Assembly (NCBI GenBank): GCA_051546255.1
Contig: CP128816.1
Span: 806,001-870,000, forward strand
DNA from: Meyerozyma guilliermondii
Taxonomy: Eukaryota
Reading direction: 5' to 3'
DNA length: 64,000 bases
Both the position numbers and the translations under genes were made by a program. Numbering within the stretch: position 1 is the first letter of the stretch; each line of letters begins with the position of its first letter. The notes below the pieces were generated by a model. The model had not been told where the DNA came from. It saw only the letters and a list, made by a program, of their open reading frames with translations, and searched no databases. Of this stretch, positions 1 through 64,000 are shown piece after piece.

Positions 1-669
1 TGACAATAATTGCCTAATTTTTGAAATATACAATATATTTCGCATACTGAATCTAAGGAAGAACTTATTTCTCATAATCTATTGTTGGGATAATCAAGGA
101 ACTCACAACGTGCAAAATACAAGATAGTTGAAATATGCTAAATTTATTCAATAACACAAGAACTGTTGAACAAGTTTATTTGGTGCTATTATCATTATAG
201 CTTTACACTTGAACCTGAACCTGAAGAAAGTTGACCAAAACAGTCCTTATTTTCTACCACTAATAAGATGGTTGGAGAGTTTTCAGCTTAGTGCTGAGCT
301 ATCATGAAATGTGTACTGGCTCCAAAACAGTTGAAGAATGACTGATTTGGGTTATTTCTGAATGGAGTGAATGGGTCTTATAATACAAGACTTCAAGCTA
401 GGTTGGCATGAGTTGGTCTGAAGTGGACTTGCTTTAGAATCTTGCAGACAAGTCAAGTTTACCTCAAATTGTTAACGAGTAGATTCGCTGCATATTTGGA
501 AGATTGTTGTCCAATTTTTTTGTGATTTGACTTGATATCCATATCGCTTCAATTCTTGAGGTTTAATAGAATTAGAATGCAGTTTGCATTCCTTCAAGGT
601 TGAAGCACATATGAAAATCAATTATTCAGCCGTATCAGTAGTAAATCAATTACTATCATCCAACATTTC

Positions 670-2577
670 TCAACATACACTCAACTTCCAGCCAAACTCA
701 TCGCAGATATCTGTCCAGTCGATACACACATCGCCGTGCGGATTGCGTTTCCACGCTTCTTGGACAATTTCCCATATTCTGCCCACATTTCCAACTGTAT
801 AAGTTGCCAGAAGCTTGTCGAAAATGGAGCGAACTTGAGCTCTATCGTACTCGTTACAGCAGCACATACCGCAAATCAACAACAGCATAGGAAGAGAAGG
901 CACCAATTTGGAAGACATCAAGCTCTCGATGTAAGCCAACGAGTTCATGAAATGGAGCTGTACTTCGGAAGACAGTGGTTGGGTTTGCTTGATATAAAGC
1001 AAGAGATATATTTGACAGGTGAGTCGATAAAGCTCGAATAATGTCAAGTGCAAATCCACTTCACATTTGTCGTGGCTGATATGGGAGATCTGGCTTTGGT
1101 TGGGAGTACAATAATGGATATCCAGAAGTAGTTTGTTGTAGCGGGCTTCAACTTCGTGGCATTGTCGTATACGTCGCAACGTCAATTGTCGGTGGGCCGA
1201 ATTGTCGAGGTTCAAACCTTTTTTGTTGGCTTCTAGCATTTCCTGGTTGATCTTATCTCGCTCTTCTTTGAGCTCAACGTTGGTGTTCATGATGGACCCC
1301 AATAAGAGGAAAATGGGCTGGATACATCCTTGGTAGGGATCCACGCCATACGACCCCATATCAAAGCAGTTGTTGAAAAGACGGCTGTACTCTTCGATAT
1401 CGCAAGATGTGCCTCTTTTGAGGGTTGCTGACGAAAGTACGTCGTGGAATTGAAAGTTGGAAATCAACCATTTGGAGTCGTTCGAAAAATGGTTTTCTTG
1501 GCAGAATTTGACAATGCCTCCCCGTCGTTTGAGAAGGTTTGTACACTCGTTGAAAAGATAGTACCAGTTGGAAACATCTCCAGAACATATATCGATGCCC
1601 ATCAGAATCAAATAGTAGCAAATAGCTACGTACGTCCCATGGGTATCGAGATCCTCTCGGTTCAAGTAGGTGGATCTTATGAGCTGACGGGCCTTTTCCA
1701 AGTGGAATTTGACGGCTGGGCTGTCGTGACCGTCCAGAAACACTCCTCCCCATGCCGCTAGGGCATGCATAAGCGATTCTTCGGTCAGAGCCGCGGTGAA
1801 AAACGTTTTTAAGAAGTAGTTGCTTGATTCTGGAGACACACTGAGAATCTTGGCCACTTTGTTTTCGTAGAAATTGAGCAAACGAAGACCAGCTTCGTCC
1901 AAGTATAGACTGAAAGTAGAAGACGGCGATGATAGTAACGGCATGTCAAAATCGAGAAAGTCGGACGGGGAAAAGAGCTGGAGAAGGTCCGAGGGTGTCA
2001 GACTGAAGGGGGGAGATTTTGGCGACTGGATCACGATTTTTGTTTCTTCTGATATCAGGACCAATTTTGGGAATATTTCGGTTGGTTTTGAAGCTATTTC
2101 GGTCAGGTTTGGGTTTATTTCAGTTAGTTTTGGGGTTACTTCAGTTAGTTTTGGGGTCGTTCTTGTCTGTTCCACATCATTCAACTTTGGTAGTTCCAGT
2201 ATTTTGGGTGTGGTTTCTTCAGAACTAGGCGACACTGGTTTATATCGCTTCACCACTCCCCACTCGCACAGCTCTCCTCGATGTCTACATGAACCACAAA
2301 TGGGATGGACTTCGTCACACTTCTTTTTCCGCTTCCTACACCCAGCACAGCCGGTTTTGGACCGGTATCGTGACCCTAGAATGATATTATTATGCATCGG
2401 TTTGGAAACCGGTTTTGATTTCGATTTTAAATCGGCGGGTTTTGAAATCCGATTTGAAGTTACCAGGCTTATCGTCGGAGTCAGCATTGGGGAGGTAGCT
2501 ATCATGTGATCTTTGGAGCTTGTTTCATCAGAAATTTGCTGAACGGGGTCTAAAAGAGTGTTCAATGTAAGAAACAT
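670..2577 (-). CDS. Zn(II)2Cys6 transcription factor with C-terminal fungal-specific TF (Fungal_trans_2/DUF3468-like) domain
   Basis: RSKTGCAGCRKRKKKCDEVHPICGSCRHRGELCEW binuclear cluster and a C-terminal ...VWEIVQEAW...DW-type segment (IWEIVQEAW here). The track start at 2769 is non-ATG; in-frame ATGs lie at 2577, 2505 and 2487, so the true start is uncertain. Confidence 0.85.
   Translation of the reverse strand: MFLTLNTLLDPVQQISDETSSKDHMIATSPMLTPTISLVTSNRISKPADLKSKSKPVSKPMHNNIILGSRYRSKTGCAGCRKRKKKCDEVHPICGSCRHRGELCEWGVVKRYKPVSPSSEETTPKILELPKLNDVEQTRTTPKLTEVTPKLTEINPNLTEIASKPTEIFPKLVLISEETKIVIQSPKSPPFSLTPSDLLQLFSPSDFLDFDMPLLSSPSSTFSLYLDEAGLRLLNFYENKVAKILSVSPESSNYFLKTFFTAALTEESLMHALAAWGGVFLDGHDSPAVKFHLEKARQLIRSTYLNREDLDTHGTYVAICYYLILMGIDICSGDVSNWYYLFNECTNLLKRRGGIVKFCQENHFSNDSKWLISNFQFHDVLSSATLKRGTSCDIEEYSRLFNNCFDMGSYGVDPYQGCIQPIFLLLGSIMNTNVELKEERDKINQEMLEANKKGLNLDNSAHRQLTLRRIRQCHEVEARYNKLLLDIHYCTPNQSQISHISHDKCEVDLHLTLFELYRLTCQIYLLLYIKQTQPLSSEVQLHFMNSLAYIESLMSSKLVPSLPMLLLICGMCCCNEYDRAQVRSIFDKLLATYTVGNVGRIWEIVQEAWKRNPHGDVCIDWTDICDEFGWKLSVC
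2060..2215 (-). repeat. Coding 21-bp degenerate tandem repeat (TPKLTEV/I heptad) inside the Zn2Cys6 TF
   Basis: Plus strand ttcagttagttttgggg repeated; protein TPKLTEVTPKLTEINPNLTEIASKPTEIFPKL. Confidence 0.7.
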
Positions 2578-3275
2578 GCAGCATCGGAGTCGCGAAGATA
2601 GATTAAACTTTGTGGTGCACGGGTGTCGCTTACGATTGCCAAGAGAGATGAGAGGAAAGAAGAATTTCAGAAAAACTCGAAAACAATTTAAAAGGTAGAA
2701 ATGCATGAAAATGGCAAACAATACAAAATGGCTGAACGGCTGAATCGAAAAGTCACCTGAAAATTGCAAAAAGCGTACTTTACATTAATGCCAATGTGCT
2801 GGTTTATGCAGGACAGAAACCGGTGAGTTCGTAAATATTTTTCAGTTACTGTAACCCAATTTTTATTAAATCTTCAAAATTGAAATCCGACATCCTACCG
2901 GACTAAAGTTACGAAAGAATGATTACATTTCCACAAAATGGTTTGTTGAAAATATTTTTAGCTGCAAAGATCCAACATTGTTACTAGACCTGGGGTCGTT
3001 GTGTGCAGGATATCCATTTTCTCTTCGAGTAACACTAATTTCTGGAAGAAGAATCAACTTTAAAGACAAGTATTTCAGCTGCATGCTTCGGCAACGTTCT
3101 CCACGCCTGCTATTTATATATTGCAGCAGCACGTCTTAAATCGACCGATCTGCGCCGCACCTTACGCGCCGCTTCCGCCGCTCGCTGCGGCGCACTCTGC
3201 GGAGCACGCACCCATCATTTGGTCGTGCGCCCCGCTTCGGTCATATTTGACCTTGCAACATCTCGTATTAACGCC

Positions 3276-5174
3276 ATGACCGGCAAAGAGAAGAAAAGAG
3301 CTAAATACACGCGGCCGTGTGACGCATGTGCTCTACGTAAGATCCGGTGTGACGGGAAACGACCATGCACCCGATGCACGAATCATAGTATTGCCTGCAC
3401 CGATATCCGACTCCGCAGGAAAACCGGTCCTAAAAAGATTCAAAATAAGACACGACAGCATATTTCCAGCTCTGCCTACCGAGGGGTGACTGCAGCTGCG
3501 GGGCTAGATCCTGATTCTGTGCCCGAGGGCGCGTCGATTCCGATCGTTAACACCAATAGGACCGACACCACATATGGATCGCAAGAACCGGGGTCGACAA
3601 ATCCTTCGAGCGAGTCGGTTCAACCCTCGAATCTCACATCTATAACCACCGGACATTCAATTTCCATCGATAAACTATTGCCGTATCTCCAAGTATATCA
3701 AACCTGGTTCTATGGTGTATGGCCGGTTCTCTCGGTCGCACATTTGGTATCACGAATAGTGTACGATCCGGGAAGGGGACTCGATTTTGAGAGTACATCT
3801 GCATACGGATTGGCATGCGCAGTGGCTGCGGCTATCGCACGTCAAGTAACGTTTCTTACGACAAACTCGCATATAAATCTTCCAAATGAGATCAGTTCGG
3901 AACAATTTGTCGCCGAGGCACTCCGAGCCCGAAAATCTTTTGATTATCGCTTACAAGTGACAAAAGATTCGCTTTTGACGGCTTTTTTCTTGTATGTGTA
4001 TTATGTCAATGTTAAGGGTGGAGTTTCAGCATCGATTTTGTACCTCAGAGAAGCAATTTCTGTGGCTCAAATCCTCGGGTATCATGATACTCTCACATAT
4101 GCAGATAAAACTCCGGCAGAAGTGCATCATTGCCGGAAAATTTATTACATGTTGGTGGTTACAGAAAGATTTATGTGCATAGAGGACAAATTACCGGTAA
4201 TTTTAGATGCGGCAGTTCCTTATCCATCTCTTGGAGACGAAGAATATGCTGGATTGCTCAGTGGCTTCACCGAACTTGTCAAAATATTTGCAATTCCCGA
4301 CCGACGATTCTTCGACAAGTTCATCGAGTTGTCATCAAGATCCGAAGCCACCGGTGGAGCCGGTCTGTTTGATACTCGGTCGCAATCGGTGCTTCGGCGA
4401 TGGATAGAAAATGTCCAGACACAATTAGAGAAAATTGAAATTGCGTCGTCAATTCCAGACTCGTCCAAGTTGAATCTTCTGCTTTCTCAGCATTGGATGA
4501 GGTCTTTAGCGTGGCATATCTCTCGAAACAATGGACTTTTGCTCAAAATCGGCAATTCCAACGACTATTTGAGTCCTCTTTTTCCAGTGAAAATTGCCCA
4601 TGATTTCTTGGCCCAGTCCGAAGATCTTCCTATCGTTGCCTATGAGTCCAACGGACCTGGAGTTTCCATTAAGTTGTTGGAAATTGGCACTGCTCTCGCC
4701 GATGCCATTGCAGAAGCTCTGGTGTACCGTTTCGACACTAACCAAGCTTATGGGGCACTTGACCGAATATTCAAATTTATTAGTTTTTTGAAAAACGACC
4801 TCACCATGCCCAAAGCCGAGTACGAGCGGTTGTACCAGCTTCTTTGTAACCGGTCCATGGTGGTGACCAGCGGAGCCTTCATCACCGAAGTCAGTGAAGA
4901 CGACGACTCGTCTCGTGGCGACGCTGTAGAACGGCGTATTAGCGAGGTGCTCAACGGAAATGGAATCCAGCCTAATGGAATGGAATCCAATGAAATCCAA
5001 ACTAATGGAGTCGAACCCGGGATCCAATCCAATGGCATGGAAGGGTTTGATTCCAATTGCCCTTCGCCTTTTACTCAAATGACGCTTGCGTTTTCAATTC
5101 CTGTCGAACCCATGCATACTTCTCATGAATCCAGTCCTTCGCTTCCCAACTTTGAAACTGATGTTTTTATGTGA
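3276..5174 (+). CDS. Zn(II)2Cys6 maltose/alpha-glucoside pathway activator (MAL13/MAL63/Suc1 family)
   Basis: RPCDACALRKIRCDGKRPCTRCTNHSIACT...RRKTGPK, YGVWPVLS, LREAIS, RKIYYMLVVTER, ESNGPG..KLLEI motifs typical of MAL activators; adjacent to permeases and maltase. First ATG at 3276. Confidence 0.9.
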   Translation: MTGKEKKRAKYTRPCDACALRKIRCDGKRPCTRCTNHSIACTDIRLRRKTGPKKIQNKTRQHISSSAYRGVTAAAGLDPDSVPEGASIPIVNTNRTDTTYGSQEPGSTNPSSESVQPSNLTSITTGHSISIDKLLPYLQVYQTWFYGVWPVLSVAHLVSRIVYDPGRGLDFESTSAYGLACAVAAAIARQVTFLTTNSHINLPNEISSEQFVAEALRARKSFDYRLQVTKDSLLTAFFLYVYYVNVKGGVSASILYLREAISVAQILGYHDTLTYADKTPAEVHHCRKIYYMLVVTERFMCIEDKLPVILDAAVPYPSLGDEEYAGLLSGFTELVKIFAIPDRRFFDKFIELSSRSEATGGAGLFDTRSQSVLRRWIENVQTQLEKIEIASSIPDSSKLNLLLSQHWMRSLAWHISRNNGLLLKIGNSNDYLSPLFPVKIAHDFLAQSEDLPIVAYESNGPGVSIKLLEIGTALADAIAEALVYRFDTNQAYGALDRIFKFISFLKNDLTMPKAEYERLYQLLCNRSMVVTSGAFITEVSEDDDSSRGDAVERRISEVLNGNGIQPNGMESNEIQTNGVEPGIQSNGMEGFDSNCPSPFTQMTLAFSIPVEPMHTSHESSPSLPNFETDVFM

Positions 5175-6111
5175 TGTTTGTAAATAGAGAATAATGAACA
5201 GTATCATGATCAGCCCAATCGATTCGAAACTCTTTAACTGTGTTTAGTAGTTTGAATGTTAAATGTGGTTTGCAATTTTCAAATATTTTCATAGTCGTGT
5301 CCGTATTAAAGTACTTTATTAGTTCTTAGGATATGCTTTAAGCATTTTACTCATTTCTTTATATATTTTCCCTCTTTTGAATAGAGGAACATTCTGTTGG
5401 TTCTCAATTTCTAATTTGATGTTTCGCAATCATTTTATCGCGAAAAATTGAGTGCGCACCCAATTATTTTGCAGCCAATGTCGCAATTTGCGATCTGGGG
5501 CAATGAATTGCGAAAATAATTGAGAGAATTGAACCGATGTGCCAAGATAGTTTTGGTTTTCCTATAAATTCTATGTGAGACCCACCCTCAGCTGAAGCCT
5601 TTTCATCGTTAGAATATTCTAGGAAAGTTTCAGCAAAATATTGAGATTATTCCGACAGAGATAAACAACAATGATACAAAGGTGGCCCTTCGATTTTCTT
5701 GGAATAGAGCAATCATTTTCACTTATAGTTGAAGGATACGGCAGTGACTATTGCTATGGATGGAAGCACATAAAATCAGTTTGGTTTGGATTTCGTTTCT
5801 TTTTGAAAGCTGTTAGTAACTGGCATCAAGCTTACAAATACGTATTTGCTCGGGACTTATATTCGGCAGTCTTTCGGTGGTTTATTGGGTTATTGCTGTG
5901 TTTGAGCTCTGACACAATCAGCTCCTTCGTTACCATTTCACTCTCAAGAATCTGAGTTACTTTTATTCTGTCGGTTTTGCAACCACTGTTTGGAAATACT
6001 AATTGTCCCTGAACTGTGAATTCAAGATTCCTTTAGTATAACCAGGGGACTCATCACAAGGTTAGTTCTTACTAGACTTTGACGAGGACTTCTCGCTGCG
6101 AGATTTCGATT

Positions 6112-6161
6112 ACATTTCAAACCGTTTTTGACATTTCAAACCGTTTTTGACATTCCAAACC
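6112..6161. repeat. 19-bp tandem repeat, about 2.6 copies (acatttcaaaccgtttttg)
   Basis: Read directly at 6112-6130, 6131-6149 and partially 6150-6161. Confidence 0.8.
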
Positions 6162-6301
6162 TTGTTCCAGAACGAGCTATGGAGCTTATCAGATTATCAG
6201 CTAAACAACCAGAGCTTCAAAGATTTTTAGTCTGGAATCAAAATTGTTTTCATGAACGGTTGCAATTACTGAACGCTTTCGCTTCTTTATTACATTACTA
6301 T

Positions 6302-8041
6302 TCAAACCTTCTCGGTACGATCTGCCTGATTCTCATTATGTTGGACGGCAGCCTTGATACCTTCTTCTCCAAGAGCCTCCATCATTGTTCCAACATTAAA
6401 GGTTTCCACCTCGGTGGTCTTGAACTTCCGAGCCTTGGTCTTTTGGTCAAACAAGGCATCCAAATCAGCAAACGTTTTACCCTTGGTTTCAGGCAACTCA
6501 AAGTATACCCAGATGGCCGAAACCACCGCAAAACCAGCCCAGAAAAATCCAGTCTTGGCTTTCCAATTCCACGACTCAGGGTTCAACATATGTGGAGTAA
6601 TAACGGCAATGACAATACCAGCGATGTTGTATGCGTTTCTAGCAATGACAACGGTCTTTGTTCTCAATCTTACCGAAGGAATTTCAGCTACAATACAGTA
6701 GCAAAGCGGACCAACAGTGAAATCGTAAACGAATGTGAACACCCAAAGTAATGCTCCGATTCCCCACGAAGCATTTTTGTCACTGGAACATCCAAGACCT
6801 CCCACAACTAACAATATCACAATCTGGATACACAAGCCAGAGAAATAGATGTTGAATCTTCCCGTCCACCTAGACAAGAACCACGAGCCAAATGTTCCAA
6901 TAATTCCAAAAATGTACTGGATGATTGAGAACGTAAACGCCATACTTGTTGCAAGACCTGCTTGCTGGTAGAAATACGTCGAATAACCCATCAAGGCGGA
7001 CCCAGTAATGTTTTGAACAACCCACACTCCGGCAGCAATTCTTGTTCTTCTCCAATCAGAGCCCTTGAAACAATCCCAGTATGAAGCGCTGGCACTGATG
7101 GCGTATTCTTTTTCGATTGTCAATTGCATTTTGTTCACCATGGCATTAGCCAAAACTTCGGTGTCGGGGAGATGTTCGTTAGCACTTATGAGTCTTTTGA
7201 GCGACCGTTTGGCCTGGTCAAGACGGCCCTTTTTAACACACCACCACGGAGATTCGGGAGCCAAGAAGATTCCAACCATAATTGGAAGCGGCCAGATCCA
7301 TTGGATAGCAAACGGAATTCGGTACGAGTCGTGGGCCGTGGAATCGACAAAGGCTCTTAAAACTCCAGAAGAAATCAATTGACCGAAAACCCAACACACA
7401 TTAACATAAGTGGTCAAATACACACGAAGCACTAAAGGACAAACTTCTGAAGCATATGTCACCGTTAGTGTTTGGAACGCTCCCCAAGGAAGACCCAACA
7501 ACAATTCTCCAGCAACCAACATACCAATGTCCTTGGCAAAAAACACAATGAAGATAAACGCAGTGGTTAAAACCAACGACCCAATTAACGTCCATCTGTA
7601 ACCAATTTTATCGGCAATAATACCGGCTGCAAATAACCCGATAATCTCACCAACATTCAGACACATACTCAAAGTGGTCTGCCATTTGGCATCGATCAGA
7701 TAAGCGTCTAATTTTTCAACGTACTCTCCGTATTTTTCATTGAAAGATGGGAACGCATAAAATGAGTTGATAAGATTGGTGTCGTAACCTTCCATAACCA
7801 ACGCTGTTGACAACACAATCGACCAGGCGGCAGCTTTGGGAAATGTCTTGATTCCCTCCGACAACGGCATCGTTTTCTCCTTGGTTTCGTTTTCTTTGGC
7901 ATCGTTGGACATATCCAAGAACTTGGCCAAGTAGTCGTTCATCTCCACCTGGAGAGAATCGTCGGTGTTCTTCCGAACGATATCCTCATCGATATTAACT
8001 TTTTTCTCTGGCTCATTAACATTCTCAACAAACAGAGTCAT
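6302..8041 (-). CDS. Maltose/alpha-glucoside:H+ symporter (MAL11/MAL31 family sugar porter), copy 1
   Basis: 579 aa; MEGYDT, YASEVCPLVLRVYLTTYVNVCW, PESPWW, RRTRIA, AEIPSVRLRTKTVVIARNAYN, LPETKGKTF. Confidence 0.95.
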   Translation of the reverse strand: MTLFVENVNEPEKKVNIDEDIVRKNTDDSLQVEMNDYLAKFLDMSNDAKENETKEKTMPLSEGIKTFPKAAAWSIVLSTALVMEGYDTNLINSFYAFPSFNEKYGEYVEKLDAYLIDAKWQTTLSMCLNVGEIIGLFAAGIIADKIGYRWTLIGSLVLTTAFIFIVFFAKDIGMLVAGELLLGLPWGAFQTLTVTYASEVCPLVLRVYLTTYVNVCWVFGQLISSGVLRAFVDSTAHDSYRIPFAIQWIWPLPIMVGIFLAPESPWWCVKKGRLDQAKRSLKRLISANEHLPDTEVLANAMVNKMQLTIEKEYAISASASYWDCFKGSDWRRTRIAAGVWVVQNITGSALMGYSTYFYQQAGLATSMAFTFSIIQYIFGIIGTFGSWFLSRWTGRFNIYFSGLCIQIVILLVVGGLGCSSDKNASWGIGALLWVFTFVYDFTVGPLCYCIVAEIPSVRLRTKTVVIARNAYNIAGIVIAVITPHMLNPESWNWKAKTGFFWAGFAVVSAIWVYFELPETKGKTFADLDALFDQKTKARKFKTTEVETFNVGTMMEALGEEGIKAAVQHNENQADRTEKV

Positions 8042-8110
8042 TGTGCCGTGGATTGTATTCCACGACTTTTTGGTGCCTTTTTATCTTTGCGCATACTCGG
8101 AAGCAATATT

Positions 8111-8120
8111 TTTGTGGGGT
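8111..8120. promoter_or_regulatory. Mig1/CreA-type glucose-repression site (TTTGTGGGGT) upstream of permease 1
   Basis: AT-rich flank plus GTGGGG; identical 10-mer at 11194-11203 and 14221-14230. Confidence 0.6.
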
Positions 8121-9341
8121 GCGTTTCCCCGACCTGCGAGGCAGCTTGGCAATTTGCGAGATTCCCTGAAACACGCGAACGGCGGAAAAATATTTCTGGG
8201 CGCACGGCGATCGTAAAACCTTCGGTGAAGTTGGGGTTTGTTGGCGTGGGGTAGTATAGTGGACTGTCTTGGCGAGATCGTCCAATACCGCTTTTTCAAA
8301 TTTAAAATTCAATTTCGGTCTCGGCATCCGACTTCGGAAAAAAACATTCGGAAAAGTTCCAAAATGCGCAATCATGCCTTGCATGAGCGGAGAGCGTCCG
8401 CGCTTGGGTAATACGAGTGCAGCATGCGAGTCCATCAAAACCGAGTTTAGTTGCAAAACCAACATCATTTTGAGTATAAGGTTTACCTTTGAATGCCTGT
8501 ATGCCAAGGATGACGTGAAATTGCCAGACCCCGTAATGGTGATCAGGTATGGAAAATTGGTCATTCCTGATTACAGAGGTGCGGCCCGTCGTGTATGCAT
8601 GCCTTGCGCATGGCTGTCAGACGCTTTGGGCTTGGCAACGAAACGTCATTTTTGAGTTATCACCCCACTCCAGGCGTTATTTGCAGCCATGGTGGGTGAC
8701 TGGGTGGCTTAAGTGGTAAAAACATTTAGCCGCAGATGTTTTCGTGGCGGAATTTTTCCGCCCCGATTTCTAGAATCAACTGCACAATGTGCTAAAAGAG
8801 CAATTTTGGGTCAGATATGCAAGCTGCTATTTGGGCTCGTAGCTGGGTTCTGGTACCTTTCTGATTTTACAGTGGGTTTCTGAGCTTAATCTGTAGATGA
8901 CCTTCTCGTTATGAGCCCTCCCGCGGAACTGCAATTTACGACGCACCCCACATTTCGCAATTTATTGTTCCGCGATCTTATCGAGATGCAAATCTGGAAA
9001 CAATCTCGACAAGCAGAGTACTCCGCACGAGCGGAAGTGGCTGATCGGGTAGATTGGCTTCACTACCAAAATATTTGCGACGGAAAAAGTTGAAGAGTCT
9101 TGGCATAATTACGAAGCTGGCTATTTCAGCCAAAAATTTCACTTTGGATACATCTTCTTGGCGGCTTCCAGGCACTTTCAAACATTTAGCTTTAAAACTG
9201 TTCGCGACTCAACTTCAAGTATTGAAGAGGTTTTTCCCTCAGCTACTATTTCATTTTATTGCGGCTGCAAATCATCGGTGCAATAGTTGCAAATCATTAC
9301 ATTCCTATCCTATTACTGCTAAGCATCAAGCTCAAACATAA

Positions 9342-11099
9342 CTAAACCTTCTCATGGTGAGTGGTGGTGGCATTGCTGTCCACCAACACCTCGTGGTGTT
9401 GAACGGCTGCCTTAATACCTTCGTCTCCAAGTGCCTCCATCATAGTTCCAACATTGAAAGTTTCCATTTCGGTGGACTTGAACTTACGAGCACCAATCTT
9501 GTGCTCGAACAAAGCGTCCAAATCAGCAAAAGTCTTACCCTTAGTTTCAGGTAACTCGAACCAACACCATACAGCCGAACATAAAGCAAACCCAGCCCAG
9601 AAGAATCCAGTCTTGGCCTTCCAGTTCCACGACTCGGGGTTCAACATGTGAGGAGTGATCACAGCCACGATAATACCAGCAATGTTGTATGCGTTTCTAG
9701 CAATAATGACGGTTTTAGTTCTCAATCTCACCGATGGAATTTCCGCAACAATACAGTAACAAAGAGGACCCACACCCAAATCATAGACAAACGTGAGGAC
9801 CCACAACATGACACCCACTCCCCAAGATGCTGATGATGAGCTGGAACATCCAAGACCACCCACAATAAGCAAAATCACACATTGGGTGCACAAACCGTAA
9901 AAGTAAATGGTAAATCTGCCAAAGGCACGAGCCAAGAACCACGAGCCAAAAGTTCCAATGACTCCAAAAACAGACTGGATGATGGTAAATGTGAACGCCA
10001 TGTTGGTTGCAAGACCTGCTTGCGTGTAAAAGTACGTCGAGTAACCCATCAATGCTGAACCGGTGATATTTTGAATCACCCAAGTGAGAGCAGCAACTCT
10101 TGTTCTGCGGAAATCCCTTCCTCTGAAGCATTCAATATAGGAAGCACTGGCACTGATTGCAAATTCTTTCTCGACGGTCAATTGCATTTTGTTCACCATG
10201 GCCTCGGCCAAGATATCTGTGTCTGGAAGATGTTCGTTGGCACTGATAAGTCTGCGAAGAGAGTGCTTGGCCTGGTCAAGACGGCCCTTTTTGACAAGCC
10301 ACCATGGAGATTCTGGAGCCAAAAAGATACCAATCATGATCGGAACGGGCCAAATCCACTGGATAGCAAATGGAATCCGGTAAGAATCGTTAGCAGTGGA
10401 ATCGACATAAGACTTCAACACTCCAGCAGAAATCAATTGACCGAAAACCCAACACACATTGACATAAGTTGTCAAATACACACGAAGAACCAAGGGACAA
10501 ACCTCACAAGCGTACGAAACCGTCAAGGTTTGAAATACACCCCACGGAAGACCCAATAATAACTCTCCAGCGACCAACATTCCGATACTCAGGGCAAAGA
10601 AAACAATGAAAATCAACCCAATAACCAACAACAAAGACCCAATTAATGTCCATCTGTAACCAATCCGGTCGGCAACTATACCGGCTGCAAATAATCCAAT
10701 GATCTCTCCCACATTGGCACACATACTCAAGGTGGTTTGCCATTTGGTGTCAAGCTGGTAACTGTCGGAACCGGCATCGTAATGGCCATACTTTTTATTA
10801 AAGGAAGGAAATGCGTAGAAAGACGCAATAAGATTGAGATCGTAACCTTCCATAATCAAAGCCGACGATAAAACAATCGACCAAGCGGCAGCTTTGGGAA
10901 ACGTTTTGAGCCCCTCGCCCAAAGGCATCGTCTTCTCTTTATTTTCATTTTCCTTGGCTTCATTGGACATGTCCAAGAATTTTGCCAAGTAATCGTTCAT
11001 CTCCACCTGGAGCGAGTCCTCGGTGTCCTTGCGAGTCACCTCTTCCTCGATTCCGATAGCTTTGTCTTTCTTGTTAACATCTTCGACGTACCTAGACAT
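9342..11099 (-). CDS. Maltose/alpha-glucoside:H+ symporter, copy 2
   Basis: 585 aa; same motifs, colinear with copy 1. Confidence 0.95.
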   Translation of the reverse strand: MSRYVEDVNKKDKAIGIEEEVTRKDTEDSLQVEMNDYLAKFLDMSNEAKENENKEKTMPLGEGLKTFPKAAAWSIVLSSALIMEGYDLNLIASFYAFPSFNKKYGHYDAGSDSYQLDTKWQTTLSMCANVGEIIGLFAAGIVADRIGYRWTLIGSLLLVIGLIFIVFFALSIGMLVAGELLLGLPWGVFQTLTVSYACEVCPLVLRVYLTTYVNVCWVFGQLISAGVLKSYVDSTANDSYRIPFAIQWIWPVPIMIGIFLAPESPWWLVKKGRLDQAKHSLRRLISANEHLPDTDILAEAMVNKMQLTVEKEFAISASASYIECFRGRDFRRTRVAALTWVIQNITGSALMGYSTYFYTQAGLATNMAFTFTIIQSVFGVIGTFGSWFLARAFGRFTIYFYGLCTQCVILLIVGGLGCSSSSSASWGVGVMLWVLTFVYDLGVGPLCYCIVAEIPSVRLRTKTVIIARNAYNIAGIIVAVITPHMLNPESWNWKAKTGFFWAGFALCSAVWCWFELPETKGKTFADLDALFEHKIGARKFKSTEMETFNVGTMMEALGDEGIKAAVQHHEVLVDSNATTTHHEKV

Positions 11100-11193
11100 G
11101 ACTGAAGATACTACAACATGAAGAAAGTCTGGAGCTATTTATGTTTCCCATGAATCCTTGCCAGTCGTATACCGTTTACCATGCGTGAGGCTG

Positions 11194-11203
11194 TTTGTGG
11201 GGT
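11194..11203. promoter_or_regulatory. Mig1-type site (TTTGTGGGGT) upstream of permease 2
   Basis: Same 10-mer, about 95 bp upstream of the ATG. Confidence 0.55.
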
Positions 11204-12418
11204 ACATATTAGGGCCCTGCGGAGGTGATGCGGGGAGTTGCGTCCTCTTGCATGACGACCCAAATTCACTAGCGACCAAAAACCTTCTGGAAGTCCAAGA
11301 AAAATGGTGCCACTTGGAAGTAGTGAGTTACAGCATGGTGGTAGATGCGTGGCGAATCAACCGTGCTATTTTGTCCAAAAAATATGCCACTCGAAAACAT
11401 TCTACCGGATTAATGTTGCAGCCATTAACTGTCAAAGTTTGCGACAGGGTACCTTATTCTTATTTTTATGCGCGTTTCTGCCTTGCATTGCAGATTGTTC
11501 CCGTTGGGTCAAGTACGATGGAATTCCGGTTAGGTTCGCCTTCAACGGTAAATGTTACGAACTAAGGGTCCCCGCTGCAATTGAGTGGACAAATGGATAG
11601 GAAAGTGACCGGAACGAACGGCAGAAGTCAATTGGCACGAGTACGTAAACTATGGGAAGTGCGGATTAATTGACGCACTATTATGTTATCAAGCAACATT
11701 ACTCGGTCCAGCGGTTCAATAGAAGCATCCAGCTTCTACTAGGCTCTATCCAATATAACCCATTGTGCACGAGCTCTCCGTACCGGACGAAAACCGATTT
11801 CGGCTTCGGCGTAACCTATGTCAGATCATCAGCACGCCAGCGACGCAAAGATTGGCGCAGGTGAAACTCGCTATCATCTCGCAGGAACTGTCGTGTAATG
11901 CAGATCTGCTGTCGAAGCTGCATTGGTCGCATAAGGTCATTTCCTCGGCGCGAGGCATAGAAGCAATTTGCCGAAGATTGGCCAGACATTACGAGGGCCC
12001 TTACTACGGCAATCACGGAAGAAGTGTATCTTGATTATCGCTGTAAATCTCGCCGAAAACAGGTCTTCCAGAAGCACCCTCCCCACATTATTTTTTACGT
12101 GCGGCGCTCCGTCCGCATCCACTACATATTGGCGAGCATTTTGGGGCAGATGCATGCGGAGGCAAAAACTTTAATTAGAATACGGTGCGGCTGGTTAACT
12201 TTCGAGGCGGACCATTTGTTGAATCCCGAGTTTTAGGCGAGTCCGTATCGAGTGACGATCTTGGTTTAGTTGCTGCCCCACACCTTTTTGGCTGCAAACC
12301 GCTGCGGTTTCATGTCCGTGACGGCTCGTTCCGAGGCTTGAGTGTCAAGCCAAACCGAACGCCCGCTTCGTGCTTTCCACTTTCCAGTGACGACTTTGGC
12401 TAAAATCCAATTTCAGGG

Positions 12419-14143
12419 TTACACCTTTTCAGTTTCCGGGTTTTCGTGGTGCTTCACCACCGCCTTGATACCTTCTTCTCCAAGATTTTCCATCATTCTT
12501 CCGACGTCAAAAGTTGCCAATTCGGTACTCTTGAACTTTCTGCTGGCAATTTTGTTCTCGAACAAGGCATCCAAGTCGGCAAAAGTCTTGTTTTTCGTTT
12601 CAGGCAAATCAAACCAGCACCAGATAAGTCCAGCCAATGCAAATCCGGCCCAGAAAAATCCAGTTTTAGCCTTCCAATTCCATGCTTCTGGATTAAGCAT
12701 CTGTGGGGTTATCACCGCAATTACAATGCCGGCAACATTGTAGGCATTTCTTGCAATAATCAAAGTTTTTGTCCGCAATTTCACCGACGGCATTTCGGCA
12801 ACGATACAGTAACATAAAGGGCCCACGCTGGAATTATAGACAAGTGTGAACACTAGAAGCATACTGCCAATTCCCCATGAAGCATTTTTGTCGGCAGAAC
12901 ATCCAAGAGCTCCAACTATGACCAAAATTACAAATTGGGTGCACAATCCAGAAAAATAAATGGTAAATCTTCCAGCATTTTTAGCCAAAAACCACGATTG
13001 AATGCACCCGACAATCCCAAGAACATACTGGATAATGGTGAAGGTGAAAGCCATACTTGGTGCAAGTCCTGCTTGCGTATAAAAGTATGCTGAGTAGCCC
13101 ATCAATGCTGAGCCTGTAATGTTCTGAAACACCCAAACTCCAACCGCTATTCTTGTTCTTCGGAAATCAGGTCCTTTGAAGCAGTCCCAATAAGTGGCTT
13201 CGTTTTTGGAGGTTCTTTCACTTTCCACAGTCAATTGCATTTTGTTCACCATTGCAACTGTCATTACTGACTTATCGGGGAGATGACTATTCTCTGTGAG
13301 AAGCCTATTGACCGACTTTTTGGCGCTTTCAAGTCGACCTTTTTTCACCAACCACCATGGAGATTCGGGTGCCAAAAAAATTCCAATCATGATAGGAATT
13401 GGCCATGCCCATTGAAGAGCGAACGGAATTCGAAAAGACCACTCAGACTTTGAGTTCACAAGCGCCCGTAATATTCCAGCAGATATAAGTTGTCCGAATA
13501 CCCAGCAAACATTGACATAAGTTGTCAAGTAGACTCGAAGAACCATTGGACAAACTTCGGAGGCATATGAAATCGACAATGTCTGAAATGCTCCCCAAGG
13601 AATCCCCAAAAGTAATTCGCCAGCAACCAACATTTGCACATTCTGAGCAAAGAACACAATAAAAATGAACCCAATTACCATTGCCAAGGCTCCAATTAAT
13701 GTCTTCCGATACCCAATGCGATCTGCTATTATACCTGCGATGAACAAACCAATAAATTCTCCGACGTATACACTCAAACTCAAGGTGGTTTGCCTTTTCG
13801 CCTCGAGGCCCCAGCTGTCGCTTTCAGGGTAATAAGTACCAAATTTCTTCTGAAACGCTGGAAACGTGAAAAATGAGTTGATGAGATTGGTGTCGAATCC
13901 TTCCATTATCAACGCCGACGACAAAACTACCGACCAGAATGCTGCCTTGGGAAACGTCTTGATGCTTTCAGACAAAGGCATGCTTCTTTCTTTGGAATCG
14001 TTATCTTTGGCTTCATTAGACAAGTCCAAAAATTTGGCCAAAAAGTCATCAACTTCATCCCGGATGGAACTATCCATGGATTTTTTTTGGGTAGGTTTTA
14101 CATTTTTATTGGACGCAGCGTCTTCTTCAAAGAAGCCACTCAT
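12419..14143 (-). CDS. Maltose/alpha-glucoside:H+ symporter, copy 3 (more diverged)
   Basis: Same family motifs; first ATG at 14143; divergent from the maltase as in canonical MAL loci. Confidence 0.95.
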   Translation of the reverse strand: MSGFFEEDAASNKNVKPTQKKSMDSSIRDEVDDFLAKFLDLSNEAKDNDSKERSMPLSESIKTFPKAAFWSVVLSSALIMEGFDTNLINSFFTFPAFQKKFGTYYPESDSWGLEAKRQTTLSLSVYVGEFIGLFIAGIIADRIGYRKTLIGALAMVIGFIFIVFFAQNVQMLVAGELLLGIPWGAFQTLSISYASEVCPMVLRVYLTTYVNVCWVFGQLISAGILRALVNSKSEWSFRIPFALQWAWPIPIMIGIFLAPESPWWLVKKGRLESAKKSVNRLLTENSHLPDKSVMTVAMVNKMQLTVESERTSKNEATYWDCFKGPDFRRTRIAVGVWVFQNITGSALMGYSAYFYTQAGLAPSMAFTFTIIQYVLGIVGCIQSWFLAKNAGRFTIYFSGLCTQFVILVIVGALGCSADKNASWGIGSMLLVFTLVYNSSVGPLCYCIVAEMPSVKLRTKTLIIARNAYNVAGIVIAVITPQMLNPEAWNWKAKTGFFWAGFALAGLIWCWFDLPETKNKTFADLDALFENKIASRKFKSTELATFDVGRMMENLGEEGIKAVVKHHENPETEKV

Positions 14144-14207
14144 CTCCAGCACAATCTGTGCCTGAGTTTGTCGGCGGAGTCTATCTTTTATGTTCGCAAA
14201 ATGAAAA

Positions 14208-14230
14208 TTTACGCGGGGCGTTTGTGGGGT
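14208..14230. promoter_or_regulatory. Tandem Mig1-type sites (GCGGGG, GTGGGG) upstream of permease 3
   Basis: tttacgcggggcgtttgtggggt. Confidence 0.6.
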
Positions 14231-15523
14231 ACTTTTCCATTATGGATGCGAAATTATTGCGAGGCATCATGTGGCTCTCAAGGGCCCTTAAAATAAGCTA
14301 CGGAGCTCAATCAAGTCGTGGTGTGATCTATATGAGCCACCGAGTTTGGCTATATGTTCATTGCATGATTTTGAACGGTTACTTCGGTTGAATGTCTGAT
14401 CAAAAATCTCATCGGAAAAACTCACTTCAGAAAATCGGAACAACTTCGATCTCGGAATCAGTACTGTTTATGCATAATTGTGTCATTCTGATTCTGGCGT
14501 GATTGCTATGAGGTTTTGAAGGTTATTATGGAGATAGGTTCATTGTTTAACATGCTAAGAAAACAATATGAAGACTGCACTAATGCTTCCCCGCAAAAAA
14601 TTGTTGAAATCGAGAATAAGAACGGAAAGCTTACCATTTCAGTTAAGCACTTTTAACAAAATTACGACTTTCAGTTTTAAGCTTGGTCGGAATTTGACTC
14701 TCAGTTTAAACTTGGTTGGAGTTTGACACTTAGTTCCCTGTGTTCGAATTTAGACGTCAATGCGACCAATTGCAACAACTTCCAATTGAATCGTTGGAAC
14801 TCTTCTAACATATCTTGTCCCCTAGCGCTCTTTTAGTACCCTGATGTCTATTTCTAGGCTGTTGCTTTTTCTTTGCAAATTTGAGTTTTCGCCAATTTGC
14901 AGCCATTCTCTGAACAGTATCAAACTCGTAAATTTCTTCTTCGCGATTCAAACGATGGAGGAAACGATCACTCTTTATTCGTATTCATTTGTAGCTGTTC
15001 TGTAAAGTTTGAATTTCAGATAATCTTGAAGAACGACGCAGAATTGATGAGAAATTTCAAAATTGGAGAATGAAGTAAAATGACAAAATTACAAGAAATA
15101 ATTTACTATGAAGTGTAGTTCTGAGGGTGGAATAGTAATAGTTAAGAGTGACAACAGAGAGTATTGCTGTAGTAGATTTTGAAGCGACAGACGCACTAAA
15201 CTAATGTTTTTGCAAGTCTACATTTCTTTCATGTAAGCACAATTTGCAATTAGTATTAATACTCTACTTGGCAGGAACCCCACCCTCGCCCCACTATGAT
15301 TGACAGGTCCCCCACCAGCCAACTTCCGATAATCTTAACGGTGATTTACGGCAATTTACTCGGATGGACTTTTCCTGGTTACATAGGTCTCTCGCGAGTG
15401 GATCCCCGCATTCGCCGCGGAAAAACGATGTGCGTAATGCACTCCACATTATGCAGCGGAATAAATATTCTTTGCGCGCGCAGGAATAAAAGCCACCCGA
15501 GTGAGGGACATTAATTTGCAATC

Positions 15524-17227
15524 ATGACAATTAACGCTGAACCTTGGTGGAAAACTGCCACAGTATACCAGATCTGGCCCGCTTCGTACAAGGATTCCAA
15601 TGGAGACGGTTTTGGAGATCTTCAAGGTATTATTTCAGAACTTGACTATGTTAAGTCTCTCGGAGTGGATGTGATTTGGCTTTCTCCAATGTACGATTCA
15701 CCCCAAGATGATATGGGATACGATATTTCCAACTACAATGCCATTTACCCCAAGTATGGTACTATGAAGGACATGGATCAATTAATTGACCAGGTCCGTA
15801 GTCGGGGCATGAAGCTCGTTCTTGACCTTGTGGTGAACCATACCAGTAGTGAGCATGAATGGTTCAAAGAATCAAGATCTTCCAAGGACAATCCCAAGAG
15901 AAACTGGTACATCTGGAAGCCTCCCAAGTATGACGAGCAAGGAAATAGACAGCCTCCAAATAACTGGAAATCTTGTTTCTCCGGTTCCGCATGGGAATGG
16001 GATGAACATACCCAAGAATATTATCTTCGGTTATTTGCAGCCACTCAGCCAGACCTCAATTGGGAGTGTGAGGAGACCAGGGAGGCCATTTATGAGTATG
16101 CTATGAAGTTTTGGTACGAAAAAGGTGTGGATGGGTTCAGAATCGATGTCGCAGCTTTATACTCCAAAGTTCAAACTTTTGAAGATGCACCAATTGTGGA
16201 CCACACGCAAAAGTGGCAGCCTTTCGGAAGCTTGTGTCTGAATGGTCCTCGTATCCACGAGTTCCACAAGGAAATGTATAAGAAAGTGACCAGCCATTAC
16301 GACGTTATGACGGTTGGAGAGGTGGGCCATTGCAGCCGTGAAGAAGCACTCAAATATGTTTCCGCTTCAGCCAACGAAATGAACTCGATTTTTCTCTTTG
16401 ATTTGGTCGAAGTGGGTGTCAAGGGACTTGGTAGGTACGATTTTGCTGGGTGGAATTTGGACGACATGAGAAAAGCCGTGAAGAATATGAGTGGTTTCGC
16501 AGAAGGAACCGATGCTTGGGCCACTGCTTTCTCTGAAAACCACGACCAACCTCGTTCAGTTTCTCGGTTTGGTACTGACAAGAACCCCAAGGGCCACAAT
16601 AAGTCCGCTAAACTCTTGGCACAAATGTTAAGCTCGCTTTCTGGAACCTTGTACATCTACCAAGGTCAGGAAATTGGAATGACAAATCTTCCACGGTCAT
16701 GGCCCATTTCTGAGTACAAGGATATCGAGACGTTGAACTACTACGAGGACTTTAAGCAGCGTATTGGCGACGATAAAGAAAAATTGGAAAAATTAATGGA
16801 CGTTGTTCAAATCATGGCCAGAGACCATGCCAGGTCTCCAGTGCAATGGGACAATTCCAAACACGGAGGATTCACCACAGGCGAGCCATGGATGCGTGTC
16901 AACGATAACTATCCCGAAATCAACGTTGCTTCGCAAGTTAACGATCCTTCGTCGGTTTTCAGTTTCTGGCAAAAATGTTTGAAAGTGAGAAAATCGCACT
17001 CTGAAACTCTCATTTTTGGAGACTTGAAAATTGTTGATAACGGCCACGAAAAACTCTTTATTTTCACCAAGGAAAACGGCAACAAAAAGGCTCTTGTTGC
17101 GTTGAACTTCTCCGAAGAAACCGTTCCATACGTTGCGGAAGAAGGTTACAACTTGGTGCTCACCAACTTTGACGAAAACTCCGACTCTCATTTGGCGCCC
17201 TACGAAGCTAGAACGTACATCAAATAG
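15524..17227 (+). CDS. MAL32: Alpha-glucosidase / maltase (GH13)
   Basis: WWK...YQIWPASYKDSNGDGFGD, DMGYDISNY, DLVVNHTS, GVDGFRIDV (catalytic Asp), VGEV, ENHDQPR, YQGQEIG, RDHARSPVQW. Confidence 0.95.
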   Translation: MTINAEPWWKTATVYQIWPASYKDSNGDGFGDLQGIISELDYVKSLGVDVIWLSPMYDSPQDDMGYDISNYNAIYPKYGTMKDMDQLIDQVRSRGMKLVLDLVVNHTSSEHEWFKESRSSKDNPKRNWYIWKPPKYDEQGNRQPPNNWKSCFSGSAWEWDEHTQEYYLRLFAATQPDLNWECEETREAIYEYAMKFWYEKGVDGFRIDVAALYSKVQTFEDAPIVDHTQKWQPFGSLCLNGPRIHEFHKEMYKKVTSHYDVMTVGEVGHCSREEALKYVSASANEMNSIFLFDLVEVGVKGLGRYDFAGWNLDDMRKAVKNMSGFAEGTDAWATAFSENHDQPRSVSRFGTDKNPKGHNKSAKLLAQMLSSLSGTLYIYQGQEIGMTNLPRSWPISEYKDIETLNYYEDFKQRIGDDKEKLEKLMDVVQIMARDHARSPVQWDNSKHGGFTTGEPWMRVNDNYPEINVASQVNDPSSVFSFWQKCLKVRKSHSETLIFGDLKIVDNGHEKLFIFTKENGNKKALVALNFSEETVPYVAEEGYNLVLTNFDENSDSHLAPYEARTYIK

Positions 17228-17251
17228 ATTAAAGAATATATGGCCTCGTCA

Positions 17252-18829
17252 TTAATCGTCATCGTCCTCTATATCAGACTCCAAATCGCACATCGATCGA
17301 CAATTGGGACAGTAAAATTGCGGATAGCTCTTGATGATGATGGGCCGAATACACTTGTAGTGCCATGCATGGGAGCACGGACTTATAAAGAGGGCCTGAC
17401 ACGGGTCGAGTGTCAATAAACATATAGCACACTCGGAGAAATTATTGGTGATTAGCGGCTCGGGTATCAGATTTCCATTGTCAAGTGCCAAGTTTTTGAG
17501 TTTCGAGTGAATCTCCAAGTTGAACGAATTGACCTTACGCTGCCAACTTTTGTTGAATTCACATCTCATTTTGACACAGCGATACACCTCTTCGGTGCCG
17601 CCTCGGTAGTCCATTCCAAGCTGAACTATATCTCCATCCACGAGAGGAGTCAATGCCAGTTCTTGCGATGCTGGAGATAACCGAATGTGGTTTAAAAAAG
17701 TTCCCGATGACGATTTGCAATCCTTGATAAACCACTGACCTTCTTCGTTGCACTGAAAGAGAGCGTGGGTTCTCGATACCACTTTGGACTTGAATACGAT
17801 AGGAGAAGATGAGCCTTGTGGGGCGTGGGCTGCGGCCCTGTTCTTGTCTGTGTAGCGACCAATGGAAATCGACTTTTCTGGTTTAATTTTGCGAATCACT
17901 GGAGCAAAATAAAGACCAGAGGCTGACGAAGAATGGTCAATAAGAGGTGTCAACCGGATAGAGTAGCATCCGTCTTTATCCATGCCAGCAGGACCACCAG
18001 AAGAATGAGCGGCAGCAGAAGAAACATCACCACCACCGCCTGTAGCAGTAGCAGTAATAGCACCAGCAGTAGCACCATTCAATGCATTTTCCTCATTTTC
18101 CTCGTTCAATTGCTCAGGACCCCGAACGGCGTCCTCGAATTCCGATTGGCTGTCGCTATTAAGATGGTGATTGAGATTGGCAATAGTGGGGCTGTTGGAC
18201 ATGAATGCTTCGGTGGAGCCTCCGGTCGGAGCGGTGCCTTGCGACCGGATAGAGTTGGCAAACAGACTCAAGAATCCGAGACCAAAAGATGATCTACGTA
18301 CGGGACCAGCCGGTGCGGATTCTGGCTGACCAAGGTTCTGTGCAGCTTTAACGTGAGACTGAGCCTGTGGTTGAGTCTGAGATTGAGACTGAGATTGAGA
18401 TTGAGATTGAGACTGAGACTGAGACTGAGACTGAGACTGTAATTGAGCCTGTGATTGAGACTGTGTCTGTGATGAGTTTCCTTGTGAATCTGCTTGTGAG
18501 TTTGCTTGCAAGTTCGCCTGATTTGCTTGTGAATGATCTGGATGATGGGGTTCAAACGACCCCGGTGGCCCAGGGGCAATTTGAGGCAGAGGGCTCAACC
18601 GTCCGTTGCGATCAGCACCAGTTGACGATTGGGGCAGTACATTAGCCGGCCAATTTCCAGGTCCAGCGGTCACTCCAGTATTTGCCACTCCGCTGCTCGC
18701 TTGGCTGCCACTTCGGTTGAGATCTGGCGCTCCAGGCAGCGAAGGAAAACTTGATGGCGAGCTGATAGGAGAAGATCTCGTCAGTTTCGAGATGGTATTC
18801 ATCGTTTCCGGAATTTCTGCGGTCTCCAT
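17252..18829 (-). CDS. DMA1: FHA + RING E3 ubiquitin ligase (Dma1/Dma2)
   Basis: IGRYT...FKSKVVSRTHA...SSSGTFLNHIRL...QLGMDYRGG (FHA); CAICL..CQALFISPCSHAWHYKC..CPNC (RING). Confidence 0.92.
   Translation of the reverse strand: METAEIPETMNTISKLTRSSPISSPSSFPSLPGAPDLNRSGSQASSGVANTGVTAGPGNWPANVLPQSSTGADRNGRLSPLPQIAPGPPGSFEPHHPDHSQANQANLQANSQADSQGNSSQTQSQSQAQLQSQSQSQSQSQSQSQSQSQSQTQPQAQSHVKAAQNLGQPESAPAGPVRRSSFGLGFLSLFANSIRSQGTAPTGGSTEAFMSNSPTIANLNHHLNSDSQSEFEDAVRGPEQLNEENEENALNGATAGAITATATGGGGDVSSAAAHSSGGPAGMDKDGCYSIRLTPLIDHSSSASGLYFAPVIRKIKPEKSISIGRYTDKNRAAAHAPQGSSSPIVFKSKVVSRTHALFQCNEEGQWFIKDCKSSSGTFLNHIRLSPASQELALTPLVDGDIVQLGMDYRGGTEEVYRCVKMRCEFNKSWQRKVNSFNLEIHSKLKNLALDNGNLIPEPLITNNFSECAICLLTLDPCQALFISPCSHAWHYKCIRPIIIKSYPQFYCPNCRSMCDLESDIEDDDD
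18355..18470 (-). repeat. Hexanucleotide coding microsatellite encoding a (Gln-Ser)n tract in DMA1/2
   Basis: (tgagac)n/(tgagat)n on the plus strand. Confidence 0.9.
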
Positions 18830-19257
18830 CGATACGGAAGTATGTGATGAACTATAGGAGGCGCCGTATTGCCAAAAAAGTCGGGTTTTTTATGGAAAAT
18901 AGTCGCCAGAAACAGCAAAGAAATCGAACACAAACACTCCTATTCGATTTTTATTAAGTAGAGAAACACTTTTAAGTGTACAAATAAGTTGATATGCTTC
19001 ACAACACCCAGAAAAACTGCTTTCAACAACCGAAAAAGCTTAAAAACTCGTTTTTACACGACAGGTGCAATACCACTGGCCTATCTCGTCAGAAGCCAGC
19101 CTCACATTTCGCTACAAATCTGGAATGCGTCACGTGCGCGCCTCGGACTCCTCACCCCGGCCTGTGTGCAGTAATGCCCGCATCGGGAAACCTACGAGAG
19201 AGTGAACAGAACAACTAAAAAGTCCCAAAAATCACCAAAATCACCAAATCTTTTCAT

Positions 19258-20961
19258 CTATATCTCGCTATCGCCTAGTAACCTCAAAAGCACCTTTTGT
19301 AGCTCTTCTCTGCCTCGTGGACTCTCCCAAATCTTGTGTCCGCTTTTCTCTGCCACCACCCATTCCATCGCCTTGCTGCTCAACTTGGTCAATTCCCGCT
19401 GCCATTTACCCCAGTTGAGCGACTTTTTGATCATGTAATCGGACGAAACCACGCTGAGCGGAACGCTGTGGATATCGCTGCCTGCCATTTCGTTGTGAGA
19501 GAGTATAGAGGCTGTGATTTGTTCCTGCAAACGAGCCCTCAAATACTTGGACAGGCGGACCATATCCGAGCCAAATATACGGCTGTTGGAAGAGTATCGC
19601 TTCGGATGGAAGAACCAATGGGTATTAGTGACCAATCCAAGAGGAGCTACCAACCCTTTGAGCCAAAGCTTGAACCCTGTGCGAGTATTCATGAATTCCA
19701 AAATGTTGCGGAACACCTTACTCTTTTCGTTTTTGCGTCCTGGTCCACTGAAAGGGTTCAACTTGAGAAGATCTTCGTGCCAGCTATCCACAAGCATCAC
19801 GGAATGAATATTGTGGGAATTTCTCAGCGCAAATGCCCGAGCATACAAGCCACCAATATCGAACCCAACCACACTGAAAGGACCTTCAATCTTCTCTTTT
19901 TCTAACGCTTCAATGAGATACTCTGTGATGATGTTAATAGAAATCGGCAGGGGTGCGCTATCGGAAAACCCGTAGCCTGGTCTATCCCAAACGCAATACC
20001 GGTCCAATCTATTCAAATGGAAAAGCTCTTCTACCCATTCCTGAAATTCTTCAGCAGAAGTCAATTGGCCTCCTTCAACCATGACTATTGGTTGTGTACC
20101 GTTATAGCTGCTTCCAACGTCTCCAAAACATGCCAAGTGAACTTTAAATTGGTTATTGTCCACAGCCACCATTTTTCCCCATGGCTGTTCATGAGAATCA
20201 AACGCCTGAAGCCATATTCCCAAGCTCACGTTCCAGATAACCAAGAGGAGAAACAACTTGATGATTATCTTGATCAACATCACGAAAAGTTCGGAGATGG
20301 AATGTCTCGTTTCTATTCTTCCAGTAAGTTCAATTTCCTGGTTTTTTTTGCTCTTTTCCACCGAGTAGTCTGCCCAGCAATTCACAGCCACCGTCAACAA
20401 AGTCCATATCATGAGCAAGTTTCCCGTAAGCCCAAATTGGTCGCGAAGGTAAGGGACACTAATTACCACAATAAAGTCAACAAAAAGCAATGCGGCACTT
20501 ACGTAGCCCAAAATCCGCTCGTAGTAAGCTGGCACAGTGAAGCTCCATAATGTGATCAAGTTGGTCAAAAAATTGAGTATCAACAAGTCGAGCTGCAAAA
20601 ACGACTTTCCTCGATTGTTCAAGCCAGGAATGGCCACAAAGTCTGAAATCAAAAAAATGAAAAAGAGAACCACATTCACCCACAACATGCACGCAATTGT
20701 GAATCGTAAAGCTCTTATACGGTACAAATTCATCGGCGATACCCGAGGGTCATCCGGGTCCAAAAAGTTGCGTCTCACCAATGGTTCTCTTTCAAGGTCG
20801 GAATCGCGCCCATGGCGTTCTTCAGCAACATGGCTACGCTCAGGCACTGGCAGAGCCGTTTCTGGCCTCGTATGGACCTCGGAACCCGTTTCTGAAACCG
20901 GCTGAGAACCGGATTTCGGACCAGTATCGGTCCCATGGTTGTCTGTGGCACTGTAGCTCAT
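19258..20961 (-). CDS. Membrane protein with C-terminal alpha/beta-hydrolase-like domain (YNL115C-like)
   Basis: LDPDDPRVSPMNL, several TM helices, YCVWDRPGYGFSDSAP, GFDIGGLYAR; YNL115C neighbours DMA2 in S. cerevisiae. Confidence 0.8.
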   Translation of the reverse strand: MSYSATDNHGTDTGPKSGSQPVSETGSEVHTRPETALPVPERSHVAEERHGRDSDLEREPLVRRNFLDPDDPRVSPMNLYRIRALRFTIACMLWVNVVLFFIFLISDFVAIPGLNNRGKSFLQLDLLILNFLTNLITLWSFTVPAYYERILGYVSAALLFVDFIVVISVPYLRDQFGLTGNLLMIWTLLTVAVNCWADYSVEKSKKNQEIELTGRIETRHSISELFVMLIKIIIKLFLLLVIWNVSLGIWLQAFDSHEQPWGKMVAVDNNQFKVHLACFGDVGSSYNGTQPIVMVEGGQLTSAEEFQEWVEELFHLNRLDRYCVWDRPGYGFSDSAPLPISINIITEYLIEALEKEKIEGPFSVVGFDIGGLYARAFALRNSHNIHSVMLVDSWHEDLLKLNPFSGPGRKNEKSKVFRNILEFMNTRTGFKLWLKGLVAPLGLVTNTHWFFHPKRYSSNSRIFGSDMVRLSKYLRARLQEQITASILSHNEMAGSDIHSVPLSVVSSDYMIKKSLNWGKWQRELTKLSSKAMEWVVAEKSGHKIWESPRGREELQKVLLRLLGDSEI

Positions 20962-21680
20962 TTCTGGGGGTGCTCACAGGTGTAGAATGTGAAAAAATTA
21001 CCCAATTCCAAACTTGAAAGAATGCGTGGTGAAATAAATGGTTACGCCTGAAATAGTTAGCAACCTTCAAATTATGTCACGATGTTCTGCTGGTGTACGG
21101 GTGCGTTAACCGATAAGGTTTTGGATCGTAAATCCAGGTATAATGTACCAGCGAAATGGTGATGGAGGAGCTTTTTTGGTCATATTGGGCATTGTGGTGA
21201 GTCATTTGGATGAGTTGAAGGAAGAACAGTCTTTGAACGCTATTTTCGAAAATTATAAATTTTGATTTTTCAGAGTTTGTCAGGGTTCTGTTTCTTCCTC
21301 CAATCTTCATTTCTGTTTTCACTTTCAATAATTGTCTTTAATTTCAAGCCCTTTCGTAGTTTCTACAAGAATACTTTTGCTTCAATTGCATAAATAGCTC
21401 GAATTCCATTCTTGGCAATTGCTGCAAAACTAAATAAACCAAACAACCCAATTATCACAATCACTCTAAAAGAAATCAATATTTTCAGTGTTCAGTAAAA
21501 GCACTCCTTTTTCATAAAGCCATTTTAAACTTCTTTCGCCCAAAATGGTAATCATATCGATAGCAAGAATGCGACCTGAATCGCCAAATGCTTGTCGTCT
21601 CCACATTCGGGTAGCCGGTGTTTGGGCGCGCCATCCCAGCAGCAAGTGTCACCATATTTTGGCTACGTTACTACTTGTAC

Positions 21681-22652
21681 ATGTCGTTTGAAAAAACAGA
21701 CTCGGAGCGTCCCGTCGTTTCCATCCCCTCGACCACGAGCGCCAACAATGCTGTCTACTATAATATTCTGCTCAAACTTCCTCTACGCTCGATGACGATT
21801 CCAAGAAGGTACTCCGAATTCTTCCGACTTGTTCAAGATTTATCCGATGACTTGGGTATAAATCCCAGCGATTTCCCGTACAAGATTCCTCCGAAGTCGT
21901 TCATGTTTTCGTCTTCAGCTAAAGTCGTGGCGGAAAGACGAGATCAACTCGCCACTTTTTTGAACCAGGCTGTCACTGATAAGGAGATTCAGAACAACCG
22001 AATATTCCTTGAATTTTTAAAACTTCCCGCCGATTTTGAGCTATCTTCCATCTTCAAAAGGGGCCTGAACGTAGTGTCGGACCTCAGTATTCCACCTAGT
22101 TTGGATGACCAGCAATGGCTGGAACTTTACCGTCGCTATAAGCAGCGAGCGCACGAGTTTGAAATAGCCTACAAAGAGAGCCAGACTTTGAAGGAAAAAA
22201 TTGCCATTCAAAAGGAGTCAAAGGATTTACAGAGGCACCTAGATGAGCTCCGTGCCACCATCAGCAAGCTCAAAATTTCTGCCAAAGATAAACTGAAAAA
22301 AGAGGCAGCGGTGTGTAATCTTAAGCTGCTGATTCTGCTGATAGGGGCATGGTCAGCCGATAGAAGAGAGCAAAACGGCGGGCACGGCTCGCTAGGCAAG
22401 GCTTCTGAGACCAACGACACATTGCCGTTGAACAACCAGGAACTTTTGCAGCAACAAATTCAGATCCACAAGAACCAAGATCAAGAATTGTACGAGCTTC
22501 GGAAACTGATTCAAAGACAACGTGAGTTGGGAGAGTTGATCAATACCGAGGTTGAAGAGCACAATGAGTTACTTGATGGTTTCGAACATGAAGTTGAAAA
22601 TGCTGCTGCAAAGGTCAAAAGTGCCCGTCTGCGGGCTCGCAAAATCTTATAG
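21681..22652 (+). CDS. VAM7: PX-domain Qc-SNARE (vacuolar morphogenesis protein Vam7)
   Basis: RRYSEF...FPYKIPPK...ERR (PX); ETNDTLPLNNQELLQQQ..QDQEL..L..IQRQRELG.LIN.EVEEHNELLD (SNARE); no TM anchor. Confidence 0.9.
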   Translation: MSFEKTDSERPVVSIPSTTSANNAVYYNILLKLPLRSMTIPRRYSEFFRLVQDLSDDLGINPSDFPYKIPPKSFMFSSSAKVVAERRDQLATFLNQAVTDKEIQNNRIFLEFLKLPADFELSSIFKRGLNVVSDLSIPPSLDDQQWLELYRRYKQRAHEFEIAYKESQTLKEKIAIQKESKDLQRHLDELRATISKLKISAKDKLKKEAAVCNLKLLILLIGAWSADRREQNGGHGSLGKASETNDTLPLNNQELLQQQIQIHKNQDQELYELRKLIQRQRELGELINTEVEEHNELLDGFEHEVENAAAKVKSARLRARKIL

Positions 22653-23693
22653 TGGAGTGTCCAAATTTACCGTGTGTCCTAGTTGCGCTTTTGCTTTGCT
22701 CGCAGCTTCAAGGCTAGATCCTACGCTCACAGCGTGAGTATCGTGATCAACGATACCAAGTTGAACCAACTTTTTGCACGTTGAAGGCCGATTTAGACAC
22801 CGTTTGCAATACTGTCCGTTGTCACTTTCCTCGATAAACCAGAACCCACCCACGTTCCCAAAGAGATGTGATACCCCATTTCGTCGTGGTGGATAGGCTC
22901 GTCCTTTATTTGTCAATAAAAGCACGCTGGGAAAGTATTGACGATAAAACCAATACGCACAAAAAATTCCTATGGCTGCTCCTGCTAACGTGTCTGATAA
23001 AAAGTGTCGATTATCGGCAATCCGTGAACTTGCAATTGTACTCGCTAGAATCATCGGCGCTACAACCAACGCTATCTTGATTGAAACACCACGATTGTCA
23101 AAAACTTGTAATTTGCCAGCGGAAAATAGACTCACCATTGTCATGGCTGTAAATGCTGTCGAGCTGTGACCACTGGGAAACGTCCGAAACCCTTCTCTTA
23201 GAATCCCATCGTCTGTACTCGTGCAATCTGCGATTGTTCCCATACCAAATTCTATTGATGGCTGGCACCGGTCCAAGAAATCTGGCCGAGGAAGGCCCAA
23301 AGTGTTTTTCAACACGCACACTATGAGTATCTGGGTCGCCATGCTCCCACACAAGGCAGTCAGCCCGGCAAAAGTGTCCCATAAAATTCTGAATATCGTC
23401 ACCCTGCGAAAATCCAAGCATGAAATTGCAAAAAATAAAATTGGTGGACAAACAATGGTTATGAATACCAATTGCCATATAGGGAATGTCTCGTTGGGTG
23501 TGTACGAGTATTGCAATCTCAAGTCCTGGACGGCATATTCGTGGGACGGCAGCGTTAGAACACCTAAAGTTATAGAAATGGTTGCAAAAAAAAGGTACAA
23601 GAACCAATCCAATCCACACGATGTTGCTGTGTACAACGAGATTGGTAGCTTTCCCAATGGCCGGTCGGCATATAGACCTTGCAAAGAAATCAT
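22647..23693 (-). CDS. PAP2-family lipid phosphate phosphatase (Dpp1/Lpp1-like)
   Basis: KNTLGLPRPDFLDRC, FPSGHSS, SRIADNRH catalytic motifs. Confidence 0.9.
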   Translation of the reverse strand: MISLQGLYADRPLGKLPISLYTATSCGLDWFLYLFFATISITLGVLTLPSHEYAVQDLRLQYSYTPNETFPIWQLVFITIVCPPILFFAISCLDFRRVTIFRILWDTFAGLTALCGSMATQILIVCVLKNTLGLPRPDFLDRCQPSIEFGMGTIADCTSTDDGILREGFRTFPSGHSSTAFTAMTMVSLFSAGKLQVFDNRGVSIKIALVVAPMILASTIASSRIADNRHFLSDTLAGAAIGIFCAYWFYRQYFPSVLLLTNKGRAYPPRRNGVSHLFGNVGGFWFIEESDNGQYCKRCLNRPSTCKKLVQLGIVDHDTHAVSVGSSLEAASKAKAQLGHTVNLDTPL

Positions 23694-23967
23694 TGGTCAC
23701 AATAGTCCTGGTTGCAATTCGGTACAAACACAAATTACAAGTTAGGCAATTCTGCATAAGGTTTCGTCTCACTTTTCGTCATTCTGCACAAATAGGGAAA
23801 CATGAAACTTTTGGCGAAAGCCCCCAGCAACCAAACCAACTGCTCTGGAGTATAAATTAGGACCTTAGCTAACCAGTAGACATGAATTTACGCAAGATAA
23901 CCACAAGGTTTTTGGTGGAGAATGGTCTTCATTTACACCCAAACACCCGGTGATAAACTACTAACAT

Positions 23968-24054
23968 GTATGTACAGCTATGATGATTCAAACTCGCCGC
24001 GTAGAGAAGTCATGATAATACAAATCCAACTGAGCCATTGACATACTAACGCAG
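23968..24054 (+). other. Spliceosomal intron (87 nt) in a non-coding host transcript
   Basis: Perfect yeast consensus GTATGT...TACTAAC.GCAG; no credible flanking ORF; TATAAAT at 23851-23857. Confidence 0.7.
23976..24036 (+). ncRNA. Candidate intronic box C/D snoRNA
   Basis: C box ATGATGA 23980-23986, D box CTGA 24030-24033, internal TGATAA (C'-like); enclosed by GTATGT 23968-23973, TACTAAC 24044-24050 and CAG 24052-24054. Confidence 0.65.
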
Positions 24055-24080
24055 AATTTTTTAATGGAGGTTCATATTAG

Positions 24081-24135
24081 TGTTGGTGTTTGTTGGTATG
24101 TGTTGGTGTTTGTTGGTATGTGTTGGTGTTTGGAT
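24081..24135. repeat. 10/20-bp tandem repeat (tgttggtgtt tgttggtatg)n
   Basis: Read directly. Confidence 0.85.
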
Positions 24136-24297
24136 GTTTTGGCATATAAAAGCTGAAAATTTTGTCCTTCTCATTACAACAAATGTATGTACTTTTTCAA
24201 GGATGAAAAATGTTCGCCTAAAATCGACAATCCATGAGATTACAAAAACAAACACCAAGATCTACTCTGAATGAAAAAGCAATACTAATACAGATGT

Positions 24298-25584
24298 TTA
24301 TTGATATAAATGTGGATAAAGCGTCCTGAGTTCGTCTCCCCAGATCCGGATTCCTTCCTCTATTTTTTCTGGTGACAACGAACTAATGCTCAATCTCACG
24401 CTGTTTTTCCAGAATGGCGGCTCGGAGCTGCACACTTCAAAGTTGTGGCCGGCCGGGATTATAACTCCTCTTTCTTTCATCTTGTCAAGCACCTTCTCTA
24501 GATCGATTTCTCCGGGGATCGAAAGCCAGAAAAAGTAGCCTCCATCGCCTCCACTTACTATTGTGGTTGATGGTAAGTACTTGGGTATCACTTCTAGTAA
24601 CCTCTTTGCGCGTTCTTTGTAGATCTCAATGAACTTCTTGATGATGGTATCAAGAGTGCCATTGTCGATGAGGCTTTTGACCACGAAAGAAGACAATTGA
24701 CCCGGGGTTCCTCCTGATTTGTTTGCTCCGGTAATTGCAAGTTGCTCTGCAAGCTTGCTAGTAGCGGTTTCTTGCCAGCCAAACCGAATTCCTGGCGCCA
24801 AAATCTTGGAAAACGTAGCGTTGGATACGGTATTTCCAAACGTTTTGGCTTTGGGTCGAGTCTTTATGTCCAAGTATACCATCCGAGGAATTCTCTCGCT
24901 GGCTTCGGTGTAGTCAAGTAGCTCGTACACATCGTCGGTGATAATTAGCATGTCGTATTTTCGAGCCAACTCCAACACCGCCATACGAGTCTTGGTCGTA
25001 TACGAGATTCCACCAGGATTTGAAAAAGTAGGCACCATATAGATTACATGGCGGTATAGCTTGCGGTCAGGGCGTCCCGCAGCGTCCTTAATGATGTTTA
25101 TCTCTTCATTTTCAGGGACTGGATCAGCTTGCGCAAGATGGTTTTCCAACGTCTTGATATCGATGTCGAATTCTTCATTCTGGGTCTCTCGAATTGGCAC
25201 AATTCTGCCTCCAAACCCAGCGTCCACAAACGAGCTGTTGATTAAAAAGTAAGTTGGAGTGACAATAAATGCAGATTGGGTAATCTCCACAGAAGTGGCA
25301 GAAGTAAGAATATTCGCAGCTCCATAAGAAGCACCGGACGTCAAGTTCATGTTCTGTGGACACGACAAATCAGTGTTGAATTCTCGATTATTCCAATCGC
25401 TGATGGTCTTGCGTACCTCGTAATTACCAGAATCAGTTCCATACTGCAAAGGTCCTCGATTTTTGGGATCATTTTCGTAGCCAAGAAAGTCGGTTTCAAG
25501 TAGAATTTTGCTATAGGCATCAGCAAGCTCCTTCCGGGGAAGTATGTCCGCACTGGGATGGCCCTTGAAAAAATTAATTGGCAT
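24298..25584 (-). CDS. PLP-dependent class I/II aminotransferase (YER152C-like, 2-aminoadipate transaminase family)
   Basis: INFFKGHPS, LQYG, PTYFL, VPTFSNPGG, DDVYELL, TFSKILAPGIRFGW (PLP Lys), GGYFFW. Confidence 0.9.
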   Translation of the reverse strand: MPINFFKGHPSADILPRKELADAYSKILLETDFLGYENDPKNRGPLQYGTDSGNYEVRKTISDWNNREFNTDLSCPQNMNLTSGASYGAANILTSATSVEITQSAFIVTPTYFLINSSFVDAGFGGRIVPIRETQNEEFDIDIKTLENHLAQADPVPENEEINIIKDAAGRPDRKLYRHVIYMVPTFSNPGGISYTTKTRMAVLELARKYDMLIITDDVYELLDYTEASERIPRMVYLDIKTRPKAKTFGNTVSNATFSKILAPGIRFGWQETATSKLAEQLAITGANKSGGTPGQLSSFVVKSLIDNGTLDTIIKKFIEIYKERAKRLLEVIPKYLPSTTIVSGGDGGYFFWLSIPGEIDLEKVLDKMKERGVIIPAGHNFEVCSSEPPFWKNSVRLSISSLSPEKIEEGIRIWGDELRTLYPHLYQ

Positions 25585-25746
25585 TTATGAGTGAAAGCAG
25601 CGACCGGCGGTTAATAATGGGCCACAGTCCTGCAGCGCGAACATTCAAAACGGAAAGAGTTTGGTTCCTGCATATGGCCCCTCTAGGTTCGCGTCCTGCA
25701 TGCAACCGGGGCATTCACCAATGATTTCTGTCGGTTTCTCATCAAC

Positions 25747-26085
25747 ATGCCTACCACTGCTGGACTTGTTGTCAGCACCTTTCTAGGCTTGACCGCCAGG
25801 CGGCTCCAGGTGCTCATTGTGGGCAAGGAGTACGCCCGTTCTTGGAACAGAATTCCTGGTTATGTATACTCTGTTGGATTATTCGTTGGAGGTTATGCTG
25901 TGGCCGACAATTTAATTGACAATAATAGACAATTGTTGCAAAGAAGACTTGCTGTTTTGCGAGAGCAGCGGGCACAAAAGGAAGCCTTCCACGAGTTTGA
26001 CGAAACCGCAGACCATAGATGGACCGCTGACAAGCGTGGACGGTTTTTCCATTTGTTGGATAAGTATGGAGCTGGATACAAATAA
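25747..26085 (+). CDS. Small two-TM protein, possibly a complex I accessory subunit (NDUFC2/N4BM-like)
   Basis: 112 aa with ATG in good context (aacATG); FLGLTARRLQ...GYVYSVGLFVGGY...LLQRRLAVLREQRA pattern recalls fungal 14-kDa subunits (from memory, unverified). Confidence 0.55.
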   Translation: MPTTAGLVVSTFLGLTARRLQVLIVGKEYARSWNRIPGYVYSVGLFVGGYAVADNLIDNNRQLLQRRLAVLREQRAQKEAFHEFDETADHRWTADKRGRFFHLLDKYGAGYK

Positions 26086-26187
26086 ATGCATGAGTTATTT
26101 GCGAAGTAGCAGGCAAAAGCCAGGAAGTAGTAAGCAGCAAGCAGTAGCAGAAACAGGAAGCAGGCTAGACAGAAGTAGTGTAGGGTT

Positions 26188-27519
26188 CTAGCTGAGACTG
26201 AGGTCGTCGCTTTCACCGTCTTCGCTGAGTTCACCGTCTTCACTGTCTTCACTCTCTTCACCATCTTCACTGTCTTCATCTTCACTATTCTCTTCTCCAT
26301 CCTCCTCCTTTTTTTCATTGTCGCTGTCGCTTTCCACTCCCGCCTGGTACGTTCCGTCCTCTTCTTCATCGTCACTATCTGGTGCTTCCGCATCCTCAGC
26401 ATCTGTTTCTGCTTTCACATTAGGGTCTGCCTTTTGTTTCTCGCGAAGCGCTTCGTTGAACGAATCGTCGTTTATGCCCTGTCTCTTGACGAAATCATCA
26501 AGAATTTGAAAATAAGCCTGATCCAACATCAGAAACTCAATGGTTTCTTCGCCGTCTGGTCGGGTATCGTTGTGAACCGTGACCAGCACGTTGAATGTGA
26601 GACGAGTGATGTTGCTGTAGGAGATACGCTTGACCGAATTCGCTCTAAAAAGCAAAATTGGTTTGCGGAACCCAAAAATTATCGTTCCTGGCTGGTCTTG
26701 GGTTCCACCCAAAAGCACTAGTGCCCCATCTTTGGAGCCTCTATAGGCCTGAACGATCACCACGTCGTTGACCGAGGTTCCGTTGGTGGATAATGCCAAC
26801 GCTGTGTCTTTATTGAGGGTCAATTTGTTTTTTGAGCCAGTGGAAAATGGCAAGTAGTTCAAAAGGCGGATGCCGCAAAGCTGAAATTGACGAACGAGAA
26901 AATCCACAAGTGCCTCGTTTATGGGTCTTATTCCCTCGGCATCGTCCTCTTCCGACTCAGAATCGAGCTCGGATTCGGCACTGGCGGGCACTTTTCCTTC
27001 GGCCACAAGTTGTTTTTTCACCGCATCAAAATTCAACTGGCAAACGATGGGGTCGCCATGAGCAAGCCACACAAGCAAAAGCACGGTATCTTTCTTCAGG
27101 GACACCGTGGAGTTTCCTAGGATCGGTAAGAGCGAGCAGAACACGATGTCTTGGCCCAAATTCATCAAGGAAAATTCCGGCTGCAACTGGTTGTTGACAA
27201 GCAGAAGTGCTGGGACAGGACCCTGAGGACCCAATGCTAAATGGAAAGCAAATCCAAGTCTTTTTCGAAACGGCGACTGGCACGAGATGTTGGAGAGATG
27301 AAATATGATGTCGGCTTGTGTTAATGGTGGCGGCAACTGTGGTGGGGCAGAAGTTTGTTGACGTTTTTTGCGAGGAGGATCTGGGATTTTTTGTTTTTGG
27401 GGGCTATTGGAAGCATATTCAAATAGTTTATCGAGGGTAGGAGCCGCTTGGGGAACGGCAGATATGAGGGCTGCTACTTCATCTTGGAGTGGAGGGGGAA
27501 GGGTGTGGAGCCACTGCAT
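26188..27519 (-). CDS. RTT106: Histone chaperone Rtt106
   Basis: WLHTLPPPLQ N-terminus, SPFRKRL, AYRGSKDGAL, FGFRKPILLF, SYSNITRLTFNV, acidic tail. Confidence 0.92.
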   Translation of the reverse strand: MQWLHTLPPPLQDEVAALISAVPQAAPTLDKLFEYASNSPQKQKIPDPPRKKRQQTSAPPQLPPPLTQADIIFHLSNISCQSPFRKRLGFAFHLALGPQGPVPALLLVNNQLQPEFSLMNLGQDIVFCSLLPILGNSTVSLKKDTVLLLVWLAHGDPIVCQLNFDAVKKQLVAEGKVPASAESELDSESEEDDAEGIRPINEALVDFLVRQFQLCGIRLLNYLPFSTGSKNKLTLNKDTALALSTNGTSVNDVVIVQAYRGSKDGALVLLGGTQDQPGTIIFGFRKPILLFRANSVKRISYSNITRLTFNVLVTVHNDTRPDGEETIEFLMLDQAYFQILDDFVKRQGINDDSFNEALREKQKADPNVKAETDAEDAEAPDSDDEEEDGTYQAGVESDSDNEKKEEDGEENSEDEDSEDGEESEDSEDGELSEDGESDDLSLS

Positions 27520-27540
27520 CGAGAGTAGTGAGGTAGTGAA

Positions 27541-27592
27541 ATAGCGAGACAGTGAGAAATAGTGAATAGCGAGACAGTGAGAAATAGCGAGA
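27541..27592. repeat. About 25-bp tandem repeat (atagcgagacagtgagaaatag...) in the RTT106/SWIM-gene divergent spacer
   Basis: Two copies read directly. Confidence 0.7.
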
Positions 27593-27742
27593 AAAAAAGA
27601 TTAGCGAGAGCAAAGATAAACAACAGAGGCGCGAATAAAGGTGAATAAGGAAACGAAGAGAAGAAGAGAAAAGAGAAGAAGAAATCGAAAGAATACTGGT
27701 TCTAGCAAAACTACCTAATTTGATAGGAGCTAGTGACCAATA

Positions 27743-28447
27743 ATGAATGGGTACACGTTGCGCGACGTTCTCAGTCTCGTTGATGGATTGATAGTGCGCG
27801 AGGAGTGCGAAGACGGTGGGAGCGAGAAAGAAAATGAGAAAAATGAAGAGAGTGAGACAAATAAAGCAAATGGAAACGGGAGCGATATAGAAAATGAAGA
27901 AAGAGAAAATGAAGTAAAAGAAGATGAGACAGAAAATGAAGGGGATAGAGGATATGGAACCAAGAGTCTCAATGGCGAAATTCGAATTAACGAAACCAAT
28001 GCCACTATACTAGGGCTTGCGCTTGGGTCGACATTCACAACTGCGATGGAATTGGTGGGAAACCAAGCGGTGGCTGTTGTGTTGTTTGCAACGGGGGAGA
28101 TCACTGCGACCGCTAATTCTGCAACCCTGACTGCGAAATCCTCCGCGAATTCTGCTAACCTCTCCCTAACCGCCGCCGCATATCTTGCCCACCTCGAGAC
28201 AGACTACACCAACAATCGCTATCCCATTTGTGTTGGTGTTCCCGCCCTCACAGTAAACGACAAACACTGCACCCACGTCGTCGACCTCACAGCATGGTAC
28301 TGTACCTGTTACACCCCCTATTGTGCCCACCTCGTCGCAGCCGCTATCGCCGTTCGCAACCGTCTCGTGAGCGCGCGCCACCGCACCTGCCCATCGCTAC
28401 CGTTGGGCCCAATCACTGGCGCACTTAACGACATTTTATTTTCCTGA
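27743..28447 (+). CDS. SWIM zinc-finger protein, possibly Shu2/Sws1-like
   Basis: 234 aa; C-terminal VDLTAWYCTC-YTPY-CAHLVAA fits CxC...CxH. Confidence 0.55.
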   Translation: MNGYTLRDVLSLVDGLIVREECEDGGSEKENEKNEESETNKANGNGSDIENEERENEVKEDETENEGDRGYGTKSLNGEIRINETNATILGLALGSTFTTAMELVGNQAVAVVLFATGEITATANSATLTAKSSANSANLSLTAAAYLAHLETDYTNNRYPICVGVPALTVNDKHCTHVVDLTAWYCTCYTPYCAHLVAAAIAVRNRLVSARHRTCPSLPLGPITGALNDILFS

Positions 28448-28633
28448 CGTAAGCACCCGTCCCGAACCCATCCACCCGCGCACCAAAATTTTCAACAATT
28501 TTTGCTCCGCTGCCGTTACTGATCCCAGCGGAACTGTCCCGCGTCTTCGCCCGTGTACAACAAGCGCACCCAGCGCCCTGCATTATTTTTTCTCCACCAT
28601 CGTCATATTGTATTTTAACCCCATAATAACCCC

Positions 28634-30814
28634 ATGGCTAATCCCGGCCTGAACCGATTCCGAGGCGACGCCGCTTCATTTTCCCCGAGCCAACAGCCGG
28701 CAATGCACCATATGCTGCAACAGCAGCAGCAGCAGCAGGCTCACATGTACGCCCACTACATGTACGCAGCAGCTCCTCAAATGGTGCCGAATTACTATAT
28801 GAACCCATATATGATGCCCAATATGCCATACGATTTTTCTCAGTATCAAGGTACATATCCATATCCAGCACCACAGCCACAGCCTTATGGAGCCCCACCG
28901 TTTTCCCCGACTTTTTCCCCGGCAAATCCATACAATGTGGCACCTAGACATAAGGTGAAACTGTCAAAAGCTGCATACGCACAGAAGGCTGCCGACCCTA
29001 ATGCCAACTTCCAGCCCAGCGCCGCCACCGTGATGGCTCTCCAGCAAAAAGCGGGAGCTGAGAGAGAGAAGGAAGAGAATGAAGAGAATGGTAAGGAGAA
29101 TGGAGAGAATGGAAAAAGTGAGAATGGTCAACTTGACCAAAATGATCAAAATGAAATTGGCCAAAATGGCCAAAATACCCAGCCAAAAAACGTCCCCTCG
29201 CAATACCCCATACTATTTAACTGCACCCAAGCCGACTTGTCGCTGGACCACCGCCGGCCACTTTCCACCAACCAGCTGCGCCGCTTATCGCATTTTCTCC
29301 AGTCAAAACCCGGTCCCATCTACATAAACCACGACCCTATCACCATCTTCAATCATAATGACGATACCCGTACTCGCAGCAAGGAAAATTCCGCCAAGTC
29401 GGACGTGGACCTGAAAACGAAAGACAAGCTTGCTGGTAACTGGGCGTCGGTATTGTTGCAAAGTGCACCCAAGAAAAAGCGTTCCGTACCCGCCTCTACG
29501 TCCTCCTCGCAACAACCCTCAACAACCACTACAACATCAAATGCCTCTATTCACCCATCACCTGCTCCACCGGCTGCTGCTTCTCCAGAACCAATTGGCT
29601 CGCTTGTGCTCCGCATAATGTACCAGCATGTAACGGTAGCACCGTTCAAAATCCGAGTCAAAGGGCTCACGAATACCGGCAACATTTGCTATATGAATGC
29701 GGTGCTTCAGGTGCTCCTCTACTGTGAGCCTTTCAACCGCATGTTAAAGGCTATCGAGACAAAGACGGCAGCGAGTTTAGGCAAATCTGACACTCCTCTT
29801 TTGGACGCTACCATCAAGTTCTTTGAAGACATGAGTGAGCCTCTGAAAAAAGCATTGTCTCCGGACGACTTCTACATGCGGTTGATTGCCCACGACAAGT
29901 TCTCTCACTTGAAATGGGGCCAACAGGAAGATGCTGAAGAATTTCTCAATCTTTTTTTGGATGGTCTTCGCGAAGAATTTATAGCTGTTGTGCGAGGCTT
30001 GACACCAGAACAGGTTAATAGAGTTCTCGAGCATGGAGGAGATGAAACATATCGCCAAAACGTCAAGGCGGCAGTCAATATGATTCAGAAGAAAAAAGAC
30101 GACAATGATGAAGGGTGGAATGAAGTTGCTGGTACCAAGAAAGCTTCCGCCAAGCGCACCGTCCAAGTCGAACCATCGCCAATCTCGATGATTTTTGGTG
30201 GCCAGTTCCGGTCGGTTTTACAAGTTCCCAAGAGTAAAGAAGCACAGTCTATCACATTGGATCCATTTCTGTGCGTTCCTCTCGATATTTCTGATGATAG
30301 CATCACCACCATCGAAGATGCTTTTGTCAGGTTTGGAGAGACTGAAGAATTGGCATTCAAAGAGGTGGTTGCAAAGAAACAAACCTTTATCGATCAACTT
30401 CCTCCTATCCTACTCATCCAGTTAAAACGATTCCTGTACCAGCTAGGAGAAAATGCTGGAGGCATTGAAAAATTGAAAAAGAAAGTTGCATATTCTCATA
30501 CCCTCACTTTACCCAACGAGTGTCTTTCGCCGGCTCTCAGAAAGCACGCTGGAGCGGGCTCCAAGACATACCGGTTGCTGGCGGTGGTATACCATCATGG
30601 AGTTGGGGCCGAAGGAGGACATTATACTTGTGATGTGTTGAGAAAGCTGTCGTTATACGATCACGAGCACGAGTCGGAAGGTAAGATGGTGGATGCTGAG
30701 TGGATACGGATTGACGATACTCATATTGAAGTTGTTGAGAGAGATGAGGTGTTGGAAGGAAGTGAAGATAGTACCAAAAACGCATATATCTTGATGTACC
30801 AGCGAAGTTCATAG
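28634..30814 (+). CDS. UBP3: Ubiquitin-specific protease Ubp3/USP10
   Basis: GLTNTGNICYMNAVLQ (Cys box), WGQQEDAEEFL, VVYHHG..AEGGHYT (His box), NAYILMY; Q/Y/P-rich N-terminus. Confidence 0.93.
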   Translation: MANPGLNRFRGDAASFSPSQQPAMHHMLQQQQQQQAHMYAHYMYAAAPQMVPNYYMNPYMMPNMPYDFSQYQGTYPYPAPQPQPYGAPPFSPTFSPANPYNVAPRHKVKLSKAAYAQKAADPNANFQPSAATVMALQQKAGAEREKEENEENGKENGENGKSENGQLDQNDQNEIGQNGQNTQPKNVPSQYPILFNCTQADLSLDHRRPLSTNQLRRLSHFLQSKPGPIYINHDPITIFNHNDDTRTRSKENSAKSDVDLKTKDKLAGNWASVLLQSAPKKKRSVPASTSSSQQPSTTTTTSNASIHPSPAPPAAASPEPIGSLVLRIMYQHVTVAPFKIRVKGLTNTGNICYMNAVLQVLLYCEPFNRMLKAIETKTAASLGKSDTPLLDATIKFFEDMSEPLKKALSPDDFYMRLIAHDKFSHLKWGQQEDAEEFLNLFLDGLREEFIAVVRGLTPEQVNRVLEHGGDETYRQNVKAAVNMIQKKKDDNDEGWNEVAGTKKASAKRTVQVEPSPISMIFGGQFRSVLQVPKSKEAQSITLDPFLCVPLDISDDSITTIEDAFVRFGETEELAFKEVVAKKQTFIDQLPPILLIQLKRFLYQLGENAGGIEKLKKKVAYSHTLTLPNECLSPALRKHAGAGSKTYRLLAVVYHHGVGAEGGHYTCDVLRKLSLYDHEHESEGKMVDAEWIRIDDTHIEVVERDEVLEGSEDSTKNAYILMYQRSS

Positions 30815-31471
30815 TCATATAGAGTATATCGAGAGGAGGAGATGACGAAGGTGAATCCTAAGTAGAAAAGTACTCAAATTCTTTACGAATTGGAACCTAT
30901 GGTAGATCTTAAATCAGTACTATATATGGAAAAGTTAGTAGCACTGCAGAAATTAGATATTAGTAGCTATTGGAGAAAAACGAAGGTTTCAAAAATAGAA
31001 TTTCGAGAGAAAGTCAAACTGATGTGAGTCAAAGAGAGTAAAAATTGAAATTAATATGGAAATCAAAATGAATCAGTCACCTTCATATAGTCAGAAGAAT
31101 TCCTATAAGTAAAGAGAACGTGAAGATTAGTCATTGTGACATGAAATCAAAATTAGTCAGCTAAACGAGGATCTCGTCTAACAAAGAACTTCAAAAACCA
31201 GTACCAGTAGTCAAAGATAATTGTAGAGAATTGAGCTTGTCGAGCTGTCACAAGAATCTTAGTCTGCCAAGCGAGCCAAGCCTCATGCACACGGGCTAAC
31301 TTTACGAGCGAGATCTTGAAGCTAAAGTCTAAGTCAAGATCAGGATTGTATTGAATTAGCACAGAGTTGATATGGGAGTAATGCAACAGTAACATTATGG
31401 TAGTTGTTGTCTCGTATCGATTTCGATACCTACAGTTTTTCGTCATATCTATATTAATCGTGCTAATTAAT

Positions 31472-31816
31472 CTAGAAAAGAGCAGCAGCAACGGCAGCGA
31501 CACCAGCAATGGCACCAGCAGCAACCTTACCGGCGCCATTCTCAGCAGTGGAGACGGCAGCGACAGTAGAAGAAGCTGGGGCAGCGCTAGATTCACCAGA
31601 AGCAGTCACGTAGGTGGTTGGGATGGTACAAGGACCGGTGATGGTCAAAGTGGTGGCCTCAGTCACAGTGATGGTCTTGTTGTTGACAACAAAAGCAGTG
31701 GACTCTGGGCAGTAAGTGGTGAAGTCAGTGACGACAACATCAGTGGTAACAGTGACGTTACCAGCAGCAACGTAAGAAGCAAGAGCAGCAGGAACAATAA
31801 CCTTAGAAAATTGCAT
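31472..31816 (-). CDS. Small GPI-anchored cell-wall mannoprotein (Pga59/Pga62/Ccw12 family)
   Basis: MQFSKV signal peptide, VVTDFTTYCPE...TVTEATTLTITGPCTI, ENGAGK..AGAIAGVAAVAAALF GPI signal; TATAAAA on minus strand at about 31867-31873. Confidence 0.9.
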   Translation of the reverse strand: MQFSKVIVPAALASYVAAGNVTVTTDVVVTDFTTYCPESTAFVVNNKTITVTEATTLTITGPCTIPTTYVTASGESSAAPASSTVAAVSTAENGAGKVAAGAIAGVAAVAAALF

Positions 31817-32672
31817 AGCGAATGTGAGTGTTAAAGAAAAAAAAATGCGAATGGCGATGACGAGATTTTTATAGTAAAAATGTTTGCAACCAGTGGCGGC
31901 TACCACCTGACTAATTTTTGTTATGGTCGTGCCGAATGCGGCAACCGTGGCGCTATATTGGCTGCATGGGCCGTCTCCTTTCCTGCAGATGCCTGGTTGT
32001 CCCGTCGGTGATTGCCAAACGCGAACAAATCCGTCCAAATACGGACACAAATCCCGCCACTCGCCGCACATGGCCATTTTACTAAAAATTTTCTGTGTCA
32101 AAATTTCACGCAATTCTCCGCATGCGCCTCACGTAGCCAGCCGAGCAGGGGTTCTAAAATTAGTGTCGGTTGCGGCAAAAGTGCATAAGGGGAGATACGA
32201 GAAGAGGGGAGATTAAGAGAAGAGACTAAAAGTATATGAAAACGATTTTCAAGTTTCATGTTTTGTGGGTCTAATTCGCTGAACTAAACATTATTTTTTG
32301 GCGTATTTTGCGATTTTGACAAATTTGTGAATTCGGCAAATTTTTCAAGTTTTGCGAGAATTCAGATATTCGCGATTTCTCGATTTTGTAAGATTGCTTA
32401 TTTACGTGAAGAGTGAGTGTGTTACGAATGACAGTAATATCGGTATGAGTGCTCCTGATCCTGAAAATAATCCATAAGGCCCGGGCTTGCACCGACGGTG
32501 AATCTCTATGCCCCTTTAACTTGTACCATAGCTATTTTTGCAAACCGAGAGCCAGCTACTTTCTGACCTTGCAATTAGCCAATTGACTATGAGCTTCTTT
32601 TCTGCGAATTCTGCTACGTGATATGAATGAAAAGGACAGAAATGACAGAAAATGACAAGATACGACAAATAA

Positions 32673-32720
32673 TGTTATGAAAGTGACAGAAAAGTGTTAT
32701 GAAAGTGACGGAAAAGTGAC
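32673..32720. repeat. 22-bp tandem repeat x2 (tgttatgaaagtgac[a/g]gaaaag)
   Basis: Read directly. Confidence 0.7.
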
Positions 32721-32828
32721 ATGATCGTGACTGAGCTCTAGCCATTCTACTAATTTTCCAATATCTACCATCTGATCCATTTACTTTTGCATTTATTGCT
32801 TCTGCTACTCAAGCTACTTTATTTCAGC

Positions 32829-33155
32829 TTATTCACCTGTCTTTGCATCCCGGCTCACCACCGTGTACGGGTATATTATTGCATTGTCAACGTCCCAAAT
32901 CCCCTCCTTGTAAAAGATGTCTTGCTTCAAAAACTCCACTACTTCTTGGCGGCTGTTTGCCCTAAGATTATAACTGGATCCAACAAACTTGGTTTTGTTG
33001 GTGTCGGCGAAAATTGGTCCTACATTAGTCACAACTCCCAGTTCCACCAATTGAGGTATTCTGGCCAAATGCTGACTACGGTACAAGAGGCGGTTAACAT
33101 TGGGACGATCGTAAACAACCACGAGCCATTCTGTAAGTGGAATCTTTTTCAACAT
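32829..33155 (-). CDS. YCII-related (dimeric alpha/beta barrel) protein
   Basis: EWLVVVYDRPN..R..R.QHL...GPI...GS...A.S..EV.EFLKQDIFYKEGIWD. Confidence 0.85.
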   Translation of the reverse strand: MLKKIPLTEWLVVVYDRPNVNRLLYRSQHLARIPQLVELGVVTNVGPIFADTNKTKFVGSSYNLRANSRQEVVEFLKQDIFYKEGIWDVDNAIIYPYTVVSRDAKTGE

Positions 33156-33440
33156 TGATAAGTATTAGCTGGAATTGAGAATGAGATATGGGGTTGGCAC
33201 GACGATTACAGCCTTCCCAGTTTTGAAGTTTTCCACTGTTTATCGCCATTGAGCCAACTAAAGAGAAGTTAAGGACATTGATATCAAGGACTTTGTGGTG
33301 GGTTACTAATAGCCTGGATTTGGCATCCTCAATTTTTCAATCCTCGGAGACCGCGGAGATAAAGGTTGCAAGCTCTTGCACCCTGCTGGACCATATAAAC
33401 TGAACTCCTCCCAACTCTTCTTCAAACTTCATCTCATCGA

Positions 33441-34460
33441 ATGAGAGTTACCAACAATTCAATTTCTCGTCTTGGAGCCTCTGGGCTTCGTATCAATCAT
33501 GCTGTGGTTGGTACCATGCTTCTTGGAAAAGTGGGCTATGAAAATTACAACGGAGTTTCTGACGAAGCCGAGTCAATTGCCATTTTGAAGCAGTGCTATG
33601 ATGCTGGGTTGCGTACGTTTGATACTGCTGATATTTACTCGGCCGGAAACAGTGAAAGGGTCATTGGAGAGTTTTTGAAGCAGCACAATATTCCCAGAGA
33701 AGATGTGGTTATTATGACCAAATGCTACTTTAGATTGGCTGATCGTCAAGGCGATAGCGGCAAGTTGCAGTTTAACGACAAAGGCTTATCCAGAAAGCAC
33801 ATTTTGGACGCCGTGAAAGACTCAGTTGCAAGATTGGGTACCTACATTGACTTGCTCCAAATTCACAGATACGACCCCGATGTTCCAGATGAGGAAATCA
33901 TGCGTGCTTTGAACGATGTTGTTGAAAGTGGTCAAGTCAGATACTTGGGTGCTTCGTCCATGAAATTGTACCAGTTTATTCAGTTGCAACACACCGCTGA
34001 AAAACACGGCTGGCACAAGTTTGTATCGATGCAGAGCATGTACAATTTGATCTACCGTGAAGATGAACGTGAGCTCAATGAATACTGTAACAAGACTGGT
34101 GTTGGTTTGATTCCATGGTCCCCCAATGCCAGAGGTTTACTTGCGGTTCCTTCCGACTCTGAAAAGACAAAAGAGAAACTCAAGAATACTATTGCAAACT
34201 CCTTTTTGGGAATCGATATGGAGCACGATAAGGTGATTATTGACCGAGTAGAAGAGATCAGCAACAAGATTGGCTGTACCATGGTTGAAGTAGCATGTGC
34301 GTGGTTAATTGCTAAAGGAACACACCCAATAATAGGTGTTACTCTGAGAGATGCCATTGAGCCTATGGTCAAATTGACTGAGATCAAGCTCACCGAGGAA
34401 CAGGTGAAGTATCTCGAGGAGCCATATCGTACCAAGGCTCCAGCTTGGGTTCCTCGGTGA
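33441..34460 (+). CDS. Aldo-keto reductase (aryl-alcohol dehydrogenase-like, YPL088W/Ifd/Csh1 family)
   Basis: TFDTADIYSAG.SE, GLSRKHI, YIDLLQIHR, VRYLGASSM, MQSMYNLIYRE, IPWSP. Confidence 0.92.
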   Translation: MRVTNNSISRLGASGLRINHAVVGTMLLGKVGYENYNGVSDEAESIAILKQCYDAGLRTFDTADIYSAGNSERVIGEFLKQHNIPREDVVIMTKCYFRLADRQGDSGKLQFNDKGLSRKHILDAVKDSVARLGTYIDLLQIHRYDPDVPDEEIMRALNDVVESGQVRYLGASSMKLYQFIQLQHTAEKHGWHKFVSMQSMYNLIYREDERELNEYCNKTGVGLIPWSPNARGLLAVPSDSEKTKEKLKNTIANSFLGIDMEHDKVIIDRVEEISNKIGCTMVEVACAWLIAKGTHPIIGVTLRDAIEPMVKLTEIKLTEEQVKYLEEPYRTKAPAWVPR

Positions 34461-34784
34461 ACGATATAGAACAATTGATTAAAAAAAATCTAGCTTGTAT
34501 GCGAGCTTGAATGTACTCACAAGGCCGTGTTTTGGAATTAACGGTACGTTAACTCTGCTCAAAGTCGCCTAAACCAAAGGCGAATAGCATTCGATTCAGA
34601 TACGCTTAGCTAGTTTGATCTTCAATAAAGGATTGTCCTTCATATTCAGGCTAGACGAAATGGTAGCAAAGTAACCAACTACACCCTCAATTCTCACTAA
34701 TAATTGTATATACTCTTCTCCTTATTCTTTCCACTCCATCGTTAACTTTATTCGAAATCTACCGCCTGGCAGGCACCAAATAAA

Positions 34785-34936
34785 ATCACCGACAAAGTCG
34801 AGTTGACGAAATCAAAAATTAAAAGACCCACACTTCCAAGCGGAAGTTGGCACTTTCCATGCAGCGCTGTGCAATGCAAACATAGAAAAGTGGTTCCAGA
34901 GCTTCTTGATCCTCTGTAACATCTCGAGGTAAGTAT
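34785..34936 (-). ncRNA. SNR19: U1 spliceosomal snRNA
   Basis: Minus strand begins ATACTTACCT; stem-loop I CAGAG-GATCAAGAAG-CTCTG (U1-70K loop); stem-loop II with ATTGCAC (U1A loop); short SLIII ACTTCC-GCTT-GGAAGT; Sm site AATTTTTGA (34812-34820); 3' end approximate. Confidence 0.93.
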
Positions 34937-34960
34937 GAAGATTTTTTTGAGAACACCGCG

Positions 34961-34968
34961 CTTTTATA
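34961..34968 (-). promoter_or_regulatory. TATA box of the U1 gene (TATAAAAG)
   Basis: 25-32 nt upstream of the U1 5' end. Confidence 0.6.
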
Positions 34969-35017
34969 GTGGGCGGTCGTGCCCGCGCACATAATGCTTT
35001 TCGCAGCCATTTTACTT

Positions 35018-37267
35018 TTATTTAGTTTTACTCCATATCGCCAACCTAGTCAATGTTTCTCCACTATTGCGAACCAAAACATATTTATCCTTGTGGTCCG
35101 CCGAGATACATCCAATACCAGTGCAATTGCCAAGTTTCAAGTTGTATGCTCCACTTGTCACAAAACCAATGAGCTCTTTGAGGTCGGGTTTATCGGCACA
35201 AGTGCCATTTCTATAAGCGTTTAGAAGAGACCTCGGAACCCTGTAGATTCTGGCATGGTCAGAAATGGTACCTTTGTTAATCAATTCAAGTTTGATTTGG
35301 TGGACGGGAAGTGGAGGAAATATGGGCTCCACCTTATAAGTACCGGCTGCAAATTGTTGATGAAATGAGTTGTTTTTGTCAAAAAGCTCAATGAGTACCT
35401 TGTTGTGATCTTGACTAAGACGAGAGTCCTCAATTGCCAAAAAAAGATCATTCATTGAGTGGATTTCCCTCGCTGTGAATGCATCGAAAAGTCCATATGC
35501 TACTCCATCCAGTACGCTTGGATGCAATTTGGTACCAAATATGATTTTTTGTAAGAAGAACCAGTCGCACCCAAAGGGGTCAACGGTGTTCTCAAACTGG
35601 CGGTAGTCTTTCCGTTTTGATTGTGGAAGCTTATCGTGAACAGATTTGGAAACTGTCAGTCGAACGAGGTTCTCAGACCATCCTTGGGCTAAAAATGGAT
35701 AATCAGTGGGAAACGTGGGATGTCCCCTTTCGTAGTTTATTTGGTGTAACTGCTTGGCACCACCAACATGAACCTCTGGAACCAGAACTAGCTTGATCCA
35801 GAGTGGTAGGATCCAGAACCATGGACAAATTACGCACCAAGTAGTCGCAGTTTTGGTGACGAAAATGGGAATCGAGGGCAGGCTGTCAATGACAAACTTG
35901 GCTATGGAGTTGGCGAGAGGAGATGTGCGCTGGAATTGGTCCGATAGCTGCTTGGTTGTGTGTTGGTTTTTGTATGAATTATTTCGAAGTTCGGAACTCA
36001 ACAAGGCAGCGGCATGGGGAGCATCAGTGGTTGAGGTTGCGTCGGAACTGGACATGGAAATGATAAGATCTGGAAGCGACGGTTGAGGTTCACTCACGGG
36101 AGGCCGTCTGGAGTGTTTCCAGAACCGTGGGTCCTTCATGCCAAGAACAAATGTAGTTCCCACGGGAACAGAATCGCAGTTATATCTGGAAATTTGCAAC
36201 CATTTTGTCGATGAAGGACCATTTTCAACATGAACCACCCTACTGAGACACGACAAGGCACGAGGACCTGCCAATTCCAAACTTCCGAGAGCATAGCGAC
36301 AGTCGTAAATTGTATCTGAGTTCAGTTGGACAAATTCAAAGACTTCAGTGAAAACGGCAGGATGCACTCTTATCATGACAGACGATTCAAAGCACCACAC
36401 CAAGCCTTTGGTAACCTTGTGTGGAGCATAGATCCAGCCATGGTATGTCTTTTGAGAAGGTTCCCCAATTCTATTGGTGAGTTTGGCTACTAAAGCCTGG
36501 ACGTTGCTGGATTTTGCAACCATGGTTCCATAGTACAGTGTTTCGTGAGCAATGGCTCCTGTACGAGCTGCTCTGTTCGTGGCTCGGTAGCACTTTTGGG
36601 TTGGGCGCTGAGGGATCTGGAACCCCCATTGCTTTATCATATGGAATCGTTTGGCGTGCCAAATATGAGTCGGAGTCCAAACGAAGCGGAGTTGTCGTTT
36701 GGCATAGCGGCGACCAGGAGGAGGACTGGCGAGTTTGTTTTCACCAACTATGTCGCAAGAGCCCATATCATTGTTCAAGATAGGTTTTGAGTCCGAACTT
36801 GACTCTTTCCTGATATCTTCAATTTGCTTGGAGAGACTCTTTATTCGTTCTCGCACAGTTCCCGAGCCCTCAGACGGCAATTGACGGAGCATACGAAGCT
36901 TGGCAGCAAGCTTTAACAACTTTCGAGACATTTTCAACCGGTACAACTTCCGGCCTCGTACTCCAGGTTTGGTGGCAGATGGGCCCGAAGCGCCGGCCAG
37001 CGACTGGTGCATTTCTCTCAATGCCCGGTTTCGGAGTCTTTTAGGGATCCGCTTGACATTGTGGGACGCTGCTCTTCGTCTGAGTGTTCTGGGAAGACTC
37101 TGGAAAACTCTGGTGGACGAGGCGTACTTGGAATTGAGCTGAGCTTGTTCCATCGACTTGATTTCAAACTCACGAGATGCCACGAATTCCGGTACTGAAA
37201 GCACCCCATCTTTCAACGATGGGTCGGCATTCTCGCTGCGAATGACTCTCGCTGATTTGGGCGGCAT
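35018..37267 (-). CDS. POP1: RNase P/MRP subunit Pop1
   Basis: FVASREFEI, RVFQSLPRTLRRRAASHNVKRIP, PTHIWHAKRFHM, FPTDYP, IGFVTSGAYNL; first plausible ATG at 37267. Confidence 0.95.
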   Translation of the reverse strand: MPPKSARVIRSENADPSLKDGVLSVPEFVASREFEIKSMEQAQLNSKYASSTRVFQSLPRTLRRRAASHNVKRIPKRLRNRALREMHQSLAGASGPSATKPGVRGRKLYRLKMSRKLLKLAAKLRMLRQLPSEGSGTVRERIKSLSKQIEDIRKESSSDSKPILNNDMGSCDIVGENKLASPPPGRRYAKRQLRFVWTPTHIWHAKRFHMIKQWGFQIPQRPTQKCYRATNRAARTGAIAHETLYYGTMVAKSSNVQALVAKLTNRIGEPSQKTYHGWIYAPHKVTKGLVWCFESSVMIRVHPAVFTEVFEFVQLNSDTIYDCRYALGSLELAGPRALSCLSRVVHVENGPSSTKWLQISRYNCDSVPVGTTFVLGMKDPRFWKHSRRPPVSEPQPSLPDLIISMSSSDATSTTDAPHAAALLSSELRNNSYKNQHTTKQLSDQFQRTSPLANSIAKFVIDSLPSIPIFVTKTATTWCVICPWFWILPLWIKLVLVPEVHVGGAKQLHQINYERGHPTFPTDYPFLAQGWSENLVRLTVSKSVHDKLPQSKRKDYRQFENTVDPFGCDWFFLQKIIFGTKLHPSVLDGVAYGLFDAFTAREIHSMNDLFLAIEDSRLSQDHNKVLIELFDKNNSFHQQFAAGTYKVEPIFPPLPVHQIKLELINKGTISDHARIYRVPRSLLNAYRNGTCADKPDLKELIGFVTSGAYNLKLGNCTGIGCISADHKDKYVLVRNSGETLTRLAIWSKTK

Positions 37268-37440
37268 CGATGGAAAAGATGAAAATGAGATCAGTGAGTC
37301 TGGAGATGAAAAGTTCGCGATGAGAATAAAGATGGTGAGAATACAATGATAAGAATACAAATGATAAGAATACACACTATATTAAGATGATAAGATACAA
37401 TTTATTATGCAATGCTAGGCTATGCCGTCTACTTGGTGCT

Positions 37441-38112
37441 CTAATAGTACGCTACACCATACAATGTCTGCAAGTGGGTGTGTTCTCGCTGCCATTCGGT
37501 CAAAATTCGCATCATGTTGTCTTCCAATAGTAACTCCGATTCGTCTTCAAAACTGCCGTTTTTCCGCTTTTCCTTGGCTCTCTCCTTGAACTCGTGGATC
37601 ATCGTCACTAACTTGACGATCCCCTTGGCTCCTATGAATGCATTTTCGTTGTCATCTTTGATGTCCACGTTAACCACATGAACCACCTGCTTGACTTCTG
37701 TGTCCGCGTCTTCCTTGTTCACGAGTCTATACATTAAGTCGTCAATCACAGAGTCAAAACAACGCTCCTCACACGTTATAACCAAGTCAAACTTACCAGC
37801 ATAAGCATTGGCGTGCCATTTCTCTGGAGCTCGTTTTACATGTCGATTACGATTTAACATATGAATCAACCCGTTGGACTCGTACATCTTGTGGGCTTCC
37901 TGGCTCATCAAGTCGTTGTATATATCTTCGTACGGAGTTCCAAACTCGTATACGTTCGGTCTGTCGATCAGAGGACCTGGAAGTCGAACGGCAGATCCAG
38001 TGCCAAACGACTTTACATCATACCCAGCATCTTTTAATTGTTTGTGTGACTCCATGGACCGGTTATTATTGGAGGCACAGACTGTGCATATCTTAAGGCT
38101 GTCGATGGCCAT
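37441..38112 (-). CDS. SSU72: RNA Pol II CTD phosphatase Ssu72
   Basis: VCASNNNRSMESH, FGTGSAVRLPG, ITCEERCFD. Confidence 0.97.
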   Translation of the reverse strand: MAIDSLKICTVCASNNNRSMESHKQLKDAGYDVKSFGTGSAVRLPGPLIDRPNVYEFGTPYEDIYNDLMSQEAHKMYESNGLIHMLNRNRHVKRAPEKWHANAYAGKFDLVITCEERCFDSVIDDLMYRLVNKEDADTEVKQVVHVVNVDIKDDNENAFIGAKGIVKLVTMIHEFKERAKEKRKNGSFEDESELLLEDNMMRILTEWQREHTHLQTLYGVAYY

Positions 38113-38516
38113 GTTGGGAGGGAAGTGAATGTGAGGATTGAGAGTGAATTGTTCGCGCAGAATTTCGAAGCTGCGAATGCTGCGAATTCAGAAATGGATG
38201 CGAAATGGACTGAGATAGAAAATAGAGAATAGGCAGTAGTATGGGTAGAATAATGAATTACGAGACCAAAAGGTAGATCTATATATATTTGGTATCTACG
38301 AGTTATAGAATCCCAGCTTCGTTTGGGAAAAATGTTCCACCTTATGACCTAGAGAGCCGTAGACATTATCGATAAGTATAAGCAATGCTTTTATCTTACT
38401 GTCTTCCCTTCAAGCCCAGAGAGCAGCCATTCCATACCTTTCTGCCTTTAATATTTTTTGGAAAGCCAATACCCACTCTTCATGCTCTTCTCGAGCTCTG
38501 ATTACATGCCCGCATG

Positions 38517-39725
38517 CTAATCCACGATCACCATCGACGACTCGCTGTCGAAATCAGCCTCCGCACCTGCCGTCGCAGACCGGTTGTTTTGGCCCAAATC
38601 AATAAAATCTTCTCTTTCCACCTCGACGTAATCGTTGTAATTTCGAGCCTCGTGGAAATGGATGATTTTGTTGCCAGTAGTGCGTCTTTTAAGATCTGTG
38701 TAGTCTTCATTATTCTTCAAAACGATTCCTGCCATCATAGATGGGTCCATGTCGCTTATATCTAGCTTCTGATACAGACTGGAATGGTAAGACCCAACAC
38801 CAGCGCTGACATTCTGTGGGTAATGAGGATCCAAGTACAACAACGATGTGCCCTGATAGCCAAAGAAGTATAGGCTTGAGGATGGTTTTCCCCCGGCTAT
38901 GCCAGCAGACTGTGGTACCTCCAAAAGCTGGAGCAAGCTGGAATGGTACACATTATTGACATGGTCTATGCCTAGACGGAGAGGAAGAAGAAGAAGAACG
39001 GGAAAGGTCTGGATCTGGTCATCGTAGATATCACCGCTCTCGCACACAAGCACCGAAAGTGGCACGTTTGTCGAGGAATTTCGTGCTTCACAGAGCCGTT
39101 TAATGGACAAAGAAGCAGCACTGGGACCAAACCATTGGCCAGGTCGTACTCTAAGCGGCAGATCTGACGCTACTTTCACAAAATTATGGAGCGAGAACGC
39201 CGCTGAGCTCGTGTCAGCAAACAATTCCACATCGACCTCATAGCCCGCTCGGTCTATGGCGTTCGCAAGCACACTTTGCGACGTTCGAATCATACATCCC
39301 CATCCCACATCGGTGGTAAAATTGTCATTGTCCACCAAACTGTGGATATTGGCAAACGTATTGCCCACATTCTTATTAAAGATCATCGACTGGACAAAAC
39401 TAAGTGGCAGAGGTCCATCTTCATGTTTTTTGATAGGTTCGAACCCCAGTCTATACGACATCCAGTACCGTTTTTTCACTTGTTTTTGTACCTCCAGGTC
39501 TCCTTCTCGATCCCGGTCTCCTTCTCGGTACGTATGACCCAAAATAACCACCGGTTCGGCCGTAATTGATTCCAGCAGCAGCCTTGTGAGCAGCAGCCAA
39601 AACTGACTGAGTCGGTGCAGCGGCTCCGAGTTCATTTTATTGTCACTGATGTGGTCCTGAGATGTTGCTGGAAGCTCCTGGGATGTTTTCGTCGTTTCAA
39701 ACTGGTTTTTCGTGTCCCAGGTCAT
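38517..39725 (-). CDS. ATG4: Cysteine protease Atg4
   Basis: FTTDVGWGCMIRTSQ, PGQWFGPS, GIAGGKPSSSLYF, YLDPH; start either 39725 or 39635. Confidence 0.95.
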   Translation of the reverse strand: MTWDTKNQFETTKTSQELPATSQDHISDNKMNSEPLHRLSQFWLLLTRLLLESITAEPVVILGHTYREGDRDREGDLEVQKQVKKRYWMSYRLGFEPIKKHEDGPLPLSFVQSMIFNKNVGNTFANIHSLVDNDNFTTDVGWGCMIRTSQSVLANAIDRAGYEVDVELFADTSSAAFSLHNFVKVASDLPLRVRPGQWFGPSAASLSIKRLCEARNSSTNVPLSVLVCESGDIYDDQIQTFPVLLLLPLRLGIDHVNNVYHSSLLQLLEVPQSAGIAGGKPSSSLYFFGYQGTSLLYLDPHYPQNVSAGVGSYHSSLYQKLDISDMDPSMMAGIVLKNNEDYTDLKRRTTGNKIIHFHEARNYNDYVEVEREDFIDLGQNNRSATAGAEADFDSESSMVIVD

Positions 39726-39847
39726 CCTCTTTGTATCGCCACGGTCTGGTCTTGTGGTGCACACAGAATACTAACGTGGGGCCAGCAGGTGCACCGGTGC
39801 GACTGCGATCCGATAAGGCTGCTGTGATGAGCGCGCGGCGATTTTGT

Positions 39848-42097
39848 ATGGCTCGTGGGAACAGAAGAAATGGGTCCCGTCGTGGTCTGGGAACCACAGG
39901 CTCGTCTGGATCATCCAGGGGTCGCAACAACAAGAATAGAGGGCGTGGAGGTTCAAGTAGTACCTCCAGGAGAGCCGCAAATGGAGGTAAGCGTGCAGGA
40001 GCTGGAAAATTCAACGCTCCGGAGCTCATGGATTTGGATTTTGGAGCCATAGACGATGTTAATATGGGCACTGGGTCGATGAGAAGTCTCTCCAAGAGAC
40101 CTGGGCGCAACACTATGATGCAGGAGGCTTTTTTGACATCAAAACATACAGATAGATTCGTTGGTGAGCCGTTGCGAAAACGGCCCATCGAGTTCATCAA
40201 GGCGAAGGAAGTGTACGACCCACGTGCTATTCTTGAGAAGGTGATAAACAAGGATGAAGCGAATGATGCGGACGAAGCAACGGATATTACTGTTAGTTTG
40301 CGCGAGACTACGATTGCGGAGCAAAACGAAGACAACGTCAATTTGGATCATGATGAGAATGAGAAAGAGAATGAGAAGGAGGATGTGGAGGACCAAAAAC
40401 CAGTCGAAAAAGATGAGGAGTCGAAGGATAATCTTGAAGGTTTAAGAGAAGCCATCGAAAATGATGAAAAAGTCAAAAGCGCAAAGATTGACGACGAGAC
40501 TCTCGAGCAACCAACTATAGAGATGGAAGACAGCGACAATGAAGACGACTCTCAAAGCGATAGCGAAGGCTTTTTTATCGACACCTCGGCGCAACCTACC
40601 AACTCACCACCCGCCTATGTTCCCCCCAATGACATCGGTCCCAACATCGACTACGACCCAGTATTGACTATTGGGAACGTTCAGTTACACACAAGCGGTG
40701 CTGGCAACGATATTACCGCATCGGTCAGATCTTCTACACATCACGATGAGTTAGATCTGCTTGATGAGTTCAGTGATTCAGAGTCCGACGAAGACGCATA
40801 TGCTGACTATATTCGTCAATTGAACGAACAGGATCTGTCAGAAGAACTTTCCCTGTCAGACTCAGAAAATGAGAGTGCTTCGACTGACGCTAATGTGTCT
40901 TCGACTAATTCTCCCCAAATAGTAGAGTACGGTTTTCTTTCCGAGGACTATGAGTTTGATGTGTCTCAAATATCGGTGACAAATGTCCGGTTTGGTATCA
41001 AGAACCAATTTTACTCGAGATGTTTGGAGTTGACTGGCTCAGTAGATGACTACATGTGGGTTGATGAGGACGATTTAATCGATTTTGTGACTCTGAAAGG
41101 AGTCAAGGAGCATCGCTTGGAAAGCTTCTTAAGCTATATTACCAACGGAATGATCAACAAAACCGAAAACGACGAAGAGGAAGAGCAAGAAGTGTACGTT
41201 TCATCAGATTCAGAAAGCGACCGCGAGATTTACGGAGGAACCGCTCCCGAAATCGAAGAAGATGATGATGGTATTGCGGATTTAGTGGCATTTTCGAAAT
41301 CACTGACAAAGTTCAGAGACACAATAGACACTTCTGCTGTTGGCACGACGGGCAAAGGATCGAGAAAACAGCTCGATTTGGAGCGTTTTGCTCAATATGA
41401 ACTTGACGATGATATCATTGATTCGCTTCAGCAACAGTACAAGATCCGCCGTGAGTCCAAGAAAAGCAAGAAACAACAGCATCAGGACGAATTGATGGAA
41501 GAGGGTCTTAACAAGTACAATCTTCTTTTGAAGTACCCCTACACATTACACATAAAGGACATTAAAGACGAGTTTGAATCTTTTCTTCATAACCCAGCGA
41601 GAGACGACCTTTCGTTTCCTCCATTGGATCCTCATGGAAACAAAACTTTGACCAAGATGGCCAAATGCTATAATTGTAAATCAGCAACCCAAGGAAAAGG
41701 TATTCGAAGGTATATTCGAGTTTCCAAGTACAAACGTACTTTCAAGTATCTTCCCGATTATGGTCATATCAATGCCATTTTGAGACAGCGTCCGGTGTTT
41801 AATCGAGTCGATCAAAAGCGACCCAAAGAGGAATATATAGCCACCGATGGAAACGCCACGAAAGATCGTATTCGACAAAGAAACAAGTCAGGACACAACG
41901 CTTATATACCCGAGGGACATATTGTCGGTGGAATGGCACCAGAAATTGACCACACGAATGTTGGTCGACAACTTTTGGAAAAGCTTGGTTGGGTCAAAGG
42001 TGAAGGATTGGGAGCTCATGGCAATAAGGGAATCAGTGAGCCACTTGTGGCTACCGTCAAAAAATCTAAAACGGGGTTGGGTCAAACGAGGTATTAG
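39848..42097 (+). CDS. SQS1: R3H + G-patch protein Sqs1/Pfa1
   Basis: FPPLDPHGNKTL (R3H); NVGRQLLEKLGWVKGEGLG...GISEP...K.K.GLG (G-patch); start 39827 or 39848. Confidence 0.92.
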   Translation: MARGNRRNGSRRGLGTTGSSGSSRGRNNKNRGRGGSSSTSRRAANGGKRAGAGKFNAPELMDLDFGAIDDVNMGTGSMRSLSKRPGRNTMMQEAFLTSKHTDRFVGEPLRKRPIEFIKAKEVYDPRAILEKVINKDEANDADEATDITVSLRETTIAEQNEDNVNLDHDENEKENEKEDVEDQKPVEKDEESKDNLEGLREAIENDEKVKSAKIDDETLEQPTIEMEDSDNEDDSQSDSEGFFIDTSAQPTNSPPAYVPPNDIGPNIDYDPVLTIGNVQLHTSGAGNDITASVRSSTHHDELDLLDEFSDSESDEDAYADYIRQLNEQDLSEELSLSDSENESASTDANVSSTNSPQIVEYGFLSEDYEFDVSQISVTNVRFGIKNQFYSRCLELTGSVDDYMWVDEDDLIDFVTLKGVKEHRLESFLSYITNGMINKTENDEEEEQEVYVSSDSESDREIYGGTAPEIEEDDDGIADLVAFSKSLTKFRDTIDTSAVGTTGKGSRKQLDLERFAQYELDDDIIDSLQQQYKIRRESKKSKKQQHQDELMEEGLNKYNLLLKYPYTLHIKDIKDEFESFLHNPARDDLSFPPLDPHGNKTLTKMAKCYNCKSATQGKGIRRYIRVSKYKRTFKYLPDYGHINAILRQRPVFNRVDQKRPKEEYIATDGNATKDRIRQRNKSGHNAYIPEGHIVGGMAPEIDHTNVGRQLLEKLGWVKGEGLGAHGNKGISEPLVATVKKSKTGLGQTRY

Positions 42098-42132
42098 ACA
42101 AAAAGATTTATAGAATGCATTACTATTATTCT

Positions 42133-43695
42133 CTACTTACGCTTCTTGTTCTTCTTTCTCTTTGGAGGAGCAAGGGCATGTCCAGTGGAATTAACATGCT
42201 GGAATAGCTTATTTCGAGAGGGAAACGACTCATTACAAACCGTGCACACTTCCAGTGAAGAGTTGGAAGAAGTTTGGGTAGTTATCTTTTTTTCCTTCTT
42301 CTTTTTTTTCGGCTTTGTTCCCCAGTCGTCGTCGCTATCAAAGTTGACTTTGAGACCATTTTCAACAGATTGGGCCAACTTAGCAAGATCTGTGTCTATA
42401 TCACTGTCGACTTCATTGTCCACTTCATAGTCCGGCTTATTATTGTCAACCGAATCAAATTCTTTCAGATCTCCAGCTTCTTTCAGATCTTCTTTCAGAT
42501 CTTCTTTCTCTTCGTCCTCGCTCGCTGTGGTAAACTCGTCACTTTCTTGGCTGGTTTCTCCGTCCATTTTATCGATTCCAAGCTCTATACCCTCCTTTCT
42601 CATGCTCCACTTAAGTCGTTTCACCGCCTTTTTATGCTTGTTAGACAGCTCGTGCATCTCAAACTGCCGCTTTGTTTTAAACTGCTTGTTGCAAACGACG
42701 CAATCGTAATAGTCGTCATCTTCGGGAGGAGCAAATTCATCAAACTCGCTATCAGAACTCGACCTAAAGTCCTCTTCAAGAATTCTCTCCACTTCTTCGA
42801 GTTCGTCCAAGTCAAGTTTCTGCCAGTCTTGAACGTCAAACTTGGCCTTAGCCATTTCTCGTAATTCTCGGTTTCTTTGTTCTTTGACCTGGCGCTCGAG
42901 CTCTTCCTGATGCTTTTTCTTACGCTGTTTTTCAAACTCACTTATTCCACTTTTGACCCGCGGATCTCTCTTTTTAATGAACTGAACGTAGCTCCGAACA
43001 GTCTCGTTGTACTCTTTTCGTGCACTGTCACGGATCTTTTTATTCTCTTTTTCCATAAGTCTTTTAGTTCTGCGATCGGGTGCTGAAGAGTACCGATAAC
43101 TATCTTTCCACGCAAATGACTTGACGGTCTGGAAACTGCTCCATTCCGTGTAGAAGCGTCTTACTTGGGTGGTATAGTCAGATGCACTGTTTCCAAATCG
43201 AGGAAATTTGAGCATAGACGAATCGATAACGTTGACGTTTGGAGCATCGTCCTTGAAAAGTTCGTATTCTTTCAAACCTTGCAGTCGAGCATGACGAATC
43301 TCCTCGGCCGCAAGCCGCTCAAATAACCGTTCGGTGACGTTATAGAAGCCGGATAATGAATCATCTATAATGGTGTACAATGCTGGGTTGAAATATCTCA
43401 TAAGTTCCTCTACAGAAATGCTGGGGATGGATGGTATTGCCTCGTCCTCGGTACCATAGTCGTCGTCGTCTCGAAGGATCTGATTCTTATGCGAATCGTA
43501 CCATGACCGTTCTTGGGGATCGGATAATACTTCATAGGCCGCTCGCACCAATGCAAATCTTTGTGTTGCACCCTCTATATCGTCTGGGTTTTTATCTGGA
43601 TGGAGCTGAAGAGCCTTCTTACGGTACGCTCGCTTCAAATCGGCGTCCGTAGCAGTTTCGGAAACCCCTAGAAGTTCATAGTAACCGGTCTTCAT
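42133..43695 (-). CDS. JJJ1: J-domain / C2H2 zinc-finger ribosome biogenesis chaperone Jjj1
   Basis: HPDKNP J-domain, FIKKRDPRV, two C2H2 fingers. Confidence 0.95.
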
Positions 43696-43781
43696 CGCCC
43701 TCTAGCTATTCAAGATACTGGTGATAAAAATGAGAAGAGCCTGCATCTGTGCACACGATGTAATTTTTAGCTATAAACACT

Positions 43782-45566
43782 CTACCAACCTTTCGAATGA
43801 TAGTCATTCTCTATGTATTCGTCCTTCACCTCTACCTTTTCACTCCGAACCACTTTAGGAGGAAGAGGAACTTTCCCCAACCGATAATCGATGATGATAG
43901 AGTCCTTGAGTGATTTGCTCAATTCCGTTGACAACATCGATCTTCGGGTCAGCTTGGGAGACATCTTTGTTCCAGCTGCTCGAGGGCTTGCTCCCGAATT
44001 CGAGTCCAAAGTGATTGGAGACGATTTTGTGGACGAAGCCGTTGCGGGAGAATGGTCAGAGTTTTTGATGGACGTTGGTGATTTGAGTGAACTCAGTACA
44101 GGTTGAGGATCATAACTTTCCTCTGTTTGGTAGACAGGTGTGGTCTTTAGCTGTTCCAAACTGGCATTTTTGCGTGCTTTGGCTCTGGAGCTGAAAAGTC
44201 CGGACAAACTCAACGAGCTCTTGGAAAGGAGGTTTCTGAGCGAATGCTCATGTACAGATCCTGAGTATTTTGTGAGACTTGACGAGAGGGCGTCATGAGG
44301 ACTTGTTGCTAGGCCATCTTTACGCTCGTTGCTGTTGATACTATTCGACGACCGGGTTACATTGAAGTCAGAGATGCCAACAATCAGTTTCTGCTTACCA
44401 AGCACGCTGTCGTCTTCATCATTATCACTAGAGTAATCGTCGAGTATGTTATTCTTGACGTTGACATTGTGAAAATGGGGATAGTTTCTTGAAATGTTCA
44501 AAACACTATTGTATTTTTTGGAAAACATGATCGATGGTCGAGTCGTATTAGATGAATCGCGACCGCTACCTTCGATGGTAATGATTCCCGTGGTGGAGGA
44601 GCGCTTTAGTTTTGGCTTGGGGTTGGCAGTTCTGCGGTCTGGTGCTGCGGCCAATTCACTCAAGAACAATCCTGAGAGAAGTGATCGTGGCTTGCCCAAC
44701 AGTGGAGGAGGAATGGTGTCATTGGAGCGATGTGGGGTCATGACGTCGGTGAGCGAACCCGTGTGGGAGTGGCTCAAATCACGTTTATGAAAGTTGAGAG
44801 AGTGATGTTGCTCGGCGGGCGGTTCGTCCTCAGATGAAACCGATACCCATTCGCTGTCGTCGTCAGGACGCGACAGACAGGAGGCATTTTCTGGTTTTTT
44901 CAGCCTTCTGAAAAGACTGGATAGGTGACCTCGGGTGGATTTTTCAGAGGATTCTGGTGGTGATGGGGAGTTTGCAATGAAAAAGATGTTGGAACGCAGG
45001 GGCAGTTGATTTGCAGATGATTTGTGGGAGGAAGCGACCGATTTGGCTAGCTTGTTGACGGAAGATTCCGCTTCGGACTCGGCAGGCTGGAAACCACGCA
45101 CGAGCGATGGAGATTTTGAGGATTTGCTAGGAAAATAGCTGTCTGAGCGTTCTCGGGCTGTGTTCTCGAACGGAGCCGAGAGAGCTCCAGTATCACTATC
45201 GGAGTCGTAGAAATCGTCCTCTTCTTCGGATATGTCGGATATGTCCTCGCTATCGCTTGCGCTCTCTTCAGGAGCTGTTGCTGATACCTTGGAAGTATGG
45301 GAAAAGAGGGTGGTTTGTGAGTTGGAGCTGTGGTCAAATAACGACGGTCTTTTTTCGGATGACAATTCGATTTTCGAGTCTGATTCGACTTCGGAGTCGC
45401 CACAACGTTCACCACTGGGCGGGGCTGTTTTGGGTTCGGTTTTGCCGACTTCTGGAGCCGGTTTATCTCGCCTAAACATTTGAGCTGGCGACAGATGGGA
45501 AAGAAGGACGTGAGCGGTATGGGGAGACCAGGTTGTGCTTATAGATACCAGAAGTGATTGAGACAT
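43782..45566 (-). CDS. Ser-rich DUF3295-type protein (Mks1-like regulator)
   Basis: DDDSEW, SLLS, LKRSSTTG, SPK.TRRSMLSTELSKSL, C-terminal DYHSKGW characteristic of this family as I recall it. Confidence 0.6.
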   Translation of the reverse strand: MSQSLLVSISTTWSPHTAHVLLSHLSPAQMFRRDKPAPEVGKTEPKTAPPSGERCGDSEVESDSKIELSSEKRPSLFDHSSNSQTTLFSHTSKVSATAPEESASDSEDISDISEEEDDFYDSDSDTGALSAPFENTARERSDSYFPSKSSKSPSLVRGFQPAESEAESSVNKLAKSVASSHKSSANQLPLRSNIFFIANSPSPPESSEKSTRGHLSSLFRRLKKPENASCLSRPDDDSEWVSVSSEDEPPAEQHHSLNFHKRDLSHSHTGSLTDVMTPHRSNDTIPPPLLGKPRSLLSGLFLSELAAAPDRRTANPKPKLKRSSTTGIITIEGSGRDSSNTTRPSIMFSKKYNSVLNISRNYPHFHNVNVKNNILDDYSSDNDEDDSVLGKQKLIVGISDFNVTRSSNSINSNERKDGLATSPHDALSSSLTKYSGSVHEHSLRNLLSKSSLSLSGLFSSRAKARKNASLEQLKTTPVYQTEESYDPQPVLSSLKSPTSIKNSDHSPATASSTKSSPITLDSNSGASPRAAGTKMSPKLTRRSMLSTELSKSLKDSIIIDYRLGKVPLPPKVVRSEKVEVKDEYIENDYHSKGW

Positions 45567-46491
45567 CCGATTATGAAGGAAAAGCCCGGATAATGGACGG
45601 AAAACTCCACCAAAGGTGAAACCGGATAAAAGTGGAAAAGTATGGAAACGAAGAAAATAGTGAGCCCCGAATATTTGCGTCCACTAAGACGCTTTTGTGG
45701 TTGTGGAACACGAGGAAATAGCTTGGAATATGTGAGAATTCTCTAAATTTACATCCACTAATTAGCTGCTTCCAACAGCACGATTCTGTCGCAGCTGATA
45801 ACCATGACCGTTTTCGCATCCTGGTCTTGATTTGAATGACAGGGCGTGCGCGGCCCACGCGATAGGCGGTGCGACCGTGGGCAGAAGGCGGGAAGATAGG
45901 AGGAGAAGGTAAGAGATAGGGAAGGGAAATGTAGATGGAGTTGTGGATCGGTCAGAAATCGGGGGTAGGTTAGTTGTAGTTTGAACTTTTTGGGGTTTTT
46001 GCAGTATACAATATTTATCGTGTTTACAATTGCCAGCATTCTATTACAGTGTTTGTCATCTCGATTTCGCGCGGTATCTTGCATCCACGCACAAGTGTGA
46101 TTTCGCTTACAAAAGTGTTCGATTTCGCAATAGTTACTTAACGACTCACAATTAAAGTTTTAAGATATGTATTTTTGGAAATTTTCAAAATACTAAAATA
46201 TCTTTCCTCGAGTAGCTGCTGCCAGCAATAATGTTTACCAGTGGACAATTAGGTTCTCGTGGCTACATGGTATATCAGACCAGCCGCTTCAAACTTTGAA
46301 GCAAAAGTTGAGGAAGGCATTCCAATACTACTTCGCCGCGCAGCTTTCTGCTTCTAAGATGGGCTATCAAGATCAATGCAAAACTAACTCACTATAACAG
46401 TTATGCAAATTAGCTGCTGGTCATTTCGGTGCTTGACGAATCCGAATTTTCACTAGCCAATCTGTGCTAAATTCTGTGCAGTCGCTTGGTA

Positions 46492-49400
46492 TCAATTAGA
46501 TTCCTGCATTCTCCTTCTTGAACCCAAGGAGCCAGTAGCTCCTAATTGAGATTCATCTTTGTTCAATTGTAACTCAAAAAAATCCTCTTCAATATCGCCA
46601 TCTTTGGAACCAAATCCGCCTCCACCGGGAGTTAATATTTTCACTCTGTCGCCTTTCCCGACTGTGATCGTATTTTTCCCGCCAAGGTAGACATTCCTTG
46701 TGGAAAAGGTGCCTGTTTCTTCGTTGTAGCTGTTCTTTATCCAAACGTTCCGTCCTTTTTGGCCATTTTCTCCTCCAGCCATACCATACGGTTCAAAAGT
46801 TCTCCTCTCCAGTAAACAGGTCACCGAAAGGTTAGGGTAGGTAAATTCAATTTCTCGAACGACACCGTCTCCACCACAGTGTCTACCCTGTCCACCCGAA
46901 TTTGTACGAATTCTGAAATCATGGACCACTACGGGATATCGCTTTTCGAAAACTTCAACATCTGTCATTCTGGTATTCGTGATGTGACACTGTACACCTG
47001 ATTGGCCATCCCATGTGTGTCCAGCACCAGCCCCACCAGCAATACTCTCGTAATATCCAAAGGATATGCTTTTTTCTTTATCATCAATGCCGAATGTTAA
47101 GTTGTTCAATGTACCTTGCGATGCTCCTGCAACTTTGAATGCTCGCAATATAACGTCAACAATTCTCTGAGAAGTTTCAACATTTCCGCCAACAACTGCT
47201 GCCTCGAATGAAGGATCAATAACGCTGCCTTCTCTTGTTAAAATGCTTATTGGTTTGAGACAGCCGTTGTTCAATGGAATCTCCATATTAATAAGTGTTC
47301 TGAGAACATAAAGCACGGCTGAATGAAGAATAGACTTCGGAGCATTCAAGTTGCCATATATTTCATCTCCAGTGCCACGAAAATCAAAAATGGCTGTACC
47401 TTCTTTCGAATCAATAGATATATCAAGACAAATTGGAGTTCCGTCATCTAGGTAATCGGTGGCACTTAATTTACGCCCCACGAACTTGCGCTCTGTCGAT
47501 CTCAAAAGATTCTTCACAGCAGTCTCAGCAACCTCTTGAATTCCTGACATGTACAAAGCAACCACCTCGTAACTGTACTCATCAGTGAGCTTCTTCAATA
47601 AAGTGAGACCTTTGTAGTTTGCAGAGACCTGCGCCTTCAAGTCAGATAAATTGTCAGACAAACATCTGGTTCCAGACGACCCTGGGTACTTAGCGGGCTC
47701 TTCAAGTAAAAGACGAGTCATTCCCACGTCATCAAACTGTCCCTCACTATAAAGTTTGTGGGTAATGATAGCTGCTCCTTCTTCGTATATGACCTTAGAA
47801 TTTGAGGGCATACTACCAGGTGAAATGGAGCCGATGTCAGCATGGTGTCCCCTCGAAGCTGCCCAAAATAAAGGAATTGCGGAATTGTCGACAAAAATAG
47901 GTGTAATAACAGTGATATCGGGAAGGTGAGTTCCACCGGCTTTCGGATGATTCGAAACGAAAACATCTCCAGGTTTGATATTTCCATCCCACAATCTAAT
48001 TTGGGCTTTGACTGCAAATGACATAGCACCAAGATGAATAGGTATATGCGGGGCATTTGCAATAAGGTCCCCATTCTTATCAAAGATTGCACAAGAAAAA
48101 TCCAACCGTTCTTTGATATTTGTCGAAATTGCAGTTTGCTCTAAAGTCTTGCCCATTTGTTCTGCAATAGACATGAACCTATGACCAAAAACCGATAACT
48201 GAACGGGATTCACAGTTGTCTTTGATATATTCGTATTCCTGATGTTTTCAACAGATAGCAAGATGTGTTCCCTCAATATAACACCCTCAGATTGCGGATC
48301 AAGCAAAACGGTTTGAGTATCATCTAAAATAATTGCTGGCCCGCGGACCAAGTTTCCACAACTCAAGTCATTCAAATGATACACTCCGATATCGAGCCAT
48401 CCATGCGCTTCGAAATAAGTCATTTGCCTCGAATGAGCATCAACTACATTTAATGATCCAGACAGCTTTAGTTGACGATACTCAGCAAACGGATTGTGAA
48501 CAGATCTTTTGCCAGTATGAACCTTTAAAAGGACTTGAATGTCTTGCACGAGCACTGCTCTATCTAATGTGAATCCAAACTCACGGTTGTGGCGTTCAAT
48601 GAATAAAACATCACAGTTATGTTTTTCACCCTTTGGAATAAGTAATTTTGAATCAGCCCCTTGATAGTGCATGTTCAAGTAAACCTCTAAGGTAGTATCA
48701 AACTCTGTGAGACCTTGCTCAGTATAATCTTCGAACGCCGCCTGTACTGCAGAAGATATAATTCTGTTGATATTTTCATGGCTCCCACTGTTATACTCAA
48801 ACGAAACAGGATGCTGTTTTTCGATCATGATATCTGCCAAACTAATACCATACGCAGATAATAATGAAGAATATTTGTGTAGTGCAATATGCTTGATTCC
48901 CAAATTACGTGCCAAAGCAACCGCAAACTGACCACCGGATCCCCCAAAACAGGCTAAATTGTGGTCTGATGGATTAAATCCTTTCGCTTCAGTTAAAGAA
49001 CGAATTGGTCTACTCATAGACTCAACTGCAACCTTCAAAAAGCCGGCAGCAACTTCTTCTGCTGAAAGTGGCGAGTCATTGGGTCTCTCAATATTGATTT
49101 TTTTGGTTAATTGATGCATAAGGTTAGCTGTAGCCTCTAAGCTCAACAGTTCGTTTTGTCCAGGTCCGAAAATCTTAGGAAAGTATCCTGGAATCAATCT
49201 ACCAAGAAATAAATTTGCATCTGTAACAGTTAAAGGTCCGCCTTTTCTGTAGCAAGCAGGACCGGGGTCTGATCCTGCTGATTCTGGACCAGATACAAAC
49301 ATTCCATTTCTCCAGAATAACATGCTACCACCGCCCGCAGCAACAGTTGAAATATCTAACTGTGGAGTCTGAAGGCTCACCTGGTTAACCACTGTTTCGT

Positions 49401-50436
49401 ATATGTGCTCAAAATTTTCGTCAAACCTGCTAACATCAGTTGAAGTTCCTCCTGCGTCAAAGCCAATGGTAGCCTTTCTTTCTTCGCTATCATAACAGGT
49501 CAAACCATAGCCAACTAAGCCACCGGCCGGGCCAGAAAGAATCGCTTTTAGTCCAGTAAATTTATACCATGGGCAAAGACCACCGTTGCTTTGCATGAAC
49601 AAAAGTTTATTTCCGAGCGAGTCGAGTCCGCCTTCAAATCCATGGCTGATACTTTTGATATACTCATGCAAAATTGGGCTCAAATAAGCGTCAGCTACTG
49701 TGGAAGAAGCTCGATTCACCATCCCAATCATTGGCTGAAGTTCATGAGATACAGAAACAGAGAATCCAAGTTTTCGACAGATGTCTGCAACCTTTTGTTC
49801 ATGAATAGGATAGACGAATGCATGCACAAAACAAATGGCAAAACAATCAACTGTTTTCCTCTCGTGTAAAGCTTCAAGCTGGTTTTCGATTTGCTCATAA
49901 TCTGGCTCCTGTAAAACTTTAATCAACTCGCCGGATGCTCCTCGTCTCACATTTTCGTCTTCTTCAACAACCAATTTTGATCCTCCACCTTCGCTAAATC
50001 CAGCTGGAGTGACTCTTTCATCAATCTCAAGTACTTCGCTGTATAGTTGATCAAACTTATGTGCGCTGAGATCAAATATATCTGGCCGAGTTTGGTTACC
50101 AATGGCTAAAACATCTTTAAACCCTTTGGAAGTAACTAAACAAACTTTCGCTCCCTTTCGTTCCAATAATGCGTTTGTGGCAACAGTAGTTCCCATACGC
50201 ACACTTTGGATATTGTCCAATTTCAACTTTTGTCCCTGGGGTATCTCATGGTTTTCAAACTTGGAGAGAACTCTTCTAATTCCTTCAGTGGGGGCATCGA
50301 GATAGTTTGCAGGATCTACTGAAAGAAGCTTGAAGACATAATCTTCATGCCCATCCAATTGGCCGATCACGTCGCAGAACGTTCCGCCTCTGTCAATAGA
50401 AATCTTGATTTTAGGTTCAAAATTGGACTTTGTCAT
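46492..50436 (-). CDS. OXP1: ATP-dependent 5-oxoprolinase / hydantoinase-family lactamase (fused A+B domains)
   Basis: DRGGTFCD, RMGTTVATNALLERKG, SGPAGG, HRFMSIAEQMG, NIKERLDFSCA, HLPDITV, GHHADIG, GGNVETSQR, TPGGGGFG; could be a paralog rather than the housekeeping OXP1. Confidence 0.88.
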   Translation of the reverse strand: MTKSNFEPKIKISIDRGGTFCDVIGQLDGHEDYVFKLLSVDPANYLDAPTEGIRRVLSKFENHEIPQGQKLKLDNIQSVRMGTTVATNALLERKGAKVCLVTSKGFKDVLAIGNQTRPDIFDLSAHKFDQLYSEVLEIDERVTPAGFSEGGGSKLVVEEDENVRRGASGELIKVLQEPDYEQIENQLEALHERKTVDCFAICFVHAFVYPIHEQKVADICRKLGFSVSVSHELQPMIGMVNRASSTVADAYLSPILHEYIKSISHGFEGGLDSLGNKLLFMQSNGGLCPWYKFTGLKAILSGPAGGLVGYGLTCYDSEERKATIGFDAGGTSTDVSRFDENFEHIYETVVNQVSLQTPQLDISTVAAGGGSMLFWRNGMFVSGPESAGSDPGPACYRKGGPLTVTDANLFLGRLIPGYFPKIFGPGQNELLSLEATANLMHQLTKKINIERPNDSPLSAEEVAAGFLKVAVESMSRPIRSLTEAKGFNPSDHNLACFGGSGGQFAVALARNLGIKHIALHKYSSLLSAYGISLADIMIEKQHPVSFEYNSGSHENINRIISSAVQAAFEDYTEQGLTEFDTTLEVYLNMHYQGADSKLLIPKGEKHNCDVLFIERHNREFGFTLDRAVLVQDIQVLLKVHTGKRSVHNPFAEYRQLKLSGSLNVVDAHSRQMTYFEAHGWLDIGVYHLNDLSCGNLVRGPAIILDDTQTVLLDPQSEGVILREHILLSVENIRNTNISKTTVNPVQLSVFGHRFMSIAEQMGKTLEQTAISTNIKERLDFSCAIFDKNGDLIANAPHIPIHLGAMSFAVKAQIRLWDGNIKPGDVFVSNHPKAGGTHLPDITVITPIFVDNSAIPLFWAASRGHHADIGSISPGSMPSNSKVIYEEGAAIITHKLYSEGQFDDVGMTRLLLEEPAKYPGSSGTRCLSDNLSDLKAQVSANYKGLTLLKKLTDEYSYEVVALYMSGIQEVAETAVKNLLRSTERKFVGRKLSATDYLDDGTPICLDISIDSKEGTAIFDFRGTGDEIYGNLNAPKSILHSAVLYVLRTLINMEIPLNNGCLKPISILTREGSVIDPSFEAAVVGGNVETSQRIVDVILRAFKVAGASQGTLNNLTFGIDDKEKSISFGYYESIAGGAGAGHTWDGQSGVQCHITNTRMTDVEVFEKRYPVVVHDFRIRTNSGGQGRHCGGDGVVREIEFTYPNLSVTCLLERRTFEPYGMAGGENGQKGRNVWIKNSYNEETGTFSTRNVYLGGKNTITVGKGDRVKILTPGGGGFGSKDGDIEEDFFELQLNKDESQLGATGSLGSRRRMQESN

Positions 50437-50819
50437 GAATGAGGATAACTTTCTTGAATTGCAATTGATTACAGAAGGCCCGCTTTAAATGGTATACGAA
50501 CATTACATTGACATGATAGATAGGAACCTCGGCATTGGAGTTTTTATCCGATCTTCTCTTAACGATAAGACAATCGAATTAACATACTTGAATGTATGGC
50601 TTATATGCTTATCATGCAACAATACTACTAGATCGGACAACTAGTTGGGGGTCCCGCTCTATATACAGGAAAGAACATCGGCTGCAAAAAAGACACTGAA
50701 TTTGATTGACATCTGATCGGAACTGTTGCCAAGCAAATGGATGCATTTGCCCAAATCTGCTCGATATAAGAGGCAGGATGTCTTGCGTTCTTGGTACAGA
50801 GATCATCTTGCAATTGAAT

Positions 50820-52115
50820 ATGTCAAATGAAGTCGAATGGAAACCATTGAACGTAATTGTACTAGGAGGTGGTATTGGGGGTTTGGCTTGTGCGGTTGCG
50901 ATGAGAAGAGCTGCACATCAAGTCACGGTGTATGAGCGATCAGACTTTTGTGGTGAGGTTGGAGCTGCTATATCTTGCGCATCCAATGGGGGTAAGTGGC
51001 TCCACGAATGGGGAATTGATATGGAAAAAACCAAACCGGTAATTTTGAAATCTTTGATCAAGCATCGTTGGAATGACGGCGAAGTGTTCGAAACTCTCGC
51101 TTTTGATGGATATGAGAAACACTTTGGTGTCCCCTATTATAATTTCCACAGAAAAGATATTCACAGCTCCCTTTATGACGCAGCTACGAATGTGAATCGC
51201 GACGGAACTCCTGCTCAAATAGTGCTCAATCATGAGGCTGTTGAAATTGATTATGAAACATGTTCTGTTACTTTTGAAAATGGAAAGACTGTTTCGGGAG
51301 ACATTATTCTAGCTGCTGATGGTATTAGAAGCCGGACGAAACCCCAGCTTGGAATTACGCCCGTCTTTGAAAAGGCCGATTCTTCTTGTATCCGAGTTTT
51401 GTACGACTCTGAAAAAGCAAAGCAATTAGGGTTACTCGATTTTGCTTCAAATGATGCCATTGAATTTTGGGGTACGAACGAAAATAAGATTGTTATGTCA
51501 CCTTGCGAAAACGGTAGAACTGTTTGCTGCTTGTGCTTTTACAAGTGTAGCGAAAAGTCTTACAACACCTTTAATCGTAAAGTTTCATTGGAGAGGCTCC
51601 TTGAAGTTCTCCCCGACCTTGACCCTCAACTATGTCAAATTTTTAAAGAATGTGGATACGAGATTAAAGAATGGGGTTTGTATATCCATGAACCTCTTCC
51701 TTACTTCTTCAAAGCAAGCAAGTCAGGAAAGAAGGGGGTAGCTCTTGTTGGTGACGCCGCTCATCCAATGATGCCGGATCAAGCCCAGGGTGCAGTTTCT
51801 GCTATTGAAGACGCAGGCTGTCTCGGAGAAGTCTTTTCTAAAGAGCATGATTTAAGTGTCGAAGAATCTCTCATGATCTATGAGCTGGTTAGAAAAGAGA
51901 GAGTAACTAAGATCCAAGATGCTTCTTTGAGAGCCAGAAGAAATTTGAATGAGCGAATGGGCTGGAACAAGGATTTGGCGAACCCTCACAAGCTATCTCT
52001 TGTAGAGGTATGTGGTTACGATATGAAGGATCACATCAAACAGGCTGTAAAGCTGATCAAGCAGAAGCAGTTTGTAACGTATTCAGCTGAACAATTTGTA
52101 CACATCCTTTCATAA
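50820..52115 (+). CDS. Group A FAD-dependent aromatic monooxygenase (salicylate / 6-hydroxynicotinate hydroxylase-like)
   Basis: GGGIGGL, ILAADGIRS, LVGDAAHPMMPDQAQGA..AIED; likely ATG at 50820. Confidence 0.9.
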   Translation: MSNEVEWKPLNVIVLGGGIGGLACAVAMRRAAHQVTVYERSDFCGEVGAAISCASNGGKWLHEWGIDMEKTKPVILKSLIKHRWNDGEVFETLAFDGYEKHFGVPYYNFHRKDIHSSLYDAATNVNRDGTPAQIVLNHEAVEIDYETCSVTFENGKTVSGDIILAADGIRSRTKPQLGITPVFEKADSSCIRVLYDSEKAKQLGLLDFASNDAIEFWGTNENKIVMSPCENGRTVCCLCFYKCSEKSYNTFNRKVSLERLLEVLPDLDPQLCQIFKECGYEIKEWGLYIHEPLPYFFKASKSGKKGVALVGDAAHPMMPDQAQGAVSAIEDAGCLGEVFSKEHDLSVEESLMIYELVRKERVTKIQDASLRARRNLNERMGWNKDLANPHKLSLVEVCGYDMKDHIKQAVKLIKQKQFVTYSAEQFVHILS

Positions 52116-52135
52116 GTATTCACTCCAATTATAAA

Positions 52136-54307
52136 TCATTTTTCAACAATAATTGCATCCAAATCGTCAAACAATTCGTTCAACAAATTTATGTCTTCTT
52201 CGTTATACTGGAAATTCAAAGGTGAAAAAGTATACCTGGCTCGAGATTCGGTGCTGAAACCTTGCACCCTTTGTGAAGATAATTGACCAATTATTTCGTC
52301 GTATCTGTTCGAAATACTTTGATTAATATCATGAAGTATTGCCTTTTCTTCACTGGTGTTATTTTTCATTCCCATACTGAAATCCAATTGAAATTCAATA
52401 AGTGCAAATCGATTCAAAATATTAATATAGGAGGACTGACCTCTCGACTGGAAAAGAACTTTCAAGGAGCTCAACAATTTTAAGATTTGCTTGAATTTAC
52501 CTTTGGCTATGAGATTTCCATGCAATCGAATTTCAATAAGTATATCCAACATTACTTCCAATTTGCGGATTAAACGCTGTGCCTCGAAGTTGCCCGTGGA
52601 GTTAAGTTCCTCATCAAGTTGAAGGATTAGACAAATGATAAGACTTACAGTTGAACTACATATGTAATCCAACTCAGTTATATCAAAGATGTTGAGTAGC
52701 CGTTTTCTGCGAAGAATTAGTAATATCTGTACGGATTTACTTGTAGATATCGCAAATGCTCTCAAGGCTTTTTGAACACCGTTAGGTAATGTCTTGATCA
52801 AGATATTGCTATTTTGAAACTTCAATGGGTCACGAAATGCTAGTATGGAAAACCTGGCTAGATGTAGCACAATTGGAACGGATGCAAGGTGAACATGATG
52901 ATAGTAGTTCAAGTGAATTCCAAGAACAAGCTTCTGAGATGGACTAGTAAAATTTGGAGAGCCAGGTTCCGTTGTACTCAACACTTTCTGCGTCAACTCA
53001 TTTATGTCCGTGAACTTTTGGCTCATCGCAGTCAACGCTTCAAGTGTCGATAAGATCGACTTCAAATAGTTCTTTGTATCCATCGCGGAACGCAGCGTAT
53101 ATACCTCGTGAACAATTCTCTCCGCTATTTTTGCTAGTTCGATATTGAACTCGGTAGAGCTTGAAATTGATTTTGGTATTTCGGTTTCGATTTCCTGTTC
53201 ATGAAGTAAAATGGGCTGGCCAATCCTACAACTGAGAAATCGGTTCAATGAATATGTAGACCAGAATAAATGCAGGTGGTCGAACCCTTCTTTGTTGAGT
53301 CGATTGGGGTACAATGACTTCTTATGAAGATTTAAAGCTATGCATAATTCCAAGGCATTCAAGGTCACCATTGCTGATCGGTTTTTCTTGTCAAAGCATC
53401 TCATGTACAATGCAACGAGTCCCAATAATTCTATCACTTCAAATGTCTCTGATGGATTGTGGTGAGAAATAGTTAATATCTGCATGGCCAGTGGTAGATA
53501 GGACATTACAAGCTTATATGGAGTTAGTCCCGGAATTTCCTTGGTAGCTAAGGACGAGCCGTTCAATTTATAGGCAAATATCAGCCCTAGCGCTGTTACC
53601 ATTAGCGTCTTGCAACCAAAATACTGATAGTCTACTCGAGCCGATGGGAGGCGTAGGTATCCGTTGCTTCCTGTACAATATCTTGTCACATCCCTCATGA
53701 ACTTGGATGGATCAAAGGTTAGAAATCCGTAGTCAACATTATCTAACATTAGCTGCAATGCTTCTTCCATTTCCTTTGAAGTGAGGGACGTAAGGTGATT
53801 CTCGATATCAAATTCGGTAGTGCTCATTCCCTTGGCAAACATGACTGAATCATAATTATCTTCCTCTACTAGGGAGGTAAAATTGGGCATAACATCAACT
53901 TCTGATAAGTTTTTCTTGAGATCATCATCAATACACCAATGTATGAGATTGTAACATACTAGCTCACTGGAACCTGATCCCAAAAATAGTGAAAGATTCA
54001 TTTTATTTTTCTCCATATTTTGGCTGTTCTCTGCTTCAAAGTAAGCAGGGAGGCTTGAAGTTTCTTGTGCACTTATGATCTCTTCTAGCTCGCGAATACG
54101 ACTCTGAAGAGCATGGATTTGTGTGTCCATTACACTTATTCTTCGTGGCCGTCGTGGGCGATTTTCGAACACACATGGCAGTTGGGAAACATTGCAATTA
54201 CGACATGGCTCAGTGCCACTACATTTCACCTTGCGTACACGGCAGCGGATGCATGCTTCACGAGATTTAAGGGGGCTACTAGCTTCATGTTCCATTAGCA
54301 GTGTCAT
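52136..54307 (-). CDS. Zn(II)2Cys6 transcription factor with Fungal_trans domain
   Basis: ACIRCRVRKVKCSGTEPCRNC...C; LNLHK...HLFWSTYSLNRFLS..IGQP. Confidence 0.9.
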   Translation of the reverse strand: MTLLMEHEASSPLKSREACIRCRVRKVKCSGTEPCRNCNVSQLPCVFENRPRRPRRISVMDTQIHALQSRIRELEEIISAQETSSLPAYFEAENSQNMEKNKMNLSLFLGSGSSELVCYNLIHWCIDDDLKKNLSEVDVMPNFTSLVEEDNYDSVMFAKGMSTTEFDIENHLTSLTSKEMEEALQLMLDNVDYGFLTFDPSKFMRDVTRYCTGSNGYLRLPSARVDYQYFGCKTLMVTALGLIFAYKLNGSSLATKEIPGLTPYKLVMSYLPLAMQILTISHHNPSETFEVIELLGLVALYMRCFDKKNRSAMVTLNALELCIALNLHKKSLYPNRLNKEGFDHLHLFWSTYSLNRFLSCRIGQPILLHEQEIETEIPKSISSSTEFNIELAKIAERIVHEVYTLRSAMDTKNYLKSILSTLEALTAMSQKFTDINELTQKVLSTTEPGSPNFTSPSQKLVLGIHLNYYHHVHLASVPIVLHLARFSILAFRDPLKFQNSNILIKTLPNGVQKALRAFAISTSKSVQILLILRRKRLLNIFDITELDYICSSTVSLIICLILQLDEELNSTGNFEAQRLIRKLEVMLDILIEIRLHGNLIAKGKFKQILKLLSSLKVLFQSRGQSSYINILNRFALIEFQLDFSMGMKNNTSEEKAILHDINQSISNRYDEIIGQLSSQRVQGFSTESRARYTFSPLNFQYNEEDINLLNELFDDLDAIIVEK

Positions 54308-54512
54308 GTTTGCATATCATCTGGGTTCCTAGGGTAACAATATGAAGCCTGCATAGTAATGCATAGATAAGGGTTCGGGATCATCAAATTTGTTCCGATC
54401 GCTGAACAACTTATCTGCCGGATTGGGTGCAAATTGCTATATCTGTAGCTGTAGTTACTTTGAAGGAGAATATAGATAAATAGCCGAAAATCCAAGCAGC
54501 TACCCACTAATC

Positions 54513-56117
54513 ATGTTTGGGAAAGAAGACCTGTCCGTTCCTGGAACAGTTTATATGGTTGACCTCGACGGTCTGCAAAGAGTTCAAGAAACCAATACTC
54601 ATGGGGCAAACGTTATATTAGTTCCACAACCAAGCGATGATCCGAACGATCCACTCAGATGGCTGACAAGAAAGAAACTTCTTCAATTTTGGTTTTTATT
54701 TTTGTGGGCTTTTATGCAAGGAGTTATTACGAACTGGACCGGCCCAGTGTTCAGTATTTGGATGGAAGAGCTACCTTGTACTCAGATGCAATTGAATATC
54801 GCCAGAGCTCTCATGCTATTATTCTTATGCATGGGTTGTCTCTTTTTGCAGCCTTTAGCCTTAAAATTAGGACGGAGAATGGTTTATGTTTGCTGCACGT
54901 TGGTGCAGATTGTGGTCTGCATCATAGGCTCCCAAATGAATTCAATCAAAGTCTTCTACTTGATGCAGATCCTCACGGGCATAGCCGCATCTCCAGGAGA
55001 CGCATTAGTGGAGATTTCAACAACAGATGTCTTTTTCCAGCATGAAAGGGCATCCAAATTGACGTGGTTCATTTTGGCGCTTTACGGAGGGTGTGATTTG
55101 GGACCGGTAGCTGCAGGATACATCGTTAGTAACCTATCGTGGAGGTGGTGCTATTGGATACAACTCATCATATTCTGTTGCATGCTTGTTCTTCAAATTT
55201 TGTTTATGGAAGATACAACGTTCTCCCGAATTGACGAGCACGATACCGCATCCTCTGAAGAGCCCATATTGGTTGAAACGGCTCTTAAGAACAATTACAA
55301 GGTCAGCGAGGACGATGTAGAAATCGACCGGCCTTTACGTACTTTTTGGCAAAGAAGGGCGCTTTGGGAATCAGAATATGGTGACCATCGACCCTATTTG
55401 GCCCTTCTTTTACGACCTTTCTTGCTTATAGGATTCCCTGGAATTATTTGGAGTGGTCTTGTTTACGGTGCCCAGATGTTTTGGTTATCACTTTTAGCGG
55501 TTACCCAGTCTGCATTCTACTCGGCACCACCATACAATTTCAGCGAAGCAAGCGTTGGCTTGACAAATGTTGGAGCGTTCGTGGGAGTGCTTATCGGGAT
55601 GTTTTATGGCGGACCTTTTGTGGACTATTTAACAATCAAGCTTACCCAGAGAAACAACGGAGTTATGGAGCCAGAATTCCGATTATGGGCTATGGCAATT
55701 CCCACAGTATTTAATGCCGGTGGGTTACTCGCATATGGCTTGAGCATCTACTATGGAGCACATTGGTTCGTTTCAGTTGGAATTGGCCAGGCTCTTCTAG
55801 GATTCTCGATGTCCTCTTCTGGAGGTATTTGCTTAACATACTCAGTGGATAGCACTCCTAATTTGGCTAAAGAAGCACTTGTGCTTATCTTGGTAATGAG
55901 AAATCTTATCGGAATGGGATTCACATTCGCAATTGGACCATGGCTCGACAAGTGCGGCGTTATGGAAACTACCTGCTTGATGTTTATGTTGAGCGTGTTG
56001 ATCAATGCTCCATTTATTTTGTTCTTAAAGTACGGGAAAAGCCTTAGGATCATGACCAAAGCAAGATATGAGCGCTATTCAGATCCACATCTTTCAATGG
56101 CACATGTTTTTAGATAA
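54513..56117 (+). CDS. MFS transporter, Hol1-like
   Basis: PGTV, ILVPQPSDDPNDPL.W, GRR.VY, DVFFQHERA, PPYNFS, NNGVMEPEFRL. Confidence 0.9.
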   Translation: MFGKEDLSVPGTVYMVDLDGLQRVQETNTHGANVILVPQPSDDPNDPLRWLTRKKLLQFWFLFLWAFMQGVITNWTGPVFSIWMEELPCTQMQLNIARALMLLFLCMGCLFLQPLALKLGRRMVYVCCTLVQIVVCIIGSQMNSIKVFYLMQILTGIAASPGDALVEISTTDVFFQHERASKLTWFILALYGGCDLGPVAAGYIVSNLSWRWCYWIQLIIFCCMLVLQILFMEDTTFSRIDEHDTASSEEPILVETALKNNYKVSEDDVEIDRPLRTFWQRRALWESEYGDHRPYLALLLRPFLLIGFPGIIWSGLVYGAQMFWLSLLAVTQSAFYSAPPYNFSEASVGLTNVGAFVGVLIGMFYGGPFVDYLTIKLTQRNNGVMEPEFRLWAMAIPTVFNAGGLLAYGLSIYYGAHWFVSVGIGQALLGFSMSSSGGICLTYSVDSTPNLAKEALVLILVMRNLIGMGFTFAIGPWLDKCGVMETTCLMFMLSVLINAPFILFLKYGKSLRIMTKARYERYSDPHLSMAHVFR

Positions 56118-56530
56118 ATTGATGATTTTAGAGCGATGGTTTGACTTCAGTTGTGTTAGAAGACCTGTATGCTGAAAATAGAGGTGTCTGCTACAGAACA
56201 CAACCGGCTGCTGAGACAAAGTCAGGTTAATTGTAAAAGCTTCAGGTTTAAGCGGATAGCTCAAATACCATATCTGAGCAACGAAGATGGCCTCATCCGT
56301 GATATAGCTCTAACAATTATCTATTTGGTCTTTCGGACCAGCTTAATGAAACTCGTATTCGATTACGTCAGAATCACGATTAACACCGAACTCCACCTGC
56401 AGCCTTGCCCCATTCAGTGCGGCACGCATGTGGGAGCAAGTGTGATCATTTTTTCGCAGTCGTAGCAATCCTATAAAGGCAGCAACACCCTACATATAAT
56501 TTCACTTCCTTAGTCTGATTATTTCAAATC

Positions 56531-57676
56531 ATGGGTAACGGTACTAAAATTCTCGCTACTGGCGCAATTGCGGCAGGTGGTCTCTACTACTATGACCAGA
56601 ACGTGCAACCAATCTTCTCCCGTAGAAAGGTTCCCCCTGCTCCTAATTCCACCTACACCTCAACTTACGGTAAGCAGGCTGATCCATTCGAAGAGAGAAC
56701 GAATGAACTTGACCTGCGTGTGTCGACATACAAGACACCTCAGCAAAAGAAGATTTCTCAAAAGGCTGAAAATGCCTATGATTCGATCAAGCACTCTTCG
56801 TTGGTCAACAAGTTGTCATCCAAATCGGACGAATTGGAGAACAAATTGGACGACCACAACAAGAACGCGTTGGTTCGTCTTGGCGACAAGTACATTGACT
56901 TGGTCAACAAGGTGAGTGGCGATGGTCCCATCTCCGAGCGTGAGTTGCGTGAACGTGCCAACAGACTCCAGGCGAGAGCCGACAGGGAGGCTTCTTCATG
57001 GTTCAATTGGTTCGGAGCCAAGAAGGACGAGGCCGGCGACAGATTGGATGACGCCAGAAAGCACGCCGAAAGAGAAAAGAAGTCGTGGTTCTCGTGGGGT
57101 GAGAAGAAGGCTGACGAGGCTTCCGACAAGGTTGAGGCCAAAAAGAATGAGTTGTCCAAGGAGGCTTCATCATGGTCTTCTTGGGGCCAGAGAAAGAAGG
57201 ACGAGGCTGCCAACAAGTTAGATAAGGAAGCATCGTCGTGGTCTTCTTGGGGCGAAAAGAAGAAGGATGAAGCTGCCGACAAGTTAGACAAGGAAGCATC
57301 GTCATGGTCATCTTGGGGCTCGAAGAAGAAGAACGAGGCCGAAAGAGAAGTCGACCGCACCAAGAAGGACTGGGCTGACAGTGTTGAAGACACCAAGAGA
57401 GCTGCTGAGGAACGTTACAATGCGTCCAAGGATGCTTTGTCTAGCACCTACAACCAGGAGAAGCAAAGAGCCATTGACCAGTACAACAGATCAAAGAATG
57501 CATTGGACGACTTGACCCAATCTTTCGCCGACAAGACACATGCACTTTTCAAGACGCCTGAACCTGAAAAGGAGGAGAAGTTGCGTCGTGCTCGTGCTGA
57601 CTTGAAGAGCTCTCTTCAAAACTTGAAGTCGTACGGCGGCGATGTCATTGACGATGTCACTTCCAAGTTCAAGTAG
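56531..57676 (+). CDS. Mitochondrial outer-membrane Om45-like protein with Trp-containing repeats
   Basis: N-terminal signal anchor AIAAGGLYYY; charged helical body with SW(F/S)xWG repeats; strong codon bias. Confidence 0.7.
   Translation: MGNGTKILATGAIAAGGLYYYDQNVQPIFSRRKVPPAPNSTYTSTYGKQADPFEERTNELDLRVSTYKTPQQKKISQKAENAYDSIKHSSLVNKLSSKSDELENKLDDHNKNALVRLGDKYIDLVNKVSGDGPISERELRERANRLQARADREASSWFNWFGAKKDEAGDRLDDARKHAEREKKSWFSWGEKKADEASDKVEAKKNELSKEASSWSSWGQRKKDEAANKLDKEASSWSSWGEKKKDEAADKLDKEASSWSSWGSKKKNEAEREVDRTKKDWADSVEDTKRAAEERYNASKDALSSTYNQEKQRAIDQYNRSKNALDDLTQSFADKTHALFKTPEPEKEEKLRRARADLKSSLQNLKSYGGDVIDDVTSKFK
57158..57340 (+). repeat. 66-bp (22-aa) coding tandem repeat x~3 (KEASSWSSWGxKKKDEAAxKLD)
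   Basis: Read directly in DNA and protein. Confidence 0.9.
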
Positions 57677-57908
57677 AACGTTTATAGTGAATACACTGAC
57701 AGTTGACAAATAAAGTAGACATGTGAACTATGAACACACTGCAAAGGCAGTCTGAGACACTTTCTGAATCGGTATTTCAATCAGAATCTACTCAGTATTT
57801 CTCTCAGCATTTTTATTCAATCCTTGTCAATGTCTCACTCAATATCTCACCCAGTATTTCTCACTCGTAGTTCACTCAATTTTAAATTATTTTCGATCTC
57901 ACATTTTC

Positions 57909-59489
57909 ATGCTCCGCCAATTACCACGAATATACCTGACCAATGCCGAAATACTATCCAAGGACTTCCGCAAGGTCCCTACGCATCAACTATACACTAA
58001 ATTGGGGTTCATAAACCATCCAAAGCAAGGTTTGGTTCATTGGATGCCTCCTGGTTGGAACATGGTTCGCAAGCTTCAGACGATTATTCATCGCCACATG
58101 GTCGGTGCCGGGGCAGAAGAGGTCAATCTCTCTTTGCTTTCATCTGCTGAACTCTGGAACAAAACTGGAAGGTGGGAAAATAACGAATTGTTCAAATTGA
58201 ACGATGGAGAAACATGTCTAGCAGCGACATGCGAAGAAGAGATCACACAACTTGTGAAAAACCAAATTGCTTCCTATAAAAGTCTTCCCTTGTTATACTA
58301 TCAGATCAAGGAAAAGTATAGGGACGAAAAGAGACCACGAGGAGGACTTCTTCGTGGCCGAGAGTTTCTCATGAAAGATGCCTACTCGTTCGATATCGAT
58401 GAAAAGCTGGCTATGGAAACGTACAATACGGTTGTCAATGCTTACCATGGTGTATTCAAGGAGCTCAAGGTTCCATATGTGAAAGCGGAGGCCGATACAG
58501 GAGATATTGGAGGATCCTTATCGCATGAATGGCTCTATTTGCACCCACAAGGTGAAGATACAGTTTTTGTGTGCAAGTCTTGTGGAACAACTTCGAACAT
58601 GGAGAAAACTTTCTCATTCCCACAAACTCCCCAGGACTGTAAGAACGTGAGTGTAAGGTATTTCACCACTAAGGATGGGAACACTTTGGTATGTGCCTAC
58701 TTTCCATCGGACAGAATACTTCAACCAACACTTCTTAAGGAGGAGATTCCTGATATTGACTTGAAGAATACTGAAAGCGACAAAATCCTCGACCAGTTTT
58801 CCAATCCTGAAACCATGTTGAACAAGAAAGTTGTGCGGATCATGGACAGCAGACTTACATCCCGGTCTCATTTTCCAGACTTTCCCATTCCGTTTGTTAA
58901 CCGTTCCTTCATAACCACACTCACAGACATTCCAATTGTCACCGCCGAGGCCGGAGAGATTTGTGGAAGCTGTGAGGATGGAGAACTCGAGTGTCTGAGG
59001 GCCATTGAAGTGGCTCATACTTTCTATTTGGGCGACAAATATACCGACCCTCTAGAGTGTACAGTGCAAGTTCCAGGGCCCAATGGAGTTACAGAAGAAC
59101 GCAACTTGATGATGGGATGTTATGGAATTGGATTGAGTCGAATAATTGGAGCCATTGGAGAAATTTGCAAAGATGAAAATGGGTTCAGATGGCCAGCTGC
59201 GATCAGTCCATGGACAGCTACAGTTATCACTTCTGGTGAATTGGGTGAGGATTTGAAGCAAACGTTGGAATCAATGAACATAGACATGTGTGTGGATTCC
59301 AGGTCCAAGGTGGGAATTGGTAAGAAAGTTCGCCAGTCGCAGGCCATGGGTATACCGATAAGCATCATTGTGGGCAACAAATATCCACAAATAGAGGTGA
59401 ATGTTCGGGGAGTTGGCAAGGACGAGGTGCGGATGGTGGGTGTGGACGAGTTGGGGGAGTATGTGGGGAGAGTGTTGAAGGAGATTTGA
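57909..59489 (+). CDS. AIM10: Mitochondrial prolyl-tRNA synthetase
   Basis: LAATCEEEIT, KYRDEKRPRGGLLRGREFLMKDAYSFD, IEVAHTFYLG, MGCYGIG. Confidence 0.93.
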   Translation: MLRQLPRIYLTNAEILSKDFRKVPTHQLYTKLGFINHPKQGLVHWMPPGWNMVRKLQTIIHRHMVGAGAEEVNLSLLSSAELWNKTGRWENNELFKLNDGETCLAATCEEEITQLVKNQIASYKSLPLLYYQIKEKYRDEKRPRGGLLRGREFLMKDAYSFDIDEKLAMETYNTVVNAYHGVFKELKVPYVKAEADTGDIGGSLSHEWLYLHPQGEDTVFVCKSCGTTSNMEKTFSFPQTPQDCKNVSVRYFTTKDGNTLVCAYFPSDRILQPTLLKEEIPDIDLKNTESDKILDQFSNPETMLNKKVVRIMDSRLTSRSHFPDFPIPFVNRSFITTLTDIPIVTAEAGEICGSCEDGELECLRAIEVAHTFYLGDKYTDPLECTVQVPGPNGVTEERNLMMGCYGIGLSRIIGAIGEICKDENGFRWPAAISPWTATVITSGELGEDLKQTLESMNIDMCVDSRSKVGIGKKVRQSQAMGIPISIIVGNKYPQIEVNVRGVGKDEVRMVGVDELGEYVGRVLKEI

Positions 59490-59819
59490 TGTAAATAGAA
59501 ATCAGTGAGAATAGAGAATAGTGAAGAGACGAACATGATTAAAATTTAAATGGAATAAAGAGTCAAACATATATTCAGCAAATCAAACACAGATACGAAA
59601 CAATCAGTTGGTATATTGGATCTACGAAAATTCAGCTAAATGGGACAAAACGTATTTCTCGTAATGTGAGATAGACACTCTGTCTATCTCACCAAACCAC
59701 TTCGAAAATTCTCCACTTCAGCTCCTTCGCCAGCAACACGCTACACAGTTAACCTTCAACTCTTCCTATACACTCCCTACACTCCTTTCTCTCCCTACTC
59801 TTACCTTCATTTGCGTATA

Positions 59820-60130
59820 TTACGACGTAAACTTTCCAGTGATCTTGGCAAATACATGCAAAATAATCACCGAAAATATAAATCCAACCGCCAAAAACAA
59901 CACCACCAATGGGTCCACGCGGAACCCTTGCGCCTCGTCAGTGAATAATTGCATCATAGTGGCCGAAGAACCTCCAGCTCCGGCAGCTCTAGTGGATACT
60001 GGAGCGGCGCTAGCAGCCTGGGACTTCTTGTCGGCGACCGTTTTTCTTTTCTGGGCATTCCTTAACCCTCCTGGAGCTTGTGACTGTGTTAGAATTCATC
60101 GGTGCTAAGGTTTTGGAGGGTACATACCAT
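59820..60130 (-). CDS. SBH1: Sec61 translocon beta subunit, spliced: exon 1 = ATG (60130-60128), exon 2 = 60083-59820; 88 aa
   Basis: Spliced product MSQAPGGLRNAQKRK...AGGSSATMMQLFTDEAQGFRVDPLVVLFLAVGFIFSVIILHVFAKITGKFTS; not in the ORF track. Confidence 0.93.
60084..60127 (-). other. 44-nt spliceosomal intron in SBH1
   Basis: GTATGT...TTCTAAC-ACAG; removal restores the reading frame. Confidence 0.88.
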
Positions 60131-60431
60131 TTGACTTGACTGGGTATCTGTGCTGGCCTCACCTGGTAAAACGCGGCGTCGACATCGTGGTGCACTGGAG
60201 GTGGTCCGTGACAGTTTCTCGAGGCCCGGTGGTGAATTTTTTTCTCACTGATTTCTTTCCTTGATCGAGGCATATCCAGTACCATAGCCACCTGCACCCA
60301 TATTCAAAAGGTGTTTGCTACATACTTGTGCGTAGAAGTCGTCGCAGAATCACCAAGGACTTTTTTCGTTTGCTGATTTCACTCAAATACCCACTTTTTC
60401 ATCGGTTTTTTAAGTCATCTTTTGTGCTAAA

Positions 60432-62081
60432 ATGGATCTTCGGAACCTTGCCGCCACCCCCAGCCTCGACAGAAGACCGTCTATACTGTCGTTGTCGCTG
60501 TCTGGGTATGCTTCCTCGAACTATGGTGGAAATACCACGCCTCAACTTTCCAGTCAACGTTTAAATGGCGGCCGCCAATCGACTCCAGGACTGATTTCCG
60601 GTGGTCCTCCTACCGGGATTTCTGGTCCTTCGAGTGGTGCCGTTGCTTCTGCTAACCTGAACCCCTCGTCCTCTGCTTCCAATCAAGCCTGGAGCAACGT
60701 GGCCGGCGGCCTGACCATTGGCGTTGGCCCTTGGGTTGAGCAGCAGCAAGCCCAAGCAGCAGCGCTTAAAAAGAAAAAAACTAATGACGATGACGATGAT
60801 GAAAACAACGACAATAATAACGACGATGACGACGATGATGACGACCTCATTCCCACCGCCATTGTGATCAAAAATATTCCGTTCGCGATCAAGAAAGAAC
60901 AACTCTTGGACGTGATGACCAAGTTGAGCCTTCCGCTTCCCTATGCGTTCAACTACCATTTCGACAACGGAGTGTTCCGGGGGCTTGCGTTTGCAAACTT
61001 CACCCTGACCGACGAGACCACGCTGGTGGTGAACCAGTTGAACGGTCGTGAAATCGGTGGCCGCAAGCTTCGAGTTGAATACAAGAAAATGCTCCCGGCC
61101 CAGGAACGTGAGAGAATTGAACGTGAGAAGAGAGAGCGCCGGGGACAGTTGGAGGAGCAGCATCGCACCAATTCTAATGCATCTTTGGCACTGCTTCTTT
61201 CGGCCGCTTCCACCACCGCTGCCACGAAAAATTTGAGTGTGGGCACTGGAATTACCACCACCCATACCGAAAGACTCGCGGTGTCGTACCCTGTAGGAAG
61301 CACCCCGGTTCCAACCGAACTCAACATGAACGATGGTGATGTGTTGGAATTGTATTCGCAACTTCTTTTGTATCGTGACGAACCGACAAAGGCAGTGTAC
61401 GAGCTTGCGTTTCCAGCGCTTCTTCCAGCCCAGCGCAAAACACTCTCGCTTCTTTGTGGAGTACTTAACCTTCTCGAGTTGTACGATAATGGGACAATTA
61501 TAATCAGACGCCGACCAGGTCAACTTCCCCATCAGCCGGTGCCTGCTTCTGCATCCATGATGAACCTCACGTCGTTGCTGGGCCATCCCGAGTTGCTTCG
61601 TAGCCAGAGCCAGTCAGCATTGCCTATGCGTAGGCAAACCCCAACACCAATGGCTCTCGGTTCTGCCAATGGAGTGGCAGCTACCCCAGGAGCCACACCT
61701 GTCGCTTCTGTGCTTCCGCCGGTATCAGGAGGCCCTGGAGGAGCCACGAGCATACAATCGCAGACTACTGGTGCCCCAAGTGCAACTTCTGGCCAACCAT
61801 CAATGCCTGGTCTTCGGTACCCAATGAGGTCCAATAACCGTTCATTTGACGTTGCCCCTGGCGCCGAGTCGCCAACTCCACAACACGCGTTCTTTACAAG
61901 CCAGCCAACTACCCCAGCAGACCTTCAGTCTCGGTTTGCACCTTTTGGTGGAATGGGTTTTGGTTATAACCAGCTGCAAAATGGTACCGGTGGAGACGAA
62001 TATTCCACGTTTAATGATCCACTTTCCGTCAAGCTTTCGACACTCAACGTCGACAAGTCGGGAATCTGGGGTCCTAAATGA
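60432..62081 (+). CDS. PIN4: RRM-containing RNA-binding protein Pin4/Cip2 family
   Basis: PTAIVIKNIPFAIKKEQLL..LPLPYAFNYHFDNGVFRGLAFANF...GRKLRVEYKKMLP. Confidence 0.92.
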   Translation: MDLRNLAATPSLDRRPSILSLSLSGYASSNYGGNTTPQLSSQRLNGGRQSTPGLISGGPPTGISGPSSGAVASANLNPSSSASNQAWSNVAGGLTIGVGPWVEQQQAQAAALKKKKTNDDDDDENNDNNNDDDDDDDDLIPTAIVIKNIPFAIKKEQLLDVMTKLSLPLPYAFNYHFDNGVFRGLAFANFTLTDETTLVVNQLNGREIGGRKLRVEYKKMLPAQERERIEREKRERRGQLEEQHRTNSNASLALLLSAASTTAATKNLSVGTGITTTHTERLAVSYPVGSTPVPTELNMNDGDVLELYSQLLLYRDEPTKAVYELAFPALLPAQRKTLSLLCGVLNLLELYDNGTIIIRRRPGQLPHQPVPASASMMNLTSLLGHPELLRSQSQSALPMRRQTPTPMALGSANGVAATPGATPVASVLPPVSGGPGGATSIQSQTTGAPSATSGQPSMPGLRYPMRSNNRSFDVAPGAESPTPQHAFFTSQPTTPADLQSRFAPFGGMGFGYNQLQNGTGGDEYSTFNDPLSVKLSTLNVDKSGIWGPK

Positions 62082-62365
62082 TTAACGACATAGAGTCTAA
62101 TGACATACATGTATATGTGGTGTAGCCCTACGTCTTGAACTAAGCGTCTTGGACTCTGTCGACCTGCACATAATGGCCTGCACACGGCCGACGAAGAGGC
62201 AAATTTACCAAACTTAAATCAACATCATCAAACGCCCAACTTCCTAAATCGTTTCTGCAACACTAGGTGAACTCAAGATCGGTTATCTAACATTTGTGGG
62301 TCCCAGTGCACGTAGAGTTGTTTTCAAACCACTCCCAAACTTATTCCTCATAAACACCCTTCAAA

Positions 62366-63733
62366 ATGGGACAAATCCTTTCACAACCGGTGACCGAAAA
62401 GCACTCGGAATCTGATGCCAGCAAGCATTTGGCATACGGCTTGTCGCTGATGCAGGGCTGGCGTATCAATATGGAGGATGCTCATGCCACCATTCTCGAT
62501 TTTTCTGACTCTGGGTCATCGGGCAACTCCACCGAAAAGTCTGCCGAAGAGGCACTGGTGGCCTTTTTTGGCGTCTACGATGGCCATGGAGGCGACAAGG
62601 TGGCTATATACACGGGGAAACACCTCCACGATATTATCCGAGGCACCGAAGCGTTTGCTAAGAAGGACTACATTGGTGCTCTTAAACAAGGTTTTCTTAC
62701 TTGCGACCAAAATATTCTCCGTGATGAGGATATGAAGGACGACGATTCAGGATGCGCTGCCACGTCGGTGATTATTACGAAAGATAGCATTATTTGTGGA
62801 AATGCTGGAGATTCACGTACAGTAATGAGTGTCAATGGATTTGCTAAAGCTTTATCGTTTGACCATAAGCCTCTGAACGAGGGGGAAAAGGCACGTATTT
62901 GTTCTGCTGGCGGTTATGTTGACATGGGCCGTGTAAACGGTAACCTTGCCCTCTCTCGTGGTATCGGAGATTTCGAATTCAAGAAGAATCTCGACTTGCC
63001 TGCTGAAGAACAAATTGTTACATGCTATCCCGATGTCATTCTGCATCCTCTCGATTTAACCGCTGACGAGTTTGTAATCCTTGCTTGTGACGGAATTTGG
63101 GACTGTCTCACATCGCAACATTGCGTGGAATGTGTACGTCGTGGAATTTACGAGCGCAAGCCATTGACACAAATCAGTGAGGAGATAATGGAATTATGTT
63201 GTGCTCCAACAAGCGATGGACTGGGAATTGGCTGCGATAACATGTCCATCGTCATTGTAGCACTTTTGGATGCTTCTCGTAATGAAACCCTTGATGAATG
63301 GTACGAAAAGATCATCGCCAGAGTCGATGCTAATGATTCGAAATACGGCCCCATCTCCAGTCCTTACAGTGAGATGTATAAGCAGATGTACGGAGAATAT
63401 TTTGAGATTGGCCAGCAGGGTAACCAGCCGTCGCGTGGAGCTGGAGGTGCCGGTGGACAGAACTCCATGTTCGGCGGACTTCCCGGTTTAAGTCAATTTA
63501 AGCCAGAAGAGGAAGAAGCTGAGGAAGCTGACCAGCAACAAGACGGCGAGGCCAATGGTGCCATTTCTCTCCAGAAGCTACTCGCAAGCAATGCCATCAC
63601 CAACGAGAATGGAGTCATATATCTTGATACATCGTCGGCACAATCACTATTGGCCCACTTCGGCATGTCAGAAGACCAGGAAAACGACAAGATTGAAGAG
63701 GAAAGGGAGAGTGAAAGTGACGACAAGGAGTAG
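62366..63733 (+). CDS. PTC2: PP2C protein phosphatase Ptc2/Ptc3
   Basis: MGQILSQP, MQGWRINMEDAH, VYDGHGG, NAGDSR, RVNGNLALSRGIGD, LACDGIWD, GCDNM. Confidence 0.96.
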   Translation: MGQILSQPVTEKHSESDASKHLAYGLSLMQGWRINMEDAHATILDFSDSGSSGNSTEKSAEEALVAFFGVYDGHGGDKVAIYTGKHLHDIIRGTEAFAKKDYIGALKQGFLTCDQNILRDEDMKDDDSGCAATSVIITKDSIICGNAGDSRTVMSVNGFAKALSFDHKPLNEGEKARICSAGGYVDMGRVNGNLALSRGIGDFEFKKNLDLPAEEQIVTCYPDVILHPLDLTADEFVILACDGIWDCLTSQHCVECVRRGIYERKPLTQISEEIMELCCAPTSDGLGIGCDNMSIVIVALLDASRNETLDEWYEKIIARVDANDSKYGPISSPYSEMYKQMYGEYFEIGQQGNQPSRGAGGAGGQNSMFGGLPGLSQFKPEEEEAEEADQQQDGEANGAISLQKLLASNAITNENGVIYLDTSSAQSLLAHFGMSEDQENDKIEEERESESDDKE

Positions 63734-64000
63734 GGTCATAGGTTCAGTTCTAGATATCTAATGATAGTGTAACACTATTTGTATTTTATCATCACTGCGA
63801 TTAGAGCCCTCACCCAATGTGCAGGACATTTGTATATTTTTCATCGAAACCCCAGACGGTTGGAACAACTTGTCGAGGGTTATACTTTGCCCGAAACTTA
63901 AATTCCGCGCGTGGGCGCACTCGCATTTGCTGATACTTGTTCTGCGTATACCAGGCGTTCAAAACTGACGTACATACAATCTACAGTCTACCATATCAGC

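What the first reader, a model, noticed from the sequence alone, without database searches (positions are those of the whole stretch)
23851..24070. Unannotated spliced non-coding host gene with an intronic C/D snoRNA and overlapping splice signals
Seen: TATAAAT at 23851; a first TACTAAC at 23959-23965 followed 2 nt later by a perfect 5' splice site GTATGT (23968); box C at 23980 and box D at 24030; a second TACTAAC at 24044 and CAG at 24052-24054. The nearest AG for the first branchpoint (CAG 23975-23977) lies inside the second intron, so the two introns overlap with no exon between them, or the first is a relic whose 5' splice site has decayed (I see no clear one). Known: CTG-clade yeasts carry snoRNA clusters in introns of non-coding hosts, with intron degeneration. 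Inference: a two-snoRNA cluster with mutually exclusive or ordered splicing, or a snapshot of intron loss.
Basis: partly seen in the sequence, partly recalled or inferred. Interest (0 to 1): 0.75.

Follow-up and report, generated by a model that had tools for sequence, protein, structure and literature searches.

The report
Yeast snoRNA host gene, two introns
A short non-coding gene in this Candida-relative yeast most likely carries two small ribosome-modifying guide RNAs, each in its own intron, which is an already published kind of arrangement, and the extra branch-site motif that suggested overlapping introns does not look like part of a working intron.

Summary
The 604-bp gap between a PAP2 gene and an aminotransferase gene holds, on the + strand, two compact introns. 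Each has GTATGT, a TACTAA[C/T] branch site and a CAG 4 nt after the branch A. That spacing is reported as typical for Clavispora lusitaniae (PMC2483917 passage).

- **Intron 1 (23968-24054)** holds a 60-nt box C/D RNA ("sno1") with perfect C and D boxes. It matches no Rfam family, has no significant rRNA target on foreign rDNA, and has no homologue in two syntenic relatives.
- **Intron 2 (24185-24293)** was not in the finding. It holds an 88-nt C/D snoRNA whose guide fits the published Candida family LSU-G1431/CD_71. Three metagenome yeasts carry orthologues, two of them at the same locus.

So the host-gene reading is supported.

The overlapping-intron reading is not supported:
- No 5' splice site and no C or D box lies upstream of the first TACTAAC.
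- Its distance to the next AG is 12 nt, not 4.
- Neither syntenic relative has such a motif next to its 5' splice site.

The motif is chance or a rearrangement scar. No RNA data could be used.

Verdict: a new member of a known kind, of modest interest.

The parts
23851..23857 (+). TATAAAT, a candidate TATA element of the host transcript (function inferred only)
   Evidence: Sequence. No transcript data could be obtained.
23959..23965 (+). Orphan TACTAAC in exon 1, 2 nt before the 5' splice site. Probably not a working branch site.
   Evidence: No upstream 5' splice site or C/D boxes. 12 nt to the next AG, against 4 in the real introns (PMC2483917). Absent beside the 5' splice site in L056 and L071.
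23968..24054 (+). Intron 1 (87 nt): GTATGT 23968-73, TACTAAC 24044-50, CAG 24052-54
   Evidence: Branch-A-to-AG spacing is TACTA[ACGC]AG = 4 nt, the same as in intron 2.
23976..24035 (+). sno1: box C/D RNA of about 60 nt. Box C AUGAUGA 23980-86, D' UAGA 24002-05, C' UGAUAA 24013-18, box D CUGA 24030-33. Candidate guides 23987-24001 and 24019-24029. Ends are inferred.
   Evidence: it matches only archaeal-type minimal C/D models (sR17, 21.3 bits, below the gathering score of 36). No Rfam family reaches its gathering score.
24055..24184 (+). Exon 2 (130 nt), or a spacer between two transcription units. Holds a 20-nt tandem repeat x2.7 (24080-24132) with two extra GTATGT (24096, 24116), TATAAAAG 24145-24152 and GAAAATTTT 24155-24163.
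24185..24293 (+). Intron 2 (109 nt): GTATGT 24185-90, TACTAAT 24283-89, CAG 24291-93
24192..24279 (+). sno2: 88-nt box C/D snoRNA of the LSU-G1431/CD_71 type. 8-bp terminal stem, box C AGGAUGA 24200-06, guide CACCAAGAUCU 24253-63, 3-nt spacer, box D CUGA 24267-70.
   Evidence: SNORD24, 21.6 bits, guide aligned. (11-bp match to LSU rDNA). (orthologues with stems of different sequence that still pair).
24294..24400 (+). Start of exon 3. Its 3' end is unknown, and it overlaps the 3' end of the convergent aminotransferase gene (24298-25584, minus strand).
   Evidence: The extent is inferred.

Best explanation
The gap between the PAP2 gene (22647-23693, minus strand) and the aminotransferase gene (24298-25584, minus strand) encodes a short non-coding RNA polymerase II transcript on the + strand. 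Its only likely job is to deliver two box C/D snoRNAs from two introns.

Mechanism (inferred from the published pathway for intronic snoRNAs, not shown here): after splicing, each lariat is debranched and trimmed by exonucleases down to the part protected by the C/D proteins.

- **sno2 (24192-24279)** pairs with large-subunit rRNA at AGAUCUUGGUG. It should direct 2'-O-methylation of the G that lies 3 nt 5' of the site I recall as the U24 site. This makes it the counterpart of the Candida snoRNA LSU-G1431.
- **sno1 (about 23976-24035)**, the RNA in the finding, is a lineage-specific minimal C/D RNA with intact boxes. Its target is not identified.
- **The TACTAAC at 23959**, 2 nt before the 5' splice site, is not the branch site of a working overlapping intron. 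It is either a chance match or a scar of the rearrangement that added the sno1 intron.

Whether the two introns share one transcript or belong to two tandem units (a second TATA-like element lies at 24145) is open.
For: **Intron signals.** Two GTATGT ... TACTAA[C/T]-N-CAG units of 87 and 109 nt lie 130 nt apart on one strand of an intergenic gap. Both have the same branch-A-to-AG count of 4. A passage of PMC2483917 gives 4-5 nt as the preferred distance in C. lusitaniae, which I recall as belonging to Metschnikowiaceae, the group of the nearest named relatives.

**Non-coding.** The longest ORF is 40-58 aa.

**sno2.**
- It shows an 11-bp run against TGCAGATCTTGGTGG as the top hit in 7 of 7 long rDNA loci, with the fifth nucleotide from box D opposite the G.
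- Only 1-14 of 500 shuffled guides do as well.
- The SNORD24 alignment shows the same guide displaced by 3 nt.
- Orthologues L056, L071 and L069 keep the guide, the 3-nt spacer and box D. Their terminal stems have different sequences but still pair: 8, 7, 5 and 6 bp in 4 of 4 sequences, window included.
- L056 has the same gene order as the window (PX, PAP2, host, aminotransferase, Rtt106). L071 has DUF2417, PX, host, aminotransferase.
- The S1 table and passages of PMC5033589 list LSU-G1431 in a 'non-genic intron', and snR24 separately in the intron of orf19.6906, which I recall as ASC1. A passage of PMC5824354 places the family (CD_71) in Saccharomycotina outside Saccharomycetaceae.

**sno1.** It has a perfect AUGAUGA 6 nt after the 5' splice site hexamer and a CUGA 10 nt before the branch site. 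C'/D'-like boxes sit at regular spacing.

**Against a working upstream intron.**
Against:
- sno1 has no homologue. A metagenome scan requiring both guide cores found 0 matches. L056 and L071 have only one snoRNA intron at the locus.
- sno1 reaches no Rfam family. The best eukaryotic match is SNORD29 at 14.7 bits, E = 1.
- The sno1 guides have no significant rRNA match on rDNA of other eukaryotes. Shuffled guides do as well in 31-305 of 500 trials for D' and 78-466 of 500 for D. So sno1 could be a decaying or non-functional copy.
- sno1 has no terminal stem of its own. The only pairing is GUAUGU with ACAUAC across the intron ends, and the fold is no more stable than shuffles (z = -0.06).
- A TACTAAC this close to an intron is unlikely by chance (about 0.003), so 'no function' is not proven.
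- Equating the target with C. albicans G1431 rests on an assumed 3-nt numbering offset. I could not see the C. albicans sequence, because Mitrovich et al. 2010 is not held.
Confidence: 0.7

Rival explanations
1. Relic or scar. The TACTAAC|AT|GTATGT junction is what remains of a head-to-tail duplication, or an insertion, of a snoRNA-intron module. sno1 is a diverged copy of the G1431 snoRNA, and a further upstream copy has decayed into today's exon 1.
For: - A branch site abutting a 5' splice site with no AG between them is what a tandem copy of [5' splice site ... branch site] would create (inference).
- TCGCC sits at the same offset (nt 8-12 after GAUGA) in sno1, sno2 and L071. CAUGA-A-UACAAA follows in both window RNAs.
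- sno1 is absent from both syntenic relatives, so it was gained or lost recently.
- Passages of PMC3596301 describe juxtaposed snoRNA introns and moved snoRNA introns flanked by short direct repeats.
- The chance probability of the motif is about 0.003.
Against: None of the similarity tests is significant:
- intron 1 against intron 2: 373 of 2000 box-preserving shuffles score as well;
- the G1431 family model scores sno1 at 7.9 bits, E = 0.19, below an unrelated coding-region hit;
- exon 1 against intron 1: 167 of 1000 shuffles; exon 1 against intron 2: 759 of 1000;
- that model finds nothing in exon 1 at E up to 10.
Confidence: 0.3
2. Functional overlap. The first TACTAAC serves an upstream intron that ends at CAG 23975-77, or is used after removal of intron 1. 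This would give ordered or mutually exclusive splicing like the nested and recursive splicing of the Candida snR57-55-61 cluster.
For: Nested, recursive and zero-exon snoRNA introns are documented in CTG-clade yeasts (PMC5033589 passages; PMC3596301 passages). The heptamer is a perfect consensus.
Against: - No usable 5' splice site lies in 23694-23958: all 14 GT hexamers have at least 2 mismatches, and only one keeps G5.
- No snoRNA boxes lie upstream.
- The spacing of 12 nt to the AG compares with 4 in both real introns.
- Using 23977 would delete the downstream 5' splice site, and no exon end is available to regenerate it (sequence).
- The motif is not conserved in L056 or L071.
Confidence: 0.07
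3. Two separate tandem host genes rather than one. sno1 has its own promoter (TATAAAT 23851), and sno2 keeps an older promoter inside what is here called exon 2 (TATAAAAG 24145-52 with GAAAATTTT 24155-63).
For: - In L056 and L071 the G1431 host is a single-intron unit with A/T-rich TATA-like sequence 55-66 nt before the 5' splice site.
- PMC5033589 lists LSU-G1431 without a cluster label or a neighbouring snoRNA in four Candida-group species.
- A TATA-like element lies between the two introns.
Against: [quoted passage not shown]
- GAAAATTTT is not enriched in the window: 4 matches against 2.8 expected.
- No terminator or poly(A) evidence could be obtained.
Confidence: 0.3
4. sno1 is not a snoRNA. 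The C and D motifs in intron 1 are fortuitous, and the intron is an ordinary small intron of a non-coding transcript.
For: No homologue, no Rfam family, no significant target and no own terminal stem.
Against: The seven-base box C and the CUGA sit at the positions, relative to the 5' splice site and branch site, that intronic C/D snoRNAs take in the neighbouring intron and in L071. C'/D'-like boxes with regular 15, 7 and 11-nt spacing give the archaeal-model match at E = 0.0018 on 94 nt. An otherwise purposeless 87-nt intron in a non-coding RNA of an intron-poor yeast would be odd (inference).
Confidence: 0.12

Closest known systems
Candida LSU-G1431 snoRNA (snoStrip family CD_71) in its non-coding host intron (Mitrovich et al. 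2010, seen only as cited in PMC5033589 and PMC5824354)
   Same: sno2 is a C/D snoRNA in a 'non-genic' intron. Its D guide is aimed 3 nt 5' of the site I recall as the U24 site. It is conserved in non-Saccharomycetaceae yeasts.
   Different: In the four Candida-group species of PMC5033589, and in L056 and L071, the host carries this snoRNA alone. Here a second snoRNA intron (sno1) precedes it.
U24 / snR24 / SNORD24 (Rfam RF00069)
   Same: It shares the guide core ACCAAGAUC against the same rRNA helix (alignment).
   Different: The score is 21.6 bits against a gathering score of 41. The guide is displaced by 3 nt from box D, so a different nucleotide is selected. In the Candida species of PMC5033589, snR24 sits in the intron of orf19.6906 (ASC1 by my recollection), not here.
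CTG-clade snoRNA clusters with nested, recursive or zero-exon introns (cluster II snR57-55-61, cluster III snR41-70-51; PMC5033589, PMC3596301)
   Same: A non-coding host, one snoRNA per small intron, and splice signals of neighbouring introns crowded together.
   Different: In those clusters every intron is complete (5' splice site, snoRNA, branch site, AG), and the overlap is 0-1 nt and regenerates a splice site. Here the upstream 'intron' has only a branch-like heptamer.
Archaeal-type minimal C/D sRNAs (Rfam sR17 RF01144, sR7 RF01310)
   Same: sno1 has the same compact 60-nt C - guide - D' - C' - guide - D layout.
   Different: The resemblance lies in box layout only and is below gathering (21.3 against 36 bits). 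sno1 is a eukaryotic intron product and not a member of these families.

Membership tests
Box C/D snoRNA (for sno1) | Box C (RUGAUGA) near the 5' end and box D (CUGA) near the 3' end | tested here: met
   AUGAUGA 23980-86 and CUGA 24030-33.
Box C/D snoRNA (for sno1) | Terminal stem, or external intronic pairing, that brings C and D together | tested here: inconclusive
   sno1 has only 2 bp of its own. GUAUGU (23968-73) can pair with ACAUAC (24041-46) in the minimum-free-energy fold, but z = -0.06 against shuffles.
Box C/D snoRNA (for sno1) | Guide of at least 10 nt complementary to rRNA or snRNA, with the target opposite the 5th nucleotide from D or D' | tested here: inconclusive
   The best runs are 9 bp (D', at the LSU 5' end, GCGGCGAGT, in 2 loci) and 8 bp (D). 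Shuffled guides do as well in 31-466 of 500 trials. The species' own rRNA and snRNAs were not available.
Box C/D snoRNA (for sno1) | Stable RNA bound by fibrillarin/Nop1, Nop56, Nop58 and Snu13 | not testable with these tools
   No expression data.
LSU-G1431 / CD_71 (for sno2) | D guide complementary to LSU rRNA that places the G 3 nt 5' of the U24 site opposite position 5 | tested here: met
   An 11-bp run at positions 4-14, top hit in 7 of 7 long rDNA loci. Only 1-14 of 500 shuffles do as well. The link to C. albicans numbering G1431 is inferred.
LSU-G1431 / CD_71 (for sno2) | Sequence homology to the C. albicans founding member | not tested
LSU-G1431 / CD_71 (for sno2) | Location in an intron of a non-coding host; present in non-Saccharomycetaceae budding yeasts | tested here: met
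   Syntenic orthologues in L056 and L071.
Rfam SNORD24 / U24 (for sno2) | Score at or above the family's gathering threshold | tested here: not met
   21.6 bits against 41. No match in the gathering scan.
Complex (juxtaposed, nested or recursive) snoRNA introns | [quoted passage not shown] | tested here: not met
   No 5' splice site or snoRNA upstream of 23959. The overlap would be 10 nt and would destroy the downstream 5' splice site.
CTG-clade non-coding snoRNA host gene | Spliced transcript without coding potential, one snoRNA per intron, consensus GTATGT / TACTAAC / YAG | tested here: met
   Sequence features are met. The transcript itself is not shown.

The most novel reading that the evidence does not exclude
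The locus is a snapshot of snoRNA birth and death inside a host gene. The G1431 intron module was copied head-to-tail, which left the branch-site|5'-splice-site junction (TACTAAC-AT-GTATGT) as a scar. One copy (sno1) kept perfect boxes but lost 8 nt of its guide and is now an orphan or has switched to a new target. An older copy decayed into exon 1.
Probability: 0.2. Interest if true: 0.55.

Novelty: new member of a known kind. Interest (0 to 1): 0.3.

Why it matters
It adds an unannotated snoRNA host locus to a poorly studied group of Candida-related yeasts. It also confirms that the LSU-G1431 guide and its genomic neighbourhood are conserved well beyond the Candida albicans group.

The only less ordinary points are these:
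- a lineage-specific second C/D RNA without a recognisable target;
- a stray consensus branch site beside a 5' splice site.

If closer genomes showed these to be the products of a local intron duplication, the locus would be a small but clean example of how snoRNA clusters grow and decay in non-coding hosts. It opens no long-standing question.

Tried and rejected
- **Expression data.** I used no read laying, so no junctions could be tested.
- **Earlier notes.** There are none for this genome or sequence. A word search gave only analogous cases from other genomes.
- **Rfam.** The window has 0 matches at gathering. Permissive scans gave only sub-threshold matches.
- **sno1 as an snR39/snR59-type A807 guide.** I suspected this from memory and dropped it. 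The 8-bp match UGGAUUUG lies about 134 nt before the GGGGCGAA block in the rDNA loci, which does not fit that site. It is also at chance level.
- **sno1 D' guide on the LSU 5' end.** The run is 8-9 bp and not significant.
- **sno1 homologues.** A scan of metagenome contigs for both guide cores gave 0 matches.
- **Paralogy of sno1 and sno2, and a decayed copy in exon 1.** Neither is significant.
- **Conservation of host exons between the window, L056 and L071.** None of 12 comparisons exceeded its shuffle mean by 3 sd. The resemblance of CTACTACAAAT|GTATGTAC in L071 to the window's exon 1 end is therefore anecdotal.
- **Other TACTAAC or TACTAAT sites in the window** (5818, 30940/30965, 33304). 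I inspected them as possible calibration introns. None gave a clear intron.
- **The sigma-70/terminator scan** is not meaningful for a yeast.
- **Papers not held.** Mitrovich 2010 and Mitrovich 2007 are not held, and the supplements of PMC5824354 are not readable. These may contain the C. albicans LSU-G1431 sequence and any family matching sno1.

Full report
**Where the window comes from.** The flanking proteins place the window in a CTG-clade budding yeast. The best named relatives of its Rtt106 are Candidozyma haemuli var. vulneris (45% identity), Candidozyma auris (43%) and Metschnikowia pulcherrima (41%), among 44 homologues. Everything below therefore rests on sequence, comparison and literature.

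**Observation.**
- TACTAAC occurs only 6 times in the window on both strands (3.9 expected). Two of the six are here.
- The region is the 604-bp gap between a PAP2-family gene (22647-23693, minus strand) and a class I/II aminotransferase gene (24298-25584, minus strand).

**What the finding missed.**
- A second intron follows 130 nt downstream: GTATGT 24185-90, TACTAAT 24283-89, CAG 24291-93. It holds an 88-nt C/D RNA, sno2 (24192-24279).
- sno2 has an 8-bp terminal stem (CUUUUUCA/UGAAAAAG), box C AGGAUGA, box D CUGA, and a guide CACCAAGAUCU separated from box D by 3 nt.
- Rfam aligns this guide to the SNORD24/U24 guide, but below threshold (21.6 against 41 bits).
- Both introns share an unusual feature: the CAG follows the branch A after 4 nt (TACTA[ACGC]AG and TACTA[ATAC]AG). 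A passage of Irimia and Roy 2008 (PMC2483917) reports preferred branch-to-AG distances of 4-5 nt for the few C. lusitaniae introns then known. C. lusitaniae belongs to Metschnikowiaceae by my recollection, so this spacing looks like the lineage norm, and these CAGs are the likely 3' splice sites.
- The spliced RNA has no ORF above 40 aa.

**Identity of sno2.**
- I fetched eukaryotic LSU rDNA pieces that contaminate viral and prokaryotic assemblies.
- In 7 of 7 long rDNA loci the sno2 guide's best site is TGCAGATCTTGGTGG. The run is 11 bp, and the fifth nucleotide from box D lies opposite the G of CAG*AUC. Only 1-14 of 500 shuffled guides do as well.
- That G lies 3 nt 5' of the C that U24 targets (U24 site recalled, not tested).
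- The S1 table and passages of Donovan et al. 2016 (PMC5033589) list a Candida snoRNA 'LSU-G1431' in a 'non-genic intron', distinct from snR24, which sits in the intron of orf19.6906 (ASC1 by my recollection).
- A passage of Canzler et al. 2018 (PMC5824354) says this family (CD_71) occurs in Saccharomycotina except Saccharomycetaceae.
- I infer that sno2 is its orthologue. I could not see the founding sequence.

**Relatives.**
- A metagenome scan for box C, guide, 3-nt spacer, box D and branch site returned 21 loci.
- I read 3 of them (L056, L071, L069) as yeast orthologues and 3 (L057, L065, L070) as related snoRNAs in GTAAGT-type introns. The other 15 I read as unrelated matches, several of them repeats of one sequence.
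- The four orthologous RNAs, window included, keep the guide and spacer. Their terminal stems have different sequences but still pair: 8, 7, 5 and 6 bp.
- L056 has the window's gene order: PX-domain gene, PAP2, host, aminotransferase, Rtt106. L071 has DUF2417, PX, host, aminotransferase.
- So this intergenic space is a conserved snoRNA host locus.
- In both relatives the host has a single snoRNA intron, as PMC5033589 lists for the Candida group.

**The RNA in the finding (sno1).**
- Intron 1 is 87 nt. sno1 (about 23976-24035) has perfect C and D boxes and internal UAGA and UGAUAA boxes at 15, 7 and 11-nt spacing. Because of this layout the only Rfam models it touches are archaeal minimal C/D RNAs (sR17, 21.3 bits, E = 0.0018 on 94 nt, below gathering).
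- It has no terminal stem of its own. The intron ends can pair (GUAUGU with ACAUAC), but the fold is not better than shuffles.
- Neither guide has a significant match on the foreign rDNA. The best are 9 bp on GCGGCGAGT near the LSU 5' end and 8 bp elsewhere, and 31-466 of 500 shuffles do as well.
- A metagenome scan requiring both guide cores found nothing. L056 and L071 lack it.
- sno1 is therefore a lineage-specific C/D RNA candidate whose target, and even whose activity, is unknown.
- It shares TCGCC at the same offset after box C with sno2 and L071, and shares CAUGA-A-UACAAA with sno2. Formal tests of paralogy fail, however (373 of 2000 shuffles; family model 7.9 bits, E = 0.19).

**The 'overlapping splice signals'.**
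- Upstream of the first TACTAAC there is no 5' splice site. All 14 GT hexamers between 23694 and 23958 differ from GTATGT at 2 or more positions, and only one keeps G5. There is also no C or D box.
- The first AG lies 12 nt after the branch A, by the same count that gives 4 for both real introns.
- Using that AG would remove the downstream 5' splice site, with nothing to regenerate it.
- Neither L056 nor L071 has a branch-like heptamer next to its 5' splice site.
- The host exons are not conserved between the three species at all.
- Nested and recursive splicing is real in CTG-clade clusters (PMC5033589 and PMC3596301 passages). There, however, both introns are complete. That defining feature is not met here.
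- The motif is thus either chance (about 0.003 for exon 1, post hoc) or a scar of the event that added intron 1. A faint alignment of exon 1 to intron 1 is not significant (167 of 1000 shuffles).

**Open points.**
- It is not known whether both introns lie in one transcript. A second TATA-like element (24145-52) and a GAAAATTTT motif sit in 'exon 2', which also carries a 20-nt tandem repeat that creates two extra GTATGT.
- The target of sno1 is unknown.
- The origin of the stray TACTAAC is unknown.
- RNA-seq, small-RNA detection, RiboMeth-seq and the genomes of closer relatives would settle all of these.

**Verdict.** The feature is real and was largely read correctly as a snoRNA host gene. 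It belongs to a published kind. The striking part of the interpretation, overlapping introns, is not supported.

Noticed in passing
window 24080-24132: A perfect 20-nt tandem repeat (GTGTTGGTGTTTGTTGGTAT x2.7) lies in the exon between the two snoRNA introns. Each unit junction creates a consensus GTATGT (24096, 24116). These are cryptic 5' splice sites that could pair with the intron 2 branch site.
   Followed up: partly
L071 2936-2974: The syntenic relative has a 19-nt tandem duplication (CATCATCTACTACAAATGT x2) that ends in the 5' splice site of its G1431 intron. This suggests that the exon/5'-splice-site junction is prone to small duplications.
   Followed up: no
L057 1186-1289, L065 1120-1212, L070 (minus strand) 1531-1636: These are C/D snoRNAs with the same guide core and the same 3-nt offset from box D, but in GTAAGT-type introns of other fungi. 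If those fungi are not Saccharomycotina, the family range stated in PMC5824354 would be too narrow.
   Followed up: no
window 24207-24227; L056 3006-3029; L071 3006-3025: The G1431 family keeps a second conserved element, UUCGCC, followed by UCGA after box C. It is complementary to the universally conserved LSU block GGGGCGAAAG about 525 nt upstream of the main target. Its distance to UCGA varies (4-6 nt), so it may be an accessory pairing rather than a second methylation guide.
   Followed up: partly
This means eukaryotic rDNA contamination is common in that collection.
   Followed up: no
window 22647-23693 versus L071: The PAP2-family gene beside the host locus is present in the window and in L056 but absent from the same interval in L071. 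The neighbourhood has therefore been rearranged at least once.
   Followed up: partly
window 30925-30971 (minus strand): Two branch-like heptamers lie in tandem (TACTAAT, 16 nt, CAG; then TACTAAC, 15 nt, TAG). No recognisable 5' splice site or ORF is nearby. Unexplained.
   Followed up: partly

Follow-up and report, generated by a model that had tools for sequence, protein, structure and literature searches.

A predicted OXP1-type 5-oxoprolinase in a proposed mosaic, possibly nitrogen-responsive gene neighbourhood of Meyerozyma guilliermondii

Four adjacent genes in a 64-kb stretch of Meyerozyma guilliermondii DNA (the window) appear to code for a 5-oxoprolinase, a flavin monooxygenase, a zinc-cluster regulator and a transporter. 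With about even confidence, we view them as a mosaic, possibly nitrogen-responsive neighbourhood around an ordinary OXP1-type 5-oxoprolinase, and not as one pathway. That the first gene seems to be an ordinary 5-oxoprolinase, together with the finding that the grouping is not kept in the other yeasts checked, makes a local neighbourhood more likely than a new pathway. The 5-oxoprolinase would catalyse the ATP-driven opening of 5-oxoproline (pyroglutamate) to glutamate, a reaction in the degradative branch of the glutathione cycle, and the three accessory genes would have come to adjoin it in this lineage.

An ORF check of the window revealed four intact, uninterrupted ORFs within positions 46492-56117, arranged as two divergent pairs. 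The 5-oxoprolinase gene (46492-50436, reverse strand, 1314 aa) is followed by a divergent promoter (50437-50819) and the monooxygenase ORF (50778-52115, forward strand, 445 aa), which converges on the regulator gene (52136-54307, reverse strand, 723 aa). A second divergent promoter (54308-54512) lies between the regulator and the transporter gene (54513-56117, forward strand, 534 aa). The intergenic gaps are 341, 20 and 205 bp, the 20-bp gap (52116-52135) lying between the stop codons at which the monooxygenase and regulator genes converge. The initial annotation of the window had described both this layout and the kinds of protein encoded; the ORF coordinates and gaps agree with the former, and the Pfam domains of all four products with the latter. 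The four genes are physically adjacent, as expected of a fungal catabolic gene cluster. CTG codons are rare (14 in all four genes) and the nearest relatives are all from CTG-clade yeasts, which makes table 12 the probable genetic code. Genes for a DnaJ/zuotin-like protein and a class II tRNA synthetase immediately flank the group, for which the earlier description of a setting among housekeeping genes is fair; POP1, Ssu72 and PP2C lie farther away. A second regulator, transporter and enzyme group is present in the same 64-kb window, so neighbourhoods of this kind are not rare here.

The 1314-aa enzyme contains the Hydant_A_N, Hydantoinase_A, Hydant_A_C and Hydantoinase_B domains of a fused hydantoinase A/B protein, in that order, over residues 11-1277. 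All four scored above the Pfam cut-off, the highest being Hydantoinase_B (670.6 bits) and Hydantoinase_A (306.2 bits); Hydant_A_C, for which the cut-off is 21, reached 31.7 bits. Two blocks, D15-R16-G17-G18-T19-F20-x-D22 and D327-x-G329-G330-T331-S332-T333-D334, showed no variation across 28 homologs, a set that includes the window protein. DxGGT-type blocks of 5-oxoprolinases are nucleotide-binding. With its four domains and invariant blocks, the enzyme is predicted to be intact in its catalytic make-up. Its identity to CTG-clade proteins carrying the name 5-oxoprolinase or OXP1 is 61-66%, and the orthology grouping rests on a quick tree in which the enzyme is nested, with a support of 100, in a 17-row CTG-clade group of proteins so annotated (members include D. 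hansenii, Scheffersomyces, Spathaspora, C. tropicalis, C. maltosa "OXP1", Y. tenuis and P. carsonii). A separate three-row paralog clade, also with a support of 100, holds proteins of Y. tenuis, P. carsonii and M. farinosa. No second named protein assignable to this organism was found among the best 120 matches listed, all at least 51% identical. Most simply, then, the gene would be the general, conserved OXP1-type 5-oxoprolinase of the species. The protein shares its fused four-domain architecture and approximate length with S. cerevisiae OXP1 (YKL215C) and OPLAH, and YKL215C itself did not appear in the 120 top-ranking matches listed. However, the window protein is more diverged from its orthologs than these are from each other, among which identity is 64-81%, and its end branch in the quick tree is 0.73 long against a median of 0.33. 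Among solved structures, its best relatives were 7hk5, an N-methylhydantoinase (3.1e-104), and 6yra with its caprolactamase subunits.

The neighbouring ORF is predicted to encode a group A, salicylate-hydroxylase-like flavin monooxygenase, with an FAD_binding_3 domain at 45.5 bits (cut-off 22). Its homologs are about 415 aa long, begin near residue 15 and cover about 91% of the ORF; the true start is therefore probably the ATG at 50820, giving a protein of about 431 aa. GxGxxG, DG and GD are the fingerprints of group A flavoprotein monooxygenases. The glycines of the first (G30, G32, G35), the DG residues D181 and G182, and D326 were invariant in 32 homologs, and G325 was kept in at least 90% of them. 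The best solved relative was 8gsm, deposited as a 4-hydroxybenzoate decarboxylase (3.1e-41), followed by the decarboxylative vanillate 1-hydroxylase 8x38 (1.1e-38) and by 8r2t (1.2e-35), while a 6-hydroxynicotinate 3-monooxygenase and a 2-methyl-3-hydroxypyridine-5-carboxylate oxygenase were more weakly related (E 1e-17 to 3e-19). The enzyme would most likely hydroxylate a hydroxy-aromatic or hydroxy-heteroaromatic acid, perhaps with decarboxylation. Among the best 120 matches, the named CTG-clade proteins came from Y. tenuis, P. carsonii, C. lusitaniae, M. bicuspidata and C. jaroonii (55-58% identical) and from S. stipitis (50%); most species with an OXP1 ortholog were absent from these 120, a patchy distribution. 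Like the 5-oxoprolinase, the monooxygenase is unusually diverged, being 55-57% identical to relatives that are 67-80% identical among themselves.

The 3-oxoadipate pathway and gentisate pathway gene clusters of C. parapsilosis, also a CTG-clade yeast, offer a comparison. In the available text of the report on them, they include the MNX1 and MNX2 monooxygenase genes and the Zn2Cys6 activators OTF1 and GTF1, and so resemble the window group in combining group A flavin monooxygenases with a Zn2Cys6 activator; Mnx1p is described there as catalysing decarboxylation of 4-hydroxybenzoate (PMC8929692), which appears to be the same activity as that named for 8gsm. MFS hydroxybenzoate carriers are also described from C. 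parapsilosis, in the part of the account available (PMC5566891). The window group differs in that its monooxygenase is a distant match to the solved enzymes (E about 1e-41 to 1e-36), no pathway dioxygenase or hydrolase lies at the group, and the transporter is of a different family.

The regulator, with Zn_clus and Fungal_trans domains, is a putative Zn2Cys6 (Gal4-type) transcription factor of a small family: among 1.84 billion representatives it had 982 matches at E<=0.001 and 22 at E<=1e-30. The best foreign match was 43% identical, and four of the ten relatives looked up were named, all from CTG-clade yeasts. The DNA-binding part was weakly closest to PUT3 (E 6e-4), and a 464-aa truncated form of the protein was found in many assemblies. 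The transporter has an MFS_1 domain and is assigned to the HOL1/DHA1-type family by its nearest named homologs, "protein Hol1p" of C. anglica or "putative ion transporter" (54-57% identical), of which there are several paralogs per species. HOL1 proteins are described as importers of polyamines and cationic drugs in the available part of a preprint (10.1101/2024.09.20.614104). The carrier may thus import nitrogen-rich cations such as polyamines, and the regulator would most likely control the divergent transporter gene and possibly the monooxygenase gene.

The four-gene grouping is not kept in the two or three yeast species checked, in which linkage was judged from accession numbers and the lengths of contigs, with the best-scoring homologs of multi-paralog families. 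In Y. tenuis, the monooxygenase (EGV64823) is on a scaffold of 1,120,460 bp and the OXP1 ortholog (EGV66381) on one of 1,446,176 bp, and in P. carsonii the corresponding genes (PRCAT00004336001 and PRCAT00001131001) are on different contigs; neither of the two testable species carries both on one scaffold. Nor did the monooxygenase share a contig with the closest transporter homolog in any of three species (S. stipitis, Y. tenuis and P. carsonii), and in S. stipitis the regulator homolog ABN66467 is 573 accessions away from the monooxygenase ABN65894. Homologs were thus not neighbours wherever checked, in few species, an outcome that the initial annotation had itself counted against the pathway it proposed. 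Relatives of the other members were also absent from the stored flanks (up to 10 kb) of 80 metagenome loci with monooxygenase relatives and of 80 prokaryote loci with relatives of the fused oxoprolinase.

GATAAG is the canonical site of nitrogen-regulating GATA factors. Two copies lie in the 5-oxoprolinase/monooxygenase promoter, at 50564 (forward strand) and 50608 (reverse), and two in the regulator/transporter promoter, at 54366 (forward) and 54410 (reverse), in both cases 44 bp apart. With the rest of the window's intergenic DNA as background, the Poisson probabilities of at least two copies are 0.018 and 0.0069, respectively, and the joint probability of two in each promoter is about 1.2e-4. 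At least two copies are present in only three of the 24 intergenic regions; the third, with three, is upstream of the POP1-like RNase P/MRP gene. An additional motif, GATCGGA, occurs in the first promoter at 50547 (reverse), 50631 (forward) and 50715 (forward), with a spacing of 84 bp, and in the second at 54394 (reverse); on either side of the GATAAG pair of the first lie TTATCCGATCT and AGATCGGACAA, which form an inverted pair. Four of the seven GATCGGA copies in the 64 kb, including all four intergenic ones, fall within the 546 bp of the two promoters. A single GGA-N7-TCC site (Gtf1p-type) is also found in the promoter, a pattern with an ordinary rate in the window (19 copies against 14.6 expected). 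The sharing of GATAAG pairs and GATCGGA is at most suggestive of shared control. Because paired GATAAG sites are in both divergent promoters, the four genes are probably under nitrogen control, turned on when good nitrogen is scarce, and the region would be a nitrogen-responsive neighbourhood. The "nitrogen" label of the initial annotation thus gains some support.

It is possible, although we consider it unlikely, that the four genes are unrelated and simply abut, with no shared regulation and with promoter motifs that arose by chance. Yeasts have many zinc-cluster regulators and many MFS genes, and chance alone should place some of them side by side, which counts for coincidence. The best-shared-7-mer statistic, devised post hoc, had a value of 4 for the two promoters, which 118 of 1888 randomly paired stretches from other intergenic DNA and 78 of 2000 shuffles also attained (about 0.04-0.06). 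The three GATAAG sites upstream of the POP1-like gene, unexpected as a nitrogen target, the unconserved four-gene linkage in the species checked and the truncation of the regulator in many assemblies point the same way. Coincidence does not, however, sit easily with two GATAAG sites at identical spacing in each short promoter, or with the confinement of all intergenic GATCGGA copies to the two divergent promoters.

The initial annotation had read the four genes as a dedicated route in which an N-heterocycle is imported, hydroxylated on the ring and opened as a lactam with ATP, releasing nitrogen. We regard this as rather improbable. Such a route agrees with the genes present and their two divergent promoters, and with the GATAAG pairs and the GATCGGA common to both; the weaker relatives of the monooxygenase include oxygenases of hydroxynicotinate and of a hydroxypyridine carboxylate, those of the lactamase include N-methylhydantoinase and caprolactamase, and both enzymes are on long branches. 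But the "lactamase" is, by its sequence relationships, an OXP1 ortholog conserved across CTG-clade yeasts, the monooxygenase is patchy and its closest solved relatives act on hydroxybenzoates, not N-heterocycles, the transporter belongs to a cation/polyamine family, and the members were neither linked in the species checked nor associated in the 160 metagenome and prokaryote loci. The group also lacks the ring reductase or dioxygenase on which known N-heteroaromatic routes depend, as well as an imidase and an amidase, and the fungal nicotinate route needs enzymes of this kind, according to the available text on the A. nidulans hxn regulon (PMC8478523). As described there, that regulon is like the window group in its nitrogen regulation (AreA GATA sites), its bidirectional promoters and its possession of a salicylate-hydroxylase-like enzyme (HxnX), MFS carriers and a specific regulator. 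It is unlike it in requiring a molybdenum hydroxylase, reductases, a cyclic imidase and an amidase, all absent from the window group, and in that the text available names no oxoprolinase; it also reports hxn clusters to be absent from Saccharomycetaceae and Debaryomycetaceae (PMC8478523). An hxn nicotinate cluster was itself rejected as a candidate: no hxnR accompanied by hxnT-, hxnV- or hxnM-type genes was found, only the four families being present, with a regulator of the Zn2Cys6 type.

The lamA product of A. nidulans is reportedly oxoprolinase-like. In the available part of a report, lamA and lamB, the lactam genes of this fungus, are under AmdR control (PMC8016842); the locus, likened to the window group by description only, is similar in placing fungal lactam-catabolic genes under a pathway regulator, and differs in that a LamB-type gene is missing from the window group. 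A comparable salvage route, in which a polyamine or related amine imported by the HOL1-like carrier is oxidized to a cyclic imine or 2-pyrrolidinone-type lactam and opened by the oxoprolinase-type enzyme to an omega-amino acid, is very improbable: the transporter family (10.1101/2024.09.20.614104, as far as available), the AmdR precedent and the nitrogen-type promoter sites agree with it, but the flavoenzyme is a predicted aromatic hydroxylase of group A and not an amine oxidase, the oxoprolinase-type enzyme is a predicted OXP1 ortholog, a LamB-type partner and an aldehyde dehydrogenase are absent from the group, and no chemical link among the genes is evident.

Three observations count against a mosaic neighbourhood around an ordinary 5-oxoprolinase. 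First, the GATCGGA common to both promoters hints at one specific regulator for the four genes, which a chance mosaic does not predict. Second, the divergence of both enzymes could mean that they changed function together, and not that the lineage is a fast one. Third, Region B of S. cerevisiae would be a regulator, oxoprolinase and permease set in a yeast. In the available text of its report, Region B is a mobile segment of about 17 kb, horizontally acquired from a distant yeast species, with genes for a STB4-like regulator, an OXP1-like 5-oxoprolinase, a TNA1-like permease, a flocculin and a second regulator, its function being still unknown (PMC13447093). Likened by gene content and not by sequence, it appears to be the closest precedent of the window group. 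Both have a zinc-cluster-type regulator, a 5-oxoprolinase and an MFS permease side by side, and nitrogen-type (GLN3) sites are predicted between the genes of Region B (PMC13447093). The differences, in the text available, are that Region B has no monooxygenase, that its permease is TNA1/nicotinate-like and not HOL1-like as in the window, and that it is a mobile, acquired segment.

It is conceivable, if improbable, that in this lineage the sole OXP1-type enzyme became part of a four-gene unit under nitrogen control, whose own zinc-cluster regulator would act on GATCGGA-type sites in both divergent promoters, and that this enzyme and the monooxygenase, each on a long branch, shifted together toward a lactam or hydroxy-heterocycle different from 5-oxoproline, or toward the scavenging of external 5-oxoproline. 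A yeast 5-oxoproline transporter is not known (PMC13398684). If external 5-oxoproline is indeed scavenged, the HOL1-like carrier could be the missing yeast 5-oxoproline importer. In either case the four-gene unit, taken with Region B, would point to a recurring yeast module of an oxoprolinase, a regulator and a permease.

Four long unbroken reading frames lie between 46492 and 56117: a 5-oxoprolinase of the OXP1 type at 46492-50436 on the minus strand (1314 aa; Pfam Hydant_A_N, Hydantoinase_A, Hydant_A_C and Hydantoinase_B), a flavin monooxygenase at 50778-52115 on the plus strand (445 aa; FAD_binding_3 and general FAD/NAD Rossmann families), a Zn2Cys6 regulator at 52136-54307 on the minus strand (723 aa; Zn_clus and Fungal_trans) and an MFS transporter at 54513-56117 on the plus strand (534 aa; MFS_1). 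The ORF listing, the Pfam matches and the intergenic spacings, of 341, 20 and 205 bp, bear out the gene content and positions proposed in the initial annotation, and the four genes are real and intact. ORFs were listed with the standard code, and table 12 was chosen for the homolog look-ups because CTG codons are scarce (14 across the four genes) and the closest relatives of all four proteins are from CTG-clade yeasts. Identical or near-identical proteins (homologs P0005 and P0152; QFC19_004413 and QFC19_004411), matching the region 46492-54307, have been deposited under the basidiomycete name Naganishia cerealis. Since all the close relatives are from CTG-clade ascomycetes, this label is probably wrong, the assembly being mislabelled or contaminated, and the entries lend no independent support to the four-gene arrangement.

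The initial annotation had taken the 1314-aa enzyme for an oxoprolinase-family lactamase. All of the 120 best-scoring homologs, out of 8000, are full-length fused enzymes. Among these 120, a group with 60-66% identity comprises proteins from D. hansenii, Scheffersomyces, Spathaspora, C. tropicalis, C. maltosa (where the protein is named OXP1), Lodderomyces, Y. tenuis, P. carsonii and Babjeviella; the next group, with identities of about 54-55%, is formed by one additional protein each from P. carsonii and Y. tenuis, together with M. farinosa; and the homologs from Taphrinomycotina and Pezizomycotina show 51-54% identity. No second named protein attributable to the host organism was found among the same 120. 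In a tree of 28 homologs, a quick tree rather than a careful maximum-likelihood search, the window enzyme nests in a 17-row CTG-clade group with a support of 100, and a three-row paralog clade stands apart from this group. The nucleotide-binding blocks and hundreds of further positions are invariant in the window enzyme and its homologs; among proteins with solved structures, its relatives are N-methylhydantoinase (3.1e-104), caprolactamase, and the carboxylases of acetone and acetophenone. From its place inside the CTG-clade group and apart from the paralogs, the simplest reading is that the protein would be the general 5-oxoprolinase of the host and not a spare lactamase. A 1294-aa protein labelled 'Kocuria palustris' (P0086), 61% identical to the window enzyme, also nests among the yeast OXP1 orthologs; it probably represents yeast contamination of a bacterial assembly.

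Monooxygenase homologs have about 415 aa, with their first residues near position 15 of the ORF, so the ATG at 50820 is likely to be the true start. Group A fingerprints are present in the protein. Among solved structures, it is closest to 4-hydroxybenzoate decarboxylase (8gsm), a decarboxylative vanillate 1-hydroxylase (8x38) and 8r2t (3.1e-41 to 1.2e-35), and N-heteroaromatic oxygenases are far weaker matches than these three. The distribution of the monooxygenase is patchy, the named CTG-clade matches listed being from Y. tenuis, P. carsonii, C. lusitaniae, M. bicuspidata, C. jaroonii and S. stipitis; the next matches, at 44-49%, are many Penicillium and Aspergillus proteins automatically named salicylate hydroxylase. 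Both window enzymes are divergent. The 5-oxoprolinase is 61-66% identical to its orthologs, as against 64-81% among the orthologs themselves, and the end branch of the window enzyme in the tree measures 0.73 against a median of 0.33; for the monooxygenase, the corresponding identities are 55-57% and 67-80%. The long branches may reflect a fast lineage, or a changed function in both enzymes.

The family of the regulator is small, with 22 representatives at E<=1e-30 among 1.84 billion, the best foreign one being 43% identical. Of the ten best relatives looked up, four are named, from M. farinosa, Suhomyces tanzawaensis, S. amazonensis and S. stipitis, and the S. stipitis protein carries the label 'positive regulator of PUT genes'. 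The zinc-cluster region is weakly closest to PUT3 (6e-4); the protein atlas returned only generic 'fungal transcription factor' clusters. Within the 90% cluster of the regulator, a 464-aa form, with a stop after residue about 458, occurs on 20 contigs, alongside three more truncated entries, and a 719-aa form occurs on 14, 6, 3 and 3 contigs and on some single contigs. The 464-aa form represents a natural loss-of-function allele or else a sister lineage. Because the truncated allele is common, it can be argued that the regulator is dispensable. The transporter is HOL1-like, and several paralogs exist in each species. Regulators and transporters also lie together at 670-17227 of the window, in a MAL-type group resembling the maltose/alpha-glucoside loci of other yeasts, with regulators at 670-2706 (Fungal_trans_2) and 3276-5174 (Zn_clus), three tandem sugar transporters (6302-8041, 9342-11099 and 12419-14143) and an alpha-amylase-family glucosidase (15524-17227).

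Linkage in other yeasts was judged indirectly, from accession numbers and contig assignment. On this basis, the linkage of homologs that would go with a conserved cluster was not seen in the species compared. A scaffold of 1,120,460 bp carries the Y. tenuis monooxygenase (EGV64823), and the OXP1 ortholog of that species (EGV66381) is on another, of 1,446,176 bp; in P. carsonii, separate contigs carry the monooxygenase (PRCAT00004336001) and the OXP1 ortholog (PRCAT00001131001). The closest transporter homologs are on different contigs from the monooxygenase in S. stipitis, Y. tenuis and P. carsonii, and the regulator homolog of S. stipitis is 573 accessions away from the monooxygenase. The paralog oxoprolinase and the monooxygenase are 33 accessions apart in Y. 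tenuis and 48 apart in P. carsonii, and in M. farinosa 59 accessions separate a regulator homolog from the paralog oxoprolinase (P0093, P0095 and P0096 with P0166, P0174 and P0422 for the three species). These distances hint at old, loose synteny, or a remnant of it, and not at adjacency.

Scanning metagenomes with an alignment of 32 monooxygenase sequences gave 80 loci, and only seven of them (L001-L007) bear closer relatives, 36-45% identical. Among the seven, long flanks are found only at L003 and L005, and the genes in both are unrelated ones; at L005 they encode an aldehyde dehydrogenase, AtuA and Mre11. At L003 (4587-12313), a fungal metagenome contig, a 38%-identical monooxygenase relative has for neighbours an indoleamine 2,3-dioxygenase and fragments of the class-V aminotransferase and Fungal_trans families, in what looks like a tryptophan/kynurenine-type neighbourhood. 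A genome-contig scan with a single protein query gave no match; with a 28-sequence oxoprolinase alignment, all the contigs obtained were prokaryotic or MAG ones, with identities of 37-51%, and zero were from yeasts. Relatives of the other members were found in the flanks of none of the 80 metagenome loci with monooxygenase relatives and of none of 80 prokaryote loci with fused oxoprolinase relatives, both sets consisting mostly of distant relatives. Because most of the 160 loci are of this kind, the absence of co-location is weak evidence against grouping.

GATAAG is the classical site of the nitrogen-regulating GATA factors. In both divergent promoters, between the 5-oxoprolinase and monooxygenase genes and between the regulator and transporter genes, GATAAG on the plus strand is followed by its complement 44 bp on (50564/50608 and 54366/54410). 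At least two copies are present in only 3 of the 24 intergenic regions of the window, and the Poisson probabilities for the pairs, relative to the remaining intergenic DNA, are 0.018 and 0.0069. The motif is nevertheless not specific, because the third multi-copy region is upstream of a POP1-like housekeeping gene: three copies fall within 47 bp (37348-37394) in the 173-bp gap between the Ssu72-like and POP1-like genes, an unexpected place for nitrogen-type sites. GATCGGA has seven copies in the 64 kb, four of them within the two divergent promoters; the first promoter has three, 84 bp apart, and no larger repeat unit accounting for this spacing was found. The two promoters also have a 9-mer in common, GATCGGAAC. 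Because GATCGGA was picked by eye, the best shared 7-mer is a fairer test, and its value of 4 is reached in 118 of the 1888 other intergenic pairs and in 78 of the 2000 shuffles. A Gtf1p-type GGA-N7-TCC in the first promoter is uninformative, since the window count is near expectation (19 against 14.6). CGG-Nx-CCG pairs occur in both promoters, at unequal spacings (15, 17 and 16 nt), and gave no defined zinc-cluster site. Scans for bacterial-type promoters and terminators and for tRNAs added nothing of use. Together, the promoter motifs are suggestive of shared regulation of the four genes.

The reading that we favour, and to which we would give an even chance, is a lineage-specific neighbourhood in which an ordinary 5-oxoprolinase sits with three accessory genes, with nitrogen control probably common to them. 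The main rival is pure coincidence, with the promoter motifs speaking against it and the scattered homologs for it; we regard it as possible but rather doubtful. The single N-heterocycle pathway, nitrogen-scavenging and using all four genes, that the initial annotation had proposed draws on the same layout and motifs; given the weak matches to N-heteroaromatic oxygenases and the general character suggested for the 5-oxoprolinase, we consider it unlikely.

Among the fungal genes for such compounds, lamA and lamB are oxoprolinase-like. Under AmdR, they are the classical fungal lactam genes (PMC8016842); a variant leading from polyamine to lactam in the window seems very improbable. The hxn regulon of A. 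nidulans, the model of what a fungal N-heteroaromatic route requires, is reported absent in Debaryomycetaceae (PMC8478523). Hydroxybenzoate monooxygenase and regulator clusters of CTG-clade yeasts are well studied in C. parapsilosis (PMC8929692), and its MFS carriers for hydroxybenzoates are described in PMC5566891, but the ring-cleavage genes of those pathways are missing from the window group. The nearest precedent for the neighbourhood is Region B of S. cerevisiae (PMC13447093), where an OXP1-like 5-oxoprolinase and a TNA1-like permease lie with a flocculin and two regulators, one of them STB4-like; it has predicted GLN3 sites, and its function is given as not established. Region B differs in being without a monooxygenase and in having a permease of another family than the HOL1-like transporter. 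The yeast 5-oxoproline transporter is described as still unknown (PMC13398684). Literature searches found no publication joining oxoprolinase, monooxygenase, gene cluster and Zn2Cys6, and none joining YKL215C with nitrogen catabolite repression; two publications on oxoprolinase, salicylate hydroxylase and yeast were judged unrelated by their titles and abstracts.

If the favoured reading, of an OXP1 ortholog beside three accessory genes, is true, the annotation would be an ordinary one, and a warning that, where yeast genomes are compact, adjacency is a poor guide to pathways. Paired GATAAG and repeated GATCGGA sites in the two short promoters provide a regulatory hypothesis that is simple and can be tested. 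Should the four genes cooperate, they would be a second case, after the wine-yeast Region B, in which a 5-oxoprolinase travels together with a regulator and a permease, and may offer a handle on the substrates of such modules and possibly a route to 5-oxoproline uptake in yeast.
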